A stretch of 64,000 nucleotides of DNA, taken from contig QPGO01000129.1 in assembly GCA_008632985.1 (NCBI GenBank), positions 1 through 64,000 on the forward strand, written 5' to 3'. The position numbers and the translations under genes were made by a program. How positions within the stretch are numbered: position 1 is the first letter of the stretch; every line of letters begins with the position of its first letter. The DNA comes from Psammoneis japonica (taxonomy: Eukaryota). Shown one piece after another: positions 1 to 64,000 of the stretch. The notes under the pieces are model-generated. The model ran no database searches, was not told the DNA's origin, and saw only the letters and a list, made by a program, of their open reading frames with translations.

Positions 1-503
1 AAAGCCAACAAAAAGTTGAGCCTGCTTTTGTGGTTGAAGGTGAAGAAATTGTGAGTGAGGTTGGGTTCAAGAGTTTGTTGGCAATGCCAAGTGGGCAGCC
101 AAAGAGAGGCACCAAAAATGACTGTGTGAAGTGTCTCTCACTCATTTCTCAAGAGGAGCTTGTGCTCATGATGCGGGGTCTGAAGCAAGCACCAGTCAAG
201 AGGACAAACAATTCTTTCCCTCTCTGTTCCACCCAAAACACAGCCTTTGAGTCAATGTGGTGCTCCTTCAACAATTGATGCACACACTGGGAGGAGCAGC
301 TGTGGAGCCAGGGCAGCAGGCCTGGCAGGGCTTGGCTCACAACCAAGCTGGGCTTCTCAGCTTGGCAGCACACACTCAGAGTCACATTGTTGCCCTCCTG
401 CAGCTGCAATGTGCCCCACTCTTTGCACCTGCAGCAACCACCCTGGACCAAAAGAAGCCAGTGCAACTCTGGCCCTGGTTGCATGGTCAAATTGTGTGTG
501 TGT
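1..503. other. TpA/CpG-erased degenerate repeat domain D1
   Basis: Hand scan finds 0 TA and 1 CG in 503 bp; strongly TG/CA-rich; no recognisable protein. Confidence 0.85.
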
Positions 504-934
504 NNNNNNNNNNNNNNNNNNNNNNNNNNNNNNNNNNNNNNNNNNNNNNNNNNNNNNNNNNNNNNNNNNNNNNNNNNNNNNNNNNNNNNNNNNNNNNNNN
601 NNNNNNNNNNNNNNNNNNNNNNNNNNNNNNNNNNNNNNNNNNNNNNNNNNNNNNNNNNNNNNNNNNNNNNNNNNNNNNNNNNNNNNNNNNNNNNNNNNNN
701 NNNNNNNNNNNNNNNNNNNNNNNNNNNNNNNNNNNNNNNNNNNNNNNNNNNNNNNNNNNNNNNNNNNNNNNNNNNNNNNNNNNNNNNNNNNNNNNNNNNN
801 NNNNNNNNNNNNNNNNNNNNNNNNNNNNNNNNNNNNNNNNNNNNNNNNNNNNNNNNNNNNNNNNNNNNNNNNNNNNNNNNNNNNNNNNNNNNNNNNNNNN
901 NNNNNNNNNNNNNNNNNNNNNNNNNNNNNNNNNN
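504..934. other. Assembly gap (N run)
   Basis: Run of N; it hides the 5' end of CPSF2. Confidence 0.99.
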
Positions 935-3848
935 NTGTATGCAACCTTTCCGACCGTTAAGATGGGACAAATGGCTCTGTATGATGCTCACGCTTGTACC
1001 AGTTTAGACGGTGGAGCACCCCCATACACGCTTGACGAGATAGATGTAGCGTGCTCGTCGCTGCGGACTATCAAGTATTCTCAGTCCGTTATTGTCAATA
1101 ACCCAGAAACAAATCAACCGGCACTGTCAATTACACCTCATAAGGCTGGACATGTTGTGGGTGGCGCCTTTTATGTACTAAAACGACTCTTGGATGAAAC
1201 TGTTGTGGTAGTAACGAGTACCTATCACATTGCGAAGGAATTGCATTTGGGCTCTGCAACACTACTCAAGCATGGTTCTACACCTGATGTGCTGATAACG
1301 AGACCGGGTGGACCCGCTATGCCCGCTTTGGCACAATTATACAGCGGTCCCAAGCCAACACTACCGCCGCCCCTTGTGACTCAATCGCATAAGGCTATTG
1401 TGGAAACCGTTCTCCAGGTTCTTCGGCGAGACGGAAATGTGCTTTTGCCAGTCGATGCCAGTGGTAGAGTCGTGGAGTTAATTCTTCTGCTTAGTCAGCA
1501 TTGGGAGAAGCATCGATTGAGCGCCACGTATAACTTGGTTTGGTTGGGTCCCATGGTTTCAAACGTGTTGGATTACGCTCGTGCTCAATTGGAATGGATG
1601 GCGGCACCGTTGGGTCAAATGTTTGATTCCCAGAGAGGACACCCGTTTGCATTTCGAAACGTTCACTTTTGTGTCTCTACAGCGGAATTTGAAGCACTTC
1701 TTCAGGAAGAGCAAAATCCAACTGTGGTATTAGCATCCGGTGCTACTTTGGACTGTGGTCCCGCACGGGATGTCATGCTAAAATGGGCTGATAATCCAGA
1801 CAATGCAATTGTGCTGACAGACTCCTCACGGTGTATTTCAAGATCGCTTTCACAAGTCGTCCCTTCTGCAACTGCGACCGAGGATGCTGCCACTGCTGCG
1901 CCTGCAACAGTAACGACGGCCGCAGCTGCAGAAGCTACCGCAACCACGTCCGAGACCGAAGCTCAGCAACAACAAGAAGACACTGAGGAAGGTGGCGCAT
2001 TGGTTGTTGGATCAGTTATCCCCGCCGATCAAGTGTCTAAATATTGCACGTCGGCACAGCTTTTGATCAAGTGGTGCGAGGCAAAAAAGGCAGGTCGAGA
2101 AATGGACGATGTAATTGAAGTTGATGCGCAAGTGCCACATCGAGCGCCCTTGGCCGGTGCTCCCCTCAAGGCATTTCTAGCCCGTGAAGAAGCTGCTCGC
2201 TTGGCCAAACAAAAGCAAGAAGAACAACGAGCAATGATGCTGGAGGTTGAACTTGCCAAGGGTCGCTTGAGATTGGGGGAAGACGAGGACAAGAAGACTG
2301 CAAAGCCGGTGAAGCAACAGTTTGTGGCCAAGCGTCCCAAGAAGAAGAGCCGTTTCGACTCTAGTCTGTTCCTTAAGTACTCAAAGCCGTTGCATTGTAA
2401 GTTTAAAAAAGAGAAGGGGTAAAGCCTCTTTTTGATGCGCTTGAATTGTCTCTCACCTTGGTATTGTTTTTGTTTCCTTTTGCCGCAGTAACATTTGAGG
2501 TGGTAGAAGAGGCTGTGGGGATCGGACAGTCCGACTCAACTGCAAAATATGGCATTGGGGAATCCGTGGGTCGTTCCGGCGAAGTGTTGGAGGATGATTA
2601 TGGCATTGCTGTCATTCCAGAGCGATCGTCGACATTGTCACTGGCGTTGATCCTTCTCGGTTTGTAGGAGGAAGTGGCCGCATTGGAGAAGAGGTAATGA
2701 GAAGAGGCTTTGGCTTTGGGGTAGATGGTCGAGCTATGGGACAAGCTCCCAAGGCAAAGGGCGATGCAAACGCTCCTCTGGACAGGGAACGGTAAGACAC
2801 TGGTATTGAACAATAGGGCTTACTCTTGCTTTCTTCGCAGTTCGCTCATTTCTTGTTCTCACCATAATAGGACGGCGACGAAGGGATTGGAGATGAAATG
2901 AACGAGCAGGCACTGGAGGCGGCAGATTTGTCAGAGGGTACCGGCATTATAAGAGGACGCAACGGTCCTCCAATCAAGGTGTCCACGATGCCAAGGCGTC
3001 TGGAAGTGCTGGCCGAGGTCGCCTACGTTCCTTTAGAAGGCCGTGTGGATGCCCGGTCCGCTAGGCAGTCAATCCGCGCTCTTCAGCCAGGGCAAGTTGT
3101 AATCTTGGGAGGAACTGATTCCGAGGGCGATTCAGAGTCTTCCACTGAGGTAGCACTCTTGGCCGACGCGGTGCGTTCTTTTGTGACCGGGGAAGATCAG
3201 GGCAAGGGCAAGGAGAATGCAGTCGTTACACCGTCTGACGGGGAGACGGTAGAGTTAAATGTTGGTCATGCTGCGTATGCGGTGAGGCTTATTGACACTC
3301 CTTTCCTTACCAAGGAAGAAAAGGAAGCCGCAGCGGCGGCAGCAGAAGCTGGTGATGATTCAGCCCTGATACCAGAACCGGTTGAACCTTTCGAAGCTCA
3401 GTTGGGAGAATACACAGTGAGTCTATTAGACTCCGTAGCAACCGGACAGAAGGTGGCGCTAGATGGATCTATCGTCCTGGCTCCCCGGTCCGAATCATCT
3501 CGTGATAAGAAACGACCCGGAAGTCTCTACTTGAGTGCCGGAGACGTTTTGCTGACGGATCTTCGTGCCGAGGTTATTGCCCAAGGAATGAAGGCAGAAT
3601 ATAGGTTTGTAGCTCGATCCTTTCTATGTCGCTTGCTTGATGTTTTCTCGTGTGCTCAGACTACTCTTCTCTCTATTCTTGTACCTTACCTATGCAGTGC
3701 TCACTCTGGTTACTCCAAACTTGTTGTGAACGGCAAGATTATTGTAAAAAAAGATCAAGATAGCGGAAAGATTGATGTGGAGGGCCCGTTGTGCGAAGAC
3801 TTTTTTACAGTCCGCTCTGTTGTATGCGGACAATACGTCACACTCTAG
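935..3848 (+). CDS. CPSF2: Cleavage and polyadenylation specificity factor subunit 2 (CPSF100), 5'-truncated by the gap
   Basis: MBL/beta-CASP motifs YATFPTVKMGQMALYD, AGHVVGG, GNVLLPVDASGRVVEL, EDDYG, EGRVDARS and C-terminal VEGPLCEDFFTVR. Introns ~2397-2488, ~2792-2870, 3605-3697. At least one 1-nt frameshift near 2626. Confidence 0.93.
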
Positions 3849-4116
3849 AGAGAGATCACCTACTTGGTAGAGATCTTTATGATTACTTGTAGGTATCATG
3901 CGCTCCACTATGGTTGTCAGATACTAGCCTTGAGCCTCAAAGATTGAAAGGTATGGCATACTCAAAAGTCGTTTCGGGAAGGAATCCTTAATAGAATAGT
4001 CTCTAGCTCCTTTATGCCAAGAGCAAAAGCTTAGAACTATCTCATCTAACTCCATCGGGTGTGTACGAAAATCTGTGCGTAAAACATACATAATCTGCTT
4101 CCGCTCGTCAGCAGGG

Positions 4117-5604
4117 TTACGCAGTCTTTGTTTTGCTGCCCATGCCATACAAACGGTGATCTCCCCACAGACGCGGGATAAAACGGAACAAAAAGAGTTC
4201 TCCAATGACCTCCAGAATGCTAATGAACGAAATACCAGCCCACAAGCCAAATTGGCCACCAATGGCTGCAAACAGCCCTGCCAGAGTCTGCACCTTGGTT
4301 TCTTCCGACACCTCCTCACAAATCGTATCGTAATTGATACGAAGGTGGACAACATTCTGCTGAAATTCTGCCAGCGAAACATTCAACCGCTCCGACAGCT
4401 GCAGAACAAACGGTGCCGATAACTTCAAAGTGTTGGACCGCGTTGTGTAGACTGTTTCGTGACATGGCGGTGGAAAGCAGTCGCAGCTTTCAAGAAATGC
4501 AGGAGCGTCTTGTTTTTCAAGCGTGGTGCACTCTTCATCTGCAGTGTTACAGTACGGCAGCGATTCGACTTGTTTCCGGTTGTCACCCAAGCCTCGGCAG
4601 CCACACTGTTGTTCTAAATACTGGAATTTACAAAGAGCACGGCATCGAGGCTGTGTGTACTCTGGAGCCTCGGATTTGCAAGTGGACCACGGGTGGTCTC
4701 GTTCTCGAAAGAACTCAGTTGATTTAATGGAGATCCAACTCAGTTCACCAGGCTTGGCAACAGCAAAAGGCATTTGGTCGGCAATCTGGATGCCAGGCTG
4801 TGTGATGAAAACGTAAACACCGAGCTCTTCTGTGATTGTCAAAAAATCTGAATTATCTAGGTAGCCACTAAACACCAGTCTGAAATCGTGTGGGTGAGTG
4901 ATAATGATCACCACAGAATAAACGGTAGCTCTCGTTATTCAAAATCTTGACATGACTTACCCACCAGCTGGGCCAGGGCTGTAAACTCTTTTAACAGTAG
5001 AGAAGGTCCAGCAGAGGCCTAAATGCGTTATTACAGGTTTCCATACATCAGTGTTGTTTCTCACAATTCCGTTGAATTTGGTGATTGTATTGCGAAAGAA
5101 AGCTTCAAAAGGCTGCGAGATGAGTTTAAGCTCTTTATCGTTTCGAGGAAACTGAATACCAGTAGATTCCATCCTTGACTGTTGGAATAAATTTGAGCTG
5201 CAAACAGTCACATGAGGAAACGGCAAACTATCTGGAGCTCTCCAATACACGGTGGTTTCGGTCTCATAGTTTTGGTACTCCTTGATTAGTTCGTAAACGA
5301 GAAAACACATGACACCAAAGAAGGCCAACAAAATGATCCACCAAAGCAGGCGCTTCCACCGAAGAAAATGCTGTCGATCTAACGCATAGGGGATACCATG
5401 AACGGATGTTCCTTCAGACCATGTTGAAACAACGTCAAGAGTCGTGGCGTTATTATTCGGATCCCTCTGGTAGTCGTCTTGTTTTCCTCCGTGCAAACTG
5501 CCCCCGGTATTATCTTTCGCCCCACTTGTTGTTGTTGCAGACTCCACAGGCGGCGGATCTTGCGTCTCAATCACAACGCCGGCTTCATTTCCATCCTCCG
5601 TCAT
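4117..5604 (-). CDS. DEG/ENaC (amiloride-sensitive sodium channel family) subunit
   Basis: N-terminal TSVHG motif, TM1, FPHVTVC, GLCWTF, Cys-rich thumb (CGC, CFPPPCHE), TM2 IGGQFGLWAGISFISILE; GT-AG intron 4880-4960 joins the two ORFs in frame. Confidence 0.92.
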
Positions 5605-5969
5605 GTTGTTTTAGTACTATACAGTGCGTTTCTTCTCTTGCTCTTTATTACGAACGCAGCGTCTTGAAACTTGAAACCATTGCCAGACTGCCAGATCAAG
5701 ATTGCGATGCGCTGTGTTCGCATTTTTTGTGGACTCGGGAATGAGAAGTGAGAAGTGATCGATTCGGGACTCGCTTGAGCGAACCGACGACGTACGGGCA
5801 TTAGCGATAGAGCGGACGCACGACAACAGACGATTTATCTCTGCGTGCACTCACGCAACCGCGCGCGCGGCCAGCCATCGATCTGTCGATCTTGCAGTCG
5901 CATCTTCATCACTCTTTTCTCAATAATTTTGATGAGGCGTTGAGCTGAAGGAAGAAGACTGTTGTCATA

Positions 5970-6830
5970 ATGAGAACTATCCGCTTGCTCTCTGTATCAT
6001 GCGCTCTAATTCTGCAGTGGGTGCATGTAGATGCGTTTGTTGTCAACCCCGGTTATGCCAAGCTCTTGAAGAAGCCTGCTCAAGCAACACCGACAATAGT
6101 AGACGCCTCTCTGAGAAGAAAAGTACTGGAACCGTCGATAACAACTACCGCTGAACGCAGTTCTGATTTTCAAGGTGGAGTTCTGGCGTCTGTTGCGCTT
6201 TTCAATTCAAGCCGCGTAGTTCGTTTGGCAGCAGTCGCATGGGTCCTTGGTGAATTTTTCAGCTGGATTGGCTTCTTTGAAGAAAATGCAACCGTCGCTG
6301 TTCTTGGTGGCAATCTGAAAGAAAAGATGGAAGACTTGCGTTGGGGTGCAGAAGAGTGGTGGGCTACGGCAAGGTGTGAAGGCGGGCTGTTAAATTCAAC
6401 CACATGGAGAGACAGCGGCATACAAGAAACAGTATCGTCCAAGCTATACAATTTATCCTTGAAACATCGATTTGCAGTTGGAGCCGGAGTTGGGTTGTTT
6501 TGTTCACAAGCAGCTTTGGGGGTCGCCAAGCGAGTGCTGAAGCTTGTTATTCTGCTTTATACAGTTTCCGAAGTTACGAATTTGATTGCTGAAGATCAGC
6601 CACAGCATAGCTATCGGAATACCACCGTATGGACCAAGGCGACAGAAACCGTAAATAATTCGCTTACAGGGCTTCGGTTGGCTGTAAGAAATGCCATTAT
6701 GAGCCCGAAAGGAGTGCTCGTCAAGGTCCAATCGTGGTTTCAAGAAACAAACGATGGACAGCCGCCAGTGCTCCCTCGTGACACTTTACGAGGTTTCGTT
6801 GTTGGGACAGTGACGAGTTTTTTATTCTAG
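5970..6830 (+). CDS. Hypothetical membrane protein with signal/plastid-type leader
   Basis: 286-aa ORF; signal peptide ending VDA-F; hydrophobic segments; normal dinucleotide composition. Confidence 0.7.
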   Translation: MRTIRLLSVSCALILQWVHVDAFVVNPGYAKLLKKPAQATPTIVDASLRRKVLEPSITTTAERSSDFQGGVLASVALFNSSRVVRLAAVAWVLGEFFSWIGFFEENATVAVLGGNLKEKMEDLRWGAEEWWATARCEGGLLNSTTWRDSGIQETVSSKLYNLSLKHRFAVGAGVGLFCSQAALGVAKRVLKLVILLYTVSEVTNLIAEDQPQHSYRNTTVWTKATETVNNSLTGLRLAVRNAIMSPKGVLVKVQSWFQETNDGQPPVLPRDTLRGFVVGTVTSFLF

Positions 6831-6874
6831 CGGGGCACAAGTACAAATTGGGATTGCGTTTAATGTTCATATAA

Positions 6875-8930
6875 TTAAGCGAGACTGGGACGCAGCAACA
6901 GCACCTCACCACCATCCACGGATGCTGCTACCTTGTCGCCATGTACTGCAATGCTACCGACATCTCCGCAGTCAGTTGGAACCTTGCCTCGGCTGTATAC
7001 GGGGTGTCGCATGGTGGCGTTGTTACTTGTTGTGGCGTTGGGATTGTGCCGAAACATGGAGAGTGAGTTACTTCCTTGACCTCCGCTAAGGACAAAGCAT
7101 GTTGTCGTCTCTCCAAGAGGAGTGAAGAAAGTGGGATGATGAATCTTTTTTTGTTTGCCAGTGTTGATTGGGACGTGGCCGTAGTAGGTAGAGAGAGGAA
7201 CAGCCAAATTGCGAATGTCCCATACTTTCATCTCGTTATCCAGACCAGCTGCGTATTGACAAAGAGAGGAAACGTATCATCTCATGTTAGTCCAGACACG
7301 CTGCGTCAGTCAATGGATCATGCACAAAAATCGTACCTGTAAGCAGAACGTGCTTGTTCTGCCGATCCCAAACGACAGAGTGCGGTTTGGAATGAGCATC
7401 TTCCAAAACAGCAACAGGGCGACTCGAGTCACCATTGCATTTGTAGTCATGAATAGCCACGAGTCCATCGTCAGAAGCCGATGCAAGGGTCGAAGTCGTG
7501 CTACTTTGGAATTGAACAGCAGATACCTTGGCAGAGTGAAAACCAGACCTCCACACAACGCCGCCGTTTTGAATGGATTCTAAAGACGACACGGCAACTG
7601 ACTTATCTTTGGAACCCGTACCAATCATGATATCATGGGCATTTTGAATATTTACATCCATGGCAAAGATACCGCTGCTATGAAGCTCCTTGCCGGTTCG
7701 ACACTCCAATTTCGGCATTCCAGTGGATACGGATACGGTAGAAAGATCCCAGAGACAAACATATCCGTCATTTGCTGCTGTCAACAAACGAGACGGCATC
7801 CTTAATGATGCATTGGAATTCATCGTGTTGGTTGGTAGAAAATGAGTGCTTGAAATCCATCGACCGCTATGTGCCTTCCAAGAGAGGATCGGGTCGACAA
7901 GTCTTTCCATACGCTCCGTTGGACTGTTTTCATCATCTTCGCTAGCTTGTGGTGCTTTGTGACAGTCCCATAGTGCAACAATTCCGGCTTTACCTCCACC
8001 TACCAACCACGAAGCCTGTTTGGATTTATCATTGTCAGAATCGACAAAGGGGTAAAACTGCATGGAATAAATCGCTCCGAGACCTTGCGGTGGACAAAGG
8101 CGATTTCTCATTAGAGATAAGGAAGTGACGCTCTTTTCCTCCGTAATATTGGAGGAACTTTCTTGCTGTTTCATGTTCTCGATATCATCATAAGTTCTCT
8201 TGTCGTCCAATTCATATTGAACCATAGGTGATACCTCATACTCTTCCTCGACTTGTTCTACGACTTCATCCTCAACAGCATCATCGTTGTTGCTACTTGT
8301 ATTGGCAGTCGACAAGCTTGACTCTTGCTTCAATCCACGAATTCTTCGGCTCGAACGACGCGGAGGTAGCGTCCGTTGCTTGTTTGTCTTGACCCGTGAA
8401 CGCCATGGCTTCTTTGTTTTGGGCGCAAATGTTTCCGTGTTTTGCAGCAATCCCAATTCAGCAAGACGCGCATTGTTTCGTTTAATATTTCTCAGACGAA
8501 GCAGCTCATACTCTGACAAGCCGTCTGGATTGTTTACGTTGCTTTCCCCTTGCACAATACTCTCACTGTCGCTGTCACTAGAGCTATCGCTGGCTTCTTC
8601 CTGACAAGTAGAAGAGGTTTCGTCAGGTACTTTTTCAGCGATAACATCGTTGTGTCCCTGCAATTCCTTAGGTGACGCAGAGACCTCAACAACGGTGCCG
8701 AGTTCATTTGTTTTTGACTTGGAGGCACCCTTTTCTGTCACTATGGTCGACTCATTGTTGCCATGCTCTGGAGAGACGGCACGAGTTGCGCTACTCGGTT
8801 GTTCTTCTGGCACCGTTACTTGCACATCAGCGTTCTTGGGTTTCTTGTTGCTCTTCCAAAAGTACTGCAACGAATGCTGTACAGGCACGCCTTTCTTATT
8901 GGATTTCTGAGTCGATCGCTTTAGTCCCAT
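6875..8930 (-). CDS. WD40-repeat protein, WDR76/Cmr1-like
   Basis: LSEYELLRLRNIKRNNARLAELGL motif typical of WDR76/Cmr1 plus several WD repeats; intron 7249-7336 gives LLTAGLDNEMKVWD; ATG at 8930 (MGLKRS) is the likely start. Confidence 0.82.
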
Positions 8931-9031
8931 TGTCCAGGAGTGAGATAGGAAGTACTGTGTTGTGTGCTCGATGCTTGAAGGCCAACAGCGGCACAACTGC
9001 GAATGCAATTGGCTGGCGCAATGCGATATAA

Positions 9032-9280
9032 CGCGCTCGATTTTTTTGGAAACTCGCATCGGCCATGGTGGTCGCGGATCGCTCCATTTGGGTCGTGCGA
9101 GTTTTTGTGAAATTGATTGGAGATGCGACAACCTTAGAGTCGGCCACTGTGTTGGTCTGTGAACTATGAAGAGAGTGTCTCTCGGCTCTGAGGCTTTGGT
9201 GTGCACAGAGAGAGTTGTGTGGAGCATCGCTGTTCGCTGTGCACAGCTGAAGCACTTTTCTCAGAGAAGGTCAGCAAAAT
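9032..9280 (+). repeat. Paralogous copy of the JmjC-locus upstream/5' module
   Basis: Matches 18923-19310, e.g. GGTCGCGGATCG...ATTTGGGTCGTGCGAG, TTTTGTGAAATTGATTGGAGAT and CTCAGAGAAGGTCAG vs CTCAGTGAAGGTTAG. Confidence 0.75.
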
Positions 9281-11479
9281 TCCAACATGGGAAGAGAAGC
9301 TCAGCAAGGTTTTGGGACTTCTCGGGTGAGCAAGTGTGCCCCACACAAACACTGCCAGAGCTTTGATCTCATGGGCTGGGGGTGGTGCAGAGGCAGTGAA
9401 AACATGTGCCTTCTCCCCCTCCGCAACTCTGACCATGGCAAAAATCAAAGCAACTTGTTCCCCCACTGAGTGATGATGTGTCCGCGCCATTGTGCCTTTG
9501 CTCCTGCAGGTTGCTGAAAGTGGCAATGAGCAGGACAAGGCAGGAAAAGAAAACTGCAGTGAGCAGAGGGTCACGGTGCAATGGGTTTTTTGCAAATGTG
9601 CTGTGTTTGCTGGGCTTTCTGATGTGGCAAAATTTAATGACAAGAACATTGTGATGAAATGACCATGCCAACTTGGTCAAGACTTGCAACAGCTGCACAT
9701 TGTTGTCATGTGATGGGCAATGTTTGTGGCTCTCCCAAGGTCAATGATCTTTGCCCCGCTCGGTTGTCTCTGCACTGTGCAGAGCTTCGAAGCTCAACAT
9801 TGATTGTGAAGCACACCGGCATTGCTCAGAGCCTCAACACAATGCACAGCTGACTTTTTGGTGGCTTCCAACAAGTTCTCCAATCCAATGTCATCAAAGT
9901 CATCAAGTTCCTTCTCTGTGCAGCTGAGCCCAACACCCAGAAGGGTGCTGTGTGCCAAAGAAACTGAGGAATGAACAGCTGCACAGTCTGGTTCTTGGAC
10001 AGTGCTCCACACACTTGTGCTTCATGCACCATCTCATGCACCCATGATGATTTTGTGGATCAAGGTGAAGTTTGATTAAAGCCAAGCTGCTGGGCTTGCA
10101 AGTTAAGAGTTGGATGTTGTCCGCAGAGTTGAACAATCCACAGTCCAACAGACATGTGCTTGACGCCATTTCCTCCACATCAATCATGCCACTTGCTTCC
10201 TCTCCTTCCCCACTGCCTCCGCTCAAGCCTCCATGGGTTTTTAAACCAATGTCTGCACAACTTGGAGGTGATCCATTTTTTGGTTGTTTCAAATTCCTCT
10301 TTGAAGGAGCTTTCATTGCAGAACTTGGATGAATTGTGGCACTGTGAAGCTTGCAGTCATCAAACCCCGCCATTGTTTTGATCCCTTGTAAAACAGATGG
10401 CAAAACCTGTGGTCCACTCAAAAAGGGTGAAACATCCTGGTGGGAATCCCCTGCTCCATTCTCATGCAGAAGAACCATCTCTTGCAAATGTGCAAGACAC
10501 TGCAACAGTGATTGTCATTGGCCATTTGTCCACACAGCTGGCATGCAGCATGAGGTGCATTTTTCTTTTCATTTGACCAACGACCAACCACTCAGCAGGG
10601 TCTTCTCATCTCTCATGTCTGGCGGCTGTCACCCATTTCTAGAAACCCAAATTTCCATTCAGGTTTTGTTTTGGAGGGAAACCTGTAGAGTTGGACAGCC
10701 TGGGCAGTGACCTTTCACCGAATCGCAGCACACTGACCTCAGGCAAAACACACTCGCTGCGAATTCCCACGCCCCAAACAAATGGATTCTGAACTTCAGC
10801 AATCATGTCTGGGTGAGAAAAAGTGTGCTGCAAAGTCTTGAGAAATCCAGCACTGGCAGAAAGGTCCAATTGTGCCCTCCCAAACATTTCCAGCAATCAT
10901 TCAAGATCATCCACAAAATCTTCTTCACATTTTGCTGCCTTCAACCCCACTTGCCTCAGAGCATGATGGAAATCAACATCCAAAACTTGATGGTTTTCTG
11001 GCTTCTTTCCTTCTGTTGCTGACAATTTGTCAAAGTCTTCCCACACTTCCAACCCCAATGGCATGCATGAATGTGCAGCCCATGCAGTTGACCCTTTGCC
11101 CCCTGTCCAGAGACTTCCATGTTTCCATGATGGAAGAGAGGCAGCGGCAGGTCAACATGCTCCCATGCCGATTTGTTTGCTGGCATGATTGTGGATGGCA
11201 CTGGTGACTGGTGCAGCAGGCTTTTGCACTGCAAGCAATGCCACAAGAACAGACACTGGCCTCCCCACTCACAGTGCACTGCATTTAATGAAGGACATTT
11301 CGGCCATTGTCATGTTGCATTGTTTGCAGGGTGGCTTCAGTGCAAAACATTTTCCAGAATTGAGCCATGAGTGTCAAAACATTGGCTTTTTTTCTTTTTG
11401 CAAAAACACATCAAAAAAAACAAGGGGATTTGCACAGGACATCAATCTGTCTCAATCAAGCCATGACTGACATCTTCCT

Positions 11480-12670
11480 CAGTCACGGATCCCATGATTT
11501 GGGTCATGCGCAAAGAACTGCTGCAATTTTTCTCAGGCACTCATGTGACAAAGCAAGCAAGGGCAGGACAACAGGGCAACACAAAGCATCCAACACAGAG
11601 AAGATGTGTGGCAGAGTTGTTCTTGTCATCACTGCTGCTGCCGTCATTGATGTGTTGAACATCCTTTCAGTGCAGGAGGCAGAAGTGGTCTGCCAGTTGA
11701 GTTGTGAGCTTGGGAGAGCATGTCATTGGTGTGGCAGTGTGGAATGGTTGAGCGTCATTGCAGGCAATTGCTGCACTTCTCTCAGTGAAGGTCAGCGAAA
11801 TCATGTCTCTGGTTGAAGCCTCTCTTTGCTGAAAGACAAGCAAAGGTGCAAGGAGTCACCACATCATTCCCATGGCGCTTTTCACAGATTCCCAGTCTGA
11901 GCATGATGGCCCTCTGCAGTGCAACTTTTGCATTTGAGCTTGGACTCCTTTTCATCTGAGCATGGCAGTGATGTGAAGAAGGAGGAAATTGAAAGCTGCA
12001 AAGTTCTTGTGGGTTGTGCTGGAATCACTCTTTGCAGGATCTGGCACAGCATGATGGCAGCAGTGCTGGCTTTGTGGCCCACAACTTTGTTCCAAAAAGG
12101 GAGCTGCGACAACTGATGAAGCTGGCTGCAGCACCAATGACAATGTCAAGATTGACAAGGACAAAATGGATTGGATGCAAACTTGCAGCATCAAAAAAGA
12201 GCATGTGCTTCACAAGGAAAGGCCAGACAGCAAACATTGTGATGCTGGTCATGACCCCATTCCTTGGCTTGGAAGAAACAAAGCACTGGCATCAAACCAG
12301 CCCAAATTGTGTTGGCTTCACCTTTTCAATGGAATCCACTCACCTGGCTGCAGCAGCAAATGTGACATTTTTTACCTCCATTTCAACCACACAAAGCTGG
12401 CGACATTGCTTTTTTTGAGCGTTGAACTCATTCACAATGATCTGGCTGACCTGCATGGAACAAAACACTGCTGCACTCTTGCAGAGCCTTTGTCATCACT
12501 GAAAAAGTTGAAAGTGATGGATGAGTTGGAGAGAGAGTCTTGCAAAACCATCTCCAAAGCTGACTTTCAAGCTTGGCACAAATTCACCTGCAAGCCTGTG
12601 GTTCTCGCAGTGTGTGACTTGACATGGCCCACTTCACAGCATTGGATGCCACAACAATTGTTCCAAGTGC
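11480..12670 (+). pseudogene. Hypermutated paralog of the 5' half of the JmjC gene at 19232-21242
   Basis: Colinear with ~18960-20220: EIESCKVLVGCAGIT vs EIEHCEVLVGCAGIT, PFLGLEETKHWHQTSPNCVGFTF vs PFLGLDEAKYWCQTNPDCVGFTF, LKVMDELERESCKTISKADF vs LKAMDKLERVSCESLSKADF. Confidence 0.93.
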
Positions 12671-12680
12671 TGCAAGTTGT

Positions 12681-12915
12681 CGCGCTCAATTTTTTTTGAA
12701 AATTCGCAGCATTGTGGTGGTCGTGGATCATGCCATGTGTGTCGTGTGAGACAAACCTTTGCACAAAGTGAGATGATGCTGCTGTGCGGGTGTCACGAAG
12801 CATCCTCTGAGATGCTGGAAATTGTTGTTGTCATTGCTGCTGCCACAGTTGACACATTTTCAATGCAACAGGTTGAAAGTTGCAAGCTTGAAATCCCCTC
12901 TCATCTTTGGCTGAA
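12681..12915 (+). repeat. Further mutated copy of the JmjC-locus upstream module
   Basis: Aligns with ~18923-19150 (CGCGCTC-polyT-GAAAATTCGCA; GTTGACACATTT..CAGGTTGAAAGT..AAGCTTGA vs GTTGATACATTT..CAGATTGAAAGT..AAGCTTGA). Confidence 0.75.
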
Positions 12916-15900
12916 GGTGCCACAAGAACACCTTCAACAAGGAGGCAAGCTGGAGGACAAGGCCGTGTTGATCGGCAAGCTGCTGGGCCAGTGTGAAGAA
13001 GAAAGCTGTGCACAGAAATGCAACATTTCGTGCACACTTGGACCTCCATTTTGAAAAACAAAACAAAAGCCAAAGAGGAGCTCATTGTGCTGGTTGTTGA
13101 GTGGGCAGCAGATGTTTTGTGAGCCTGCAGGGTTGATTGCAGCTGGCCTTGGCTGTTGTTTGCCGCACGCTGTTGTGTGACTCTGCACATGGCTGCATGT
13201 GGTTTTGTGCAGAAATGTGTGAGTGGGGTCATCTTTTTGTTTCTCTTTTCAAGGATGGGGCAAGCTCCAAAAAACAAGAAATGGGTGTGCACAGAGAGCT
13301 TTTTTTGCACTTAAAAAAAACAATTTCTTGAAGTCACACTCAGCACAACAAACTCCTTCTCTTCAACTCTGGTGGTTTCCACCAAAATCACAGTCATGCA
13401 AGTGGACACAAAAAATGCAATGTTCCATGCATGCCTCCACTCTTTGACATTGGAAAAATCAAAAGTTTGAGGTGTTTGTTGTGCCAAACATGAAGCAGGC
13501 TGCTCAACATGATGTTGCACCCACACTTGTGTCACCCAGAGCTGGAGCTGGCCAAAGGAAGCTTGAGCCTGTGCCCGGCTCTGGGGCAGATGCACTCCAG
13601 CCTGCAGGAGCAGGGGTTCATGCAATGCTGGGCCCACACAATTCTGCAAGCAATCTCAGAGGCCCAGTTGTCAAGCAATGAATGTGCCAACAATCTCCAA
13701 CAAGAGGAAGGCAATCATTTTGCAAATGCATGAACTCCTCAGCACTTGGAAAAGGGTGTCATTTCCAGCTTGCCCAGGTGTCTTCTTCAGACATTGAAGA
13801 CAATGCCTGGCACCCATCTTTGTTTTCATGACATGTGCCAGCCCTGGTGGGTGGCACTCTGGTGCTGTGTGACGTGGGCCCATCATGGAATTCTGTGTGG
13901 GCTGCAAGCTCCACAGTTTGCACACTGGACAATGAACACATTCATCTTTGACATTGAGTGAATGGCTGAGTTTGCAATGCAACTGCGCACCCCTTGGCAC
14001 TCAAAGTTTTGAAAATCCATGTGCCCCAGCCACACAACTCTGCAGATGTCAAAGAATTGCTTTGTGCAAAAAATGACAAAAGTTGTCAAATGGATTGCCC
14101 AATGACTGCACTGCCAAATGGCACAAGATGCCGCCAAAGTCACACAGAAATGAGTGTGCATGTGTGCAGCACACATGCAGCACATGATGCAACAAAAAAC
14201 CTCAATGCCACAGGTGAGTCCCAGCAGTGTGTGTGAGCTGGAGCAAATCTCACAAGTGGACAAAACAAAAAGCCTTTGGCTTTGCAAAGCAGGGAGCACA
14301 AAACAATTTTGAAGGAGATTGTGTGCAGAAATGTGCGCCACCAAAAAACATTCAAGTGGGGCAGCATGGCAGCATGATGAGGTTCACCCACCTGGAGCCA
14401 GCTGGAGCATGCCTTGATTGGGTGCAAGTGTGTGATGCAGAAGATTGCTCCATTCAAGGTGGTCCTTGGCAGCAAAGCTCAGAGTCTTGTGCCAACTTCC
14501 AGGTGCCTGCACTGCTTTAACTTGAACAGCATGCCATGCAGCTGTGGCAGTGATGACATGCCTGATGTGATTGCCAGCACACAGCAGCAACATCAGAGTG
14601 TGCATTGTGGTGATTGAGGCTGCCTGTCTTGCAGCAATTCATGCCATTGGGACTGCCCCCCCCCCTCCCATGAGGAAAACATGCACAAGCATTTTAACCC
14701 ACAAAAAAGTTTTTTGTGGAATGAATTTAATGTGCGCACTCTTCCTGCCACAGCTTGTTTCTTGTCTCCAGTGTTGCACCACAATCTGCACACATTGCAC
14801 AGCCAGGAGTTGCTTCCTGTTCAAGGAGTTTGCTGCAACTGCAGCTGCAACATCTCATTGTTCTCCCTGCACATCATGTGCAGAGTGTCAATTCAATGGC
14901 TCAAGGTGCATCAATTTTCAACTCACAATGTCATCACAAGAGGTTCTTCTTTTTGTGGCATGTGTGGGGTCCAAGTCTTCTGCTGTTCTCACACTGCCTT
15001 CTTTGTTCAGCGAGCATCCTTGCAGCCACGTTGAACTTTCCTCCCACCAAAAGGTGCACTGGTTCCTCCAAAGCCTCATGTGGTCTCTTTGGATGCATGT
15101 TCCTGCCCAGCAAAATGTGCTTCCTCAGCCCGTCTCTTTCCATGGACTCCCCCACGTCACATGCCAAAATGGCCCTTGAGCCATCATCTGTGCCAGGCAC
15201 ACTGCATCATCTTCTTGCACCTCAGTGTCCTCATGCATCCTTGCACCACACCACTTTGCTGCATTCTTGACAATCTTTGGGTTGATGAAGCAGGAAAGCA
15301 GCATTGCAGTGGCCTTGCATGTTGGAGATTTCCCATTTTCACTTGTGTGATTGTGTTTTTCACAATGTGCACCCTTCTGCTTGTGAAGGATGCAACACAC
15401 AACTGTTTCAGCAACAAACCATGCACCACAAAGGTCATGTGCTTGGTCATCAATCAAGGCTGGGAGACTGACATGCTTCAAAAAATGGAGACAAGGCTTG
15501 CCTGTTGGTGGGTCATCAAGGCCATCACCACCAGCAACAAGCTTGTGCATGAACTCAACCATGACCTTGATGTTGTGGTGGAGGCTGTGATGCTTCTGCC
15601 TCTCCTTCCCACCTCACCAGGTGTCAATGAGAACTCCAGAGCTTTCTCTGACTCTCTGTGTTGAAGAACAAATCCACCCTTTGCTGAAAAACAGGATCTC
15701 TTCATCTCCCCAACCACAAGCATTGACGCAAGAAACCACATGGCGCCAGGACAGCCAAGAGATTTTCTTGCAATGTTGTTGGTGCAGATGACTTCCACAA
15801 CATGTGGAACATGATGAAGCTTTGGCTTGGCTTGCAGCAAAGGAAGGGAAGCACTGTGAGCTCTGGAGAGGGGGGCAGCTTGTTCACTCCCCATGAGCCG

Positions 15901-17779
15901 CTTCTTTTAGAGGCACACACACATTGCAACCATGTTTTTGAGCTCAGCTCCATGCCAAAATCACCAGCAAAATGTTTCACACCATCACAGCCAACATTCT
16001 TGATGAAGACACATGAGGGATCGGGGTTGACCCCATTGGCTGACAGCCAAAATGGGGGGGCAAAGTCATTCAATGCCATGGCTGGTTGTCAACTGACTGG
16101 CAACAATGTGCAGAATGCACGAGAGTTGCAGCATTGCACACTCTGACTTTCCATTGTTTGAGGAGAGAGTGCACACTGTTGTGCAGAAAATTGTGCATGT
16201 AAAAAATGCTGAAAAAGCCACAGCCAACTGTGCTGTGCAAACCTGAAAAGTGTGAAGGACCAAGCAAAGGCTCGTTGTGGTGACTTGGGCATGCAAGGGC
16301 AGTGTGGTGCTGTGGGAGCACAGTGGACTGCACGCACACAAGGGCACATGTGTGTGGGAAAGACAAAGTTGAAACCAAGCTCAATTGAAGAGCACAAGCA
16401 CCAGAAAAACTAAATTGTGTGACATGAAAAAGGCAAAAATCCAAACCAAACTGAGTGGTGCATGCATTTGGCCAAAGCTTGTGTTGGGAAAGCTGACTCT
16501 GACATGAGCTGAAACATGTTGTGAAGCAAACGCACTCCCGCTGAATGCTGTCACTGACACTTTGTGCACTTGGGCAGCCAAAGGTTTTGGCGAGTGCTCT
16601 GATGGGTCAAAAAAAGAGAAAAGTGCAGGCAAGGCATTTGTGCAGCAGCAACTTGCCCCCCGGGGCTGGCAGATGTGATGCTGAGCAGATTGCCCAGCAA
16701 AAACTGGCCCAAAAAGGAGAGTTGGGAGCCTCAAAAGGGAGCTGTCTTGAGAGGCGGAGTGCAGCAGGATCAACTCCCAACTCTTCCAGCCCCCTGTGCC
16801 AGCAGTGCTGTGAGATTTGCGTGGACATGCACGTGTGCAACAACACATGTGTTGAGTCAAGCACATTTGTGTGTGCCACAGCCTGTGTGGTTTCCTCAAG
16901 TTTTTCCTCCTTCTGCCATGGGCACTTGTGTGCAACATGTGCAAATTTCAGCAAAATTGCACACAAACAAAAATTGCAGCCAAAGAGCATGGTGCAAACT
17001 GACGAGTGATCAGATCCAATCTGAAAAGTCTCTGAAGAAAAATGGCTGTCAAACAATGCATGCCGATCTGCCTGCTGCTGGTGCCAGTGCTCTCAGATTT
17101 GACAACTGCACACAACATTTGTGTTGAAAATTTCTTGTTGCTCACAAGACAGTGTTCATTGAACTTGTGAAATGTTTGACATGCAAACCAACACACTGAC
17201 ATGGGATTGAGACATTTTAGACAGAAGTGCCTGAAGCTCATTGAACACATTGTTTGGACATCTTTTTCCAGCAGCTTTCAAGTGTTGTCATTCGGACACA
17301 TTTTCTGATGTCAAGTGCATTTTGAGCAGTGCCTCTTGGCACCACCATAATTTGACACAGCATTGGGACATCTGTTTTTGCAAACAAGATTTGTGACACA
17401 AGTGCCCAGGGCCTGGCACAAAGATTCTTGATGGAAAGTCTGCATGAGAGTGCCCCAGTCATGCTGGCTGGTCCGATTTGCAATCGCGCTGAATTGTTGT
17501 GTTGTTTCCATGTTGTTGGGCTTTCATCCTGCCAGTCCTCATAAAATGCATTTCATTGGGAGGAAGCTGAGCATGAGAAGAAATTCATGTGCAAGAGAGT
17601 TGTGCTGTTGCTTGCTTTTGCTCTCTGTGGGGCAGGCGACATCAGAGGTGTCAGCGGAGTTCAAACCAAAGGAACCCACATCCTCCAATGCAAGCAAGAA
17701 TGCAAGAGCAAACTGTTGCGGGGATGGTTGTCTTTTGTTGGTTGGTGCTTGTTCTCACAATTTCTTCTTTCTTTTGTGC

Positions 17780-18860
17780 TTTCACCTTTCCATCAAAGAA
17801 TGTGTTGAATGAAGAAGTTCATGACACTGAAGAAACCCCCGAGAGGGAGGAAGCTGATGGCAAGCTTGTTCATGAGATGCCACAGTGTGCTGATTGCCAG
17901 TTTTGCTTTCTGACAGCTCCCATGCATCACAAGTGCATTTCAGGATCCTTGTCCTCCCAAGGGAGAATGTTGCAGAGCACACACACACCCCCCACCCAAA
18001 TGTGCCATCATCAGTGAAAAGGATTGTGAAGGCAAAGGAGGGCGCCGCACTGGAGACAGGATAAAATGCCGGGCCAACAACTGCCCAAAAGCTTTTGGAG
18101 CCTGCTGTGACCCCCATCCAGATGGACAATGCTTCCTCTTGAGGCCAGCTTTTTGCACATTGAAGAAAGGTGTGTCCAGGATCCACGACAAGCAACGGCG
18201 GTCAATGTTCACTCACATCACTCACACCTGCTGTTCAGCACAATGCGGCTGGTGCAAAATGATCTGTGAAAAGCAAAGAGATGCTCTGAGTGCTTCTGTG
18301 TTCATCAGCAGCCAGGAAGCACCTGCCTGCCCCCTTTCCCTGCCACCCCCGATCTGCGAGCTGGCATTTTCTTGGTGCTGACCTGGCATTGAAAAGAGGC
18401 CACAGCTGCAACAGCATTGCAGCAGAAATGCTGGCCAGGAATGCCATTTCAGTTGTGTCAACACTGGACATTGTGACATTGGGGCTCTTGATGACTGATG
18501 CTTTGGCTGCCTCTGCTCTGCCACAAGCGGCTCTCTCACTTCCTTCATCCTTGAAAGCTGTTCAAGGGAGCATGGCTCCTCCACTGCTTCGAGAAAGCAA
18601 GTTTCCAGAGTCAAACTCAAGTGGTTCTTTGAACCATTGCTGCAAGATGGGTGTCAACCCACAACAGAACAAACACTTTGACCCTGCCAGGGGCTGCAAA
18701 ACTTGCCAGCTAGTGGAAGCTGCCTGTGCCCTGTCGTCGAGCTTCTTCTTGTTCATGAGACTTTTCTCGCTGTTTTTCTCTGCGAAGAAGAAAGTGTCAT
18801 CTGCAGGATCCACAGATGACACTGAGCTGTCACTGGCAATGGCGATCAGTCCCTGCCGGT
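17780..18860 (-). pseudogene. Probable eroded gene divergent from JmjC
   Basis: ORFs 18562-18822, 18235-18471 and 17782-18195 read as one frame broken only by TGA codons (consistent with CGA->TGA); family not recognised. Confidence 0.4.
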
Positions 18861-19231
18861 AGATCGATGTGTAGATGCAATGAATGCGATGATTGGCACA
18901 TCGGCACCCCCATCAGAAATTTCGCGCTCTTTTTCTTTTGCGAATTCGCATCGTCATGGTCGCGGATCGCGGACGATTTGAGTCGTGCGAGAGAAACAGC
19001 CGCATCTTTTCTCTCGCGCTTCGCGTGAAGCTCTAGAGAGCTTGGCGACGCGAAGTATCCGCCCAGTTGTCGTCGTTGCTGATTCCGTCGTCGTTGATAC
19101 ATTTAACGCAGCAGATTGAAAGTAAGAAGCTTGAGACCCCCCTTATCCTTCTTTTGTGAAATTGATTGGAGATACAACATCCTTAAAGTATATAGGAGAA
19201 GTCGTCGGATTGAATTGTGAACTGAAGAGAA

Positions 19232-21242
19232 ATGGCGGTGGCTGCAAAGTGTTGTCGGGCATCATTATGGGCGATTGCTATGCTTCTCTCAGTGAAGGTT
19301 AGAAAAATAACCTCCCTGATTGAAGCCCCTGCACTGAAAGACAAACACAGGCGTAAGGAATCACCGCATCATTCCCGTGGTGTTTCTTCGCAGAAACCCG
19401 GGCTGAGCACGACGGCCCTCCGCGATGCAACTTTTCGCTTGAGCTTGGACTCCTTTCCGAGCGTGGCGGTGATATGAAGGACGAAATTGAGCACTGCGAA
19501 GTTCTCGTGGGTTGCGCTGGAATCACTTTTTACCGGAATCGGCAGCACGACGACGACGATGCTAGCTTTATGGTTCACAACTTTATTCCGAAGGGAATTG
19601 CTACAACGGACGAAGCTGATTGCAGTGCCAACGACGATATCAAGATTGACAACGACGAACAGGATTGGAGACGAATTTATCGTAGCAAAAAGAATTTGTG
19701 CTACATAAGGGAAGGCTGGACAGCAAACATCACGGTGCCGACATACAATCCCATTCCTCGGTTTAGACGAAGCGAAATACTGGTGTCAAACCAATCCGGA
19801 TTGCGTTGGCTTTACCTTTCCAATAGAATCAACGCGCTTGGCTGTAGCAGAAAATATGACATTCTTCACCTCCATTTCAACCATACGTCGTGACGACGGT
19901 AGCTTGAACCAATGGCGAAGCTACATTTCCAACAATCCCGACAGAGCCGGCAACATTGTTTTTCAAAACATCAAACTCATTCACGACGAACTGACCGACC
20001 CGTACAGAACGAAACACTGCTGCACTCGTACAGAGCCTTGCCATCGCTAAAGGAGTTGAAAGCGATGGACAAGTTGGAGAGAGTGTCTTGCGAAAGCCTC
20101 TCCAAAGCTGACTTTCGAGCTCGGTACGAATCAACCCGCCAACCCGTGATCCTCGTGGGGTGCGACTCGACATGGCCCGCTTCACATAACTGGACGCCGC
20201 AACAATTATTCAAACGATTTCGTAATGAAACCAACTTTGTTGGTAGATTTCACAAGAGACTCGGCTATGCTTACAGTATCGAAACCTTGGGTTGGATTGC
20301 AGACGCCATGGCATCGGGTGAAGAATACTACGTTTTTGATAACCTATTATCCGATCCCAGCATTTTCTCGCTTCGCAATGATTTTGAATCAGAACCGGGT
20401 CCGATTGAAGACATGTATCTCAAGCTTGAGGATTTTCCTCCTGGGTATGGCCCGTCACGTTGGTTTACCTTTGGAGGTCCCGGCTCTGGGCTGGTAAGTA
20501 CAGACACAAATGATACAAGTAACAACGGCTTGGTGGGACGAATTGTTGCCGAATCGTATCCAACGAAGCATTCCGTTTTGTTTGTTGACAGCCGCCTCAC
20601 TCTGACCCGATTGCGAGTGATACGTGGAACTACTTGGCTTATGGTCAAAAGTGGTGGGTGCTGTATCCGCTGGAAGAGGAAGACGACCACGACAACTTGC
20701 ATTGCGATGACCGTTGCTCGGCGTACATGTGGAATACAGCGCATTGGTTTGCAACTGTGGGAATCAATGCCGCAAGGAATGAATACGATGCCACAGATGA
20801 TAAAAAGAGACCCATCCATGTCTTACAGAAACCGGGTGAAATCTTGTACATTCCAAATGGTATGGTTCACGCCGAAATGAATCTTGCCCATTCCACAGCC
20901 GTGGCTGCGCTCTTTGCCTCGACACAAAATTTGGAGGCTGTTTGGGGCACTATTGTTGGTCTAGGAGCTGATAAACATTGGAGACGTGTATACTATGGAG
21001 GCATTTTGAACAAGGAACAACGCAGGGTCGTTCGCGACGTCAGCTACGAGTGGCCGCCAGTCGCTGGAGACATGTACTATTTTGACGGCCCGTTTCTTGA
21101 CCCCGCAAAAAGATTAGGAAAAGAAGCAGATGAATACCGGGAATATGATGATGATGATGAAATGTGGGAGGACGACGACGAAATCTGGGACGAAGACATA
21201 GACGATGACGACGCATGGGAGGAGTACTGGGATATAGTTTGA
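19232..21242 (+). CDS. JmjC-domain 2OG oxygenase (JMJD6/JMJD8-like) with N-terminal Cys-containing repeats; frameshifted as assembled
   Basis: RWFTFGGPGSGL|PPHSDP (HxD), YGQKWWVLYP, LQKPGEILYIPNGMVHAEMNL; intron 20494-20591; acidic tail; frameshifts near 19745 and 20040; start codon uncertain. Confidence 0.85.
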
Positions 21243-21629
21243 AATGCGGAGCCACCACTGGATGATTGCGTACTGCTAGGGATTCTCCTTAGATGGTAAG
21301 GCGTCTCTAGAGAGAGAGAGGCTAGAATCCTAGTATTCTGTTTTTACGTTTGTTGAAGCTAGAGTCTTTCGGAGTGGTGATAATTTTCTTTGGCTTCTTC
21401 AAAGGAGCGATGCTCGAAGCATGTTTTGGTTTCGCGCCATAATTTCGAAAAATTGACTGCGGTACAATGAACAACACAAATTCGTATGTAGAATTCGTAC
21501 GAGTTGCTACACAGAAATCCGAGTATCATTTTTGTCAGCATCACACTCCTGTTGTTGCAAATAACGCGTTGTCGAGATCTAAGTTGTTTGATTCTTCGTC
21601 TCTTATGCCATTTTGGCAAAGCAGACACA

Positions 21630-24600
21630 ATGCCCAGTACAGAATCCATATCTAAAGAAGAAGCCGAAGCAGGAAAGGCCTATCGGTGCTCCTGTGAATA
21701 AAGATCCGAAAGCAACGACTTCAACTGCGACAACAGCTCGTCCTAATGCTGTACCGGTAGCTACGAAACCTACTCATAATGCATTGGAGTACCAAGCAAG
21801 AAAACCGAGGCCATAAACCCTTCAAAACGACCTCTTAAGCCAGTCTCCAAGAACAATCAGTCCAAAGCTTCAAACCCACGCAAGTCGTTCAAGGCGCAAT
21901 TGAAACAAGAAATCAAACAGATGAAGCGAGCCAAGGAGTTGGAGAAGCAACGCAAGATTCAGCAGGAACTAGATCGTAAGCGTGCTATCGAAAAGGAAAA
22001 GCGGGACAAAGAATTGAAGATACTTTTGGAACAACACGAAAGAGAGAGACTCGAGAAACAGAGGCAACGAGAGCTAATCGAAAAAGAAAAGGAAAAACAG
22101 CGACTTGAAAAAGAAAAGGAGAAACAGCTTAAATATCAACAGCATATGCAAGCTCAGTGGCTGGCAGCTCAGCAGGAGCAGCAGCCGACTATGCCTTGGC
22201 AAGGCAACGGCTCGTATGGTATGCCGTATGGTGCGATACCCTATGGTGCTCCGATCCACCGGGCGCCGCTTGCCCCCTACCCACACAATCCAACGGTTCA
22301 TCCAAGCGGAGCACCTTTTCTTCCGAATCAATCTATATCACCACTGACAGTTACGGACACTTCACAAGGTTATGCCAGAGCTGCGGCCAACGCGACTGAA
22401 CCTGTTACCCCGACGGTGTTCTCCACACAGCCAAACCCCAAGACGCCGAGCACGAGTTCAATCGGCACGATGTCAAGCGCTGGTGAAGAGAAAGCGGTTT
22501 CGATTCAAAAGTCTGTATTATCCACTAATTCACCAAGTGAAGATGGCCGAGTTACGACGAAAATGGAAGCACAGTCAGAGTCTTCGACCCAGCCGCTTAT
22601 GGATTCGAGGACCACCGCATCATTGACAAACACGCCCGGAACAAAAATCTCGGCTGACCCAGCTGCAGCTACAGATACTCCAACCGCATCTACAGTAGTT
22701 GTGGTGACTCCATTGACCACCTTTTCTCGAGACAACTTGCCTTGCACTCTGCCTAGTGCTCACTGCCACAGCATAAAAGGCCGGCTGCCGTGTACTTCTC
22801 CATCTTCGGCGATAGTCCCTGTCCCCCGCTACAACGATGAGGTGGTTTCAAGAGGTGATTCGAGAAACAATGAACCATCACATCATAGGGCGGCAACTTT
22901 GCCAACTTCGATTGACAAAGTGGCGATTTCAGCTCCTCAATCCGCTGCGAGCCAGGCACTGCTACGGCCTATGTTATCACAAGCCCCCGTTCCTCAACGT
23001 GAATCTCAGGAACAGCGCGCATTCGGACTGAAGCATATGGTCTCGGGTCCCTTTTCTTATGGAACATTACCTCCGCCACACTTCCACCCACCGTGGGGGC
23101 ATTTTCCAGGCGTGCCACCTTTGCCATTTAGTAGTAGTGTCCTTGGCGCATATCCTCATCCTGCTGGAGCAATGGGTGGCCCTGTTGCCCCGATGCACCC
23201 GATTGCATATCCGACGGCGCCTCCCCAAACGAAAAGACAGCCTAAACCAAAACCCCAGGTACTTCATGCCGATCCAATGTCACATCCTTCACCATATGCC
23301 GATAGCCATGTACTTGTTGCGGAACCGATCATCATCACCAAGGCTCGTGGAGGCTCTTTTGGGGTCACAGTCAAGTACGAGATGCAAAGCACGCTGGTGG
23401 AGCCTCCTCCTACGGTTCTTACGCCAAACTCGGCTTCAACTGTCCAAGTAGCGCCCGTGGTACCAAAACGAGAGGTTGATGCACCCTCACAAGCTAGTAC
23501 CGCCGCGCCTATCGTGAAGCCTGTAATCAATGAGACTGCATCGGCACCCAAAAGTTCTCAATCTGAGGTGGAAAAGAAACAGGTCGTCGACGCTGATCGT
23601 AATGCATCCATGGATATCCAAACTGAGAAAAATTTGTCGAACCTGTCCACGAGCGTCCCTCCGAAAAAACAACGCCGACCTCGTCGTACGCGGGTTTTCT
23701 TTGGTACAATGGGTGTTGCGAATGTATCGAAGCAATACGCTGGAAAAGATACCATTGATCCAAAGGCAAGGTTGCAACCTGGTGATATAATTTTGAAGAT
23801 CAACGGACAAAGTACGGCTGGGTTGCTTTTTTCCGAAGCGTGTACGCTCTTTGCCACGGACGTTGCGCCTTCAGCACCTGCACATACTGATCAGCAGGAG
23901 ATTAAGTGCGCTGTTGAGGTCGCAAGGCTCGTACGGAAGCCAACACAAGGTGCCGTTCCCGGCACAATAGTCAACCAAGGAGTCCAGAATGGTTTTGGTA
24001 CTCTGCTCCAGCCAACAAAGGATGAGCCTGTCGCTCCACCGATTCCCAAGATACCGTTGTTCATAGACAAAGGTAGAACTAAAGTGTTGTCTGGGGAGTT
24101 TTCAAACCCGGAAATGACAGCATTGATCAAAGCGGTAGTCGCTTCTCTTGGTCGTGCCGACCGTGTCTTGGGTTTCGAATCGTCGTTGCAGAGTTTTGAC
24201 CATCAGCGCAGGCAATACTCAGCGTTGGATCGACGCGACCTTGACACTCTGAAGCTACGATGGTCTCACGAGACCTACTATGCCACTTCGACAGCGGCAT
24301 CCGTTGCACGTGACTACTGGATGAGCGAGTGGAAAAAGGAGCTGTCTCGATCCAACTCCGATGATGCGGGTGTGCCATTTCAGTTCTTGTCAGACGCACA
24401 GCGGTGTAGTATGCGCGCCTTGCCGAGACCTGCAAACGGATGCAAGTGCAGAAGCTCCAATCACCAACACGTACACGACCTAAATTGTGTGCTATATCGC
24501 AACATTCGGCACTTGAGAAAGCCTGTTAGGTTGACTACCGAATCATCATCTCCAGGCGTCAAGAAAAGCCGCTTACCAAAGAATTTGAATGCTGTTGAAA

Positions 24601-25774
24601 CTGCGTACAAGGACCGTTTCTTGAAGCTTCGAAGTGAGCAGGAGTTGGATCGTGATGAAGCTAGATTTGTACAAGAAATGGAAGAGATTCAACTGAAACA
24701 GTTGAAAATGGCTGTATTCCCTCCTTCCCTTACGGCAATGGTACTAACTGCAGTGGTCGAAACTGCTGACGAAAGTAGCGAGGAAGCGGAAGAAATTGAA
24801 ATTACAATGCAAAACTCGAAACAGAATGAAGTTGCGAAGACAAGCGTCGTGACAGAGTCTATCAATGACGACAGTGATAGTTCAGATGACGAAGACGACG
24901 ACCTGCCTCTGGTTGCGTTAGGAAAGCGTAATGTATCTGGATCGTCCTCTCCTCCTTTGGCCAAGAAGGCGAAAGTCGAGACTGCCAACCTGAGTTTCAA
25001 TTTGGATTTCTTATGTAGGGTATTGCGGCGAATTAGCCAAACTTGGGGCCACGTATTCATGGAACCGTCTCACATTGACTATGCATGGTGAGTGTGACGA
25101 TACACTTGCTTCCTACTATGAAATATTTTGACCTTAAATAACAAGACTCTTTGCTTTCTTTTGTTAGGAAATGGGAAGTTTATCGAGGCCAAACTGGTCA
25201 TCATGTTGGATACGGCGAAGCGAAAAAGAACCCAAGAGCTCCTGAGTCGCTTTCTTTCGAGAACGTCAAGTTTGCTTTGGAAGGAAAGAAGTTCTCTAGT
25301 TTAGCCAAGTTTGAACCGGAATCATTAGGCTACATGCCCACCGCGTCAGATCCAATCACTCCCGAAACTAAAGACTTGGCATTGTTGACTCACCTCCTTT
25401 CACCACTGGGGACTGGTCTCTATGATGAGCTTGCTGCTCTTGTACGTTTAAAAGTGCTTCAGGTGACTCCTCGTGGAATCGCAACGTTGGCCAAGGATTG
25501 GTACACAAACGTTGACCCGCTGCTTCTCGAAGACATGCACGAAAAGTGGTCCGTTTCGTCTCCCACAAATCACGAGTGCTTTTGCGTCTCGGATCTTGTA
25601 AGAACAACTCTGGAGAAGAATTGGATAAAGGTTTCAGGTGGCTGGGCGTTTGCGGACAATCCAGAGGATGTGGTCTATGAAGATGAGGAATACAGCGAGT
25701 GGCGGCGTTCTTTCCAAGACGATCATCAAGCACAAGCAGACAATGCCGAAGGAATCGGCAAGTTTGGTTTCTAG
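21630..25774 (+). CDS. Large low-complexity protein with coiled coil and PDZ-like domain
   Basis: 1063-aa ORF plus last exon (intron ~25089-25168); GGSFGVTV and LQPGDIILKINGQS PDZ-like motifs; apparent 1-nt frameshifts near 21634 and 21780 (VQNPYLKKK N-terminus). Confidence 0.78.
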
Positions 25775-25818
25775 TTTTATTTTACAGTATAGTTTGAGTC
25801 CCCCTTTTCTCTGAGAAG

Positions 25819-26802
25819 TTACATGTTTGGAAGTATAATACCTAGACTCTTGAGACGCTCCATAGTGACAGCATCTTGCTTTTTGCGTTCTTGCAGCTTT
25901 CTCCGTTTGACAGCCTTGGCTCGATCCGATAGAGACTTTCGATTGAGCGTCATAAGTCTCCCGTGATCCTTCATAATGTTGCCGAAGGTGTCGCTTTTCT
26001 CCATATTATCCTCCTCGTCAGTACTTGCAACCTCTGCGGCCTTGCGTTTTCCTAGAGACTGAGTATCGGAAACGGGACCTTCGTTGACAACACGCCTCGC
26101 AAAAGGCAAGTCCACGTATTCGAGCAAATTAGTACCAACCGGAGGTACCTTTCGGTAAGGATCATCTTGAACCCAGGAACGCAAAAGCGAATAAAAGGAT
26201 GCATCTGCCGCATGAGCATCAAAATTAATCCTTCGATCCACAACATGAAATATAGAAGACGCATTTTCCGGCATGGCATCAAGGATTTGTTCATCAGAAA
26301 TGTTGACAGACGGATACCCAAACGGCTTTCCCGTCGGTCTGGCAGAGGGCACATAAGGCCTCTTTGTACTGCGTAAACGAGGCTGAGGAGGAAGTTTAAC
26401 AGGTGATTTCACACCAATTTCTTTTTTGGCGGATGAACCAGCAAACCTGTCGTTTGGATCCGTGCAGACATAGCCCGTAAGGTTCGGTTGAAAGGGCGCG
26501 GGCCGAATCAGCACCTCTATTCCGCTCTCGTGGACCGCGTACACTCCATCATTCCTTTCGACATATTTGGGATTCTTAGACTTGGCCTTTTCTGTGGCGT
26601 CTATGTCACCTGTTGACGGTTTTGCAACGGCAGACTTTTCTTTGTTTTGTGTTGCTTCAGTGTCTGCCGTCTGCTTGTCAGCGGCAGCAGGACGAGCGGC
26701 AGCAGGAGCAGCAGAAGCAGAAGCAGCAGAAGCAGGAGCAGCAACAGGAGGAGCGGCAGCAGGAGGAGCGGCAGCAGGAGTAGGAGTAGGAGCGTCTGAC
26801 AT
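25819..26802 (-). CDS. LIN37-like (DREAM/MuvB subunit) protein
   Basis: FHVVDRRINFD...SFYSLLRSWVQDDP resembles the LIN37 core motif; Ala/Pro-rich N-terminus. Confidence 0.6.
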   Translation of the reverse strand: MSDAPTPTPAAAPPAAAPPVAAPASAASASAAPAAARPAAADKQTADTEATQNKEKSAVAKPSTGDIDATEKAKSKNPKYVERNDGVYAVHESGIEVLIRPAPFQPNLTGYVCTDPNDRFAGSSAKKEIGVKSPVKLPPQPRLRSTKRPYVPSARPTGKPFGYPSVNISDEQILDAMPENASSIFHVVDRRINFDAHAADASFYSLLRSWVQDDPYRKVPPVGTNLLEYVDLPFARRVVNEGPVSDTQSLGKRKAAEVASTDEEDNMEKSDTFGNIMKDHGRLMTLNRKSLSDRAKAVKRRKLQERKKQDAVTMERLKSLGIILPNM

Positions 26803-27109
26803 TTTACTTCCAATTATTATGGGAGGGGTTCAAATGGAGAGTCGAGAGACAGCGATAACAACAACCAACAACGACACGATGTCGTCGTCGTTGTTGTTGT
26901 GGTTGATTATGTTGACGGCTTGACGGCGTCGCGTGTTTGTGCGTCTGTGTCGTGGATTCGCGAGTTCGAACGTGGTAAGGCACAATGAACGGAACAACTC
27001 TACAGTACCTTTTATTGTATGCACCGCCTCTCTCCACCTCTAGCCCTACATGTCTCTAGAAGGACTTGTTCTCCAACTATAGAAGTAAATCAGTGAAATA
27101 ACTTGATTT

Positions 27110-28348
27110 CTAACTAAGCTGTCTGCCTTCCTGCAATTGAATTTCTTTCGCTCTCATGGCTCGTGCTTCTTGTTCCGCCCAAGGACATGCTTTGTAAAAA
27201 TCGCATCTTTGTTTATCTTGGTTTGACGATGATGGGGAACACGAATAGTAGTATCTACCCGTACGACTGGCTTTTAGTTTGGCTTCGATCCCGCAATGAC
27301 ACTTGGGATGCTGAATCATGTCGGAGCGAGTCATGCGAAAGGTGAGTGAAATCCGCACCTTGTTTACCAGGGGATGAGATGCAATACTCGTGTTGGCAAC
27401 TCGTGGTACCCCGTGCTGCCATTGCTCTTGACAATTACCATACATGATAATGGCTGAATTATGCGGCATGGTTATGTTCACAGTAATTGTCTCTTTCGAT
27501 TTCTCATCACTTTGTTGTTGCAATCGAAACGTACGCATCGCGCCAAGACTGAGTCCTGCAATAATTGGCCGCGGTCCAAGAGGGTTCAAAAAGTCAGAAT
27601 GCATGCCAACGGTTTCGTTTCCATCTTGATAACGGTTTGCCAGACAAAAATTAGACTTCCAATTTCGATCGCCGCTTGTAGAAACCTTTGACACAATGGG
27701 AAGCTCCTCTCGGACCAATTGATCAATAGCGGCAGCGGCTTTTGTCAACTCTGGAAATGACGCAAGCTTCTTGTTTCCAATTTCATAGTCGTCTTCGGAG
27801 TCAGGAGGCTGATGATCAGTTTCAGGCAAGCCGAGTTGATATGTAGCGGATGTTCTCGGTACTAGATGCGTTTGATCAAAGACTGTCCACGAAACACGCG
27901 GTCCCCATCTTGTCGGGCATTCAACCGTTTCGAGTCGATCCAACAAGGAATCAGCAAGCTTTTCGGGTAGTACATTTCTCTTGAATACTGCAGGACAGTA
28001 ATTGCAAAGGTCTTGGTCTGAAATACTTTTTCCATCCACTTGAATCGGCGCTGATGGGAGTCTAACGAGGACGTCGTTCAGACAACATGCTTTCTTATTG
28101 CTGGATGCCTTATTCGATTGCTTCAAAAGTTCAGGTCTCTTCAGTGTTTTCTTTGAATTCGTTTGACTCTTTTCAAAAAACTTGGAGACCTTCTGATTGC
28201 CCATGCCGTTTCGTCTCGTGGTGATACCAACCTGCTTTTCGTCCTCAGCATGCCGTTTTGTATTGCACATTTCACACTGCAGAAAATCCTTCTTATCGGC
28301 ATCATGTTCAAAGGTACAGGCACGACAAGTCCACGAAGCCAGCGACAT
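27110..28348 (-). CDS. AlkB-family 2OG-Fe(II) dioxygenase with RanBP2-type and GRF-type zinc fingers
   Basis: WTCRACTF..CEMC; CLANRYQDGNETVGMHSD, LSLGAMRTF, WQHGVP, RISLTFR; C-terminal CHCG...YYYSC...CDFY. Confidence 0.9.
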   Translation of the reverse strand: MSLASWTCRACTFEHDADKKDFLQCEMCNTKRHAEDEKQVGITTRRNGMGNQKVSKFFEKSQTNSKKTLKRPELLKQSNKASSNKKACCLNDVLVRLPSAPIQVDGKSISDQDLCNYCPAVFKRNVLPEKLADSLLDRLETVECPTRWGPRVSWTVFDQTHLVPRTSATYQLGLPETDHQPPDSEDDYEIGNKKLASFPELTKAAAAIDQLVREELPIVSKVSTSGDRNWKSNFCLANRYQDGNETVGMHSDFLNPLGPRPIIAGLSLGAMRTFRLQQQSDEKSKETITVNITMPHNSAIIMYGNCQEQWQHGVPRVANTSIASHPLVNKVRISLTFRMTRSDMIQHPKCHCGIEAKLKASRTGRYYYSCSPSSSNQDKQRCDFYKACPWAEQEARAMRAKEIQLQEGRQLS

Positions 28349-28644
28349 GGTGCATGGATCTATTATCTGCTTCTTTCACCGCTCATCCCTCATCCACATC
28401 TCGTTTCGTCTGAGAGGAGCTGTTATCAGGTTTAGGCGTGCATTCCATCCACTAAGTCGCGATGATGTGCGTACGTCCGTCATCCGCATCGCTGCGAACG
28501 GCACCCCGCGGCGCACGCGGCACGCGGCACCCCCCGAACCCCGAAATCATCGACCATGACACAAAATGAGATATCACCGACCGCAGATCATCATGCGCTT
28601 GGACTACAAAGCAAAGAGTTGAGCATAGCTATCCATCAAAAACT

Positions 28645-29427
28645 ATGATCCGTGTTGTATTTAGTATGGCGAGTTTTGCACTACTTGTACTACTTGTGGA
28701 AGCAAGACACTGTGCGTTTGTTCCATCGCAATCCACAAGACGTTCCTACTACAATATCGCTCATCGAACGGGCCAATCCATATCATCAATACGGCTAAAG
28801 AACAGCCAGAAAGACGAAGAAGACGAATCGGATAGTGTCAATATGGATGAATTGCAAAAGAGAATTGACAAGCAGCTCAATCAGTATTACGAGTTACTGC
28901 AAAGCGACACTGATGACGTGAGACCCGAGACGGTACATATTGTAGTATTCAACCCAGAGTCACAAGAAGAGCAAGGTATTCATACCGTTGAGTTTCCAAA
29001 AGGATCCGGAAACAATGTTATTTTGGCGTTTGAGTCCGGTCCAGAATGTATCGAGTTTTCACAAGGACTCAAGAACATGAAATTTTACGAACCAGTGGTG
29101 AGTTTAGTCTATTCCGCATTGATTTTATTTCAACTTAGTAGGTATCGCTTAAGCCATGTCTTCTTCCTTACACTCGCTCAAAATGTTGTTTCGTTTGTTC
29201 AGCCTCAAGAAACAAACTTGGAGCAACTCGAACAGTTCTGCAAGGCTTTGGGCATTCCAGTCAAGGTTGTTCCGGCTGGCAAGTCTCTCACGCCTCCATC
29301 AGATAATGTCGACGAATTGTCGTATAACCCCAACATTGGTAAAGAAAAGTCAATGCTAGAAGAGCTAATAACAAAGAGCGAAGAAGAGGATGCTAGTGAT
29401 GAGACTGAGGAGGGAAGTTGGGAATAA
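28645..29427 (+). CDS. Plastid-targeted DUF3110-like protein
   Basis: Signal peptide then CAF-V; EQGIHTVEF..NVILAFES..ECIEF; in-frame intron 29098-29202. Confidence 0.75.
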   Translation: MIRVVFSMASFALLVLLVEARHCAFVPSQSTRRSYYNIAHRTGQSISSIRLKNSQKDEEDESDSVNMDELQKRIDKQLNQYYELLQSDTDDVRPETVHIVVFNPESQEEQGIHTVEFPKGSGNNVILAFESGPECIEFSQGLKNMKFYEPVVSLVYSALILFQLSRYRLSHVFFLTLAQNVVSFVQPQETNLEQLEQFCKALGIPVKVVPAGKSLTPPSDNVDELSYNPNIGKEKSMLEELITKSEEEDASDETEEGSWE

Positions 29428-29962
29428 CGCGTTGTCGAAATGTTGACTTCAAGAAGTTGGATGGCTTCGATAATACAATACTATTGTAGCTGTTATTTTC
29501 CTCCTGTTTTGTACACTGTTCACTGGCGGTACACGCTTCTCAGCGCCTCTTGTCCATTGAAATATAGCCATGCTTTAGTGGTAATTTAAACTACTAGTTT
29601 TTCGGCAAGCTAGTAGAGTTTTTGTTCTTCATCTCTAACCAGAACTAGAAACTCGGTTAACAACTATAAGGGTCTAGTAGGTAGTGCAGCAACGAAAGAA
29701 GTACTATGGCAGTCAGAAAAGCAACAAGGAGGATTATCGGCAGTATTAGCCCTACCGGTACAGTAACTCTCTAGACGTGCCAATTCCAATAGCCGTTCGT
29801 TCGTCTCCCGCGATGATGGCGGATGACCATGACACATCATGGCACGCCGCTGCCGACGCTCTTGCGGTGAACCCACACATCCTCTCTATACCGTCCGAAA
29901 GCAATTTACCAGCCAAACTCAAAACAACACAGGAATAATCCAATTCTTTTCTCTGTCCAAAC

Positions 29963-30727
29963 ATGGATCATGCAGAAACAGAGGCAAAAACTCCGCAAGA
30001 AGGCAAGAAAAAGCGAAAGCGAGATGAGAGGGACGATCCTCTAAAAGAAGCGTACAGAAACATAACTTTTGAACCACGCACTTCCAGTGGTCGACCTGGA
30101 TCTCCTCATCGTTTCTTTAAATCGTCATTTTCAGTCAAGTACAAAGATGAAAAGCTAGGCAGAAATCAAACGGTGTGTGAGCAGCACTCCTCGCCCGGTA
30201 CCCATCAATCCAAAGAGGCTCACGTAGCGGCGCAAAGCTCTGCAGTCTCCCCAATTACGGCAGAAGATATCCCAATACAGCAGGTCGTACATCAACATGC
30301 AAATGGCTTATGTGTCATTACTGTGGGAGATTCGATAAAGTGGAAGGACAAGAGTTTGGGTATTGACATGTGTGCCAAGGTGGCTCCTGAAATGAGCGCT
30401 GCGGAACGACGAAAAAGTCAATCGAAAATGCTAAAGCGCAAGACTTTTGAAAAGAATGGTAGCCATGGAATTGCTACGCCGGAAGGTATACTGTGTTATT
30501 TAGATATTGGGGGAGTGAAGCGACCGATATACGGGTGTGTGTGGGGTCACATTTTGGAAATCAATACAAAGTTAACACCGGAACTATTGCAGAATGATCC
30601 ATTGCTTGACGGATATGTTGCGATCGTGCTGCCGATTGGACCATTCCCTCCCTTGCAAGCTGAAGCAGTTAATGACAAGGATGAGCTGGACTCGAAATCA
30701 CGAAAGAAAGAAACGGGCATTGCATAG
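29963..30727 (+). CDS. Abitram/FAM206A (Simiate)-like protein
   Basis: HANGLCVIT and IYGCVWGHILEINTKL..PELLQNDPLLDGYVAIVLP. Confidence 0.8.
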   Translation: MDHAETEAKTPQEGKKKRKRDERDDPLKEAYRNITFEPRTSSGRPGSPHRFFKSSFSVKYKDEKLGRNQTVCEQHSSPGTHQSKEAHVAAQSSAVSPITAEDIPIQQVVHQHANGLCVITVGDSIKWKDKSLGIDMCAKVAPEMSAAERRKSQSKMLKRKTFEKNGSHGIATPEGILCYLDIGGVKRPIYGCVWGHILEINTKLTPELLQNDPLLDGYVAIVLPIGPFPPLQAEAVNDKDELDSKSRKKETGIA

Positions 30728-32903
30728 TCTGCTACTTAAGAGAATGGTTTTTGCTTCCAATCTCTAGCAGTGATACTTTCTTACATGCACAAGTGCTCTT
30801 TTACAGCTTTGTCAAGTCTAAAGAATGGCATGCTACAACTCTTGCACTTGCTTGCTTCTTGCGTCTTTCTGGGGCTCGGGCGCCTTCAACCAATGATCCC
30901 TGCTTCAACACAATCCAGCAACCTTTGCACTCTGCATTGTCATGCGTCTGCAAAGAAAGCACTCTGCACACAAAATTCTCACATGAAAACAACCAACAGC
31001 GTGATGACTTCACGAAGGTGCACAAAAAGGAAACAGCAAAAGAGAACAAAAAAGGGAATGCAGACAGCGAGGAATCACACTGTGTTGTGTTTGATCTGCA
31101 TTGCATGATTTGCAACACACAGGCTCTTTTTCAAGGAAGCAGCATGTTCACATGTGTTCACAATTTTGCAGTGGAAACTGTGTCATTGGCAGATCAATGC
31201 CAATTGATCCACTTGGGCTTCTCACAGCTTTCAGCCCATGTCCAAATTGCCAAAGTGCGTGCCTCTGACAACTCAAAGTCTGGCATCACCCATGACGTGA
31301 AGCCCTGGCCACCAAAGAACTCTGACTGAAGATTGCTCATGCAAAAAAATCAACAAACAGCAGCTTTGCGTGTGGTTCCTCTGAGCCAAAATGCCTTTTA
31401 ATTGCGCTTTTGTCCACAGCAGCAGTTTTTTCCGGTCTTTGCACCAAGTTTTTTCTGCGCGTGCTGTGAGCCATGTCTGGACAGCTGCAACAACAAGAAA
31501 TGAGCAAACTCAACAAAGCACCCACTGCAAAGAATCTGAAGCATGGACTAAAATGACTGGCAGGGAGGCACATGTGTGATCTCATTGTGCTCTTGTTGAG
31601 CTGCAATGAGGCCCACCTGGGGTGCTTGCAGGCACCTTGTTGCTTCTTGTTTGTTCGTTGCAGACGGCTCTTGACATGCCCAACTTGGCAGCAAGCACAG
31701 GACATGAGGTGAAAACTTTAACACTCTCAGAATTGTGAGTGCTGACTGACTTTTTTTGCTTGATGTTGCTGGCTAACTCATCATCATTTCTTTTCTTCTT
31801 GGAGGGGCAGTTGGGGGTGCTGACAAGGAAAGACAATGACAGAGCTCTTGAATGCCTTCAAAGCTGTTGTTTTTTTGAACAGACTGTTGCTCTCATTCCC
31901 AGAAAAGCAGGGTGCAGTGGGTCTTTGCTTTTTGCAGCATTTTGTGAGCCTTGCATTGCTGGGCAGCTTTGGTGCTTTGATGGGCCCTGCAGTTTGGAAA
32001 TTGGGCATGACTCAGTGGCATGTGTTGTGGCAAGTGAGTGGCAGCCACATGACCTTGAAGGACCTGGTGTGGCAGGGCACTGCATGGCACCAGCCACACC
32101 TGGCACCAGGAGCCACAGCAGCAGTGTGCACAAGTGCTGTGAGCACAGCACCCCTTGGGAGTTGAGAGACGATGAGGCAGCCCACCTCTGGAGTGCTCCA
32201 GAAGCAGGGGGTGGAGGAAAGACCACAGCAAGCCCTGCGCAGCAATCTTGAAATTGGCAAGTGCTTCTTTGCTTGGGATCAGGGTTGGGCTGTGACCCCT
32301 CAGTCTGCTCTCAAGCAAAAGCAGCAAGAGCATCAACTTCTCTTGGTCATCAGCTCATTGTCCAAAATCTCATTTGTTGCCACATGAAAAACTTTCTCCT
32401 CATGAAACTCATGCAGATCCAAAGAGGTGACAAGCCAGCCAAGCGCCAGTGCATCTGGCAACAAAATTGCTGCCCAAGAAGGGAGGCTCCACCCATGTGC
32501 TCAAAGTCACAGAGACACCACTGCACCCCAACAGCAGCAATCATCAGCATTGGACCATGCAAATGCTGTCACCCACTCCTTGCCATGACCATCTGAGCAA
32601 GAACATTTGCTGCCACCATCACTCTTCAACTGCTCTTCAACTTGTTTGTTCATGGCTTGCTGGCTCTGCTGCACAAAACAGCAGCACACAACCACAGGAA
32701 GGAGTTTTCATCTGTTTTTGGATTTTCTCTCACCCTCTCTTTTCATGGGTGCACTGGTCAGAGAAAAATGCAGCACACACCATGTTGTCATTGGAATTTT
32801 TGGAGGCTTGGCAGCACAATTGAGCACTGGCTGTTGCTGCCATCAAGGTTGGCATGTGTTTCATTTGTGGTTTGTCTCAGCAAGCAAAATTGTCTGGGCA
32901 TCA

Positions 32904-34225
32904 AAAGATGCACACTTGTCTGGGCATCAAAAGATGCGCGCGCGACTTGTTCCAGACTTGGGTGCGCTCACGCGCGAAAAAATGACCCTTTTTGCATGAA
33001 ACGTGCGGTCCACACTTGCGGCACCATTTTCAATGGTAAAAAAAGACAATTTTCAAATGTGTTGTCATGGGCAGAGCAGAATGCAATTCAAGGCCCGGCT
33101 AAGAACTGCACCTGTGAAGACAACACAATGCGCGTGCATTTCGCTTTTTTGTTCATTTGTGTGAAAGATCTTGTTGAACTTGTCAGAAAAAAAATCACCC
33201 CGCTCTTCCAAATCTGCACAGTTGATGAGTTTTGGCGCGTGAGCCAAAATGTCCAACGAGCCAGGAGGATGACATGGTCATGATTTAAGGCCCTCCACAT
33301 CACATGCGCAGAATTGGCACTGCGTCCCACGTGGGATCCCCACATCGCATCGACACGACACAAAAGATGCGCCATGGCGCCGCCAAAGAAGCCTTCGAAG
33401 ACAGAAGAATGTGCTCCATCATGCTTGTTGACTGTGTCATCTTTGTTCCTGAAGGTCAGCACAGCAAGGAGAAACCAGTTGAAATTTTCAAAAGCTGGAA
33501 GAGTTCAATGAGAGGCGCCGGAGAAGCAGAGGAGAGCTGCGAGGAGCAAGGCCAGTCAATCCATGGGCTGCTCAGGATCCATTCATGCGTGTCGACATGT
33601 TGAGGATTGGTGCAGTGTTGTTCATTCAGACCTCCATTTGTGGTGGCACAGTCATTTTTTTGCAGCTGCACTGCAGGTGGAAACGGCCGTTGACCATTCG
33701 TCGCGCACTGTTCCCGTCATGTGTTTGTGGAGCTCGTGCCTCGAATCCATCATTTGAGCCTGATGGCACAAGGGCCTTTTAAATCACGCCAGGCCTTAAA
33801 TTGCGCTCTGCTCTACATGCCGGTGCAGAAAGGTCTTGTGCGTGTGCCCATGCATTCGAAACTGTGGATGGACTCAGTTGTTGGTCGCTAAATTGCGCCG
33901 CAAGTTGAGAGCTCTGTTTTCCGAGGAGCGATTTGCAGATGTCTCAATGTGTGCAGAAATGCACAAAATGTTGTTCTCACATGCAAGTTGAACCTCTAAC
34001 ACAACACAATTAATCTTTGGCTAAAATGCGCGAACACAACTGTCATTCAACGGATCGAGTGAAACATGCGTTGATCAATGAGTTTCGGACGTGAGAAGAA
34101 GGGCAGCTCAGCCCACGCAGTGGCATCGACTTCGGACCATTTTTCACTGTTTAAAAGGCAAAAACGATTGATGCACTTCAATCAGTCGAATGTGTTGAGG
34201 AAATGTTCATGGCAATGGCAAAGAA
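32904..34225 (+). repeat. ~1.3-kb direct repeat, copy A
   Basis: Highly similar to 34972-36295; differences are mostly CG/TG/CA/TA transitions. Confidence 0.95.
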
Positions 34226-34971
34226 CGTGTCAGTGAAAAGGCAAGCTCAGTGGCAGAGCTTCGCCGATCGCAGGACGAGGTCGAGGGTTCGAGCCCCTCC
34301 CTTTTTCCGCACACACGTGCTTGAACCGGCAACCCGGAAACGGGTTGAGGTCACTTGCTTGACGAAGTCGCCCCACCTGCATTCGACAACCCTGACAAAC
34401 ACAAGACGTGTTCCAGCCCCAGGTGATGCACAAAACGACAATCGGGTTTTGAGCACAATTTGTGCATGTTTTGGTGCATGTGGCATTTTGACAAAAACAC
34501 TTGGACGGATTGACTTTCACAGGCTTCTGGAGCATGCACATTTGAACAGTTTTTTGAGGGGTGTTCAAATCCTCATGGGACATGCATCACAAACTTCCTC
34601 AGCAGACTCAGTGCTGATTGCACGTCAGTGGATTTACACTGAGATTTTTTTGCAGGCAGAAAACCTGCCAAGCAGCATCGTAGAAAAATGTGTTTGGGTG
34701 ACATCCAAACAACGGCAATGTTTTTGTCGAAAATCATCCGTTGCACTGCGAATCTTTTGACGCAATGAAAAACATGGATGGCACAATGACAATGACATTG
34801 CAACACTCACACGAGTCTTGTTGGTGTTGCAAAACATTTGTGTTTGTGTGAATCTGTGCTTTTTGTGGTGAAAGTTCGATCGCAAGTTGGGGGCCGCGCA
34901 AAAATCACGCAAATGTTGTTTTTGTGCACGATTTGGTTCACGTGCGGCTGGAACACGTCACAACAAACAAC

Positions 34972-36295
34972 AAAGATGCACACTTGTCTGGGCATCAAAA
35001 GATGTGCGCGACTTGTTCCAGACTTGGGTGCACTCACGCGCGAAAAAATGACCCTTTTTGCATGAAACGCGCGGTCCACACTTGCGGTGCCATTTTCGAT
35101 GGTAAAAACATGACAATTTTCAAATGTGTTGTCATGGGCAGAGCAGAATGCAACTCAAGGCCCGGCTAAGAACTGCATCTGTGAAGACAACACAACGCGC
35201 GTGCATTTCGCTTTTTTGTTCGTTTGTGTGAAAGATCTCGTTGAACTTGTCAGAAAAAAAATCACCCCGCTCTTCCAAATCCGCACAGTTGATGAGTTTT
35301 GGCATGCGAGCCAAAATGTCCGACAAGCCAGGAGGATGACATGGTCATGATTTGAGGCCCTCCACGTCACATGCGCAGAATTGGCACTGCATCCCACGTG
35401 GGATCCCCACATCGCATCGACACGACACAAAAGATGTGCCATGGCGCCGCCAAAGAAGCCTCCGAAGATGGAAGAATGTGCTCCATCATGCTTGTTGACT
35501 GTGTCATCTTTGTTCCTGAAGGTCAGCACAGCAAGGAGAAACTGGTTGAAATTTTCAAAAGCTGGAAGAGTTCAATGAGAGGCACCGGAGAAGCAGAGGA
35601 GAGCTGCGAGGAGCAAGGCCAATGGATCCATGGGCTGCTCAGGATCCATTCATGCGTGTCAACATGTTGAGGATTGGTGCAGTGTTGTTCATTCAGACCT
35701 CCATTTGTGGTGGCACAGTCATTTTTTTGCAGCTGCACTGCAGGTGGAAACGGCCATTGACCATTCGTCGCGCACTGTTCCCGTCATGTGTTTGTGAAGC
35801 TCGCACCTCGAATCCATCATTTGAGCCTGACAGCACTGGGGCCTTTTAAATCACGCCGGGCCTTAAATTGCATTCCACTCTACACACCGGCACAGAAAGG
35901 TCTTGTGCGAGCACCCATGTGTTCGAAACTGTGGATGGACTCAGTTGTCAGTCGCTGAATTGTGCCGTAAGTTGAGAGCTCTGTTTTCCGAGGAGCGATT
36001 TGCAGATGTCTCAATGTGTGCAGAAATGCACAAAATGTTGTTCTCACATGCAAGTTGAACCTCTAACACAACACAATCAATCTTTGGCTAAAATGTGCGA
36101 ACACAACTGTCATTCAACGGATTGAGTGAAACATGCGTTGATCAATGAGTTTCGGACAACGTGAGAAGAAGGGCAGCTCAGCCCACGCAATGGCGTCGAC
36201 TTCGGACCATTTTTCACTGTTCAAAAGGCACAAATGATTGACGCACTTCAATCAGTCGAATGTGTTGAGGAAACACACATGGCAATGGCAAAGAA
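34972..36295 (+). repeat. ~1.3-kb direct repeat, copy B
   Basis: Highly similar to 32904-34225. Confidence 0.95.
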
Positions 36296-36673
36296 ATGGT
36301 CCTTGGAGGCAAATTGTGAGTGAGTTGAGGCTCAGTTGTTGTTGCTGACAGATTCAGTGTCATTGTGCCGCGCTGCAGCCTGCAACAAGCATTTTCACTG
36401 TTGTTGTTGATGCCTTGGACCATGTCAAATGCGGAGGTCCTCGTCATGACATCAAATTTTCCACAAGGCTGAAAAAAGTGGGCCGTCATGGTCACTGAAA
36501 GCCATGGCCGGTTTGGCTGTTTGTTTGTTCGAGTTCATTCTGTTTGTTTCACTTGTGAGCAATTTACATGATCAACACAATGAAACATGTGCGATGTTGA
36601 ACAAAGCACAAAAAATTGTTTTTTCTGCAAAAAGGGGCATGTGCGCGCCACCCAAGTCTGGAACAAGTCGCGC
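35006..36673. mobile_element. Putative non-autonomous TIR DNA element
   Basis: 25-bp GCGCGACTTGTTCCAGACTTGGGTG at 35006-35030 (also at 32940-32964) has a perfect inverted copy at 36649-36673, plus a subterminal inverted match ATGACCCTTTTTGCA / TGCAAAAAGGGGCAT; no TSD or transposase recognised. Confidence 0.55.
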
Positions 36674-38219
36674 CTCTGCCAGAGACAATGGTGCATTCTT
36701 CTGGACCAGGTCAGGCACAGACAGAAAGCAGTGTTTGAAATTGATCCATTCATCAAACTTCAAATGATTGTTCAAATGTGGAGATTTTGCTGTGATCATG
36801 AGTCACCTCCTCATGAGCTGGCCAGCCTGCATTGATTTTGGTTTCTCTGTCATGCTTTGAGTTTTTTCTTCTCTTGTCTTGTCCCACCAACAGAGACAAT
36901 CATGTGTTCATCAAGGCAGTGTCTCAATGTCTTGGTCAAATCACAAAATGACACAAAGCAGCACTCTTCACCCAGCAACAAATCTGCTGTTGCATTTGTT
37001 GATGACTCCACTGAAAAATGGGGCCATGGCAGCTGCAACAGAAACTTGGTAATTTTTTTCATGGTTGTTGTCATGATGTGCCGGCATGGTGGCATGAAGT
37101 CATTTTGGGACCCGATTCTGAGTGTGGCTCAGGTGTCCCATGTCTTTCAAGTTTGCTTGGATTGTTTGAGAGCTCCAGTGAAAAGACTTTGATGGCCAGT
37201 GGTTTGTTGAAGGTGAGCAGGGCTTTGGACAAAGAAATTGTCAGAAAAGAATGTGGCACATTCAAGGTGTTGTTTGACCGTCATGTTGAACTCAACAGGG
37301 TCTCCTCTTCAAGACAGAAAGACCATCAAGTGTGGGTTCTCAGGGTTGGATCTTTTGCTCCTTGGGCAGAAAAATGTCCTGCATCAGGTCAACACCCGAA
37401 TGGCAAATTTGCAAAAGGCTTTGTGGCACATGGGTTCAGGCCAAAGAAGCATGCAACAGAAAGCTGTGACAGAGATGACACTTGGGATCACCAAAATGCA
37501 AAAGGATTTTGCTTGCAACTGTGTTGTGCTGAAGGAAAACAAGCTTGCCAATGAGAAACAAAAGATTGCTGATGACAAGGCAGTCTTTGGGTCTGTGAAA
37601 CTGGACAAATCACCCACTGGCACATTGTGTGGCATCACTCAACAATTGTTGAACATTGATGACAGCATCGACAATGAGATGGAATCTTGTGTCAAACAGA
37701 AAAAAGTTGTCAACATGCACTCAGCATGCTTGGTGATGTGGCCACAGCTTCATTTGCTGCACTGTTTGCTCCTTGACACATTCATCATTTGGATGATTTG
37801 CAGGATGGAAGCTTGAGCAAGGAGTCAGTGCAGCTGGCTCACTTTCTGCATTTCCAGATGATGACACAAATTCAGATCAGTTTGTGTTGTTGCTGTCACC
37901 CCAAACCCAGCTCTGTTCATGCTGTCACTGTTGCGATCATTTGCTCCTCCTCAACACATTTGTCACTTGGGCGATTTGCATGATGGAAGCTTGAGTGATG
38001 AGCGGGCATGATTGGCTTGCTTTTTGCAATTGCTGTGAATTGCAATGCAAACTCAGATCAGTTTGTGCTGTCACCGTCACCACAAATTTAGCGCTGTTTG
38101 TGCTGTTGCTGTCACTTTCTCCCGGACAAATGATTTTGACTTGTTGCATCTTTCAACGATTTCGTAAAATCCAAAGCACATTCCGCCCTTTGAGTCTGTG
38201 GCACCATGGCAGAACAAAG

Positions 38220-38900
38220 TCATCCAACTCCAGCAACAGCGGCTTGGCCCTTTTTTCAGTGGTGAGTGGATGGGTGCCTGTGCTGGAGCAATGGCTGTGG
38301 CTCACCCTTTCATTTTGGCACACGACTCTGCCCACCTCGGCACCATGAACTGCTCCGTTTCATCCCAATGACTCTCTGCTGCTCCTGCCATTCTTCTCTT
38401 GGACAACAAGGCAGCTGTTCAGATGAGCGTCAATGACCAGCAGACCAAAGTGCACGAGCCACATTGATCGAAGTCACCAACATGTCCGAGAGGGGCACCA
38501 GTGCGGCCATCATGTCCTTGTTTGGATCCCAGCAGAATCTCAACTCTCGGACATCCTCACAAAAACTCAGGCCGCCGAGAAGATCTGGATCATGGCAGAT
38601 CGTGCTCTTTGGCATCTCCCTGCATGCATGACCTCTGGCCAGCAGAGCTTCATCCCACATTCCACCATTCAATTCAGGGGGGGGTTGACAGGAATCGACC
38701 GTCATCACGGTCGCCACTGTCAATGGCCGACCGTTGTCAAGGTGGCTGTTAGAATCTCATGGCTGAGCAATGCCCACAGTCAGCTGAGAATGACTGAACT
38801 GTTTGTTTTGCGTGGGAATGATTTTTATGAAATCTGCTCCGTGCTTGCCGACTGTTTTCAATCAGTTCTCGGTTCAGAGACTGGCTCTGAACCTCTCACA
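38220..38900 (+). mobile_element. Ty1/copia (CoDi-like) remnant: RNase H, polypurine tract and 3' LTR
   Basis: GEWMGACAGAMAVAH, ILLLDNKAAVQM, TSHIDRSHQHVREG, LVWIPAESQLSDILTK; PPT AGGGGGGGG at 38676-38684; LTR-like TGACA...CA ~38686-38900. Confidence 0.85.
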
Positions 38901-39041
38901 ATGTCTAAAACACTCTTTTGTGCACGGTGTTGACCTTCTCTAGTTTACTCTAGCTAGCCTTGCCGTTCGGCACAGGATTGATCACCCTTGGTTCCCTTCG
39001 GCTAGACCCGCTAGAGTTTTCATTCCCCATCACAGTGCGAG

Positions 39042-39374
39042 ATGAGGACCTGCGCTGCATGTGACAAGCCTGCCACCAAGAAGTGCTCTCGCTGTAAACG
39101 AGTAGGCTATTGCAGTGAAGACCATCAAAAGGAATGCTGGAAGAAGCACATAAAGACCTGCTTTCCTCCGGGCAGCACATGTACGAGATGTAAGAAAAAC
39201 TTGGATATTTCTCCAGAGGACGAGTGCATCAACAACGGGCACGGAGGCCTCGTGATGATGGACATGATGCCGAGACCGGATGGATCTGCCCGTTTTCAAT
39301 GTTTGCATTGTAGAGATGTAATCATTGCTGGCCCTTCTCTGGCCTTGTTGAACCTTTGTCCTTTCAGAAATTGA
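39042..39374 (+). CDS. MYND zinc-finger protein
   Basis: CAACDKPATKKCSRCKRVGYCSEDHQKECWKKHIKTC. Confidence 0.85.
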   Translation: MRTCAACDKPATKKCSRCKRVGYCSEDHQKECWKKHIKTCFPPGSTCTRCKKNLDISPEDECINNGHGGLVMMDMMPRPDGSARFQCLHCRDVIIAGPSLALLNLCPFRN

Positions 39375-39408
39375 CAGAATGATGTCTTCCTCCCTCTCGA
39401 GTGCCTCC

Positions 39409-40199
39409 TCACCCCCCTTCCGAAGCAGCAAACAGAATGCATAAAATAGCATTCCCAAACAACACTGCCTTCATAACCGCGTGGAGATTTCGTTGAGTCT
39501 GTATGGCCTCGAATTCATGGATGAGCTCCTTCAATTCATCTTCTGAACGTTCGGTTAAAGTTGCTCCTCGGAACTCTTTTGCCATTGCCATCAGAATCTT
39601 TAACGTATCCGCAGTAACTCTGAGATTGACCGTACTTTTAATTTCTTCGTCCAGCTGGGCCAATATATCAAGCTGATCCTTCGCAGAGTATGGGCGCACA
39701 ACAAATCCAAGAAATCCCGACCGCCGCTTTATCATGTCATCTAATTTCTTGATTGTAACATAGGAGACCTCCATGAAGCTATGAAAGGTTTTCTCTGCCC
39801 AATCATTGGTTCCCTCGATTTCCTCAATGAATTGAGTAACTTCGCCTAAAACACTAACCAATGCTTCTATTTTCGCAAACAAGTTGAGCATTTCCTCACC
39901 AACCCTTGAGCTATCATTGAACGATTCGAGGATTGGCACGAGAATCTGAAAGGCGCCTCCGACAATTGGGGCCGCACCGGCAATCCTGCTTGCTGAGATG
40001 ACAAGGCCACTTTTATTGATTGTCTCGAGGCCGTTCATAACTTTCTCAAACCCATCAATTATAGGTTCGATGACACCATTGCGAATCTTGCGGCGCTCGC
40101 ACTTTCCATTATTTCATGTCGCGGTGCTCTTTCCATCTTTTGTTTGGCGTCGGCGACCATCGTCGTAAAGGCGTCGAAATTATTTGGGTCCACCGTCAT
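39409..40199 (-). CDS. Hypothetical helical protein
   Basis: 209-aa ORF 39409-40038, probably extended through a frameshift to MTVDPNNFDAF near 40199; normal composition. Confidence 0.55.
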
Positions 40200-40837
40200 C
40201 GTGAGACTGTGTTTCACTAGCTTTTGTTGTTGTTGATGACAGTGAAAATAAAATATGGTGCATGAGAAGCGGATGAGAAATCGATTCATTTCGCGATGCT
40301 CGGCCATGCCCTGACACCTTCTCTAGACTCTACGACAGCTCTCGTACTGCAAAACGAAATGGTCTTGGGTGGTCTTCATTTCGCGATGCTTGGTTATGAA
40401 ATAATGGACATGGGGGGGTTTCTCATCGCCCGAGTGACACCGAGGTCCGTCAGGCGGCCCCAGAAGAATCGTCTGCCGCGCCGCCGCAGAGCGCCATGGT
40501 GCCCCATAATACGGTACTTCACCGTGTTGTTTCGTCGTCAAAGAGACACAGATTTCAGATCTATCAGGCAGACCGACCACTGCTGATTGGCTGCCCACAA
40601 ATCACCGTTCCAGTTCGTGACTCAGAAATATTTTCGCAGGTGTTCCAAAGATGCGCGACCCGAAGAAACATCACGCCAAAACACCGCACAGCGACCGTGT
40701 CTCACAATTTTCACAAAATGCACACGCGACCAAAAACACCACCAAAATTTGAATCTGCCTCATGTGTCATGTGACGATGTGCCCACAAACACAACGTTTC
40801 ACTATTTTGAACAAATTCGTTCAGCTACTTATTAAAT

Positions 40838-41320
40838 ATGGGTGTTACCATGATGGTTGTCGTAGAACTTGATGACATGATGGGCAGTGCTAGTAAAGCA
40901 CACGACGCTCTCGAAGAAGCAATGGTGGATGAAGATTGCAAATACTGTCGAAAAATCACAAACTTTGACAGGTATAATGTTTCACAACGAGCCATATCTA
41001 TGCGAATGAAACAAGAACAAGAGTACAACAAGGATGCGAGAAAAGTGGCATTCTCAGATCAAATCGAGGTTCGAGAATACGACTTGGTGATTGGGGACCA
41101 CCCCATGTGCAGGGATAATCTACCACTCTCTTTGGGATGGAATTACAACACGTCTTGGAACACAATGGAAGCAAACGATATTTGTGAGCTTGTCAAGTCT
41201 CCACCTAAGCGACTCGGACTCGTCGAACGGTTTCGCCGTCTGAGACGCGTATCTCCGCACCAGCTGAAGCAATGCGATACACGAATGCAAATGCCGGAGA
41301 CCCGTAGAACAAATGAATAA
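40838..41320 (+). CDS. Hypothetical protein of a common diatom family
   Basis: VAFSDQIEVREYDLVIGDHPMCRDNLPLSLGWNY motif. Confidence 0.75.
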   Translation: MGVTMMVVVELDDMMGSASKAHDALEEAMVDEDCKYCRKITNFDRYNVSQRAISMRMKQEQEYNKDARKVAFSDQIEVREYDLVIGDHPMCRDNLPLSLGWNYNTSWNTMEANDICELVKSPPKRLGLVERFRRLRRVSPHQLKQCDTRMQMPETRRTNE

Positions 41321-41418
41321 TAAATGTTCTTTAAAAGGAAAAAAGCTCTAATGTACAATCTTGATTCCACACAACTACTTTTAACAGAAACCGTCACTGC
41401 GCACCACATTAAAAGCTT

Positions 41419-43200
41419 TCATACTGCTAGCTTTTTTGTCTCGTGAAAGAGCTCTCGCAGAGCCTGCAACTCGACTGCATACTTTGTTTCGTTTCGCAAA
41501 TCATTTTGTTCGTACGGATCTTCCACCAAGTTAAACAACTGCTCATAGTCATGAGCGGGCCAGTACATGTACTTCATGTACTTGCTCGAGTCCTTAATCA
41601 CAAAGGCTTCCGATCCAGGGATGCAGGTATTACAGTCAATCTCGGGATGTTCATAGTAAAAGTAATTTCGCCAATCCTCCACGCCCTTTCCAAGGTACAG
41701 TTCGGCCATGTCACGACCTTGCATACGCGACGGTGGTGCCAATCCAGCAGCCGATACAATGGTGGGCGCCAAATCAATGTTCAGGGTAAATTCGTCATTG
41801 ATCGTTCCCATCTTGTCGTCCGCCATGCGCGGGTCTTTAATCACGAGTGGCACTCGAATGGATTCTTGATGCGGATACCACTTATCCGCCAAACCGTGTT
41901 CGGCATGAAAGTTTCCATTGTCCGTTGTAAAGATAACAAGAGTGTTGTCATCCACGCCTTGTCGTTTGAGTTCGTCCAGAATCTTTCCGCTCGTGCTATC
42001 CACTTCGGTCACCATGCGATAAATGTTCTTCATGGTATGTTGATACATTTTGGTTCCATTGTACCGCTTCCTCCAGCGACTACGGCCTTCATTCATGTTC
42101 CAAAAGAAATGGGGCATTGCGTTCCACGCTTCTTCGGTCGCAGTCGGAGCCATGGGAATTGTGGTATTGTTGTACAACGACATGCTTTTCTTTTGAGGAA
42201 TGTACTGCCTTGGATCTCCATCCACCGCGTGTGTGGCAAAGAACGATACAGTCAGCATGAATGGCTTGTCCTTGGGTCGTTTGGCCAAGAATTCGAGTGC
42301 GTCTCGTTCATTCATGGCTGTAATGTGATCGGATCCGTCCTTGGTTTCGTGAAAGCCAGCGTAGCTCTTGAAGACATCAAACTTGTCATGCATTTGTCCA
42401 AGAGAATGCCACTTGCCAACATGACCGACATGATATCCTCCCTTTCTCAATAGCCCATTCATGGTCTCATCCCAGTGATCTAGAAACATTGGTAACGAAT
42501 GATCGCCGCGTTGATGCGGATTGTGCTTGTGTCGACTAAAGTACTGTCCGGTTTGTAGCGTCGCCCGACTAATGCCACAAATGGCCGTCGTGACACAATT
42601 GTGCGAAAACATGATTCCTTCCTCGGCAAGCTGATCGAGAACAGGCGTTTCAATCTCGGCATTGCCCGCTGCTCCAAACACATCGTGACGCCAATCGTCC
42701 GCGTACAGCAACAGAATGTTGAGCTTGTCACTGGATTTCGTCCTTTTAGCGTTCGCAGCAGCAGCAGCCCGTTTCTGTTTCTCTGCTGCTGCAGCCACCG
42801 CTTCTGCTTGTTGCTTTTCCTTTTCTCGCATTTTTCGGTTTTGACGAGTCGTCTCTACCAACACACCCTGTAACTGATCGTACTTTTTCTTCACAGACGA
42901 CAATTCCTTTTCGAGATCCGAAACCTCTTTTTCTTTTTGATTGTACTTTTGTTTCCATCGATTCATACTGTTATCTACCATTTCTTGATGGATTTTCCAA
43001 ACCTCTCTTTCTCGTTCCGGAGCAGCCGCGGACGACGTATGAAAGGCATAAAACTGAACACACGCTACCACGCCGACACACACCATGATGAAAAAGATAC
43101 GAACCGCCAACGACGAAGACGAGTCATGATGATTTCTTCGAGTAGTAGTAGGAGGAGTACTACTATTGTTGTTGTGATTATTATTGCTTGTTGTTGTCAT
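41419..43200 (-). CDS. Sulfatase (formylglycine-dependent) with N-terminal membrane anchor and coiled coil
   Basis: NILLLYADD, CGISRATLQTG, GHVGKWH, FTTDNG, KWYPHQESIRVPL, LFNLVEDPYE. Confidence 0.95.
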   Translation of the reverse strand: MTTTSNNNHNNNSSTPPTTTRRNHHDSSSSLAVRIFFIMVCVGVVACVQFYAFHTSSAAAPEREREVWKIHQEMVDNSMNRWKQKYNQKEKEVSDLEKELSSVKKKYDQLQGVLVETTRQNRKMREKEKQQAEAVAAAAEKQKRAAAAANAKRTKSSDKLNILLLYADDWRHDVFGAAGNAEIETPVLDQLAEEGIMFSHNCVTTAICGISRATLQTGQYFSRHKHNPHQRGDHSLPMFLDHWDETMNGLLRKGGYHVGHVGKWHSLGQMHDKFDVFKSYAGFHETKDGSDHITAMNERDALEFLAKRPKDKPFMLTVSFFATHAVDGDPRQYIPQKKSMSLYNNTTIPMAPTATEEAWNAMPHFFWNMNEGRSRWRKRYNGTKMYQHTMKNIYRMVTEVDSTSGKILDELKRQGVDDNTLVIFTTDNGNFHAEHGLADKWYPHQESIRVPLVIKDPRMADDKMGTINDEFTLNIDLAPTIVSAAGLAPPSRMQGRDMAELYLGKGVEDWRNYFYYEHPEIDCNTCIPGSEAFVIKDSSKYMKYMYWPAHDYEQLFNLVEDPYEQNDLRNETKYAVELQALRELFHETKKLAV

Positions 43201-43848
43201 GGTTGAAACTGCTTATACAAACACAACGGCAGGAATTGTCATTGTCGGCGTTGCGTTGCTTTCACCGCACAATGCTGTCGTGCATCATCGCGAGCTACGC
43301 TCTCGCCTCTCGCGGGGTTGAAGCACGCAGTCATTCTGCAGTCATCAAAAATGTCCCGTGATTGACATACTGTACTGTTGCCCGCGGATTTCCACATACG
43401 TTAGTTCTACGACAGCTCTAGTACAAAAAGATTCGCAGTGGAAGCAAAAATCAAAAATCTGCCCAGAAGATTGGTGTGAGAATTCGTAGTACATTTTCTA
43501 CGTAATTCAACACAAATTTGAAAATTTGGCTGCGATGGACAGACTGCAGATCACGGCGGCGGACGAGCGCAGCAACCAACTCAGTAGCTCGCTAGAGAGT
43601 AGAACAATAGATAACAATTCGATGACGCAGCTTTGGTAGTGATTCCTCTAGCTAGTGCAAGAACTAGCGTCTCGTTACGGCACTCAACGAACCGATGATT
43701 GCGTTTCTAAGAAACATTCGTGGGGTCGGACTCCATGGTGTGATGTGAGATTTGGTCCGCACCAATTTGCACCGGCAAGGTTTAAGCACGCTTGTCACTC
43801 AAAACAAAAACCTCGGATCCCCATTTTTCTTCAAAACTAGCACGTCAT

Positions 43849-44592
43849 TCAAACCACTAGCCTAGTTTGTTCGTCCACACTGTCGTTTCCATCTTGTTCT
43901 GTCGGGTGCCGTTGCTTTGAGCCCAAAAAGAGGAGCGCCTCGGGAACAAGAATAAAGAGGACGGCCAAAATATACTCTTGTTGTGACACGTGTTGACTGA
44001 CGGCATGTGACGCAAATAAAACCAACAAAACAAAGGCCCAGGCACCCAATCCCATTCCGAGACTGACACTCCACGATGCTCCGCTTTCTGTCAAAACCAT
44101 GATCCACATGGCTGCCAACATGAAGCAAAGAAAAGCCGCGGACGGATAACTCAACCATTCTAATTCATGTTGAAGTAGTGCCAAAATGACGCAAAAACTA
44201 GTCGTTGCCTGTCCCAATGCAAGAAATCCCGTAAAGCCCCAACTTGCGGTGGCAAACGTAAGACCCAGCTCGAGCGAAACAAACAGCGTGATGGAAACGA
44301 GGCACAGCTGAGGAAATGGATATATCGTTCCTTTAGAGATACCAACGACAAAGGTTGCGACAATCCCGACGATCGCAATTATTTCCAAAATATTATGGAA
44401 GGGATGAATAAATTCTTGAAAGGACTTGAGAAGCGCAAACGGCGAGGTCAAGATGAGAATGGCCGAGCATTGCAACACGAGTAGCGACCAGACTTTTCTC
44501 AGAAACAAATCATCATCGTCTGCCGTCTTTTCCAATCCACCTCCTTGGACACTTGTAGCCAAAACCAAGGAGCTGCGACGACGACGAGACAT
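43849..44592 (-). CDS. Bax inhibitor-1/TMBIM-like multi-pass membrane protein
   Basis: FLRKVWSLLVLQ, YPFPQLCL, ~7 TM segments, QEYILAVL. Confidence 0.75.
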   Translation of the reverse strand: MSRRRRSSLVLATSVQGGGLEKTADDDDLFLRKVWSLLVLQCSAILILTSPFALLKSFQEFIHPFHNILEIIAIVGIVATFVVGISKGTIYPFPQLCLVSITLFVSLELGLTFATASWGFTGFLALGQATTSFCVILALLQHELEWLSYPSAAFLCFMLAAMWIMVLTESGASWSVSLGMGLGAWAFVLLVLFASHAVSQHVSQQEYILAVLFILVPEALLFLGSKQRHPTEQDGNDSVDEQTRLVV

Positions 44593-44867
44593 GATGATCT
44601 GACTGAGAAGACGTAGTGTCAACCACAACGGCAACGCAATAACAGAAAAATGAGGACGAAAATAGATCGCGCGAACGAAGAATCTTTTTGATAGAGAGTC
44701 GAACGAGTCAAAGATTCTGCCGACACGTCGCGAAAATTCTGAATCATTTTTTTTCTTCGTTGCCTTCTGCGCCGCATTGTTGCTGTTTGTCTCGCACGCT
44801 GTTATTGTTGCATTGCTTTCGTTTTTTTATCATTTCGTGCTGATTGAGATTCTCTCGTAAGGCCGCG

Positions 44868-45266
44868 ATGATTGCGATTCTTTTGCTCAGTCTTTTCATG
44901 ACGGTTTCCGTGCTGTCGTTTTCTCCGATTGCCAACCAGCCGAGAAACGGTTTTCTTACGTCAACAACAACAAGGATTGGCATGTCTCAAGAGGAGGAGA
45001 GCCGTGGCGGTCTCTTTCAACCCGTCAAGGACATGTTTTTGAATTTTGATGACATTGTCGATGACTTTTTCAATAAGCGCATGGGCAATGGGGAAATCTT
45101 TTACGGAAAGCGCAAGTTCAATCCGTCAGGCAAAGTCGAGGGCAAGTACAATGGCATGGGCTTGTCGGATAAGCAACGGATCGATGATACGAGAGAATAC
45201 CGTGCGTTCAGGATAGAGCAGCGAAGACTGAGAGAAGAATTTGAAGAGAGAAATGGAAGAAATTAG
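44868..45266 (+). CDS. Plastid-targeted hypothetical protein
   Basis: Signal peptide ending VLS-F; FDDIVDDFFNKRMGNGEIFYGKRK. Confidence 0.75.
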   Translation: MIAILLLSLFMTVSVLSFSPIANQPRNGFLTSTTTRIGMSQEEESRGGLFQPVKDMFLNFDDIVDDFFNKRMGNGEIFYGKRKFNPSGKVEGKYNGMGLSDKQRIDDTREYRAFRIEQRRLREEFEERNGRN

Positions 45267-45645
45267 AGACGTTGCTGTAGATCAGTAGTCTACTAGTAGA
45301 TCTCTGTGAGGATCTGAGCCGATTGAGTTCTAATAAAGTACAGCGGATTTGATTTGCAGAGGCGGCGCTTTAGTCGATCTAGCGGTAGAGAAGTAAACGA
45401 TTTCTTTTTCTAAATTTGAAAGAGATGCATGATAACACGATGTGCTCGATCCAACGGCTTTGAAAATAGTAGTATCATCTGTTTTGACAACGGAGATACG
45501 CATCAACACGATTGCTGATAAGTCGCGAAGGTGTTTTTCGTGTAGTCGATTGATCCAAATCTCCCTTTCAGCTGCGCCACTGGAACAAAATTACTTGATA
45601 CTGTAGTTAATCCACTACTCGTACCGAAACACGCCATGCTGAACA

Positions 45646-48600
45646 TCAAACCAGCGACTTCGACATGAACTCTTCGTAGCTACCGCCAAAGAGTCGTTCA
45701 ACATCGCGCCGAATCTCCGCTCTCGTGGGAGTCCATCCAGATTCATGCAGCTTGACATATTCTGTCGCAAGTACTTGGGCAATGACGGAACGAGAATGCG
45801 ACCACTTGTAGAGTAGTTGGTCCAAAACTCTCGCATCACTGTGCTGAGCAGTAAAGGCGGTGCCCAGCATCTCTACTCTCATTTGAGTAATCTCTCGAAT
45901 CAAGGACGGATTATTACAGAACCACCAACAGCCATAGATATGTAGGTTTCGAAACTTGGATGCGAGAACACATGCTTCGTGTTGATTGTTTCTCGAGAGA
46001 AAGGTGGCAAGGAAACGAACCTTGGGAAACCGGCTACAGAGACGAGCCAACACGCCGCCGTCGGCAAACGCAACCACTCCGTCTCCTGCTGACTCAAGTT
46101 GTGGATTTACTCCACGGTGAGCACCAATTTTGAGCGCAATCGGCAAATCGCGTTCCTCGCAAACCTTCATTAGCACTTCGGACAGTAAATCACTAGTCTC
46201 GTCAATGACGCTGGCCGAATCGTCCTCTTCAGGAGTGCAATTTGTGTCTTTGTTGGCGACGTCCACAAACGCAAACGGCTCTTTCATGGCATCCTCGTTT
46301 ACTCCAGGTTTATTCACACCTGATAATGGATTGGCGTTTCCTTCGGCTTGCAAGACAAAATTGTGTGGAGTGGATGCCATCATGTACTCGGGCTTCATTG
46401 TGTCACACCAATCACGCAAGTACTGCCTTGCTCCCCCTAATGTAGCTTCGTATCCTGATGCCTTTAAGGATGTTTCGACCGTCTTGCGATCACCGGCTAA
46501 AAGTGGGTCGACACGGAGGGCAGATCGATACCTGGAGGTGTATTCCTAAGGACGAGAAAATCAGGAGGTACAAGGCGTGAGTGACCAAGAGTGAAAACAA
46601 ATGATACGCATCATGCTTCACAAGGTGCCACGAGTTGAAAACTTACCTTCTGCTTTGGTCTCCAGTATTGAGCTTCGTTGGCATCAAAAGGAATGTTGGT
46701 CATGATCGCATACCGTACCCCGGATAGAGAGTAAATCAATTCACTAAAGCGCTCCGTTCCGTCTAGTCCGTCATTGCGGAAGTTTGTATTGTAATATTTT
46801 CGGATCGCCTCGAGGTCACGAGCCTGGATTTCATTAGACAAACCTAGAGTTTGAAGAGTGGTAATGACACCACGGCAAGCTTCGGATACCGGAGACCGAT
46901 CCACAAAGAGAGCTCTCCAGATGACATCCGCCTGTTGTTGCTTGGTCGTGGCAAAGAATGCAGCAGGCATCATGGACGGCGGTGCCGTCATGAAGTACTC
47001 CGCCACCAAGTAATGCTGAACAAGCAAAACACGTGAGGACGAGCAATAAAGGACTGTGATCAGATGCACGGTGATTGCTACTTACGTAGGTCAATAACTC
47101 GTCAATACCCCACAAGCAAAGAGGGCCGTGCGATGGTGGCAATAGATGGGTATGCAAATCAATCGCTACGGCCGAAGCAACTTCAGACACAATCACGGAC
47201 GAAACCAATGTAGAGTTGCCAGAAACGGGGGCTTTCAGTAGGTTGCTGCCGTTGGGAACGGGACTGCTGCGATAGTGCAATGGTTGTCCATTGGCAATAG
47301 AAGGATTGTCAGTCAAGACATTGCAGCTAGTGCCTAGACCATTCGAATAAGGGGGCTTTGAAGCGGCCATTTCCTCCAGCATCGGTGTTATTCCGTCTCC
47401 GGCAACCATTCGTGCATAGAACGTCGCAACCGACATTGTAAACACATCGAACTGACTTTTCGTTTTGCTGTCTTGAGCGACCTTGGCCATATTTCCACCG
47501 TCACTCTTGATGAGATACGACCTGATCACATCTACATAAGCTTGCGGTTGGAGAGGCGATTTTGCTTCATACAGTTCTCCCAGCCAATCCGAGAGTACCA
47601 CGGAAACAGAGCCCGTAGCTCCCTCTTTAGAAACTTTACAGGCACAACGAAACTCGTACCACCCTTCATCAAGATTATGCATGAGCCCATCTGCATATTC
47701 GGTTGTTTCGTTTTCTGCTGGTTCAGTGCCGACGGCACTCTTTTCTAGCCAACCGCGATAGACGCCGTTCTTTCCAGGCTCGGTGGGCGTTAGCCACCTC
47801 AATATGCAGGCAAAGCTAAACGCCATGCATACTGAAATGTCAATTCCCTTTAGCATCAAGTCTTGCACCGTCGGTCCTAATCTTATCCCACCCTTGGCAG
47901 CGCCGTTTTGGGTAATGAAAAAGGTCGAAAGTCCAAAGCTCTTGTGACACAACCTTCGTCGCCAGTCGTCATATGCCAAACGCACCTGCTCCTCATCAAA
48001 TCTCCATGAACCATGCAGTATTTGATTCTCAAACAAGGCATCCAGGTAGTCCAATAGAAGCTTGCCATTGTCGCTGGAGAGGACACTGGTTTGCGTCATT
48101 ATGGTTAATGCCATACAGTGCGCAACGGCCGTGTGCGTACCATTGGCAATTCGCAACTTCAATTCAATGTCTTGCTCCAACTCTTTTGTGGTCGTACGAA
48201 TAACTACACCATGAGACTCCTGCATGGTTGACCACGAGGGTGGTAAATCACCCTCTGGATCTAAAATGACTAGAGCCTTTGCAGGGATTGGCTCGCATCT
48301 CGGCACCATGCCTCCGGATCCGTCTCGCTGAGATGTAATGCGATCCACCATTGTATTTAGAAAGGCAACTTTGGTTTGGAGAAAACTCGTCATGGCTTCA
48401 TCATCCTTGGAGAGATCCAACATGTGCTTCTGGATGACTTGACCGTTGTTTGGGACATTATCCATATCGACAATACAGATGCGACCATGAGGATTCTCGC
48501 AAACAAGAGCAGCATCGTTCTCCGCTATTTGACTCTGAAGCACTTGCAAAATCTTGTACAGACAAGTCATACCCTTGGAAGAGCTTGATGATAATCCTGC

Positions 48601-49139
48601 CTCCGTCACGCCAACGCCGATGACGGAAATACTGCAATTGATGGATGAATCGAGAAGGACGTTTGTAAGTTTCAACTCAGAAGTTTCAAGCTCGACAACT
48701 GACACACAACAACTTACCGTTTCAACCGAGTTGTTAGGAATTCCTCAGCAGCAGCTTGTCCCTCTTTTGTACCAAACGTAAAGGCACCATGACACGGTAC
48801 ATTTTGAGTTTCCACGTCTCCACGAAACGACACGGTATCCACCTCGTAGGACGGATCCGATCGCTGCGACATGTAATCCAAAAACGACCTCCCACGCGAT
48901 TGAATCAAGGCGGTTTTGCCCATGGCTGGTACCAAGACTGATCGCAAGAAGCGACCCGTACCCAAGCATAGACAATCAACCGAATCAGCGTCATTATGAG
49001 TCCAAGAATTGGCAGTAGTCTGCGTCATGGTGGATGACGAGAAGCAACGAAGATTTCTGTTTGTTGAAAAATAAATTCCCTCCAAGATATCAGGGAATCT
49101 GGAATCCTGTAGCGCTTGTTGGTGCAGTGTCGACGTCAT
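45646..49139 (-). CDS. Fusion of mannitol-dehydrogenase-family reductase (UxaB/UxuB-like) and uronate isomerase (UxaC-like)
   Basis: GTGRFLRS, NTMVDRIT, KLRIANGTHT, then DLHTHL, WGIDELLTYHYLVAE, GCWWF, HSDARVLDQLLYKW; GT-AG introns 48632-48717, 47016-47085, 46546-46646 all restore frame; start could be 49028. Confidence 0.9.
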
Positions 49140-49331
49140 GATGATGTCAGCGGTGTCAGATCTGCATTCTCAAATCTGCGAAAAATCTGTGCTCGTGCTT
49201 TTTTTGCGGGCATTCTCAAAGAACACACATCAAACGACCAACCAATCATCGGCATTGAACATCATCGCAAGATACCAAGACGAAATCACTGTATTGTATC
49301 AACGGGAACGAGAAAGAACGACATATTGAAG

Positions 49332-49960
49332 ATGAGAGTTCCTTGCATGTTTCTTTTCATGGCGCCAACCATGGGATTTGTAGTCATTCCGTCTCAAACT
49401 CGGACAGGTCACTCCATGGTTCTCTTTCAGGAGAACAGCCGTACCAGCTGGCCCAAGTATGAGGTGAGGGTATCGCTATTGTAGCTGACTTTGCACCAAG
49501 ATTCGCTTAAATACACAACAGATTCATCATGTGTTGCTTTCTTTTAAAAGCACTCACCAAGGTTGCATTCAACACTCTTTTTTCTCACATATAGCACGAC
49601 TATGTCGACCCGTTAACTCCGCACAAGGTTGAGAGCAAGGTGGAAGATCACATGGATCGAGCCAAGAGGGAAATGGCAGACGAGTATTGGATGAAACAGG
49701 CAGAGATTGACAAGGAACGTTTGCACGAGCTCAATGTCAAGGCGCACCAACTCGAGGATAATGAGGTCGAGGCGCATCCGACGGAAAGCTTTGCTCACTA
49801 CAAGCACGCCAATCTGGACCCCATTACTCCCCATCACCACGATGAGGAGCACCACGACTACATGACACCCGAACAGCGAGCCGCTGCAGATAAGTATTGG
49901 CTAGAGTTGTACCGTCAGGAAAAGGACAAAATGCACGTCCAACAAAAAAAGACCCCTTGA
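49332..49960 (+). CDS. Small His/acid-rich protein with signal peptide and internal duplication
   Basis: Intron 49464-49594 joins MRVPCMFLF...KYE to HDYVDPLTPH...; repeats YEHDYVDPLTPH..ADEYW and YKHANLDPITPH..ADKYW. Confidence 0.7.
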
Positions 49961-50671
49961 ATAGCTATACAACAGAGGAGCGGCCGATCGCATGCTGTAG
50001 TAGTGCCATCCGGTTAATATTCTAGTAGTGGATCTTTTATTTTAATGCATGTCATACGTGTGGGTGCTTCGTCCCGTCGACCATAGCTAATCAATGGTGT
50101 TCACTCTCTACAGGGCTCTGTTTATCTCCATCTTGCGCATGGAAGGAGATTAGTCTACCCGAGAACCATGTCTGTCATGCCACTCGGGTTCGTGATCGCA
50201 TGCTCAGGGCCGACAAGAATGCGGAAGATTCAAACTCTTGGTTTTCAGGTTCTTCGGGAAGAAAGGAAAAGAGATGGGTGGTTGCAGCGCTTCTTTTCTT
50301 GTTTGTACCCACATTTTTCATTGAGTTTTTCTTTGCACTGAGTCAGCAGTTTCTCGTGGAGGGGGTGCTGATCCCTTTGCCATTGGACACCAACCAGATT
50401 GGGCGCAGTTCTTGTGCTCACCACACTGGACGCGTGTACGGAACGATTGCGGCTTTCATCTGCTTCCTTGACAACATGTTTGCTTGAGCCATTCATGTGG
50501 ATCCAATCGCCACAGTGAAATCCTGCACCGTCCATTCTCGCATCGCATCGATTGATCAACACTTGTGTGAGGATTAGACAGCTTCACCAGGTGGCCACAG
50601 GAGCAAGCCAGCTGCTGTGAAAAGCAGATGCCATGAAGTGGCTGACAGACAGATGGAAAAAGAAGCCAAAC

Positions 50672-51102
50672 ACAGTGTGGCACAACAATTCTGCTTCAGG
50701 CAAAGTGCGAAATGCACTGCTCCATCACACCACACCCTGCCACCGGCACAATGTAAGAAGAGTCCATGACATGAAGAAAGTGCCAAACACGTGCTTGCTG
50801 TTGGGGGTTTTCAATGTGCAGGACAACTGCAGCACTGACAAGACTTTAAGAATTGGTCCTCTCCATGAAAACACCTGCAAAGATCATTGTCCATGTTGCT
50901 CCACACAGAAGCTGAATTCAGTGGCATGGTGCAACAACTCTGCATCAGGCAAAGCATGCTGTGCACCACACCATCACACCACTGTGGTGCACTGCAAGAA
51001 CGTGCTTGCCATTGGGGTGTTTTCCAATGTGCAGAACACCTGCAGCGCTGACAAGACTTTAAGAGTTGGTCTCGCTGAACCTGCAAAGATCATTGTCCCA
51101 TG
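50672..51102 (+). repeat. Diverged tandem duplication (~200-250 bp units)
   Basis: AACAA(T/C)TCTGC(T/A)TCAGGCAAAG...CTGACAAGACTTTAAGA...CCTGCAAAGATCATTGTCC occurs at ~50672-50895 and ~50920-51102. Confidence 0.8.
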
Positions 51103-51449
51103 TCACTGTCTCTCTTCCCTCCATGGCACATCCTGTCAATTCAAACAGAAACTCCAGGGCTGTGTCTGTGTCACCTAAAAGGATCCACCAACTGAAGACC
51201 CAGCACAAGACATGCCATTGTCACACTGCCCAAGGGAGCAGATGGCACAGCACTGAAATGACTGAACACATTCCAGCCACAAAAATTGACAAATTTCCAC
51301 TGTTGATGGTTGAGCACTGTTGCTCATTGTTCAGAAGGTTGCAGCATTGTTTTTCTCCTTTGACCCATTGTGACAAGGACAACTCATTGCAAGGAGGAAG
51401 CAGGCAATCAAGTTGCCCACCCTGGCAAAAACTGGCAGTGCACCCAAGC

Positions 51450-52050
51450 AAGTTCCAATCAGCATGTAAATTTGTTGATCAGTGGAGATTGAATCTGTCA
51501 ACCTGCACTTTGCCAAGCTCTGCCAGGCAGGTGCAAAGCAACACATTGTGTGGTTGAGAGAACATCCATTTGCTCAGACTGACCCAAGTGCAAATGCTTG
51601 ATGCAGAACAACTCAACAGTGTGTCAACATTTTGATGATCATCAGCAAACTTGCAACAAAAGCTTTGATTCTCACAGGAGGGTGTGTGCACATGACATGT
51701 GGGAGATCACATGTGCTGACAGCAACAGCAGGTTTGCAGGCATGGGCCATGTCACAGATTCATGTGCAGCTGGCTGAACATGTTGCAAAAAGAAGTAAAA
51801 AGATTGGGTCAATTCATTGAAACACACAGCCATGCAATCCTCTTGAGTGATCTCTGAAATGGCATTCAGCCATTTTTCTTCCACTGCATTGCACAAGCAC
51901 ATTTCAAAATTGACAAACAACTCAGTGCCACAAATCAAGTCATGCCATGCATGTGCTGTTTGTCGCAGGTGGCTCACATGCTGTGACTTCTTCTCTGGTT
52001 TCACCTCGCAGCACAGTTCCTTCAATTGATGAAAAAGGAGTTCAAGCATT
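51450..52050 (-). mobile_element. Possible gypsy gag remnant
   Basis: GTELFVNFEMCLCNAVEEKWLNAISEITQED resembles gag-region motifs of stramenopile gypsy elements (from memory, unverified). Confidence 0.4.
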
Positions 52051-52555
52051 TCAAACAGCAGCAGCAGGACCTTTCAAGTCAAGAAGATGGGTGTTGCCAA
52101 GTGATGTCATTTTGATGGAGTTTGACAAAACCAGGAGAATTGGTGGTGGCTGTGCTGCTCATGTTTTTGATGCTCCTCACAACATGCCTGCAACATTTTT
52201 TTAGGCTGAGCAAGAACACTTTGTTGTTGGCTCTAGATTGTGTCGTTCCCATGAAGGAGCCACATCATTGGGCCCAAGTCCTGCAATTGGTGCACTGCTC
52301 CAGATCAATTTGATGAGTTTGAAGACAATTGTGAGGACAAACCAGACAATGGCTGTGACAGCCAGAGGGATGTGACAGTCACATGCTTGAGACAAAATGC
52401 AAAAGATCAGGAAGAAGTTGCCAAAAATTTGGATCATCTCATGGACAAACAAAAGGCCCAACTGTTGGGGATGTTGAGGAAGCACACTGTGCCATTTGAT
52501 GGAGTGCTGGGCCACCATCTGCATGAAAAGGTGCACTTGGGATTGGAGGCCCATG
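52040..52555 (+). mobile_element. Ty3/gypsy pol remnant (protease to pre-RT linker)
   Basis: FQTAAAGPFKS..DVILMEFDKTRRI..HVFDAP and HLMDKQKAQLLGMLRKHTVPFDGVLGHHLHEKVHL (ancestral ..KY..LFDG.LG.Y). Confidence 0.7.
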
Positions 52556-53458
52556 TGCTCAGCTTCAAGGGGGGTCATCGCTGCTCCAGCACGACCACCT
52601 GTCTGCTCCAACTCCGCCTGGTGCTCCAATGCCACCTGGCAGCAGCTGCTGGCTGCTCCAAGGCTGACATCAGAAATTGCAACTCAAGCAGTGAGCAACA
52701 TGCAGTGTGTGTGTGTGTGGGGGGGGGGGGGGGTGATCAGATGGCAAAATGACATGGGGCAGCAGCTTTTGTCTGTCTTTTGTTTTCATCTCACCTCTCT
52801 TTTTCACAGATGCACAAATCAGAACCAAACGCAATGTGCCATTCATTTGAAATTGTTCCATGCTCTTGAATCTGTTGAGAGAGAGAACAAAAAATTGCAG
52901 TGCAAGGGGTGAGCAACAAACAGTGTGAAAGAACAAAATGGTGGCAAAAAGCCACACACATGTGTGATGGCGGGCACTGTCTCTTCATTTCTGGATTTTA
53001 TCTCACCAGCCTTTACATGCATGCACTTGTCAGAACAAAACACAGTGCGCGCTTTATTGGAAATGGTTCCTCACAACGGGGTTCTTGTCGATGTTGTTGT
53101 TGAGTGTTGAGATTTTTGAATGACATGATGTGATGATGTGAATTTGGATGTCGTGCGGTCTGGCCCTGGATGCGTTTTCTGGGGTCACGTGCTCAACAAC
53201 GGTCGAACCCCCCTCGCTTTTTTTCTTTTTTCTTTTTTCCCTTTTCCTTTTGCCCGGCCTTGCCCACCTTTCCGCATCCCTGTCTGGAAACTACTCTCTA
53301 GCTAGGGCATAAAATCTTTGAGGGTGTGCAGTTATGCTGGTTAGTGTATCACACCAACAAGCACCAGTGTGCAAATGACAATCAGGGCTAAAGTTTAATC
53401 CTACGAGAACACTAATTCTGCGGAAAGACACCACACTTGAAAATTCGTTCTCGCACGA

Positions 53459-53965
53459 TTAGGCGCACAGGTGGACATCCATAGATGTGCCAGATGAGAC
53501 AACAGCGTCATCGCCGGGATAGGTGTACTGCTTCCAATCAGTGCAGCCCCAGTAGAGAAAGCCAAAGTAGCTACAGTGCCTCACCAGAAAGCAGTCAATA
53601 GCATTTAACTCAAAGTCATCCACTTCCTTGTTTTCTCCGTCAACCATCTTGCGATCACTCGTAACCGCAGCGAGCTTGTTTCCGTCCCCAAACTTGACGT
53701 AGTTGACAGAGACGCGTCGATTCTTTCCACACTGGTTCTCCACCCGGATGTAATACCTACCAAATGATGTAGCGACAGGATTCATGCATTTGCATCCAAT
53801 GCCGGCGTTTTCAATCCTGTCACATTGAGCATCATAATCTAAATCGCTACCGCGCAAAGTGCTAGCGATGACCTTCTCCAGTTTTTGACTCTCCTCCTGC
53901 GCGGAGGCGATTCCAGCAAGGCTGCAGAGACCAGAGGCAAGCAAAATGATATAGAACAGCTTCAT
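53459..53965 (-). CDS. Small secreted Cys-containing protein
   Basis: Signal peptide MKLFYIILLASGLCSLAGIASA; LRG propeptide-like motif; normal composition. Confidence 0.7.
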   Translation of the reverse strand: MKLFYIILLASGLCSLAGIASAQEESQKLEKVIASTLRGSDLDYDAQCDRIENAGIGCKCMNPVATSFGRYYIRVENQCGKNRRVSVNYVKFGDGNKLAAVTSDRKMVDGENKEVDDFELNAIDCFLVRHCSYFGFLYWGCTDWKQYTYPGDDAVVSSGTSMDVHLCA

Positions 53966-54849
53966 CGTCAGTGCTTTTTCTTGACGCCTTTTGCAAATTT
54001 TAAGAAGAAAGTGGCACTTTGAGGAGTTTCTCATCTCTCATCTTCAGTCGTGCTCGTATCCGCGAATGCTCTCTGCTCCAGACGTGCTTAGCGGTAAAAC
54101 CGTAGTCTTTCTCTCTATTCCTTCCTTGATCCTGCCTTTCTGGCATCGTAGCTGGTTCCTGTACACCGCACAAAAGAAATAGGATGTCCTCAGTGGAGGA
54201 TGTTGTGTGAACGCCTCAAGTCCTGCTTATTCATTATCGGTCAATTTGCGTCTCTCATAAGTCGTGCTTTGCGGTGAAAACCGATGGACATCTTTTTGCC
54301 TTGTACCGTTCGGGAGCCGTGCCGGTACTACACTGCACAACAGATAATAATATTGTACATACGAGATGAGAAATTGCGTCTTCTGGCTCCCTTGTCGCTT
54401 TTTGTGCCTGCGTCAGCAATGTGGCCGTGTTGGATGGACACAATCGATTCAATACAGTCAACGCATTGCCAGAAAACACGTTTCAAGGTGACGGTGAGAA
54501 TACTGGCGACACGCATTTTCACATACCCAAAAACCCAACAACACTCCTGTGCTTAGACAGCTCAGGATTCCTCAACGGTGTTGGCAATATGTGTAGATCG
54601 GACGTCCAAGCCAAAATGTTTCCTCTTCAACTCATCCAGTGCCAAGTCCATTGAGCCCGTTCCTGACACCCTGGCAACTGGCAACAACATCGCACCGTCT
54701 TCGTCATTTTGTCCGCGGAACTTGAGGATAACGTGTAGAACATGTAGACTCGATGCGCTCTCGAACCCGGAATCCACTGGATTCCACACGCGCAGTCTTG
54801 GCTTTGTCGCTTGCCAAAGCTTGTTGCACTTGTGATGATTTGCGCTCCA

Positions 54850-57800
54850 TCCTGGGTCGCGAAGCATCCATCAACCAGCAGCAGATGCCTTGCGCAACCC
54901 TGGTGCTAAAATGGCTAACTTTAACGGATTTTTCCTTCACGTCCATGACGCTCATGGGGGGATCGCACAGAGATTGACAATTGACCCAGACTTGGTCAGA
55001 TCAGTCTCCAGAGTGGTTTTTTCTTGTGGAACAGCATGGCTGACACCAGCACGCCGTGTGGTGCCTTGGCGATGCGTGTGCATGCAGCACCTTCTGCTGT
55101 GATTTCCCTTCCCAATCCTGCACCACATGCTTGGTGTGTGTTGGGTCAATTTCACAGAGGATGTTGACCAGAGCTCCCCACAGGTGGGGGCAAAGTGGCA
55201 GAGGCAAAGTGGCAGATGATGCTTCCTCAAAGGCAGAGACAACAGCAGCAAGGGTTGTTCCAAGAGGAAAGAAAGGCCAAGATCAAAGCAGTGGGAAAGA
55301 GCAGTGGAGTTGCCGGGCAGCAGCTGAGCTCTGCGAGTGGCAAAGCAGAGGCAGCAGAGAGCAAAAAGTGAGGGCCGCAAGGAGGGAAGGAGCAGCGGCA
55401 GTGATGGCAGAAGGGCATCAAAGACCAAAGCCACCAAGGGAGGAAGCGCAAGCTGGCTGACCCTGGGCAATGTCAGACTGTGCACAGATGATTGTCAGAC
55501 CATTCTAGACGGACAAGATTGTCTCTCTGAGATCTTCTCTTGCTCTTGCTTGCCAGCACATGCGTGTCATCCACTGTCACCAATTTGCAGCAAAGGGCTC
55601 TTTGGCTTGTTGTTCATGCCACTGCTGCTCTGACAGGTTGTGGCCTTGTCAAGCTGTCATTCTTCTGTGCCGCAACCTGCACACACCACGAGTGACTCTT
55701 TTGGTTTGTGAGGAGCTGAGCAAGCCGGCAATCATTTTTGAGATCCTGAAAGTGACATTTTTGATTGGCGCACAGGCTCTGCAAATCAGCACCAGGTTTC
55801 TTTTTGTGCTGCATGATCCAAAATTCTGCGCACCTCATCAACCACAACAACTTTGACCCAAGAAGCCCATTTTTGATCCGTCAAAGAGATTTCTGTTGTC
55901 TTTGTGCAACACACTTGCAATCGTGTAGTCACAAAACACTTCAAAAGCCTTTGTGCTGGTGTTGTCATTGACTTGGATAAAATTTTTGAAGATCCAAAGC
56001 ATGCAAGGGCTCAGGGCCAAGGACGACATTGTTGACGTGCTTCAGGATTGCATCCTTCAAGAGCCAATCATTCAAGAGACCTCAACCCTTTCAACACACT
56101 GCCGGCTGTGTCGTTCTTTCAGAAAGCATCCCTCAAGGTGGCCAGTCCTGCATCCACTGACCAAGTGTCTCATCTGTCCCGACAGACAATGGACCATAAA
56201 ATTGAAGAAGCACTTTGAGCTTGGTTTGTCAAAGTGGTTCTTGCTGTTGGCATCTCCCATCTCCACTTTGCCCCCACTGCGCAACATGTGCTCAGGGGCT
56301 GGAGTGAGTTCTCTGACACAGCGTGCTCACCACCTCTGCACTCCCAAGACCCCATCACCATCATCTGAGAATTCAGGCTCAACCAACATTTCCAATTTGA
56401 TTGGTGCCCTGAACAACAACTGCGCTGCATCCAAGGCATCTGCAACTGGAAGTTCTGGTCAAATCAAGCTCCTGCTGCAACTCTGTCATGAAAATTTTTG
56501 TTCAGTGCAGATGTTCCACCCAAGGACATGTGTGCTTGTTTTGATTGCAAGGCTGATGAAAAAACAATTCTCTAGAACTTGCAAGTTGGATGCTCCAGTG
56601 GTCACAGCCATCATCTGGGTGGCGCTGGTTGATCAACTCCACCATGATGACTCTTCTCATGGCATTTGCCAGTGGTGCCTCAATTTTCAGCAGCATGCCA
56701 CCAGTTGTGGTTGTCGTGTTCATTCAAGCACAACCATGGCAACAACAGAGGCTTTGCCATCAGAAATGGCCCGGATGATGATCTCCCACAAGGCATGCAC
56801 ATCCATTGTCTCAAAGCATTGCATGCCCCACACAAGCTCCTTTCTCAGTCAGACATGTTTCAAAAGAACAGCTGCGTGCACTGCACTGTTGCTTCTTCAT
56901 GCTGTGGCAGTGGCTGCAGTGCCTTGAAGCAACTCCATTTTTAAGCACACCCAGCGAACTGTGAGGAACAGCCAGTTTGGCAGACTTCTGTCACAAGCAA
57001 GGGAACCTGCCTTTTAACAACTGCTGCTTTGTGCTCTTCAACAATTTTTGGCAGCTGTGTGCACTCATTTTCAATGCTGACTCATCCTGATCATTGTGAG
57101 ACAAACAACTGTCTTTGTCAAGAATGCCAAGTGCTCCAAGCATTTGCTTGTCAAGGGTTGCCAAGCACTGACATGTGTTGTCAGCTCATTTGTGCAAATG
57201 TGCCAAAAAGCAGATTGTGGAGACCCTCAGTTTCTTCTTGAGCCAAGCTGACAGTCTGGCCTGCATGGAATCAGCTTCTAACTGGGTTTGCAATCTGCAC
57301 TGCCAATGCGAGCATCATCATGTGAACAATTTGAGTTGCCCTCCGGTTGGTGTCAATGCATTGGACATTGCAGCACCGCCAACCATTGAAGATTTTTCAC
57401 CCAATGCAATGCCCACAGACACCGCATTTGAGCTGGATGACGTGTTGGTTCTGCAGGACAAGACTTTTGCCCCCCCCCCCCCCATGCAATGAATTGCATT
57501 CTCTTGATTCACCAACAGCACTGACAATGATTGCCTTTTGCATTGCACTTGCTCTGCGCATGCCTTCAAACTCAAGGTTGCACCAAATTGGGGTGCCAAA
57601 CACGCCTGTGTGTCTTTTGTGCTGGTGGCCATCTTTTCAAAGATTGTCCCATCCTCAAGAACAACCCTCATGTCAAGAAAGGCAGTCACATTTGCTTCTG
57701 CCATTTCTTGAAGCAAGCAGCTGCTTAACCTGCTGCCATCTTTGCTGGCAACCAAGGAAACTTGCCTGTTGGACAGACTGGGCAAGTTCTCCTGCTTGCT

Positions 57801-60170
57801 GATTCTCTGCCATTGGGGTCTCAGTCGGGCCATTGCAGCTGGTTTCAGATCTTCAATGCAGCCCATTCTCTCCTCACCAAGACAGCGCCAATGATTGGGG
57901 GAAGCTGTGAAAGAGGGGCACAATTTTTGTTGCCTTCCACTTCAAAGCCCATTTTTCTAGATGCCGTTTTGGACATTTCTTGCCCCATCTCCTCCCCGAT
58001 CATGCCTGGCTTCATGACTCTCCCTGATGATGATCCTTTGCCACATGGTGGTGTTGATCAAATGATCAAGAACAGGGGAGAGCAGAGGAAGTCATTGAGC
58101 AAGAGTTGGACCCTTTCAACCTTGAGCACTCCAACAATTGTGACAAACCTGGTTTTGCTGCTGTCAACTTGGCACAAATCTCCACCAACAAACCATCTTG
58201 GGTGTCTCCAACTGTTGCGTTCAACAAAGGCTGCAAAGCCTTCAAAGTGAGTGCCATCACCTTAGAGACTGATGATCACTGTGCTCAGTTTGATGCAGGC
58301 AGGCATGTGTGTTTCTTGTGCCAGTGATTTGGATCTTCTCCATCATTGTGCCAACTGTTCATGCCAGCCAACAAAGCTCCCTGCACAAGTGTTTTGTTGC
58401 ATGATGCTTTCAGCTTTTCCTCAAGATCAATCACCTTGCAGCTGCTCTCCACCTCTGGTGAGATCTTGCAGCTGGATCCATCTCAGATGCATCTCAACTT
58501 GCTTCCGTGGCTGCCTTTAAACCGGGCAAAGAGTCAGTGAGCCTGGGCAGAAGCATGAGCGACATCAGAGTGAGGAGGCATCAAAGATGCTGTCAGGATG
58601 GAGGAGTGGATGGAGTGTGTGTGATGCAGCACATGGTGAATTTGCAGATGGGATGGAACAAGCAAGTGTCTGTGTCATGGGCAGAAAAGAAATGAAGAGC
58701 ATGCACAGAAAGGTGGTGTGGGTGATGAGTTGTGGCTTGAGGTTTGAGTTGCACATTGGGAGTGGGAGGGGGCTGGTGCATGCTGCCAAAGTGATCATTG
58801 GCAAGTTGGCTCCAGGCAAAGTCAGCAAAAGAGAGGAGAAGCAAGGGCATGATGGAGGAAGGCAGAACAGGAAGTGTTGGCATTGATCCCATGCTCAAGT
58901 GGTGTGCCTCAGTCGAGCAGGAGTGGGGAGGGCACAGACAGACTGGGAGAAAGAGGGTGAAGAGGAGCATCTTTGGGTTTGGTGATGTCAACTGTGGTTC
59001 AGTGAGATGGCGGGCAGGGGCAGAGAGGGAAGCAAGGGGGGCAGAGATGCTGGCACACATTGGCGGGGTGAAAAGAACAGGGCAGAGGGAAAGAACATCA
59101 CAGGCTCAAGATGGAGGGCAAGTGGATTGCAGGCTCATTGGGTGAGTGACACAACTTGGCAAGGGCCCCCAGCGTTTGGGAGATGATGAAGATGGCATCA
59201 CTGAAGCCATCATTGGAGAGCTTGAGCTTGTGGCTGTGCTGGCAGGAAAAACAAAAGGTTGCTGCAGACATCAAGGGAGGCATGGCCTCATGGGTCATGG
59301 GGAGAGCCATCAAAGCAAGAAGCAAGAATGAGAAGGTGATGTTTCTAAAGGGCAAGGTGGGAAAAGAAAAATTGGCAGAAGAGGGAGCAGAAGGGGGAGA
59401 CTTGTGCAAGGGGGGAGAGGAGAGAAAGATGACAGCAAAATTTGAACATCAGAGGGAGCATCAGCAAGGGCAGAGGCAGCAGTGGGCTGCTGATGGGCAT
59501 GGCGCAAATGGTGGGTGAGATTGGGGGTTGTGGCTGACTTGACAAGGAAGGGCTGCTGAGGAAGTGGCAGAAGATGGAGAGTCGGAAGCCTGGGCAAAGG
59601 CAAAGGCAGAGATGAGAGCAAGGGTTGTTCCAAGAGGAAAGAGAGACATTGGAGCAGCAGAAAAAGGCAGCAGAGTCACCGGGTGGCAGCTGAACTCTGC
59701 GAGTGGTGCAAGGCAGAGGGAGGGAGCGAAGAAGAATGGTCGCAAAAAGGAGGCAAAAGGCGCGGCAGTCGTGTTGGCAGAAGGGTCTCAAAGACAAAAG
59801 CCACCAAGGGAGGAAGAAAGGCAGGGAGGGAGTTGACATGGCAGGTTGTGCAGCAAAGAAAGTGATGGGAGATGGTGGTCGAGGAGAGTGCCCCAGGTGA
59901 GAGATGCCGGGAAGCACCAGGAGCCAGGATCATTCACGGGCAGGGCCAAAGTTGTTGTGGCAGAAATCAACACACCAAGGTGGGCAGAGGAAGGAACAAA
60001 GCAGTGCTTGAAGAGCAGGGCTTGAGTTTGCTTGTCATGAAGGCGAGTGAGGAGTTTCTCCACCTTGGTAGAGACGGTGGAGGACATGTCAGAGAGGAAG
60101 GAGTTGGCTAAGGCAAGGCTAATCGAGGAGAGCCCAGAGGCCTCTGTGGCAGAGCGGGCATCATCACTGG
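54850..60170. other. TpA/CpG-erased domain D5 (unidentified element, minus-strand coding fossil)
   Basis: Residual TA nearly all CTAA/TTAA/CTAG/TTAG; minus-strand frame from ATG 60087 interrupted by TGA; purine-rich plus strand at 58560-60170. Confidence 0.88.
55195..55450 (+). repeat. Diverged copy of 59560-59825
   Basis: Shared GCAAGGGTTGTTCCAAGAGGAAAGA, GCAGCTGA(G/A)CTCTGCGAGTGG and CAAAGAC(C/A)AAAGCCACCAAGGGAGGAAG. Confidence 0.85.
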
Positions 60171-60433
60171 AGGTAAGCCTACTACGTAAAAACGTACTAC
60201 AGCCTCCGTAGAACGATGTTCACGTGGTGTTGCGCGGGTATCATAAAGGCACTAGATTCTCACAGTCTATCGCCGACTTACTGATGCTGTGTTGCTGTTG
60301 CGCCGCAAAAGCAAAGATAGCTATCAACCACCATAACTTATCACTCCTGTTTGTAATTGTGGTAATCGTTGTCTGAGTTAAGACGCTTTGTGTCTCTTGT
60401 AAACTTTTAAGCACGTGCATAACTCAAGAAAAC

Positions 60434-61731
60434 ATGGCAGATCTTAACTCCAAAATCGAAGCAGCTAAGACCGAGGTATGTTTTGCTATACTCAGAGATG
60501 AAGGAGACTTACGACGCTTCTCGCAAGTCATTTGCACGTCTAATTGCGTTTTATATTGACACTGCTACATCTTGCTCATACACAGGTGTCGAATCTCCAG
60601 TCTGAAATTAGCAAGACACTTGCCTCGAAAAAGGACAAGACGCTGGGTGCCGTCGCCAGTAGTAAAGGCCCGCTTCCTGCAATTCGTGGTGTGCCATCCA
60701 CCAAGTGTCGCCGTACACTCAAGGGACATTTCGGCAAGATTGCAGCCTTGCATTGGGCAGGAGACTCAAAGTCCCTCGTGAGTGCATCTCAGGACGGAAA
60801 GTTGATTTTGTGGAATGCCGTGTCGACCCATAAGAATGGTATTATCAATCTCAAGTCTGCATACGTTCTCACGGTGGGTATGGAGCAATCTCGTGGTGAA
60901 ATGGTTGCCTGTGGAGGATTGGACAATTTGTGTTCCATTTATCGATTCGATCGTCCTCAGGAAGTCATGATTGAATTAGCCTCTCACGAGGGATTTCTCA
61001 GTTGCTGTCGTTTCATTTCGCAAGAAAAGATCGTCACCGCGTCGGGAGACTCCACATGCATCTTGTGGGATATCTCCACCGGAAAGACCCTCCAGACACT
61101 TACCGAACACTCCAAGGACATTTGTCACTTGAGTTTGAGTCCAGATAATCCCAATGTCCTGTTGACAGGCAGTGTGGATCAGACGGTCAAATTGTGGGAC
61201 TTGCGCACCACCCATCCCACCGAGTCGGTACAAACCTTTTATGGACACGAGGGGGATGTCAATGGCGTGGAATTCATGACGGCATCGCCCAATACGTTTG
61301 GTACCGCCAGTGATGACGGAACGTGTAGAATCTTTGATTTGCGTGCGTACAATCAAGTCAATCAGTTTGGAAAGCTCAGTGCGGCCAGAAAGGATGGTTT
61401 CGATGATACCATGGAAGGCTTTACTTCGGCTAGCTTTAGTCGATCGGGACGAATCTTGTTTTGTGGACACTCGGATGGTAACGTGCATGCGTTTGATGTG
61501 CTCTCGGACAAGACTGCTCCCGCCTTTGTCCTTTCTGGGCATGCGTCTCATGTTACCGATGTTAGTGTCAACCCCAAGGGTGATGCGCTCTGCTCCGCCT
61601 CTTGGGATAATACGCTCAAGGTGAGTTTGTTCTTGTTTTGCTTTGCTTTCTGGCTTTTCTCGTGTTTGTGTGCTCTAAGGGACAGTCTCATGAATGCCAC
61701 TTGTTTGAACCTTTTCTAGATTTGGGCATAG
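60434..61731 (+). CDS. GNB: Heterotrimeric G-protein beta subunit
   Basis: CRRTLKGHFGKIAALHW, LVSASQDGKLILWN, VACGGLDNLCSIY, TASGDSTCILWD, TASDDGTCRIFDLRA, SASWDNTLK|IWA; introns 60476-60585 and 61621-61719. Confidence 0.96.
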
Positions 61732-61931
61732 GTACGGTGTGATTCTGCGTTAGTGTTTGTTTGTGAGTTTCGGTGAATATGTACGGCGGGTGGAGGCAGA
61801 AAACACAGTCTCTGCCACCACTTTGGTCGGCTAAATCTGCTTATAGTGAAACAGTGCGAGCATTATTGTAGCTATTGTTTACCGTACTTGCTTTGTACTT
61901 CTAGTTACGACTACGCTACTCGTGATATTAA

Positions 61932-62786
61932 CTAGCTATCGTCGGTGTCTGATGTGATTCCTTTTGCCAAGTAGATTTCAATGTTGTAGGAGGCATCAGA
62001 AAAGACTCTTTCGACCCCAGACACATACAAAGCATTCTTTAGTTCGTGAATAAATGTATCAATGCCGTCTCCGTTGCGTCGCTCCACACTAGTCAGCATT
62101 ACAGTCTGAGGATTGGTACGCAGCAGCTCATCCATTACGTCAATCAACAACTTCCAACTGTTTCCGTAAAGAGGTTCATAGACACAGTCGCAGTTGAGAC
62201 AAATATCAAATCCATTTGAGTGAGACGTATCTTTGAGTAATTCTCGTATACAGTCTCTAGACCACTGCAGCGGCCTGACGGAAATGGCACTGTCACCTGA
62301 AAAGTTGTCTTGCACATTTTTCTCTAGCTGAGACATTATGGATTCTTGATCCGTCAAACAGACATTGTTGGCTATTCCTAATTGGTACGCCACCATTCCT
62401 GGTACACCCAACCCACAACCGAGCTCCAACAGAGATGTAGTTTTATTACTGGAGGATGGCATGTAATTCTTTTGCAAGTAATCAATCGCACAGATCGACG
62501 CGTGCCAAACTCGAGTTCCAGCCCAACCCGCACCATCAAAAATCGGAGCTAAATCCGCTGGTTCCAGCAGTGTCGACAGTGTCAATGTTTTTCTCTGGCT
62601 CCGCCATTTCAAACGTATACCCTCCTCTAGTCCATCATCATTCCGTATCGATTCAAGGTTTATCATTCTCAAGTACACATCTTGCTCACCATCATGATGC
62701 TCGCAAATGTTCTCCTCGGTTTCTGTGTGCTCTGATTCAACCATAGCTCCATCTGTATTGGTGATATTGGGTGCCAAAGACGACAT
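61932..62786 (-). CDS. SAM-dependent lysine methyltransferase (Methyltransf_16/METTL21-like)
   Basis: WAGTRVWHAS, LLELGCGLGVPG, CLTDQ, LQW, FDICLNCDCVYEP. Confidence 0.9.
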   Translation of the reverse strand: MSSLAPNITNTDGAMVESEHTETEENICEHHDGEQDVYLRMINLESIRNDDGLEEGIRLKWRSQRKTLTLSTLLEPADLAPIFDGAGWAGTRVWHASICAIDYLQKNYMPSSSNKTTSLLELGCGLGVPGMVAYQLGIANNVCLTDQESIMSQLEKNVQDNFSGDSAISVRPLQWSRDCIRELLKDTSHSNGFDICLNCDCVYEPLYGNSWKLLIDVMDELLRTNPQTVMLTSVERRNGDGIDTFIHELKNALYVSGVERVFSDASYNIEIYLAKGITSDTDDS

Positions 62787-63040
62787 GATACTCGCGCATT
62801 AGGAGCAAAAGACAACAAGGACGCTGATTCAATGGGCCATACGCTTCCGACGCCATGGCCGTTTTTCTTTTCCTGCGCGCTGCGCCAATGAGGTCGACAG
62901 CCGGCCAGGCGAGATTGGTGGCGGTTTGGGACTTAAACGCGACTCCAAGAACACGTCACATTTTCGGCGTTTTTTATCTATCCGCTTCGCGGTTCAACTC
63001 TATTATCACTACCATCTCTCATTTATTCACCGGGTTTACG

Positions 63041-63568
63041 ATGATTCAACTAACAATGACATCCCCACGAAACATTCTTTTGCTTTCCTTTGCGTTGCTG
63101 GCGTTGGTGTCAAGTGCTGCAGGCTTGTCCGTCGCCAACAGCAAAGTCAAAGCCACGACTCTTCCGAAACTTGATCCGGCAACGTCCAAGTATGCGCCAC
63201 CGCCAAACATCTCGTCTTTGCAATTTTACTCGCCCGTGTCCACGTTGATTCGAGCTGGTCCAGTGCCCTTTGTGACACGCTTGACGCAACCGGATAAATA
63301 CGAACAGGCAGTATGGAAGTACATGGTGGATGCCAAGGAAACCTCGCTTCAAACGGCACAGGGCAACATGGATGCTTTTTTCGCGGCGCCTGACGTGTGG
63401 GTTGAACAGAAATTGTCGGAACAGCAAGGAAAAAGAGAAGTCTATGACTACGGGAAGGATGTGGAGCCGGCACGAATCGCCTTGGCTAGCATTTGGGGCG
63501 GATTTGTAGTGATATTAGCAAGTCGTGTCTTTTGGCAGCTCATACACGGCAACCGAAACTTGTTTTAG
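63041..63568 (+). CDS. Hypothetical protein with signal/plastid-type leader and C-terminal TM
   Basis: Signal peptide; GPVPFVTRL..PDKYEQAVWKYM..AQGNMDAFF..PDVW; start 63041 or 63056. Confidence 0.75.
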   Translation: MIQLTMTSPRNILLLSFALLALVSSAAGLSVANSKVKATTLPKLDPATSKYAPPPNISSLQFYSPVSTLIRAGPVPFVTRLTQPDKYEQAVWKYMVDAKETSLQTAQGNMDAFFAAPDVWVEQKLSEQQGKREVYDYGKDVEPARIALASIWGGFVVILASRVFWQLIHGNRNLF

Positions 63569-63772
63569 AGGACTTGTAGTGATTTATTTGGATCGTGTCT
63601 TTTTGCAGCTCATGCACCGCAACCGCAACTTGTTTTACAGCAAAAATGAATTACTACGATAATGTGCCCGCAGGAATTGCCTTTGCTAGCGCCATTTGAG
63701 GCTATGATTCGTGGTGTATTAGTCGTGTCTATTGGCAACCGAAACATGCTCCACTGATAAAAGCAATTAGTT

Positions 63773-63871
63773 GAATGCTAACCGATGCATACGTCATTTA
63801 CTTTCCTTACGCCAGATAGCTTATTCACTTTTTGCCTGGAAAGTCAATAATGTATGCATCGGTTAGCATTC
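63773..63871. repeat. Inverted repeat/hairpin
   Basis: Perfect 20-bp arms GAATGCTAACCGATGCATAC (63773-63792) and GTATGCATCGGTTAGCATTC (63852-63871), extendable to ~34 bp around a ~31-nt loop. Confidence 0.85.
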
Positions 63872-64000
63872 TATTACTACGTACTATGTACACTATCGAC
63901 GCCAAACATTGCCTCGGTCTTTCCATTCCAGAGGTCTCAACGGGCTTGGCGATACTGTACTGTTTCCCTCTGGGGCGTGGCCTTTCCAATTTTGCCCGAC

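Follow-up and report, generated by a model that had tools for sequence, protein, structure and literature searches.

The window analysed here is a stretch of 64,000 nucleotides from the diatom Psammoneis japonica (contig QPGO01000129.1), in which all protein relatives that carry a name come from diatoms. It contains five domains, none with an assigned strand, that have lost almost all of their TA dinucleotides. The first (1–503), at the left end of the window and adjoining an assembly gap (504–935), holds no TA where 20.3 are expected and one CG against 28.3. The second (9170–18830) is an intergenic block with a gene on each side, depleted of TA (21 against 389.3) and CG (97 against 542.9) and enriched in TG and CA. 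Another large TA-depleted domain (30840–38930) has 32 TA against 326.1 and 229 CG against 454.7, and its middle retains CG (observed/expected ratio, o/e, 0.60–0.99 in 33001–36500) despite the TA loss. The remaining two, recognised by composition, lie at 50170–53280 (14 TA against 125.4; 46 CG against 174.8) and at 54850–60170 (19 against 214.4; 73 against 299.0); in the right third of the latter (58350–60170) the plus strand is purine-rich, with a G–C skew of +0.24 to +0.50, and TG about equals CA. The expected counts were derived from the rest of the window.

Together the domains, all of which the first-pass annotation had placed correctly, occupy 26,687 of the 64,000 bases (41.7%), and their pooled TA frequency is 3.2/kb (o/e 0.05) versus 40.3/kb (o/e 0.59) outside. 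The figure of about 60 TA/kb taken earlier as normal is approached only in 1001–1500 (58/kb), while the average outside the domains is 40/kb. The accompanying scarcity of CG and excess of TG and CA are confirmed for the pool, with the exception of the CG-retaining stretch 33000–36500: CG falls to 16.7/kb versus 56.2/kb in the rest of the window, CA rises to 110.6/kb versus 74.2/kb and TG to 110.1/kb versus 72.7/kb, so that CA and TG together reach 220.7/kb versus 146.9/kb. The gain of TG and CA (73.8/kb) thus nearly equals the loss of TA and CG (76.6/kb), G+C is unchanged at about 0.48 inside and outside, and AA is not depleted (84.0/kb versus 78.3/kb). As a control, none of 1009 windows of 500 bp from 283 kb of eukaryote contigs around G-beta relatives had a TA o/e below 0.1.

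The domains had been described as coinciding with transposable element remnants and dead duplicates, and repeats had been named as the target. The duplicate part holds for one host gene copy (11679–12663), which is thereby a target of TA loss; the transposon part is not confirmed, since a Pfam search of 187 open reading frames (ORFs) from the domains gave no hit at the cut-off and no transposable element, viral or reverse transcriptase domain, and repeats are at most a putative target. A domain ORF of 332 amino acids had no relatives among 1.84 billion representatives. The Pfam search for a deaminase encoded in the window found none; the gene at 27113–28375 is a 2OG-Fe(II) oxygenase that matches an AlkB-like Pfam family and not TET/JBP.

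The direction of change is most readily seen in the pair formed by the gene at 19192–20211 (plus strand), of normal composition and just outside the domain 9170–18830, and the degenerate copy of its 5' part at 11679–12663 (plus strand), recognised by nucleotide identity and mutated in place. The parent region contains ORFs at 19709–20050 and 19903–20880, and 19903–20877 matched no Pfam family. The two copies are 71.6% identical over 974 nt, and recoding to purines and pyrimidines raises identity to 90–95%, about 94% for the pair; the 900 aligned nucleotides (19254–20211 with 11747–12663) differ by 166 transitions and 37 transversions. With direction set by composition and by the parent's intact ORF, rather than by an outgroup, the 29 TA of the parent have become TG (15), CA (10) or other dinucleotides (4) in the copy and none is retained, while its 63 CG have become TG (28), CA (26) or others (8) and one is retained. 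The domain TA loss is therefore mutational, by TA to TG or TA to CA, as had been proposed. It also exceeds other A-to-G change: adenine became guanine in 27 of 61 cases after T (0.44), and in 24 of 151 after A, 18 of 128 after C and 17 of 136 after G (0.12–0.16; pooled 59 of 415). Likewise, C became T in 55 of 128 cases before G and in 17 of 129, 12 of 94 and 8 of 104 before the other bases (pooled 37 of 327), and neither AA nor C in contexts other than CG showed excess change. A short direct repeat (9102–9140 and 19151–19189, plus strand; 89.5% over 38 nt, 97.4% after recoding) brackets the domain 9170–18830. A counterpart of normal composition exists for about 1 kb of the 26.7 kb of domains, and in-place mutation of the remainder is suggested by analogy with this pair together with the mass balance.

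A tandem duplication on the plus strand within the domain 30840–38930 (32904–36295; halves 32904–34225 and 34972–36295) served as a clock. Its halves are 94.1% identical, or 99.1% after recoding, and differ by 66 transitions and 6 transversions, with 12 double switches between TG and CA, 7 transitions at 652 non-YR sites, 27 sites with CG in one half and TG or CA in the other, and 48 shared CG. The rough rates estimated from this pair are about 220 times background for TA and about 23 times for CG. The loss of TA is thus distinct from CpG decay and about ten-fold faster, which agrees with the second process postulated earlier, and the same is indicated by the loss of TA where CG remains in 33000–36500 and by the nesting of a CG-poor core within the TA-poor zone at seven of eight edges, where TA loss reaches 70–820 bp further. 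The process is also locally restricted, as the first-pass annotation had held. The TA edges are sharp, with a switch within tens of bases: those of 9170–18830 lie near 9030–9170 and 18860–19030, and at the left edge of 30840–38930 the last TA stands at 30834 and the next at 31399. DNA immediately outside the domains has 21–69 TA/kb.

Both strands are affected, and changes are not clustered. TG and CA number 1123 and 1096 in 9170–18830 and 866 and 868, 343 and 364, and 549 and 567 in the other three large domains (2881 and 2895 altogether), and a runs test gave z from −0.57 to +0.89 over the four, with −0.57 in 9170–18830. Among the 86 surviving TA the contexts TTAA (25) and CTAA (18) prevail, while ATAT, ATAC, ATAG, GTAT and CTAT are absent. 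A per-strand multiplicative model fits these counts (chi2 12.9, about 12 degrees of freedom) with survival of 0.81 for TAA, 0.31 for TAG, 0.13 for TAC and 0.04 for TAT, giving a preference of T-A-T over T-A-C over T-A-G and, far behind, T-A-A; TTAA survives because T-A-A is largely spared. Of the TA with a T on their 3' side in the paralog pair, nine of nine were converted to TG, whereas other TA gave 6 TG and 10 CA (Fisher p 0.0028). CA and TG come out correctly from a simple conversion model, which however accounts for just half of the GC rise (observed 75.5, context model 67.3) and misses the AT fall (observed 55.1, model 63.3); therefore either the ancestral composition was different or a further process is acting.

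That a real, regionally targeted mutation process at TpA operates here is highly probable. According to the full explanation, which on balance we find credible, the blocks are DNA between genes of the diatom nuclear genome, lacking recognisable protein domains, that has been altered in place by two distinct processes of context-specific transition. The faster of them turns TpA into TpG or CpA, so that A:T is replaced by G:C at one or the other pair of the dinucleotide; it hits the strands independently in many separate events and stops sharply at the edges of flanking genes. The slower is decay of CpG to TpG or CpA, as expected of 5-methylcytosine deamination, with its core slightly inside the TA-depleted zone. 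The chemistry favoured is that a putative chromatin-targeted deaminase of TadA/ADAT2 type converts DNA adenine to hypoxanthine, an idea that follows the proposal for the same signature in Bigelowiella natans; we give adenine deamination itself slightly less than an even chance. The effect may be an irreversible inactivation of unwanted DNA, because the changes abolish TATA-like motifs, two of the three stop codons and a large number of codons besides.

The signature is the same as the TpA hypermutation of B. natans, an unrelated alga, the only organism for which it was previously reported. In mutation-accumulation lines of that species 230 of 231 mutations were A to G or T to C, all at TpA and within two integrated viral regions (Mettrop et al., bioRxiv 10.64898/2026.01.13.699255). 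Mutations of this kind thus appear anew in living cultures of that alga, though only some lines show them. The same preprint describes 124 TpA-poor, CpA+TpG-rich clusters in its genome, identifies the mutating regions as giant-virus and virophage insertions with TpA still at 3.3% and 9.2%, and proposes an ADAT2 homologue as the agent (bioRxiv 10.64898/2026.01.13.699255). Shared between the two systems, as far as the preprint's main text describes them, are transitions at TpA to TpG or CpA according to strand (25 of 29 TA here), discrete regions with a rate orders of magnitude above the rest (about 220-fold here, a rough estimate), and TpA-poor, CpA+TpG-rich windows in which the predicted genes are mostly unannotated. 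In contrast, the host is a diatom here and a chlorarachniophyte (Rhizaria) there. The regions reported for B. natans are far from saturated because of the TpA that they still hold, whereas the present blocks have reached saturation (0.3% TpA), contain a duplicate of a host gene and, by Pfam, show no viral or transposon protein. The words "CpG", "trinucleotide" and "flank" do not occur in the main text of the preprint, and thus neither the nested CpG decay nor the T-A-[T>C>G>>A] preference is described there. The earlier statement that no description was known is thus overtaken by the 2026 report on B. natans, but it holds for diatoms, for which a literature search for TpA to TpG/CpA hypermutation found nothing.

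Repeat-induced point mutation (RIP) of ascomycete fungi is similar in that dense context-specific transitions ruin unwanted DNA, leave neighbouring genes intact and produce a dinucleotide anomaly. However, RIP converts CpA to TpA, which raises TA and lowers G+C, and it mutates both duplicate copies, whereas the parent at 19192–20211 is intact here (29 TA and 63 CG in 900 nt); the fall of TA, the unchanged G+C and this parent copy speak against fungal RIP. As the intact paralog is only 6.5 kb distant, the process is not homology-triggered in the manner of RIP. The changes of one RIP event are strand-coordinated, unlike the unclustered changes found here. RIP also takes place before meiosis and depends on a RID-type cytosine methyltransferase. 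Decay of CpG by 5-methylcytosine deamination, a process of repeats that carry CpG methylation, is matched by the nearly equal yield of TG and CA from CG, but it covers the CG half only and cannot remove TA. AID/polymerase-eta and APOBEC are comparable as locally targeted, enzyme-driven mutators in defence or diversification. Their contexts are WRC or TC for C and WA for A, and they differ from the present process, which leaves AA and C outside CG without excess change.

The tRNA adenosine deaminases are a natural enzyme class able to deaminate both A and C in nuclear DNA, as far as the available reports describe. Their natural tRNA target, A34, follows U33 and thus stands in a U-A context, and we know of no chromatin targeting for these enzymes. 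DNA deamination by Trypanosoma ADAT2 is cited in the B. natans preprint (bioRxiv 10.64898/2026.01.13.699255). Amphioxus ADAT2, acting on single-stranded hairpins, is reported to use GAA as the context of A and TCG as that of C (PMC10354150), and an adenine context of GAA, not TA, counts against the deaminase proposal.

The strongest alternative, still an unlikely one, keeps the same targeted process with other chemistry: a silencing-associated thymine modification at TpA (for instance 5-hydroxymethyl- or 5-formyl-uracil, the product of a TET/JBP-type dioxygenase) would mispair with G at replication and give T to C, read as TA to CA or TA to TG by strand. Sequence cannot separate attack on the adenine from attack on the thymine of an A:T pair, and the context effect is equally expressible as the 5' neighbour of T. 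The hydroxymethyluracil of dinoflagellates is concentrated at TpA, and thymines that have been oxidised do mispair with G; on the other side, we know of no modified thymine of that type in diatoms, and the window offers no pointer to it, its oxygenase being AlkB-like.

Less probable again is a repair by-product, in which T:G mismatches from 5-methylcytosine deamination would provoke error-prone patch resynthesis with G misinserted opposite T at TpA, akin to the polymerase-eta phase of antibody hypermutation. TA and CG are lost mostly in the same places, and since remaining CG decays at about 23 times background, lesions would be common in the domains. Yet the polymerase-eta hotspot WA comprises AA along with TA, while A-to-G change is much less frequent after A than after T and AA is undepleted; TA loss is also about ten-fold faster and wider than CG loss. 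In B. natans, as reported, the TpA signature came with a single mutation of another kind in 231, so a CpG partner is unnecessary there.

It is improbable that the blocks are foreign or mobile DNA that lacked TA and CG from the outset, as elements might after evolving to escape a TA-directed defence, with no local mutation. About 25.7 of the 26.7 kb lack a counterpart of normal composition, and word depth in 13004–18339 is raised (77–2004 versus about 50–70 in the flanks). Of the read contigs aligned to the region, 128 of 274 are less than 90% alike, which together with the depth shows that related copies exist elsewhere; the short loose ends of these contigs are mostly TA-free too. Against this, the host gene fragment was converted in place, the tandem pair went on changing at YR steps after duplication, and the gain of TG and CA balances the loss of TA and CG. 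The 2004-fold peak sits on a low-complexity CA/TG-rich stretch and therefore need not indicate a high-copy element.

A genome-wide bias without targeting, visible only in unselected DNA, would suit domains without recognisable coding sequence, but it seems slightly less probable still: the adjoining non-coding DNA at four edges is TA-rich (50.5, 64.4, 51.3 and 69.4 TA/kb), the change takes place within tens of bases, and genes, with third positions presumably near-neutral, remain at a TA o/e of about 0.59. An artefact of sequencing or assembly ranks lower again. Methylated motifs cause systematic miscalls on some long-read platforms, but strand-specific miscalls would be expected to give mixed calls and not clean TG or CA, and the paralog pair also differs by indels and transversions of the sort that a copy of some age would show. 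Read run X1 contains 0.84 of the sampled words of 14000–23999, and a read-derived k-mer contig of 3960 nt (word depth 35.5), spanning a domain edge and the mutated copy, equals 8953–12912 with no other letters and no gaps; the depletion is therefore not an assembly artefact, and the reads test that the first-pass annotation had named as a possible refutation leaves its claim standing where the comparison was made. X1 stems from a single sample whose reads may also have gone into the assembly, so this check does not depend on the assembler, though it may share the library. Least probable is that the RNA of an element was edited in the ADAR manner and then fixed in DNA through reverse transcription: ADAR favours an A preceded by U (bioRxiv 10.64898/2026.01.13.699255, discussion), but change on a single strand would be expected, and the equal, unclustered TG and CA contradict RNA hyperediting of this type, while the host gene fragment and both tandem-repeat halves were altered in place and no reverse transcriptase remnant was found in the domain ORFs.

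For genome annotation, the loss of TAA and TAG leaves each of the six frames with long spurious ORFs, the ORF of 332 codons without relatives among them, and long ORFs in TA-depleted DNA call for caution. A TA o/e below 0.1 with an excess of TG and CA could serve as a cheap marker of long-silenced DNA in any assembly, and as TA is lost before CG, the two together provide a relative clock. Base-editing work would likewise take an interest in a natural adenine deaminase that acts on DNA in a defined context.

Before the 2026 preprint on one chlorarachniophyte, no natural process was known that targets genomic DNA for A-to-G mutation. A far-reaching and rather doubtful reading is that diatoms, and perhaps the stramenopile-rhizarian common ancestor, possess a chromatin-guided base-editing defence whose substrate for deamination is adenine at T-A-[not A]. 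It would work on either strand of whatever DNA is placed in silent chromatin, and duplicates of host genes would not be exempt. At about 200 times background and ten times the rate of CpG decay, such a defence would act earliest and contribute most to irreversible silencing; a more daring variant would place one dual A/C deaminase behind the losses of both TA and W-C-G. A saturated form in a diatom would mean that the process is not peculiar to a single alga and not restricted to viral insertions, and that it occurs in a group with transformable model species, in which the enzyme could be sought.

The five TA-depleted domains (1-503, 9170-18830, 30840-38930, 50170-53280 and 54850-60170) were surveyed by a 500-bp dinucleotide profile and pooled counts over the window, and their description in the first-pass annotation as poor in TA and CG, rich in TG and CA and extending over about 40% of the window was borne out, since they total 26,687 bases, or 41.7%. 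TA occurs at 3.2 per kb (observed/expected, o/e, 0.05) in the domains versus 40.3 per kb (o/e 0.59) in the remaining 36,881 bases, the latter average correcting the earlier figure of about 60 per kb, which had been given for a CPSF2 sample. CG amounts to 16.7 per kb inside versus 56.2 outside, CA to 110.6 versus 74.2, and TG to 110.1 versus 72.7, so that the gain of CA and TG (73.8 per kb) approximates the loss of TA and CG (76.6 per kb), with a G+C content of about 0.48 inside and outside. In the main domain, 9170-18830, 21 TA were observed against 389 expected. None of 1009 control windows, each 500 bp long and taken from 80 eukaryote contigs, had a TA o/e below 0.1, and one was below 0.2; these contigs, metagenome loci around relatives of the G-beta gene of the window, are short and gene-proximal and therefore serve as a rarity control only, being uninformative on the repeats of other diatoms. 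The TA-free stretch 1-503 adjoins an assembly gap of 432 N (504-935). At 58350-60170 purines strongly predominate on the plus strand (G-C skew from +0.24 to +0.50, A-T skew reaching +0.45), and the segment is diffusely self-similar after purine/pyrimidine recoding, the skew not being caused by an imbalance of TG and CA.

Self-comparison matched 11752-12666, in the main domain, to 19259-20214, a segment of normal composition a short way beyond the domain, the two being 71.6% identical, and purine/pyrimidine recoding lifted the match to 93-95% and extended it to 11679-12663 and 19192-20211, which means that the differences are nearly all transitions (166, with 37 transversions, at 900 aligned positions). 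The copy at 19192-20211 is the presumed parent because it lies in open reading frames and resembles the rest of the window in composition; the three-way alignment of 8990-9175, 12640-12830 and 19035-19225 shows a mosaic of homologous stretches, too short for the direction of changes to be read. The 29 TA of the normal copy correspond in the domain copy to TG (15), CA (10) or other steps (4), with none kept, and its 63 CG to TG (28), CA (26) or other steps (8), with one kept. Counted per base pair, A to G changes affected 27/61 sites after T versus 24/151 after A, 18/128 after C and 17/136 after G, and C to T changes 55/128 sites before G versus 17/129, 12/94 and 8/104 in the other contexts. 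Thus, the excess of TA to TG/CA over other A to G transitions, on which the earlier proposal of a "reverse RIP" depended, was found in this pair, and it is specific to TA and CG. Short pieces of the sequence bordering the domain on its left (9005-9140) are found again within it (12654-12750) and just beyond its right end (19151-19189), a pattern that suggests an origin of the block by local duplication, with later filling and degradation. A contig of X2, one of two sequencing runs compared with the window, skips 98 nt at 20492-20591 (depth 107.5); the skip is bounded by GT..AG and shows that the parent gene has an intron there, so that X2 looks like cDNA, though labelled "DNA?". X2 covers parts of 5000-8977 and 19077-21442, while most of 9002-19006 is without cover, which is not read as silence.

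The speeds of TA and CG loss can be compared in a tandem duplication inside another domain, 30840-38930 (32904-34225 and 34972-36295), whose halves are 94.1% identical, or 99.1% after recoding. They are separated by 66 transitions and 6 transversions, and only 7 transitions lie in the 652 sites outside pyrimidine-purine steps. At 12 sites TG in one half faces CA in the other, as expected where a TA that existed when the duplication arose was later resolved separately in the two halves; 5 TA are half-resolved and 7 shared, the shared ones mostly in resistant contexts. A simple model gives about 29 susceptible TA at duplication with about 91% lost per copy, and the loss of CG is about 22% per copy (27 differing versus 48 shared sites); the rates over background transitions, rough values from the same simple model, are about 220-fold for TA and about 23-fold for CG. 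At 7 of 8 edges the TA-poor zone reaches 70-820 bp beyond the CG-poor core, and in 33000-36500 (3.5 kb, inside 30840-38930) TA is gone and CG is kept at o/e 0.6-1.0. This retention, together with the difference in rates, upholds the postulated second process beside CpG decay.

TG and CA are equally frequent in each domain counted (1123/1096, 866/868, 343/364 and 549/567) and follow each other along the DNA in random order (runs-test z from -0.57 to +0.89), so that the changes must have hit the two strands alike in numerous separate events, and not in strand-coordinated bursts or by way of an RNA copy. The 86 TA surviving in the domains include 25 in TTAA, the rarest context outside the domains, and 18 in CTAA, with none in ATAT, ATAC, ATAG, GTAT or CTAT. 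All 16 contexts are fitted (chi-square 12.9, about 12 df) by a per-strand model in which survival of A depends on the base 3' to it, the modelled survival being 0.81 for TAA, 0.31 for TAG, 0.13 for TAC and 0.04 for TAT. Likewise, in the paralog pair 9/9 TA preceding a T were changed to TG, versus 6 TG and 10 CA at the others (Fisher p 0.0028). CG loss is greater where the preceding base is A or T than where it is C or G. GC and AT dinucleotides (75.5 and 55.1 per kb in the domains versus 60.4 and 63.7 elsewhere) deviate beyond TA and CG conversion alone: a simulation of normal sequence with these rates reproduces GA, TC and part of GC, leaving GC too low (67.3) and AT too high (63.3).

According to these data the TpA process is real, regionally confined and context-specific, converting A:T to G:C beside a slower CpG decay. 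The favoured chemistry would be adenine deamination by a chromatin-directed enzyme of the TadA/ADAT2 type; amphioxus ADAT2, in the available part of its description, deaminates both A and C in DNA, in the contexts GAA and TCG, respectively, on single-stranded hairpins (PMC10354150). A mutagenic thymine modification at TpA may operate instead of adenine deamination, and the sequence alone is compatible with it. Error-prone patch repair fits less well as the source of TpA loss, because AA is unaffected and TA loss outpaces CG loss.

It is very improbable that the TA-free blocks are an artefact of sequencing or assembly. Reads had been proposed as the test of base-calling errors, and a 3960-nt contig of X1, the other run (word depth 35.5), which runs across the edge of the domain and through the mutated copy of the gene, aligns to 8953-12912 with 0 differing letters and 0 gaps, although X1 is one sample and may be the data behind the assembly itself. 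X1 also contains 0.84 of the sampled 31-mers from 14000-23999, half of that span being within the domain, and covers 30/30 depth bins over 5000-24999; it differs from the window at scattered flank positions too and thus does not simply repeat the assembly. Modified bases miscalled on one strand would give mixed calls, unlike the clean TG or CA seen. At 15234-15237 the window has TGCA versus CATG in an X1 contig (depth 43), i.e., a pair of neighbouring TG/CA double switches; separate resolution of two ancestral TA or CG steps in two alleles or copies would produce this pattern. X1 word depth at 9002-13003 is 36-48 versus 52-74 in the flanks, a reduction that could stem from alleles diverging more in a hypermutable block or from biased coverage.

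A genome-wide bias exposed only in unselected DNA is very improbable, given the 21-69 TA per kb of the DNA directly outside the blocks. The edges are sharp, with TA density changing within tens of bases (last TA at 30834, next at 31399), and the proposed locus restriction of TA loss therefore holds. The main domain occupies the interval between the parent gene and, on its left, a WD40 gene (ORF 7290-9260, minus strand). Since the parent copy (about 1 kb), 6.5 kb off, is intact and untouched, the trigger is not homology, as it is in RIP; position in a silent block would more likely be the criterion for attack.

The earlier claims of repeat targeting and of coincidence with TE remnants and dead duplicates were retained only in part: a dead gene duplicate lies in one block and the tandem duplication in a second, but Pfam revealed no transposon or viral domain in 187 ORFs of the domains (37 of at least 150 aa and 150 of the 166 of 70-149 aa, the other 16 lying across domain edges or in 59313-60219). 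The two sub-threshold matches, DUF5439 (17.7 bits, cut-off 27) and DUF1179 (18.4 bits, cut-off 25), are at chance level. No tandem or dispersed repeats were found inside 9000-19000, and recoded self-comparison of the window with short seeds gave mostly chance matches of 73-80%, only the reported pairs standing out. Among the X1 contigs on 13000-18300, 128/274 are less than 90% alike, at word depths of 77-2004 versus about 50-70 in the flanks, the highest peak falling on a low-complexity CA/TG stretch. Because TAA and TAG are lost, long ORFs fill all six frames of the domains (the 37 of at least 150 aa within 26.7 kb), which makes TA-free DNA a trap for gene predictors; the longest, of 332 aa (55929-56924), had 0 relatives among 1.84 billion representatives in an exhaustive search and is best interpreted as a spurious ORF resulting from this loss.

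Long single-exon ORFs in the window are consistent with a diatom; the G-beta ORF (60544-61716) has best matches of at most 60% identity, and the fully named organisms among the 120 matches listed are all diatoms (Fragilaria, Fistulifera, Seminavis, Cylindrotheca and Epithemia). Bigelowiella is not the source, since a protein nearly identical to those of the window is absent from the records. An ORF of the AlkB-like 2OG-Fe(II) oxygenase family (27113-28375, minus strand; PF13532, E 2.7e-27) stands between two TA-free blocks, probably by coincidence, and a match to the amiloride-sensitive sodium channel family (4120-4938, minus strand; PF00858, E 1.6e-30) is unexpected for a diatom.

The first-pass annotation knew of no description of such a process in diatoms, and literature search found no report of TpA loss in this group; the same signature is, however, present in a 2026 preprint on Bigelowiella natans (Mettrop et al., bioRxiv 10.64898/2026.01.13.699255), available in part. 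In its mutation-accumulation lines 231/302 nuclear mutations fell in integrated giant-virus and virophage regions, and 230 of these 231 were A to G or T to C, all at TpA, at a rate of about 6e-7 per site per generation; with just one mutation of another type, the TpA process does not require CpG decay. The genome contains 124 clusters of windows poor in TpA and rich in CpA and TpG, and the deaminase proposed is an ADAT2 homologue; the available main text is without mention of CpG, diatoms, trinucleotides or flanking bases. Thus, as far as that source extends, TpA hypermutation of a kind described once before is now found in a diatom, where its added features are saturation, the targeting of a host duplicate, nested CpG loss and a preference among trinucleotides.

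Follow-up and report, generated by a model that had tools for sequence, protein, structure and literature searches.

Why should a partial copy of a gene lose practically all of its TA and CG dinucleotides, when the gene from which it was copied keeps them? The question is raised by the first 64,000 nucleotides of contig QPGO01000129.1 of the diatom Psammoneis japonica (the window in what follows), where a JmjC/cupin gene is preceded by a fragment that an earlier note had described as a mutated JmjC paralog beside its unmutated neighbour. In the reading that we favour, and to which we assign a probability of about 0.65, two near-complete transition processes act in multi-kb intergenic blocks of diatom nuclear DNA, with ordinary genes alternating between the blocks.

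The gene and its converted copies

The gene is found on the forward strand at 19232–21242 and has 638 codons, with a single intron of 98 bases (about 20493–20590). Single bases that read-derived contigs have are missing from the window after positions 19431, 19686, 19740/19741 and 20038; with these taken into account, the gene is intact and its frame runs uninterrupted from start codon to stop codon. It is also expressed, as seen from a spliced contig (X2) that spans 19077–20492 and 20591–21442. The Pfam cut-off for JmjC (24 bits) was passed by all five orthologues scanned (P0094, 34.3; P0095, 32.8; P0096, 28.4; P0097, 42.6; P0099, 47.4 bits). The second exon of the gene taken alone scored 21.8 bits, under this cut-off, and is 71% identical to P0094. 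Residues H2, D4 and H92 of this exon were invariant in 11 aligned sequences, and their position in the known motif, rather than a structure, suggests that they are the metal ligands of HxD...H.

A converted partial duplicate, copy A, lies on the same strand at 11465–12666 and comprises the upstream region (promoter) and codons 1–328 of the gene. A transition-tolerant local alignment pairs it with 18943–20214. In the gene, the homology reaches as far as position 20214 (codon 328 of 638), and the JmjC profile covers orthologue residues from about 390 onward, beyond the extent of the copy. The JmjC paralog of the earlier note duplicates DNA of the JmjC/cupin gene, but it is truncated and lacks the JmjC core. 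Orthologue proteins match 12215–12729 (tblastn). With a stop codon, indels amounting to 81 gap columns, and 113 of 303 compared codons changed in amino acid, copy A is a dead gene fragment.

The well-aligned core of the pair (11696–12666 versus 19209–20214) contains 948 aligned columns besides the gap columns, with 727 identities, 177 transitions and 44 transversions. None of the gene's 29 TA steps in this core was kept in copy A: 15 became TG, 10 became CA, and the remaining four became TC, GA, TT and GC. A single CG step out of 64 was kept, while 28 were converted to TG and 27 to CA, in equal strand shares. The other 14 dinucleotides were kept in 548 of 840 cases (65%), and the chance of keeping no TA out of 29 at this retention is approximately 0.35^29, or about 6e-14. 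The contention that nearly all TA and most CG steps had turned into TG or CA is therefore borne out, TA being lost far beyond the other dinucleotides, and all ten strings quoted as examples are present in the gene/copy alignment. Recoding as purines and pyrimidines raises the identity in the two halves of the pair to 93.4% (649 columns) and 95.2% (273 columns), from a four-letter identity of 75.0% and 77.9%. Densities in copy A amount to 0.08% for TA, 0.83% for CG and 23.2% for TG+CA. The TA and CG sites of the gene account for 82 of the 177 transitions; the other 95 are spread over 759 sites of the gene outside TA and CG and, together with the transversions and indels, they are ordinary divergence, of which the earlier note had rightly warned.

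Such a pair might stem from sequencing or base-calling errors at modified bases, and the single-base deletions relative to the read-derived contigs do mark the assembly as imperfect. Against this, a read contig of 3960 bases (X1) spans 8953–12912 with 0 differences from the window, so the copy A region is not an assembly artefact; X1 may share its sample with the assembly and checks the letters, not an independent individual. The indels and transversions also mark an old, real paralogue. Alternatively, the polarity might be reversed, the gene having gained TA and CG. At the 113 differing codons, the majority of 15 orthologues supported the gene in 55 cases, the copy in 26 and neither in 32, and where at least 8 of the 15 agreed, the gene state was found in 17 columns and the copy state in 3. 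At strongly conserved codons involving TA or CG, the orthologues backed the gene nine times and the copy never. Variable codons with TA-only changes, mostly Ile/Met/Val swaps, slightly favoured the copy (copy state 6, gene state 4, ties 3), so a few TA of the gene may be new. The orthologue comparison firmly indicates that the gene state, and not TG/CA, is ancestral, and that the change ran from TA and CG to TG and CA. Artefact and reversed polarity, taken together, appear to us scarcely tenable.

Further copies of the same unit were found upstream of the gene. Copy B (12674–13097, forward strand), an older partial copy, matches 18917–19381 and starts 8 bases past the end of copy A, A and B being arranged head to tail. 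It has 396 aligned positions, with 254 identities, 91 transitions and 51 transversions, and its score of 156.5 compares to a shuffle mean of 53.8 (sd 5.4, maximum 69). Copy Z (9102–10076, forward strand), the most decayed of the three, matches 19151–20171 with 505 identities, 240 transitions and 136 transversions in 881 aligned positions; it scored 117 versus a shuffle mean of 55.4 (sd 7.7, maximum 76.5), and unrelated block segments gave 46–60. No protein-level match to copy Z was obtained by tblastn with 135 WD40 and JmjC relatives. The arrangement is best explained by duplication in tandem of a 1.3-kb unit, made up of the promoter and codons 1–328, which would have left three or more non-functional copies on the upstream side of the gene.

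Targeting follows position

The depletion is by no means confined to the copies, as five blocks poor in TA and CG make up 25.7 kb of the window. Block 0 (1–500; TA 0, CG 1, TG+CA 113) is truncated where the window begins, and a run of N comes after it. Block I (9166–18735), with copy Z at its left edge, consists of 9.5 kb almost without TA and CG; its TA-free part spans about 9166–18710, its CG-poor part about 9490–18730. It is intergenic and separates divergently oriented genes, the left one being a WD40-repeat gene (7287–9260, reverse strand, Pfam) whose best hit is about 50% identical and for which every organism-named hit among 93 is a diatom. Block I also holds a high-copy repeat at 13708–14575, where the X1 word depth is 368–1501, compared to 35–85 elsewhere in the block, and several contigs end loose inside this repeat at 14271–14318. 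Most of the block is at about single-copy depth and without detectable homology. Block II (30801–38900) is TA-free throughout and CG-poor only at about 31500–32900 and 36600–38000; between 33000 and 36000 it keeps CG at 16–30 per 500 bases. Within it, a 1.4-kb direct repeat pair on the forward strand (32801–36315; copies at 32801–34247 and 34869–36315) is 91.6% identical over 1430 aligned positions, with 100 transitions and 20 transversions. Its copies face each other with TG versus CA at 10 places and with CG opposite TG or CA at 32, and are thus still diverging in both respects. Block III (50501–53000) is depleted of TA and CG, as is block IV (54900–60000), in which CG depletion begins only at about 56200 and purine-rich direct repeats of about 350 bases occur at 55129–55484 and 59497–59852. 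In a Tandem Repeats Finder run on the window, a coding repeat at 26680–26793 was reported and nothing else, and Rfam and tRNA scans of the 64 kb found nothing.

Taken together, the blocks contain 0.31% TA, 1.58% CG and 22.25% TG+CA, compared to 3.95%, 5.58% and 14.77% in the remaining 37.8 kb. Base composition is equal, and the pyrimidine-purine steps sum to 24.14% in the blocks versus 24.29% in the rest, the gain in TG+CA being equal to the loss of TA+CG. GC-biased gene conversion was rejected as a cause, given that AT, AA and TT steps are not depleted and that the CG changes run the opposite way. A different possibility is that composition free of TA and CG has itself been selected, for avoidance of a nuclease or sensor or for a role in structure, rather than being left behind by mutation. 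Viruses do suppress both CpG and UpA, but the 0–1 occurrences per 500 bases seen here are far beyond the avoidance described in the part of the virus literature accessible to us. Moreover, the converted copy is a dead gene fragment, and the exact balance between TG/CA gain and TA+CG loss, with only one of the pyrimidine-purine steps spared among four, argues against selection, which we rate as highly improbable.

The edges of the blocks are sharp, within about 100–300 bases, and block I ends about 200 bases before the gene homology begins. The unconverted upstream region of the gene (18917–19231, forward strand), to which the beginnings of copies A and B are homologous, has 3.5% TA and 9.2% CG; the duplicated coding part has 3.3% and 7.2%, and the intron 5.2% and 6.2%. 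Eight other open reading frames in the window fall at 2.9–4.1% TA and 4.6–6.3% CG. Only one partner of the pair has therefore been mutated, as the earlier note maintained, and since the homologous part of the gene keeps normal TA and CG while the block extends far beyond the homology, targeting follows position and does not depend on homology or pairing. That the blocks correspond to chromatin domains is a reasonable inference from this pattern.

Repeat-induced point mutation (RIP) of ascomycete fungi is the obvious comparison. It changes CpA to TpA, is triggered by homology and mutates both copies. The present case resembles RIP as a transition-only, dinucleotide-specific inactivation of duplicated DNA with extreme dinucleotide skews; it differs in destroying TA, in leaving the partner unaltered, and in affecting DNA that for the most part has single-copy depth. 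One could still imagine a RIP-like process set off by homology in all copies, with selection keeping those lineages in which the working gene escaped, and the at least three copies of the 1.3-kb unit and the high-copy repeat in block I would fit such a process. However, neutral positions of the gene (the upstream homologous part and the intron) have normal TA and CG, the direction is opposite, as RIP creates TA, and the 9.5 kb of conversion far exceeds the 1.2 kb of homology. We regard this account as very improbable, and the earlier note's distinction from pairing-driven RIP holds. In the reading that we prefer, copies inside the block would have been converted along with their surroundings, and the working gene beyond the edge left untouched.

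Is the converted DNA of foreign origin? No transposon or other foreign source could be demonstrated for the blocks by Pfam, by tblastn or from relatives of one long open reading frame. None of 102 open reading frames of at least 100 amino acids reached the Pfam cut-off, the sole signal being a sub-threshold DUF5439 (E = 0.0067). An open reading frame of 332 amino acids at 55929–56924 had no Pfam family, and no relative at E <= 0.001 was found for it among proteins of 182–581 residues. When the four larger blocks were compared by tblastn with the 135 relatives of the WD40 and JmjC proteins, copy A alone was found. The proposal that host-gene duplicates, and not only transposable elements, are hit thus stands in its first half; with no transposon protein recognised in the blocks, "not only" is unproven in this window. 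No RNA data set was listed as containing copy A, and the X2 contigs that cover the gene leave block I uncovered except for a 33-base piece, an absence which is not evidence of silence.

Specificity, strands and persistence

The earlier note treated the loss of TA and CG as a single conversion. Both are indeed lost, but about 5 kb of block DNA (33–36 kb, 9166–9490 and 54.9–56.2 kb) is free of TA with near-normal CG, and because these stretches keep their CG the two losses are separable. We propose that process 1 would be fast and TpA-specific, changing A:T to G:C and yielding TG or CA according to the strand hit. Process 2 would be slower, nested within process 1, and would change CpG to TpG or CpA; its simplest mechanism would be deamination of 5-methylcytosine where silent DNA is methylated. 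A single enzyme or pathway of dual specificity, converting both self-complementary steps, would account for the fact that the losses share blocks and product with exact mass balance, and ADAT2-type enzymes acting on both A and C in DNA are cited in the accessible part of a recent preprint (bioRxiv 10.64898/2026.01.13.699255). The TA-free stretches with near-normal CG argue against it, as does the position of the target base, on the 3' side in TA and on the 5' side in CG, and we consider such an enzyme improbable.

The conversion is strand-symmetric. Outcomes in copy A number 43 TG and 37 CA with no sign of clustering in a runs test (z = 0.73), and the local TG/CA skew in the blocks has a variance of 0.94–1.18 at 100–1000 bases, as for random choice. 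Double transitions to the complementary step were found at 13 of 131 CA/TG steps, compared to 8 of 530 other dinucleotides (Fisher p = 2e-5). Single transitions, which at CA/TG would create TA or CG, were found at 9 of 131 CA/TG steps versus 113 of 530 others. These flips between TG and CA show that activity was sustained after saturation.

Which TA steps survive in the blocks? There are 62 of about 916 expected, and the TTAA tetranucleotide is present in 22 of about 34 expected cases. When survival of each of the two target A's was modelled by its 3' neighbour, it was 0.81 for A, 0.27 for G, 0.10 for C and 0.03 for T. This model had a -lnL of -91.4; uniform survival gave -29.6 and an additive steady-state model -85.1. 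The remainder of the window, which is mostly coding, served as baseline in place of the ancestral composition of the blocks. That surviving TA is mostly TTAA suggests T-A-(not A) as the target motif. Of 14 TA sites that were informative in the gene/copy pair, the motif model called the strand hit correctly at 10, a weak gain of 1.9 in log-likelihood, and a test of four-letter-word gains across the blocks disagreed with it (r = 0.21, p = 0.44). Process 1 would accordingly be envisaged as strand-symmetric, operating site by site, and poor when the target A precedes another A, which would leave TTAA as the main survivor. ADAR enzymes, which act on RNA, prefer a 5' U and produce A-to-G changes that are clustered by strand; at the 3' side they favour G and disfavour U. 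The changes described here are like ADAR hyper-editing of double-stranded RNA in being A-to-G with a preferred 5' U, and unlike it in their strand-random outcomes and in having T as the most favoured 3' neighbour.

The chemistry of the same regional process could be different. In double-stranded DNA, T-to-C on either strand looks identical to A-to-G, and the 3'-neighbour rule can equally be restated as a 5'-neighbour rule for the T of the opposite strand. Thymine of TpA in silent DNA might then be modified by a TET/JBP-type dioxygenase to 5-hydroxymethyluracil, or oxidised further, and mispair with G; both 5-hydroxymethyluracil and 5-formyluracil are mutagenic. In dinoflagellates, as far as the accessible text goes, 5-hydroxymethyluracil is the product of a TET/JBP-type enzyme, occurs preferentially on repeats and has a silencing effect on transposons, and earlier work on Crypthecodinium is quoted as showing preferential replacement of thymine in TA and TC (PMC11572971). 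By contrast, the accessible account of Breviolum gives no sequence preference for this base (PMC11071213), and TC steps are not depleted in our blocks (5.87%, versus 6.90% outside). We find the thymine route unlikely, though less so than any other alternative considered here.

Precedents and consequences

For the TpA process, the closest precedent is found in the chlorarachniophyte Bigelowiella natans, where hypermutation of TpA to TpG/CpA affects silent integrated DNA of giant viruses and virophages, and an ADAT2-type DNA adenine deaminase has been proposed (Mettrop et al., bioRxiv 10.64898/2026.01.13.699255). According to the accessible part of this preprint, nearly all changes are likewise from A:T to G:C at TpA, with TpG or CpA as the product according to strand, and are likewise restricted to certain regions with normal neighbours, seen as clusters poor in TpA and rich in CpA+TpG. 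The differences are considerable. The lineage here is a diatom and there a rhizarian; the conversion here is saturated, while their giant-virus region has 3.3% TpA versus 6.0% elsewhere; and the targets here include a duplicated piece of a host gene together with what appears to be ordinary intergenic DNA, in which no viral or transposon genes could be recognised. An indirect measure of the rate here is that 29 of 29 TA were destroyed, with transitions at 95 of 759 other sites. We found a 3'-neighbour rule and an accompanying loss of CpG; neither trinucleotide context nor CpG is mentioned in the accessible text of the preprint, so the combined picture for TA and CG has no direct precedent there. 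The CG half alone is accounted for by decay through deamination of 5-methylcytosine, with its change of CG to TG/CA. In the diatom Cyclotella cryptica, methylated repeat regions of up to 30 kb, mainly in CpG, alternate with unmethylated gene-rich regions, much as the multi-kb blocks do here, and the part of that account accessible to us contains neither CpG depletion nor TA loss (PMC5124317).

By analogy with these systems, process 1 is probably an enzymatic editing of DNA, carried out by an ADAT2/TadA-like adenine deaminase such as has been suggested in B. natans; the blocks would represent silent, methylated chromatin, and the process may serve as a genome defence. A comparable block was found in a second organism, on a metagenome contig (L017), where 1.25 kb at 3251–4500 contains, per 250 bases, 0–2 TA, 2–6 CG and 46–60 TG+CA, with TA back to 23 per 250 bases at the right edge. 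Alignments of this block to the JmjC gene next to it scored 57–90, the highest null score being 69, and do not make a convincing case for homology. In the full-text literature, subscription journals and bioRxiv supplements lying largely outside the search, we came across no account of diatom blocks free of TA and CG, and two recent diatom genome papers contained no mention of deamination, TpA, CpG, hypermutation or dinucleotides.

It is tempting to go further, and at odds that we place slightly short of even, to speculate that diatoms possess a position-targeted DNA-editing system, shared with chlorarachniophytes and possibly old in SAR, in which T-A-(not A) is changed to TG/CA on both strands and silent DNA is thereby erased irreversibly. 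Such a system would hit whatever lies in a silent block, host-gene fragments included, alongside the decay of methylated CpG; it would run past saturation, keeping the blocks free of TA and CG, and would affect a large share of the genome (40% of the window).

For annotation, the consequences are practical. Conversion removes codons with TA or CG (for example those of Tyr and Arg) as well as the stops TAA and TAG, which results in long spurious open frames, and converted DNA may escape repeat and gene finders; the blocks themselves could be found by a simple dinucleotide scan. The gene/copy pair constitutes a natural before-and-after record of known direction, from which specificity, strand symmetry, sharpness of targeting and persistence can be read, and such fingerprints are needed to look for the enzyme. 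If the process is enzymatic, TpA-directed hypermutation of DNA would have been seen in eukaryotes for a second, independent time, in a form far more complete than in the first report and in a group that ranks among the most important marine algae. The case also bears on the way in which diatoms dispose of partial gene duplicates and repeats.

The JmjC gene and its decayed copies

The JmjC/cupin gene at 19232-21242 (plus strand) is intact and expressed. In X2, a read-derived contig set that behaves as RNA, a contig of 2290 bases spans 19077-20492 and 20591-21442 and omits the 98 bases between, which have GT..AG ends; this joint is absent from the DNA contig set X1. A single extra base stands after 19431, 19740/19741 and 20038 in both sets, and after 19686 in X2. 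With the intron removed and N placed at the four missing-base sites, one open frame of 638 codons runs from 19232 to 21242, so that small deletions in the assembly account for the frame breaks in the window. Such deletions may make other genes of this assembly look like pseudogenes. Among 182 relatives from an exhaustive profile search (E <= 0.001), P0094 ranked first; its 614 residues include a long N-terminal region like that of the gene, and identity across the matched part is 59%. The Pfam JmjC cut-off was passed by all five orthologues scanned, and the second-exon residues H2, D4 and H92 are invariant across 11 sequences.

The stretch at 11465-12666 (copy A), which the earlier note had presented as a JmjC paralogue, is indeed a duplicate of this gene, but a dead 5' fragment rather than a full paralogue, and one of three copies. 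It comprises the upstream region and codons 1-328 only, lacks the JmjC core, and carries a stop at codon 9 (CGG to TGA) and indels, with 113 of the 303 codons that could be compared differing in residue. Two blastn matches (11747-12392 with 19254-19886, 75.0% over 648; 12391-12666 with 19941-20214, 77.9% over 276) rise to 93.4% and 95.2% upon purine/pyrimidine recoding, indicating that the differences are mostly transitions. All ten strings quoted in the earlier note were found in the core alignment (gene 19209-20214), whose 948 columns hold 727 identities, 177 transitions and 44 transversions, plus 81 gap columns. None of the 29 TA steps is kept (15 became TG, 10 CA, 4 otherwise) and only one of 64 CG (28 to TG, 27 to CA), against 548 of 840 for the remaining fourteen dinucleotides, which confirms the proposed conversion far beyond chance. 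Transitions on gene TA/CG sites account for 82 of the 177; the other 95, on 759 sites, are ordinary divergence, which, with the transversions and gaps, bears out the caveat that the two had also drifted apart in the usual way. An X1 contig of 3960 bases over 8953-12912 shows zero differences from the window, so the converted letters are present in reads, although X1 may share its sample with the assembly.

Copy B (12674-13097) starts eight bases past the end of copy A, aligns with 18917-19381 (396 aligned, 51 transversions) and is older than copy A. Copy Z (9102-10076), at the left edge of block I, the TA/CG-poor stretch that holds all three copies, aligns with 19151-20171 (881 aligned, 136 transversions). 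Their alignment scores are 156.5 and 117, against shuffle means of 54-55, shuffle maxima of 69 and 76.5, and 46-60 for unrelated block segments; a protein-level match was obtained for copy A only. A 1.3-kb unit, the promoter and first half of the coding region, appears to have been duplicated in tandem, its upstream members having decayed.

Five blocks and two separable losses

A dinucleotide table in 500-base steps shows five depleted blocks in the window: block 0 (1-500, TA/CG-free), block I (about 9.2-18.7 kb, with the stretch flagged earlier), block II (30.8-38.9 kb), block III (50.5-53.0 kb) and block IV (54.9-60.0 kb). Per 500 bases, TA falls from about 20 outside to 0-3 inside and CG from about 28 to 1-9 over most of the block length, while TG+CA rises from about 70 to 105-130. 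Compared to the rest, the blocks differ by -3.64 points in TA, -4.00 in CG and +7.48 in TG+CA; all pyrimidine-purine steps together make up 24.14% versus 24.29%, and base composition is unchanged. The process consists of transitions inside pyrimidine-purine steps and nothing else.

The earlier note had listed the TA and CG conversions together. Both are lost, but by two separable processes: TA is missing and CG retained at 33-36 kb and in the margins at 9166-9490 and 54.9-56.2 kb, and CG loss is always nested within TA loss in these blocks. CpG decay through methylation is standard, and L015, a metagenome contig encoding a relative of the gene, presents CpG decay without the TA process, with 0-6 CG and a normal 9-25 TA per 250 bases over 1-5000.

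A 1.4-kb repeat pair in block II (32801-34247 and 34869-36315; 91.6% identical, 100 transitions, 20 transversions) aligns CG with TG/CA at 32 sites and TG with CA at 10, indicating that both processes continued separately in the two copies once the duplication had occurred. In copy A, gene CA/TG steps were either retained or flipped to the complementary step, which takes two adjacent transitions; flips occurred at 13 of 131 steps, compared with 8 of 530 in other dinucleotides (p = 2e-5). Single transitions, which would create TA or CG, are rare, at 9 of 131 versus 113 of 530 elsewhere. Evidently a newly arisen TA or CG is resolved again, half the time into the other product. The outcomes along copy A (43 TG, 37 CA) form no runs (z = 0.73), and local TG/CA skew over all blocks has 0.94-1.18 of the binomial variance at 100 to 1000 bases; this strand symmetry speaks against a mechanism that edits a single transcript or extended single-stranded stretches.

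Surviving TA in the blocks number 62 against about 916 expected from the composition of the window remainder, with the repeat pair counted only once; 22 of these lie in TTAA (about 34 expected). A two-target-A model with survival by 3' base (A 0.81, G 0.27, C 0.10, T 0.03) fits well: its -lnL is -91.4, compared with -29.6 when survival is uniform and -85.1 under an additive steady state. The motif model was correct at 10 of 14 informative sites, a weak result, and a four-letter-word test of the motif was negative (r = 0.21). The 3'-neighbour motif, which assumes an ancestral composition, is a lead.

Several features of the blocks were observed besides. X1 departs from the window at 15234-15237, 15727, 15745, 18711 and 18768, inside block I and at its right edge, by TGCA versus CATG, CG-to-TG, CG-to-CA and TA-to-CA; they may stem from the second haplotype or from close paralogues, and, if allelic, these would be recent events of the same kind. 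A high-copy repeat lies at 13708-14575 (X1 depth 368-1501, versus 35-85 in the remaining block). An assembly gap of 432 N within about 501-1000 (by 500-base composition) directly follows block 0. Two direct repeats, purine-rich and about 350 bases long (55129-55484 and 59497-59852, 4.4 kb apart; about 74% identical, 89% in purine/pyrimidine code), flank most of block IV and may mark the termini of an old element; a 332-codon open frame between them (55929-56924) is without relatives at E <= 0.001 among proteins of 182-581 residues. With TAA and TAG gone, TGA is the sole remaining stop codon at 9000-19000, 31000-39000, 50500-53000 and 55000-60000, and spurious long open frames rich in Cys, His, Gln and Trp occur on both strands, from which gene finders could make false calls.

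Direction and position of the change

For the direction of change, 15 orthologues were aligned to the gene and its codons compared with those of copy A. At the 113 amino-acid-differing codons, the orthologue majority had the gene residue at 55, the copy residue at 26 and neither at 32. With agreement among 8 or more of the 15 orthologues, the count was 17 gene versus 3 copy, none of the three exceptions being a TA/CG change; changes that do involve TA or CG scored 9 versus 0 (for example Tyr300 TAC to CAC, Arg304 CGC to TGC, Cys186 TGT to CAT and Thr323 ACG to ATG, gene to copy), the opposite of the outgroup result that the earlier note had named as a refutation. At variable positions, TA-only changes, mostly Ile/Met/Val swaps, gave 4 gene, 6 copy and 3 ties, so a few gene TA may be young. 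The TA/CG-free state of copy A is common to 9.5 kb of unrelated DNA around it, a composition that points the same way as the orthologues, to the gene state having come first.

Only one partner is mutated, as had been claimed. Homology upstream of the gene begins at 18917, beyond the edge of block I, and TA and CG are at 3.5% and 9.2% in this upstream region, 3.3% and 7.2% in the duplicated coding part, 4.4% and 5.9% in the remainder and 5.2% and 6.2% in the intron. Other window genes are similar (TA 2.9-4.1%, CG 4.6-6.3%), whereas the three copies have 0-0.3% and 0.8-2.4%. By these figures, conversion follows position and not homology. Fungal RIP, by contrast, is driven by homology and runs in the opposite direction.

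Block I, where TA is missing between about 9166 and 18710 and CG is scarce between about 9490 and 18730, occupies the gap between two divergently oriented genes. Its left edge is about 190 bases from 8977, the last base covered by X2 of a WD40 gene (7287-9260, minus strand; 93 relatives at E <= 0.001, the best about 50% identical, and all matches with an organism name from diatoms, including Skeletonema, Nitzschia, Seminavis, Fragilariopsis and Cyclotella); its right edge is about 350 bases from 19077, the first base of the spliced X2 contig. These limits would fit a process tied to non-transcribed or silent DNA, and we infer an enzyme and a chromatin basis for the conversion. The matches of the WD40 gene show the window to be diatom nuclear DNA. 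Outside the blocks, open frames encode ordinary host proteins: CPSF100, an ASC-type channel, a sulfatase, a G-beta/WD40 protein, a lysine methyltransferase and a 2OG-Fe(II) oxygenase. The last (27113-28375, minus strand; PF13532, AlkB-like family, E = 2.7e-27) lies in gene-rich sequence separating the blocks; it probably serves as a common repair dioxygenase for DNA/RNA, and we make no link from it to the conversion.

Relation to known systems

Relatives of the gene are encoded by 36 metagenome loci. L017, a eukaryotic contig of 10,045 bases, encodes one that is 39% identical with the same N-terminal architecture, and just upstream of it has a block of its own at 3251-4500 (1.25 kb; TA 0-2, CG 2-6 and TG+CA 46-60 per 250 bases), at whose right edge TA is back to 23. 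A weaker depleted block lies downstream (7001-9000), and depletion is similarly weaker in L016 (2751-4098). No copy of the neighbouring gene was detectable by alignment in the L017 block, and the remaining 33 loci, most of them short, contain no such block. Judged by composition, TA/CG-poor, TG/CA-rich blocks are thus not confined to the P. japonica genome.

The nearest match is the TpA hypermutation of Bigelowiella natans, where two integrated viral regions that are silent show, in mutation-accumulation lines, a mutation rate about 1000 times that of the remaining genome, the changes are nearly only A-to-G/T-to-C and all on TpA, and the genome has 124 TpA-poor, CpA+TpG-rich clusters (bioRxiv 10.64898/2026.01.13.699255). 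The available portion of that preprint proposes an ADAT2-like deaminase and makes no mention of CpG, diatoms or trinucleotide context. Thymine modification in TA in place of adenine deamination would leave the same sequence; we consider it unlikely. In dinoflagellates, repeats are marked and silenced by 5hmU, for which older work reported a preference for TA/TC (PMC11572971). For CpG, the sections available on the diatom Cyclotella cryptica describe a genome in which methylated and unmethylated blocks alternate, most of the methylation being at CpG (PMC5124317).

The interpretation in the earlier note was largely right, with four corrections: the truncation, the three copies, the separable losses and, regarding its statement that host-gene duplicates and not only TEs are hit, a transposon content that is unproven, the conversion of a host-gene duplicate being upheld. 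No description of TA/CG-free blocks in diatoms was found in the full-text literature searched, largely from outside subscription journals, or in diatom genome papers. The blocks are best placed with the recently described TpA-directed regional hypermutation; new here are the diatom host, the saturation, the coupling with CpG decay, and host-gene duplicates as a target.

Follow-up and report, generated by a model that had tools for sequence, protein, structure and literature searches.

Targeted chromosomal A:T>G:C hypermutation had previously been described only in a 2026 preprint by Mettrop et al. on the chlorarachniophyte Bigelowiella natans, where it is TpA-specific and strikes integrated viral DNA (bioRxiv 10.64898/2026.01.13.699255). 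According to that preprint, 231 of 302 mutations in mutation-accumulation lines fell in two integrated viral regions, and 230 of these 231 hypermutations were A>G or T>C, with all GC-biased hypermutations located on TpA according to the authors. The hypermutation rate was ~1000 times the baseline, with de novo rates of ~1e-7 to 1e-6 per site per generation in some lines only, and the long-term footprint took the form of runs of 1-kb windows with TpA rho ≤0.43 and CpA+TpG rho ≥1.52. This preprint was the only report of TpA hypermutation found in the literature, and none was found for diatoms. Two other systems share features with the locus described here. RIP, in Neurospora and other Ascomycota, is likewise a dinucleotide-specific transition hypermutation of mobile or duplicated DNA that leaves compositional islands, and the decay of methylated CpG converts CG to TG or CA in silent repeat DNA.

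The window, by which we mean the whole 64-kb stretch of DNA analysed, belongs to a diatom-like host lineage: all eight organism-named matches among the best 120 matches to its G-beta were diatoms, none above 60% identity. Four islands (Table 1) make up ~26 of the 64 kb. When the islands (25,654 bp) were compared with the gene blocks (35,405 bp), they were depleted in TA (o/e 0.05 versus 0.58) and CG (0.28 versus 0.99) and enriched in CA (1.81 versus 1.19) and TG (1.75 versus 1.17), at a G+C of 0.48 in both compartments, with TA and CG both switching within 100–200 bp at the island edges, which fall at about 9150, 19050, 30850, 38850, 50250, 53250, 54900 and 60050. The depletion is therefore not genome-wide: gene-block DNA outside long ORFs (11,150 bp) had a TA o/e of 0.66 and a CG o/e of 1.05, and the corresponding values at codon position 3-1 junctions in the gene blocks were 0.64 and 0.95. 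Within the islands, 3–10 successive 1-kb windows contained 0–9 TA each. The core of the largest island (11000-17000) held 9 TA and 49 CG in 6001 bp (TA o/e 0.02), the DNA flanking the repeat pair discussed below had 2 TA and 8–16 CG per kb, and the oldest island DNA levels off at 1.5 TA and 8 CG per kb.

Table 1. Coordinates of the features discussed, numbered from the first letter of the window.
Feature	Position	Strand	Remarks
Largest, most eroded island	9200..18900		dinucleotide composition
Hypermutated old copy of a host gene fragment	11658..12666	+	in the largest island; 77% identical over 980 columns to 19176-20214
Unmutated counterpart of the host gene fragment	19176..20214	+	just outside the island; covers the upstream region plus the 5' part of a gene; JmjC/cupin-like matches are weak
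Island holding the A/B pair	30900..38800		TA/CG-poor, TG/CA-rich, sharp edges
Copy A of the repeated element	32904..34225	+	left inverted-repeat end 32940-33001; right end absent, cut off at 34225
Copy B of the repeated element	34972..36675	+	left inverted-repeat end 35006-35067; matching inverted right end 36621-36673; A-homologous part 34972-36295
TA site	33286-7		copy A TA; copy B TG
TA site	33889-90		copy A TA; copy B TG
TA site	33901/35968		copy A CA; copy B TA
TA site	34011		copy A TA; copy B CA
TA site	34152		copy A TA; copy B CA
Very high-copy short element between copies A and B	34405..34959		own inverted ends (I6, 34405-34426 / 34938-34959, 22 nt, 91%)
Third island	50300..53100		dinucleotide composition
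Fourth island	55000..60000		dinucleotide composition

Most island DNA was present at single-copy contig depth, and contigs of the sequencing run reproduced its sequence, one of 11,058 bp covering 30500-32933 with two other letters and one gap. None of the 117 island ORFs of at least 90 aa reached a Pfam cut-off (two weak matches lay below it), and no viral or transposase domain was detected among them; a 332-aa island ORF (55929-56924) had no relatives among 1.84 billion representatives, and a 1103-aa ORF of the window had none at E ≤ 1e-5. TGA is the only stop codon in TA-free DNA, so that long spurious ORFs arise in it and can mislead gene finders and repeat annotation.

Several of these properties parallel those reported in the B. 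natans preprint. In both cases TpA changes to TpG or CpA by transitions on both strands, the affected regions are delimited and apparently silent within an otherwise ordinary genome (here the four sharp-edged islands), and the target need not be repeated, the giant-virus region there being single-copy, as is most island DNA here by depth. The footprint of TpA-poor, CpA+TpG-rich windows is also comparable, with the caveat that the values above are island aggregates and not per-window rho, and the TpA frequency of 0.0018 in a CDS subset there is similar to the 1.5–4 TA per kb seen here. The TpA process bears the same signature as B. natans hypermutation. There are also differences. The host lineage here is diatom-like; erosion is far denser and more saturated, taking in ~26 of the 64 kb, compared with 124 clusters in a B. 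natans genome whose callable part is 85 Mb; and it falls on inverted-repeat elements and on a fragment of a host gene, without detectable viral genes. In B. natans mutation was observed live and its activity was episodic, whereas here the process is known from its sequence footprint. Low-TA 1-kb windows (TA o/e <0.2) were absent from the 24 of 80 G-beta-relative loci that were at least 2.5 kb long (~199 kb), a result of little weight, as repeats seldom make it into metagenome assemblies.

The direction of change can be read from the host gene fragment, of which an old copy lies inside the largest island and an unmutated counterpart just outside it. The gene to which the latter belongs has JmjC/cupin-like Pfam matches that all fall below the Pfam cut-offs. 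The island copy contains 1 TA and 7 CG in 1009 bp, and its counterpart 36 TA and 73 CG in 1039 bp. When the two were aligned, 31 TA of the unmutated copy corresponded in the island copy to TG in 15 cases and to CA in 10, with none kept, and 66 CG had become TG in 27 cases and CA in 26, with a single one kept. In addition, 12 of 132 TG/CA sites were swapped between TG and CA in the old paralog, which implies that newly formed TA or CG is continually erased. Such site-by-site conversion in host-derived DNA (25 of 31 TA, 53 of 66 CG) argues against the view that no mutation process acted and that the islands are simply foreign or selected DNA, natively poor in TA and CG.

Comparison with RIP brings out the distinctive features of this pattern. 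RIP makes TpA from CpA and lowers G+C, whereas here TpA is destroyed, CpA and TpG accumulate and G+C is unchanged; RIP mutates both duplicates, whereas here the counterpart outside the island was spared and keeps 36 TA and 73 CG; and RIP leaves strand-coordinated runs, of which none were found here (permutation p = 0.53, 0.82 and 0.65). Decay of methylated CpG, for its part, covers only the CG half of the pattern, there being no route from it to A:T>G:C at TpA.

TA loss depended on sequence context. A>G changes affected 19 of 36 T-A-Y, 6 of 28 T-A-R, 42 of 193 V-A-Y and 13 of 240 V-A-R positions, and by 5' neighbour they reached 25/64 after T, compared with 22/161 after A, 17/133 after C and 16/139 after G (55/433 for non-T in total). 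A>G was elevated at A-Y steps lacking a 5' T as well, so that a description limited to TpA would be too restrictive here. Relative to gene blocks, TA survival in the islands fell from 0.28 with Y-TA-R flanks to 0.053 where the flanks were mixed and 0.006 with R-TA-Y (chi-square 102, p = 6e-23). The 3' preference of T-A-Y over T-A-R is not discussed in the text of the B. natans preprint, and it gives a motif that can be compared directly against candidate deaminases.

The original prediction had started from a young 1.3-kb repeat pair within the second island, and this pair is real. Copies A and B align over 1320 columns in four blocks with 72 differences (94.5% identity). The ends of copy B form two inverted-repeat pairs, one of 25 nt with 100% complementarity (I3/I4) and one of 20 nt with 85% (I7/I8). 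In contigs of the sequencing run, the summed depth over copy A was 480–900, against ~60 for single-copy DNA. The pair is thus probably two copies of a multi-copy transposon-like family with terminal inverted repeats and not a local duplication. Exact matches to the 25-nt inverted-repeat end were absent from metagenome contigs, and a purine/pyrimidine-recoded self-comparison of the window added no further repeats to the BLAST pairs. The short element between the two copies reached a summed contig depth of 11,561–23,620 (again against ~60), with a TA o/e of 0.05 and a CG o/e of 0.77; being TA-free yet CG-rich, it suggests that the TA poverty of these families may partly predate insertion, through eroded source copies. 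By eye, 34240-34310 resembles the 3' half of a tRNA; searches for tRNA genes and Rfam families returned none in the 64-kb window.

A diverged pair could in principle be mimicked by faulty assembly (mis-joined alleles, for example) or by faulty base calling. The arrangement of A, spacer and B is bridged by no contig in the sole public run with matching contigs, which are short, and that run may be the assembly's own sample. Against this, the same contigs reproduce the TA-free flanks with 0–2 other letters, the sequences before and after A and B are non-homologous, unlike those expected of mis-joined alleles, and a depth 8–15 times that of single-copy DNA marks a real family. Together with the site-by-site conversion in the host paralog, this leaves an artefact, or native composition without any mutation process, as a very improbable account of the islands.

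The pattern of differences between the copies is far from chance: 66 of 72 were transitions, and 56 of 72 lay within Y-R dinucleotides in both copies. All five sites at which one copy had been predicted to keep TA where the other has TG or CA proved correct (Table 1), as did the reciprocal CA/TG sites, which total 12 and include the quoted GCACC/GTGCC and ACCAG/ACTGG, and the CG-versus-TG/CA sites, of which we counted 27. A recount of 33001-34200 gave 11 TA and 56 CG, in agreement with the predicted ~11 and ~55; over their full aligned extents, copy A contains 11 TA and 64 CG in 1322 bp, and copy B 8 TA and 60 CG in 1324 bp. The paired dinucleotide states were CG/CG 48, CG/TG 13, CG/CA 14, TA/TA 7, TA/TG 2, TA/CA 3 and CA/TG 12. 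Six of the seven TA common to both copies are followed by A, the slowest context, and 7 of the 12 reciprocal sites have the R-YR-Y flanks of the fast TA class. At one reciprocal site, 33882-3, copy A has TG and copy B has CA; family contigs holding 1781 of 1898 depth units have A at 33883, and position 33882 is unchanged among the 40 of 77 family contig matches listed, so that the family majority there is TA.

Both copies were hit independently after they diverged. Copy A carries 25 private derived Y-R changes and copy B 31, with TG/CA outcomes of 14/11 and 13/18, respectively, as expected of changes on either strand. The proposal that mutation continued on both strands after a duplication thus stands as far as mutation is concerned, while "duplication" is probably the wrong word for two members of a multi-copy family.

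The copies had 6–8 TA per kb where the gene blocks of the window have ~40. They retain only ~18% of the normal TA density and ~83% of the normal CG density. Point estimates of per-copy loss were 60–70% for TA (~89% in the sensitive class) and 22–25% for CG. TA loss looks 3–9 times faster than CG loss, with no formal proof from the pair alone: under a simple homogeneous model, the test for unequal loss in the pair gave a non-significant 2dlnL of 1.13, since the ancestral state at the 12 reciprocal sites had itself to be deduced. That TA erasure outruns CG loss, as originally proposed, is accordingly the best reading of the densities, though not one that the pair establishes statistically. The islands offer a natural time series, from young copies that are CG-rich and TA-poor to old DNA without either.

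Whether TA loss could be a side effect of CpG methylation bears directly on the second part of that proposal, the separability of TA erasure from 5mC deamination. By such a route, T:G mismatches left by 5mC deamination would draw in error-prone patch repair by a polymerase-eta-like enzyme, whose A>G errors would hit nearby TA. The coincidence of TA and CG boundaries within 100–200 bp fits this idea, as does the fact that every change is a transition and that both strands are hit. A>G errors of polymerase eta favour W-A, whereas the 5' neighbour counts above show no boost after A. Furthermore, TA reaches its minimum (1.5 per kb) in just the DNA that has almost run out of CG (8 per kb), the TG/CA swaps of the old paralog imply ongoing erasure, and the B. 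natans data describe a TpA process in which only 1 of 231 changes was not A>G or T>C (bioRxiv 10.64898/2026.01.13.699255). With TA staying erased where island CG is almost gone, the separability claim is supported, and we regard the methylation side effect as improbable. The shared boundaries indicate that the two processes have their targets in common domains, however distinct their chemistry may be.

CG decay itself sets this locus apart from B. natans, in which the spectrum is almost exclusively A>G/T>C. Here CG>TG/CA is equally prominent (53 of 66 sites in the paralog and 27 in the pair) and co-located with TA loss, and the preprint text makes no mention of CpG. As the hypermutable regions of B. 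natans are essentially without C>T, the two systems may differ, or two processes may overlap here; most simply, CG decay would be a second, overlapping process. The new elements at this locus are its saturation, the CpG decay found in the same places and the extended target motif.

An origin at the RNA level, with ADAR-like A-to-I hyperediting fixed via reverse transcription, would account for a 5' U preference, which the Discussion of the preprint gives as typical of A-to-I enzymes (bioRxiv 10.64898/2026.01.13.699255). The affected copies, however, carry terminal inverted repeats and resemble DNA transposons; the changes extend to a host gene fragment together with its upstream region; the neighbours A and B diverged where they lie; and erasure is essentially complete, with 0 of 31 TA left in the paralog. 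ADAR prefers a 3' G, while T-A-G is hit less than T-A-Y here, opposite to that prediction. RNA editing is therefore already close to refuted.

We consider it likely that two transition processes, one TpA-directed and one acting on CpG, operate in place within silent islands, and that the pair represents eroding copies of a multi-copy element. The genome of the diatom-like host would be split into gene blocks and sharply bounded silent islands, within which both processes would act on DNA, site by site and on both strands. The first would be a TpA-directed A:T>G:C process turning TA into TG or CA, with a preference of T-A-T > T-A-C > T-A-G > T-A-A and a rate roughly 60–150 times the local background. 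The second would convert CG to TG or CA roughly 20 times as fast as the background, most likely through 5-methylcytosine deamination. Copies A and B would have landed in the island and eroded independently since, so that the process would have been caught half-way.

As for the enzyme, we tentatively favour a candidate TadA/ADAT2-type adenine deaminase acting on DNA and aimed at chromatin domains, perhaps in a defence role. The natural TadA/ADAT target, A34, follows a conserved U33. For TadA/ADAT2-ADAT3 enzymes, U33-A34 corresponds to a T-A context on DNA. Reports of DNA activity for these deaminases are cited in the B. natans preprint (bioRxiv 10.64898/2026.01.13.699255). The strand-symmetric signature makes A>G and T>C indistinguishable, so that the target might instead be thymine, with a TET/JBP-type dioxygenase marking the T of TpA in silent DNA as 5hmU or further oxidised forms, and the modified T mispairing with G to yield T>C. 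5-Formyluracil does mispair with G. In the dinoflagellate Amphidinium, a TET/JBP enzyme makes 5hmU, which is enriched on repeats and overlaps with 5mC, but dinoflagellate high-5hmU elements were reported as less diverged and not eroded (PMC11572971); we hold a thymine target to be unlikely. Adenine methylation (6mA at ApT) was also considered as a cause and rejected: in the species covered by PMC12695648, it marks active genes and is accompanied by no ApT depletion.

Finding this signature in a diatom-like genome as well would mean that TpA hypermutation is not a one-species curiosity, that silent DNA can be eroded to saturation, and that ordinary mobile elements and host fragments in silent domains are also targeted. 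A broader reading, which we offer as a possibility with rather more doubt than confidence, is that a TpA-directed DNA adenine-editing system may be common in the SAR supergroup (Rhizaria and stramenopiles), aimed at chromatin-defined silent domains and not at viral or repeated sequence as such, with a T-A-Y motif mirroring U33-A34 recognition by TadA/ADAT, and working alongside CpG methylation. If true, this system would be a major unrecognised shaper of diatom genomes, having removed >95% of TpA from ~40% of this 64-kb region.

The window is gene-dense and eukaryotic, with genes for a CPSF100-like protein, a G-protein beta subunit, a sulfatase, an AlkB-like oxygenase and an ASC-type channel. 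Among the best 120 matches to the beta subunit none exceeded 60% identity, and all eight that carried an organism name were from diatoms (48–58% identity), pointing to a diatom-like host lineage. The host is not Bigelowiella natans, since matches of 100% would then be expected. Densities of TA, CG and TG+CA divided this DNA sharply into two states: ordinary gene blocks, with 25–59 TA and 40–71 CG per kb, and four islands with 0–9 TA, 3–49 CG and 194–256 TG+CA per kb. Observed/expected ratios in islands (25,654 bp) versus gene blocks (35,405 bp) were 0.05 versus 0.58 for TA, 0.28 versus 0.99 for CG, 1.81 versus 1.19 for CA and 1.75 versus 1.17 for TG; base composition was identical, and TA and CG changed over jointly within 100–200 bp at island edges. 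The depletion is not genome-wide: observed/expected ratios were 0.66 for TA and 1.05 for CG in gene-block DNA outside long ORFs (11,150 bp), and 0.64 and 0.95 at codon position 3-1 junctions.

Coordinates of features in the window
Feature	Position	Strand	Remark
Island-like start	1–503		first kb: 4 TA, 4 CG
N run	504–935		entered from island-like start
ASC/ENaC-type channel	4120–5610	−	two neighbouring ORFs
Island 1	about 9200–18900		largest
Island copy of host gene	11658–12666		in island 1
Normal copy of host gene	19176–20214		just outside island 1
1103-aa ORF	21780–25088	+	gene block
AlkB-like oxygenase	27113–28375	−	gene block between two islands
Island 2	about 30900–38800
Copy A	32904–34225	+	starting end 32940–33001
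tRNA-like segment	34240–34310		just after copy A
Short element	34405–34959		555 bp; own inverted ends
Copy B (shared part)	34972–36295	+	starting end 35006–35067
Inverted end	36621–36673
Island 3	about 50300–53100
Island 4	about 55000–60000
Example island ORF	55929–56924	+
Purine-rich stretch	58000–60000		in island 4

Because TA-free DNA is devoid of TAA and TAG stops, the islands (about 26 kb) hold many long spurious ORFs, 117 of at least 90 aa, none with a viral domain or reaching the Pfam cut-off; gene finders run on such genomes can be misled by them. Islands are evidently hard to assemble, and one such stretch at the window start runs into Ns. The fourth contains a strongly purine-rich strand (GC skew 0.32, AT skew 0.20) whose sole tandem repeat is a 12-nt unit in two copies. 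In the gene blocks, the AlkB-like 2OG-Fe(II) oxygenase (Pfam 2OG-FeII_Oxy_2, E = 2.7e-27) is of a nucleic-acid base-repair or demethylation type, and a tie to the island process is unsupported. The 1103-aa ORF had no Pfam domain and no relative at E ≤ 1e-5 in a word-indexed protein search. The channel ORFs jointly match the amiloride-sensitive sodium channel (E = 1.6e-30 and 2.5e-22), an unusual family in a diatom-like alga; a short intron or a frameshift apparently interrupts this gene.

The direction of change is recorded in a host-gene fragment. Self-comparison of the window revealed within the largest island an old copy of a gene start with weak JmjC/cupin-like matches (77% identity over 980 columns, 55 transversions). 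With the normal copy as reference, its 31 TA had become TG in 15 cases and CA in 10, none remaining TA, and its 66 CG had become TG in 27 and CA in 26, with one CG retained; TG and CA were swapped at 12 of 132 TG/CA sites, as expected if newly formed TA or CG is erased in turn. The islands are thus ordinary sequence driven to TG/CA, which makes native composition, or an artefact, very improbable in place of a mutation process. The changes are restricted to these domains and made in place at the DNA level; RNA editing deserves practically no credence as their source. The unmutated partner shows that targeting is by place, not by copy–copy homology.

The original prediction regarded copies A and B as a duplication. 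A simple local duplication does not fit their shared terminal inverted-repeat end and multi-copy depth. Both start with the same end of roughly 60 nt, which recurs inverted beyond B (25 nt perfectly complementary plus 20 nt at 85%), making B an element of roughly 1.7 kb bounded by terminal inverted repeats, of which A is a copy truncated at 34225. Summed contig depth in one public run covering the window was 480–900 for A and B and 11,561–23,620 for the short element between them, compared with ~60 for single-copy DNA, indicating that both are multi-copy families. An artefact draws some support from the fact that no contig of that run spans the pair, the arrangement being that of the assembly alone; mis-joined alleles are argued against by the surroundings of A and of B, which share no homology. 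The segment following A, where ARAGORN and Rfam reported nothing, resembles by eye the 3' half of a tRNA (T-arm-like motif); it could be a remnant of some tRNA-derived element.

Aligning A with B (1320 columns in four blocks, 94.5% identity) gave 72 differences, 66 of them transitions and 56 in sites that are pyrimidine–purine in both copies. What had been observed in the pair was confirmed: all five sites said to hold TA opposite TG or CA are correct, the quoted reciprocal CA/TG examples are present, and the ~11 TA and ~55 CG claimed for 33001–34200 were counted as 11 and 56. Paired sites comprised 48 CG/CG, 13 CG/TG, 14 CG/CA, 7 TA/TA, 2 TA/TG, 3 TA/CA, 12 reciprocal CA/TG, 114 CA/CA and 114 TG/TG.

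That TA erasure outruns CG loss was upheld by density, by these paired sites and by the oldest DNA, but equal loss was not rejected when the pair was fitted by itself with a homogeneous Poisson model (2ΔlnL = 1.13; intervals CG 0.17–0.38, TA 0.40–0.77). Per kb, A and B hold 45–48 CG versus about 56 in gene blocks, and 6–8 TA versus about 40; the oldest island DNA holds 1.5 TA and 8 CG. Paired sites give a CG loss per copy of 22–25%, so CG could yield only about 2–3 of the 12 reciprocal sites; under homogeneity, 12 or more would arise with a probability of 2e-5. R-YR-Y flanks, those of the fast-TA class, surround seven of these sites, whereas R-CG-Y is enriched among CG survivors. In addition, A occupies position 33883 in 1781 of 1898 depth units of the family, whose majority at 33882–33883 is TA among the matches listed. 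From the reciprocal-site excess over CG, the flanks and this majority, TA loss per copy in the pair is estimated at 60–70% (sensitive class about 89%). Relative to local background, rates are roughly 64–155x for TA and 17–20x for CG. The high-copy short element is already TA-free yet still CG-rich, so some TA poverty may be inherited from eroded source copies.

Erasure depends on motif. In the paralog, on both strands, A>G occurred at 19/36 T-A-Y, 6/28 T-A-R, 42/193 V-A-Y and 13/240 V-A-R. Surviving island TA independently follow the same neighbour rule, with survival relative to gene blocks of 0.28 for Y-TA-R, 0.053 for mixed flanks and 0.006 for R-TA-Y (chi-square 102, p = 6e-23); island/gene-block trinucleotide ratios, each with its reverse complement, were 0.01 (TAT), 0.04 (TAC), 0.09 (TAG) and 0.20 (TAA). 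TG and CA outcomes were balanced and no strand-coordinated runs were seen (permutation p = 0.53, 0.82, 0.65), indicating that single sites are hit on either strand. The inference first drawn from the pair, of continued mutation on both strands with TA erasure faster than and separable from 5mC deamination, is essentially right. Our best guess, a tentative one, is that an adenine deaminase of TadA/ADAT type would act on TpA, with CpG probably lost through 5mC deamination and silent chromatin perhaps providing the targeting. Thymine modification is an unlikely source of the TpA changes, and repair-coupled mutagenesis is slightly less plausible again: TA remains at its scarcest in DNA whose CG has run out, and a 5' A (22/161) gave no boost to A>G over C (17/133) or G (16/139).

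The literature on a TpA-loss signature yielded one preprint (bioRxiv 10.64898/2026.01.13.699255); the other work retrieved concerned CpG decay and RIP, whose direction is the reverse. According to the preprint's main text, 231 of the 302 mutations that arose in mutation-accumulation lines of Bigelowiella natans, a chlorarachniophyte, lay within two integrated viral regions, where the rate was about 6e-7 per site per generation (roughly 1000x baseline); 230 of the 231 were A>G or T>C, the GC-biased hypermutations were all on TpA per the authors, and only 11 of 15 lines showed hypermutation. The genome has 124 clusters of TpA-poor, CpA+TpG-rich 1-kb windows, and an ADAT2-like DNA adenine deaminase was proposed. 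Judged by that text, the signature is the same as in our islands, so the kind is already known, though only just. The lineage differs here, as do the density and saturation of erased DNA; inverted-repeat elements and a piece of a host gene are the targets, with no viral domain among the 117 island ORFs; and, compared with the main text, where CpG does not appear, CpG decay is co-located and a 3' neighbour rule (T-A-Y over T-A-R) applies. The islands are best regarded as a second and far more extensive case of the newly described TpA hypermutation, to which the extended motif and the link to CpG decay are added here, making the mechanism testable.

Follow-up and report, generated by a model that had tools for sequence, protein, structure and literature searches.

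Analysis of the window, by which we mean the whole 64-kb stretch of DNA considered here, revealed five TA-depleted domains that together account for 26.6 kb (41%) and in which TA occurs at 3.0/kb, compared to 40.3/kb outside. With a probability that we put at roughly 0.6, the five domains as a whole are best explained as the accumulated footprint of a region-targeted TpA to TpG/CpA hypermutation of the type described for Bigelowiella natans (Mettrop et al., bioRxiv 10.64898/2026.01.13.699255, April 2026). That TpA-targeted regional hypermutation has acted in this window, and that it follows the flank rule given below, we regard as highly probable.

The first domain (D1, positions 1 to 503) contains no TA and one CG and is truncated by the start of the window and by a gap of Ns at 504 to 935. 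D2 (9166 to 18859) contains 21 TA (2.2/kb) and 99 CG (10.2/kb), D3 (30835 to 38749) contains 29 TA (3.7/kb), D4 (50157 to 53291) contains 14 TA (4.5/kb) and 47 CG (15.0/kb), and D5 (54746 to 60068; 5,323 b) contains 16 TA (3.0/kb) and 78 CG (14.7/kb), together with 1,120 TG plus CA. DNA flanking D5 has 41-47 TA/kb and 50-53 CG/kb, and the longest run without TA measures 828 b in D5, compared to 135-184 b in five normal stretches. The edges of the domains are sharp, with change-points resolved within tens to hundreds of bases. An earlier note on this DNA had rightly recognized D5 as a domain, but its limits of 54850 and 60170 are to be corrected, as change-point analysis places the TA transitions at 54923 and 60069, with 54746 as the outer left bound.

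When domains were compared to the normal stretches of the window, TA dropped from 39.9 to 3.0/kb and CG from 56.2 to 16.9/kb, and this summed loss of 76.2/kb is approximately balanced by a joint increase of 74.4/kb for CA and TG, while base composition is the same in both. The number of TG equals the number of CA in every domain, i.e., the changes are strand-symmetric, and same-strand runs were absent both from the domains (z from -0.98 to +2.32) and from the paralog alignment described below (z = 0.64). As a control, the surroundings of G-beta gene relatives in metagenomes (80 loci, 309,355 b) were analyzed, and they contained zero 600-b windows with three or fewer TA.

The direction of the changes can be deduced from a duplicated host gene. 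The 5' part of a JmjC/cupin gene is present on the forward strand as a hypermutated copy within D2 (11731 to 12662) and as an unmutated copy (19235 to 20210) about 380 b outside D2; the latter shows normal TA and CG density, is followed downstream by JmjC/Cupin_8 matches and was taken as the ancestral proxy. Both copies are 71.6% identical, and 82% identical once YR steps are collapsed. The 28 TA of the normal copy correspond in the D2 copy to 15 TG, 9 CA and 4 other dinucleotides, none being kept, and its 62 CG correspond to 28 TG, 25 CA and 8 others, with one kept. A>G changes were found at 24 of 57 positions preceded by T, compared to 20/145 after A, 15/124 after G and 18/125 after C (12-14%), whereas C>T changes affected 54 of 125 positions followed by G and a background of 17/123 followed by A. 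The D2 copy has a single TA in this alignment, paired with CA of the normal copy, and some surviving TA may have been newly formed rather than retained. Because the normal copy so close to D2 is untouched, targeting is not based on homology. The affected copies were duplicated at the DNA level, upstream sequence included.

Two tandem copies on the forward strand of D3 (32904 to 34225 and 34972 to 36295) are 94% identical, or 98% after YR collapse. Across 1,326 columns they differ at 44 YR-step sites and by 16 other substitutions, and the YR-step differences comprise 12 cases of TG versus CA, 27 of CG versus TG/CA and 5 of TA versus TG/CA. That 12 sites read TG in one copy but CA in its partner indicates independent conversion after duplication. 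The changes from TA to TG/CA and from CG to TG/CA therefore arose in place. In D5, an LTR-like direct repeat of about 220 b with a spacing of 4,370 b (55228 to 55446 and 59601 to 59816, both on the forward strand) shows 75% identity between its copies, and 81% once YR steps are collapsed. Such domains hide genes and mobile elements from homology searches, and collapsing TA and CG to TG/CA restores the hidden similarity, as the gains for the paralogs (71.6% to 82%) and for the tandem copies (94% to 98%) demonstrate.

Clearly, survival of TA depends on its flanks. The 80 TA surviving in the five domains comprise 52 YTAR, 18 RTAR, 8 YTAY and 2 RTAY, compared to 239, 367, 345 and 430, respectively, among the 1,381 TA of the normal stretches that served as baseline (expected shares of 17% for YTAR and 31% for RTAY; chi2 = 114.8, p = 1e-24). 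The difference persists when one of the two tandem copies is removed (47, 16, 7 and 2 of 72; p = 9.8e-23) and when survivors are compared to the flanks of all TG and CA inside the same domains (p = 3.2e-17). The pattern recurs domain by domain, with YTAR shares of 14/21 in D2, 19/29 in D3, 6/14 in D4 and 13/16 in D5. The survivors listed for D5 in the earlier note, mostly CTAA, TTAA, CTAG and TTAG, are exactly those found (CTAA 4, TTAA 5, CTAG 3, TTAG 1, GTAG 1 and ATAA 2), and its counts for D2 as well as the 9 YTAA among 11 TA at 33001 to 34200 were reproduced. Its claim that RTAY is gone holds for D2 and D5, where none is left, but two of the 80 survivors over all five domains are RTAY.

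Survival independent of the flanking bases, which the same note had set beforehand as the result that would speak against its proposal, is rejected with a deviance of 156 on 15 df. In contrast, a four-parameter product model in which the A of each strand is hit independently, with a separate survival value for each 3' base (A 0.82, G 0.29, C 0.13 and T 0.04, presupposing that the domains initially had the same NTAN composition as the normal stretches), fits the counts of all 16 NTAN contexts (deviance 13.1 on 12 df, p = 0.36). The corresponding rates by the base 3' of A are T 3.3 > C 2.1 > G 1.2 >> A 0.2. The +2 base matters as well, since A occupies this position in 56 of 92 surviving TAAN half-sites, compared to 197 of 594 in normal stretches (p = 2.7e-6). 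While YTAR does resist, as had been claimed, TAAA/TTTA-like describes the resistant motif better than YTAR alone.

Because the 3' bases set the rate on each strand, RTAY is erased and T(T)TA(A)A persists, while YTAY moves toward TG and RTAR toward CA. Among the YTAY sites of the JmjC alignment, 7 became TG, 1 CA and 2 others, and among its RTAR sites 4 became CA, 1 TG and 2 others, so that 11 of 13 conversions took the direction that the earlier note had read from the same alignment and that the model predicts. Gained TG exceeds gained CA by 2:1 in Y..Y flanks, an excess which the model accommodates. A composition-based estimate for the CG-retaining stretch of D3, the make-up of which departs from the baseline, gave a TA to TG direction of 0.34-0.49 and does not support a bias there.

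CG is lost in the same domains, more slowly than TA and within a slightly narrower zone. Change-point analysis delimits a CG-poor core of D5 at 55076 to 59680, whose left and right ends lie 153 b and 389 b, respectively, inside the TA-poor zone, and at 7 of 8 domain edges the TA-poor zone extends 70-816 b past the CG-poor one. A stretch within D3 (D3b, 32750 to 36700) is depleted in TA (5.6/kb) and has mostly retained its CG (43.5/kb), indicating that the two losses are separable. Loss of CG follows its own flank order, 5' T = A > C > G, i.e., WCG > CCG > GCG (deviance of the flank model 14.8 on 12 df, versus 61.6 on 15 df for the null). The change of CG to TG/CA, seen at 53 of 62 paralog sites and in the CG densities given above, is probably due for the most part to 5-methylcytosine being deaminated in these silenced domains. 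CpG decay, as known from methylated DNA, likewise converts CG to TG/CA in silenced domains; it accounts for the CG half only and not for the loss of TA, and the flank order of spontaneous 5-methylcytosine deamination may or may not equal the one found here.

Taken together, a region-targeted process has most probably converted TpA to TpG or CpA on both strands within bounded domains, hitting the A of each strand independently with the preference T > C > G >> A at +1 and with protection by A at +2, and a second change, C to T at CpG, occurs in the same domains under its own flank rule. DNA adenine might be converted to hypoxanthine by a deaminase, of the ADAT2/TadA type or another, that is directed to silenced chromatin. 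Adenine deamination is a tentative choice of chemistry, to which we give slightly less than even odds, and an ADAT2/TadA-like DNA adenine deaminase is our leading guess for the agent. In tRNA substrates of ADAT2/TadA enzymes, U precedes the edited A. However, none of the 20 normal ORFs scanned in the window gave a Pfam match to a deaminase, we found no deaminase context in the literature that matches the 3' order T > C > G >> A, and to our knowledge no link of this family to chromatin domains has been described. Rather doubtful is the further suggestion that a single chromatin-directed ADAT2/TadA-type deaminase erases TpA fast and (T/A)CpG more slowly in a stramenopile that is distant from the sole organism known for TpA hypermutation. 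If this were true, dose and not two systems would explain why the TA zone is wider and why one stretch has retained its CG, and erasure of TpA and CpG would be a RIP-like genome defence that is widespread among eukaryotes and follows a readable sequence rule.

The context that the earlier note had proposed, A to G at TA favoured by a 3' pyrimidine on either strand, is borne out by the 16 NTAN counts, the 11 of 13 conversions and the 2:1 excess of TG; as to the base that changes, A to G on one strand is indistinguishable from T to C on the complement in strand-symmetric sequence. With equal numbers of TG and CA in each domain, the survivor counts, the paralog changes and the per-strand model are all described equally well as T to C, and it is conceivable, though improbable, that TET/JBP-like oxidation of the TpA thymine in silenced chromatin yields 5-hydroxymethyl- or 5-formyluracil, which mispairs with G. 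5-Formyluracil is mutagenic, and if CpG is methylated, both lost dinucleotides would consist of a 5-methylpyrimidine before a purine. This reading recasts the flank rule as a 5' preference A > G > C >> T, an order that differs from the T = A > C > G obtained for the C of CpG. We know of no enzyme or base that gives TpA-specific transitions through a modified thymine, and the authors of the B. natans study favour adenine deamination (bioRxiv 10.64898/2026.01.13.699255).

Biased short-patch mismatch repair is somewhat less probable still. Here, a repair system of methylated domains that is geared to turning T:G, as left by 5-methylcytosine deamination, back into C:G would also act on TpA replication mismatches, fixing G or C, in analogy to very-short-patch repair and the scarcity of CTAG in E. 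coli. TA and CG are indeed lost in the same domains and TG/CA is the product of both losses. However, loss of TA is faster and farther-reaching (D3b; 7 of 8 edges), which is unexpected for a by-product of the repair of deaminated CpG, and from the differences between the tandem copies we estimate a rate excess over background of more than 100-fold. Only a subset of B. natans lines has the process switched on, and in these it runs at roughly 1000 times the baseline (bioRxiv 10.64898/2026.01.13.699255).

Error-prone synthesis at WA by a Y-family (eta-like) polymerase during patch repair, which the earlier note had offered as a comparator, is very unlikely. Polymerase eta makes A to G changes at WA with TA as the hottest site, and A to G would be predicted at AA too. 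AA is not lost, its frequency changing from 79.6/kb in normal stretches to 82.5/kb in domains, and A>G after A (20/145) occurs at the same rate as after G and C. Thus, the check on AA to AG loss envisaged in that note disfavours the polymerase, which is largely refuted by the AA counts, and the strong dependence on the 3' +1 and +2 bases does not correspond to a WA rule.

The domains might also be foreign DNA (virus or transposon) that was already poor in TA and CG on arrival, or might have lost these dinucleotides through selection, without any mutator. Many viruses avoid CpG and UpA (PMC3829696), and D5 is multi-copy. However, the domains are without detectable coding capacity: among 122 domain ORFs of at least 90 aa, 120 lacked a Pfam match and the other two matched below the curated cut-off, and a 332-aa ORF of D5 had 0 matches among 1.84 billion representatives. 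D2 carries a host-gene copy, so that at least one domain includes host-derived sequence, and this copy shows the change to TG/CA site by site against its unmutated neighbour. As the tandem copies were moreover converted separately after duplication, the paralog pair and the tandem copies contradict a mutator-free origin, to which we give hardly any weight. Least likely of all is a sequencing or assembly artefact such as miscalls of modified bases, since contigs of run X1 (depth ~62) agree with the window over D4 and D5 except for 7 substitutions and 5 indels at 49500 to 61500, an agreement that lends no independent support if X1 is, as is possible, the source sample, and since miscalls on two strands would be expected to leave some TA and CG and not TG/CA only.

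Among known systems, fungal RIP resembles the hypermutation described here in its heavy in-place transitions in duplicated or mobile DNA, with skewed dinucleotides, unrecognizable genes and a slight leak past the target, and the RID-related DNMT4 is present in diatoms (PMC9998398). However, the C to T changes of RIP fall chiefly on CpA and raise the share of TpA, whereas in this window TpA is erased, C to T occurs at CpG and C>T before A stays at background. RIP also mutates both copies of a duplication, whereas the copy at 19235 to 20210 was spared, although both tandem copies of D3 are mutated. RIP was rejected on both counts. ADARs are metazoan enzymes that act on dsRNA and prefer a 3' G. 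They share with the present footprint A to G changes and a 5' U/T preference (bioRxiv 10.64898/2026.01.13.699255), but in this window the two DNA strands are affected to the same extent and the copies are DNA-level. Fixation of ADAR-type edits via an RNA copy was also rejected, as strand asymmetry and same-strand runs are absent and A changes less readily before G than before T or C.

Deaminases of the ADAT2 type are known to act on DNA, such as TbADAT2 (cited in PMC10354150 and in bioRxiv 10.64898/2026.01.13.699255) and BjADAT2, whose DNA targets include both A, preferably in GAA, and C, preferably in TCG, and which favours hairpin loops (PMC10354150). The gene of such an agent would be expected to encode the motif HxE-PCxxC (PMC10354150; bioRxiv 10.64898/2026.01.13.699255). 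The TCG preference resembles the CG rule of this window, where 5' T and A make C most mutable, whereas GAA is unlike TA with a 3' pyrimidine. The coupled yet separable CpG loss with its WCG preference, recalling TCG, raises the question of whether one enzyme or two are at work.

In B. natans, 231 of 302 de novo mutations fell into two integrated viral regions; all but one of the 231 were A>G or T>C, these all at TpA, the genome contains 124 TpA-poor, CpA+TpG-rich clusters, and an ADAT2 homologue was proposed as the enzyme (bioRxiv 10.64898/2026.01.13.699255). TpA-only hypermutation of silenced integrated DNA has thus already been described, in one preprint and one organism. The present window agrees in showing A>G/T>C at TpA (24 of 28 TA changed to TG/CA and none kept), discrete regions of huge contrast with the rest (3.0 versus 40.3 TA/kb) and long-term, TpA-poor and CpA+TpG-rich clusters with few annotatable genes. 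It differs in that mutations in B. natans were measured de novo in mutation-accumulation lines and their active targets are NCLDV and virophage DNA, whereas here the footprint alone is seen, with no viral or transposon homology in the ORFs searched, two of which had no relatives in viral contigs, and with one host-gene copy. The normal DNA of the window carries long intron-poor ORFs and the best relatives of its G-beta gene are 60-62% identical; on these indirect grounds the source organism appears diatom-like and distinct from B. natans. The same footprint at saturation in a seemingly unrelated alga bears on the spread of DNA editing of invaders among eukaryotes. Flanking bases and CpG have 0 occurrences in the main text of the preprint, whereas the window provides a quantitative +1/+2 rule, a constraint that any candidate enzyme must reproduce, together with a coupled CpG loss, and this rule can be compared with the 231 published de novo mutations of B. 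natans (bioRxiv 10.64898/2026.01.13.699255).

Counts in 250-b bins revealed five stretches (D1 to D5) with only 0-3 TA and 0-7 CG per bin, in which TG plus CA rose from about 35 to about 57. These domains occupy positions 1-503 (D1, cut by the N gap 504-935), 9166-18859 (D2), 30835-38749 (D3), 50157-53291 (D4) and 54746-60068 (D5) and sum to 26,570 b. TA density amounted to 0-4.5/kb in the domains compared to 37-47/kb in five normal stretches, and the longest TA-free runs measured 503-1263 b inside and 135-184 b outside. Over 12 kb spanning D4 and D5, contigs built from run X1 (depth about 62), which is possibly the source sample, agreed with the window except for 7 substitutions and 5 indels.

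The window is eukaryotic, with long, intron-poor ORFs that encode CPSF-type beta-CASP proteins, a G-protein beta subunit, an ENaC/ASC channel, a sulfatase, a DUF3110 protein and JmjC/cupin proteins. All organism-named relatives of the G-beta protein are from diatoms, with a best identity of 60% in the protein collection and of 62% among metagenome contigs. When 80 metagenome loci around such G-beta relatives (309,355 b) were scanned, no 600-b window with at most three TA was encountered, a result with little bearing on close relatives as the best locus was only 62% identical. Contigs of run X2 cover normal stretches only and none of D4 or D5, absent cover not being evidence of silence. Where the G-beta gene begins, the X2 contigs skip 60474-60583 (110 b, GT..AG ends), which looks like an intron; because of this spliced joint (60473 to 60584) and an uneven depth, X2 was taken as RNA-like, suggesting that this run is RNA, though recorded as "DNA?". 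Normal DNA also harbors a 597-aa sulfatase ORF (41419-43212, minus strand), whose best relatives are planctomycete and verrucomicrobial (54-58% identity over about 73-77% of the query) and which is a candidate for a bacterial gene transfer without TA or CG loss. An ORF for an AlkB-type 2OG-Fe(II) oxygenase (27110-28375, minus strand; PF13532, E=2.7e-27) in normal DNA between D2 and D3 is probably unconnected with the mutator. For a 1103-aa ORF of normal DNA, the protein atlas yielded no usable match.

In strand-symmetrised counts, TA dropped from 39.9/kb in normal DNA to 3.0/kb in the domains and CG from 56.2 to 16.9/kb, a summed loss of 76.2/kb that is balanced by a summed gain of 74.4/kb in CA and TG (each from 73.3 to 110.5/kb), at an unchanged base composition. 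The direction of change was followed in a paralog pair, in which the neighboring JmjC/cupin gene has its 5' section (19235-20210) duplicated within D2 at 11731-12662, with an identity of 71.6% that rises to 82% when all pyrimidine-purine steps are treated as one (collapse). Using the copy of normal density as ancestral proxy and leaving out gapped four-mers, its 28 TA correspond to 15 TG, 9 CA and 4 other dinucleotides in the D2 copy with none kept, and its 62 CG to 28 TG, 25 CA and 8 others with one kept. Per strand, A>G was found at 24/57 sites after T compared to 20/145 after A, 18/125 after C and 15/124 after G, and C>T at 54/125 sites before G compared to 17/123 before A, 11/91 before C and 7/99 before T. 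Therefore, two specific changes, at TpA and CpG and both yielding TG/CA, are superimposed on a background of ordinary divergence. According to the earlier note, a comparable AA to AG loss would favor polymerase eta over a TA-specific deaminase; however, AA is not lost in the domains (79.6/kb in normal DNA, 82.5/kb inside) and A>G after A is as infrequent in the paralog pair as after C or G, disfavoring polymerase eta as the agent.

Host-gene copies are present inside D2, and the same upstream/5' gene segment occurs in three partial copies, at the left edge of D2 (8956-9284), inside it (11731-12750) and just past its right edge (19152-20214), so that D2 may have grown via local segmental duplication. 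The idea that the D2 copy is a retrocopy was dropped, as its 56-b gap relative to the normal copy is open frame without clean splice ends and as homology continues upstream. A tblastn search with all ORFs of at least 60 aa found no further mutated/unmutated paralog pair in the window.

Which TA survive depends on their flanks. Among the 80 survivors of all domains, 52 are YTAR, 18 RTAR, 8 YTAY and 2 RTAY, compared to 239, 367, 345 and 430, respectively, of 1381 TA in normal stretches (p=1e-24), and TTAA alone accounts for 25 survivors. The bias persists when one tandem copy of D3 is omitted (72 survivors, p=9.8e-23) or when the flanks of all TG and CA inside the domains serve as baseline (p=3.2e-17). 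The survivor counts of the earlier note were reproduced exactly for D5 (16 TA, 13 of them YTAR and none RTAY), for D2 (21 TA, 14 YTAR, no RTAY) and for 33001-34200 (11 TA, 9 YTAA). A Poisson model, in which the A of each strand survives independently with a probability set solely by its 3' neighbor, agrees with the counts of all 16 contexts (deviance 13.1 on 12 df, p=0.36), whereas flank independence does not (156 on 15 df). Modeled survival amounts to 0.82 for a 3' A, 0.29 for G, 0.13 for C and 0.04 for T, with implied hit rates of 0.2, 1.2, 2.1 and 3.3, and supports the proposal of the earlier note that the preferred event is A to G in 5'-TAY-3' on either strand. The resistance of YTAR held, yet YTAR alone is insufficient as a motif: among TAAN half-sites, A occupies position +2 in 56/92 survivors compared to 197/594 in normal DNA (p=2.7e-6), TACA and TAGA are likewise enriched among survivors, and the A share at positions +1, +2 and +3 is 0.57, 0.57 and 0.35 in survivors versus 0.22, 0.25 and 0.28. 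The dependence on +2 therefore defines the resistant motif as T(T)TA(A)A, not simply as YTAR.

The per-strand model also predicts TG at 63-94% of YTAY sites. That YTAY usually becomes TG and RTAR usually CA had been noticed before and was borne out in the paralog alignment, with 7 TG to 1 CA at YTAY and 4 CA to 1 TG at RTAR (11/13, binomial 0.011); the TG:CA ratio was 4:3 at RTAY and 3:1 at YTAR. Throughout the domains, Y..Y flanks gained 12.6 TG/kb versus 6.6 CA/kb at a loss of 9.8 TA and 12.0 CG, corresponding to a TA to TG share of 0.67 if CG conversion is assumed to be unbiased. Against a TG bias stands the composition estimate of 0.34-0.49 for the CG-retaining stretch of D3, the make-up of which is strongly off baseline. 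Runs tests revealed no strand-coordinated tracts and no same-strand runs of outcomes.

CG loss has a context rule of its own. In CG-poor cores (19,770 b), CG survival ranged from 0.057 (TCGA) to 0.50 (GCGC), and a per-strand model by 5' base gave survivals of 0.29 for T, 0.31 for A, 0.45 for C and 0.67 for G (deviance 14.8 on 12 df compared to 61.6 on 15 df for the null). TA and CG losses are separable: at 32750-36700 within D3 (D3b), TA is down to 5.6/kb at 43.5 CG/kb, and, except where D3 begins on its left side, the CG change-point is displaced inward from the TA change-point by 70-816 b (7 of 8 internal edges). By our own arithmetic, CG loss is up about sevenfold and YTAR loss about 2.4-fold between D3b and D2, and these ratios lean towards two processes or two doses. 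In shoulders at 53055-53291, 54746-54965, 50157-50550 and 18735-19033, TA is gone and CG density still normal. The range of the TA mutator seems to exceed the CG-poor core by one or two nucleosome lengths, possibly extending into neighboring genes.

D3 contains two tandem copies, at 32904-34225 and 34972-36295, which share an identity of 94%, or of 98% after collapse. Over 1326 columns they differ by TG versus CA at 12 sites, by CG versus TG/CA at 27 and by TA versus TG/CA at 5, with only 16 other substitutions; therefore, shared ancestral sites were converted independently in each copy, in place and after duplication. The TG-versus-CA differences, which are likewise relevant to the predicted direction of outcome, are mostly flanked by R..Y (6/11 among those with unchanged flanks). 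From these counts, we infer a per-site rate at TpA of more than 100 times background and one at CpG tens of fold above it. The CG-rich 1.3-kb unit, duplicated with a period of 2068 b (32904-36295) in the TA-poor, CG-retaining stretch, has no Pfam match and may be the youngest hypermutated DNA of the window.

As to the make-up of the domains, 120 of 122 domain ORFs of at least 90 aa had no Pfam match and the other two matched DUF5439 and DUF1179 below cut-off; relatives of two domain ORFs were not found among viral contigs, a 332-aa ORF of D5 had no match in 1.84 billion representatives, and Rfam and tandem-repeat scans returned nothing relevant. D5 contains a 220-b direct repeat (spacing 4370 b) that looks LTR-like, and it belongs to a multi-copy family because extra contigs are 90-95% alike over 55.5-59.9 kb. 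The plus strand is strongly purine-rich at 58540-60000, which includes the right direct-repeat copy (GC skew 0.43 and AT skew 0.40 at 59001-60000).

In summary, the surviving-TA observation is confirmed and sharpened, and the mutator is a putative enzyme. New here are the TA flank rule, the coupled CpG rule and a TA zone wider than the CG zone, and probably also a second lineage, distinct from Bigelowiella natans. The window is unlikely to derive from B. natans: the protein collection lacks its proteins (60% for the best match), its ORFs are long whereas genes of B. natans are intron-rich, TpA makes up 4.0% of dinucleotides in its normal DNA versus 6.0% stated for the B. natans genome, and its DNA occurs in a single study. 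The phenomenon is of a kind first described in 2026, in the B. natans preprint (bioRxiv 10.64898/2026.01.13.699255, April 2026), which was the nearest literature, no published report of domains with TA and CG turned into TG/CA having been found for diatoms. The preprint states that, in mutation-accumulation lines, 231 of 302 mutations hit two targets, one virophage and one integrated NCLDV, at a rate of about 6e-7 in these two regions, that all but one of the 231 were A>G/T>C, stated to be all on TpA, and that TpA mutations were confined to some lines. It also reports 124 clusters of TpA-poor, CpA+TpG-rich windows and proposes an ADAT2 homologue as the enzyme; the terms CpG, flanking, context and trinucleotide do not occur in its main text, and its supplements could hold such data. 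BjADAT2 from amphioxus is reported to act on DNA as a deaminase of both A, preferably in GAA, and C, preferably in TCG (PMC10354150), and diatoms are described as possessing a RID-related DNMT4 of unknown function (PMC9998398). In contrast to RIP, targeting here is by domain rather than by homology, since the normal copy of the paralog pair, about 380 b outside D2, is unmutated.
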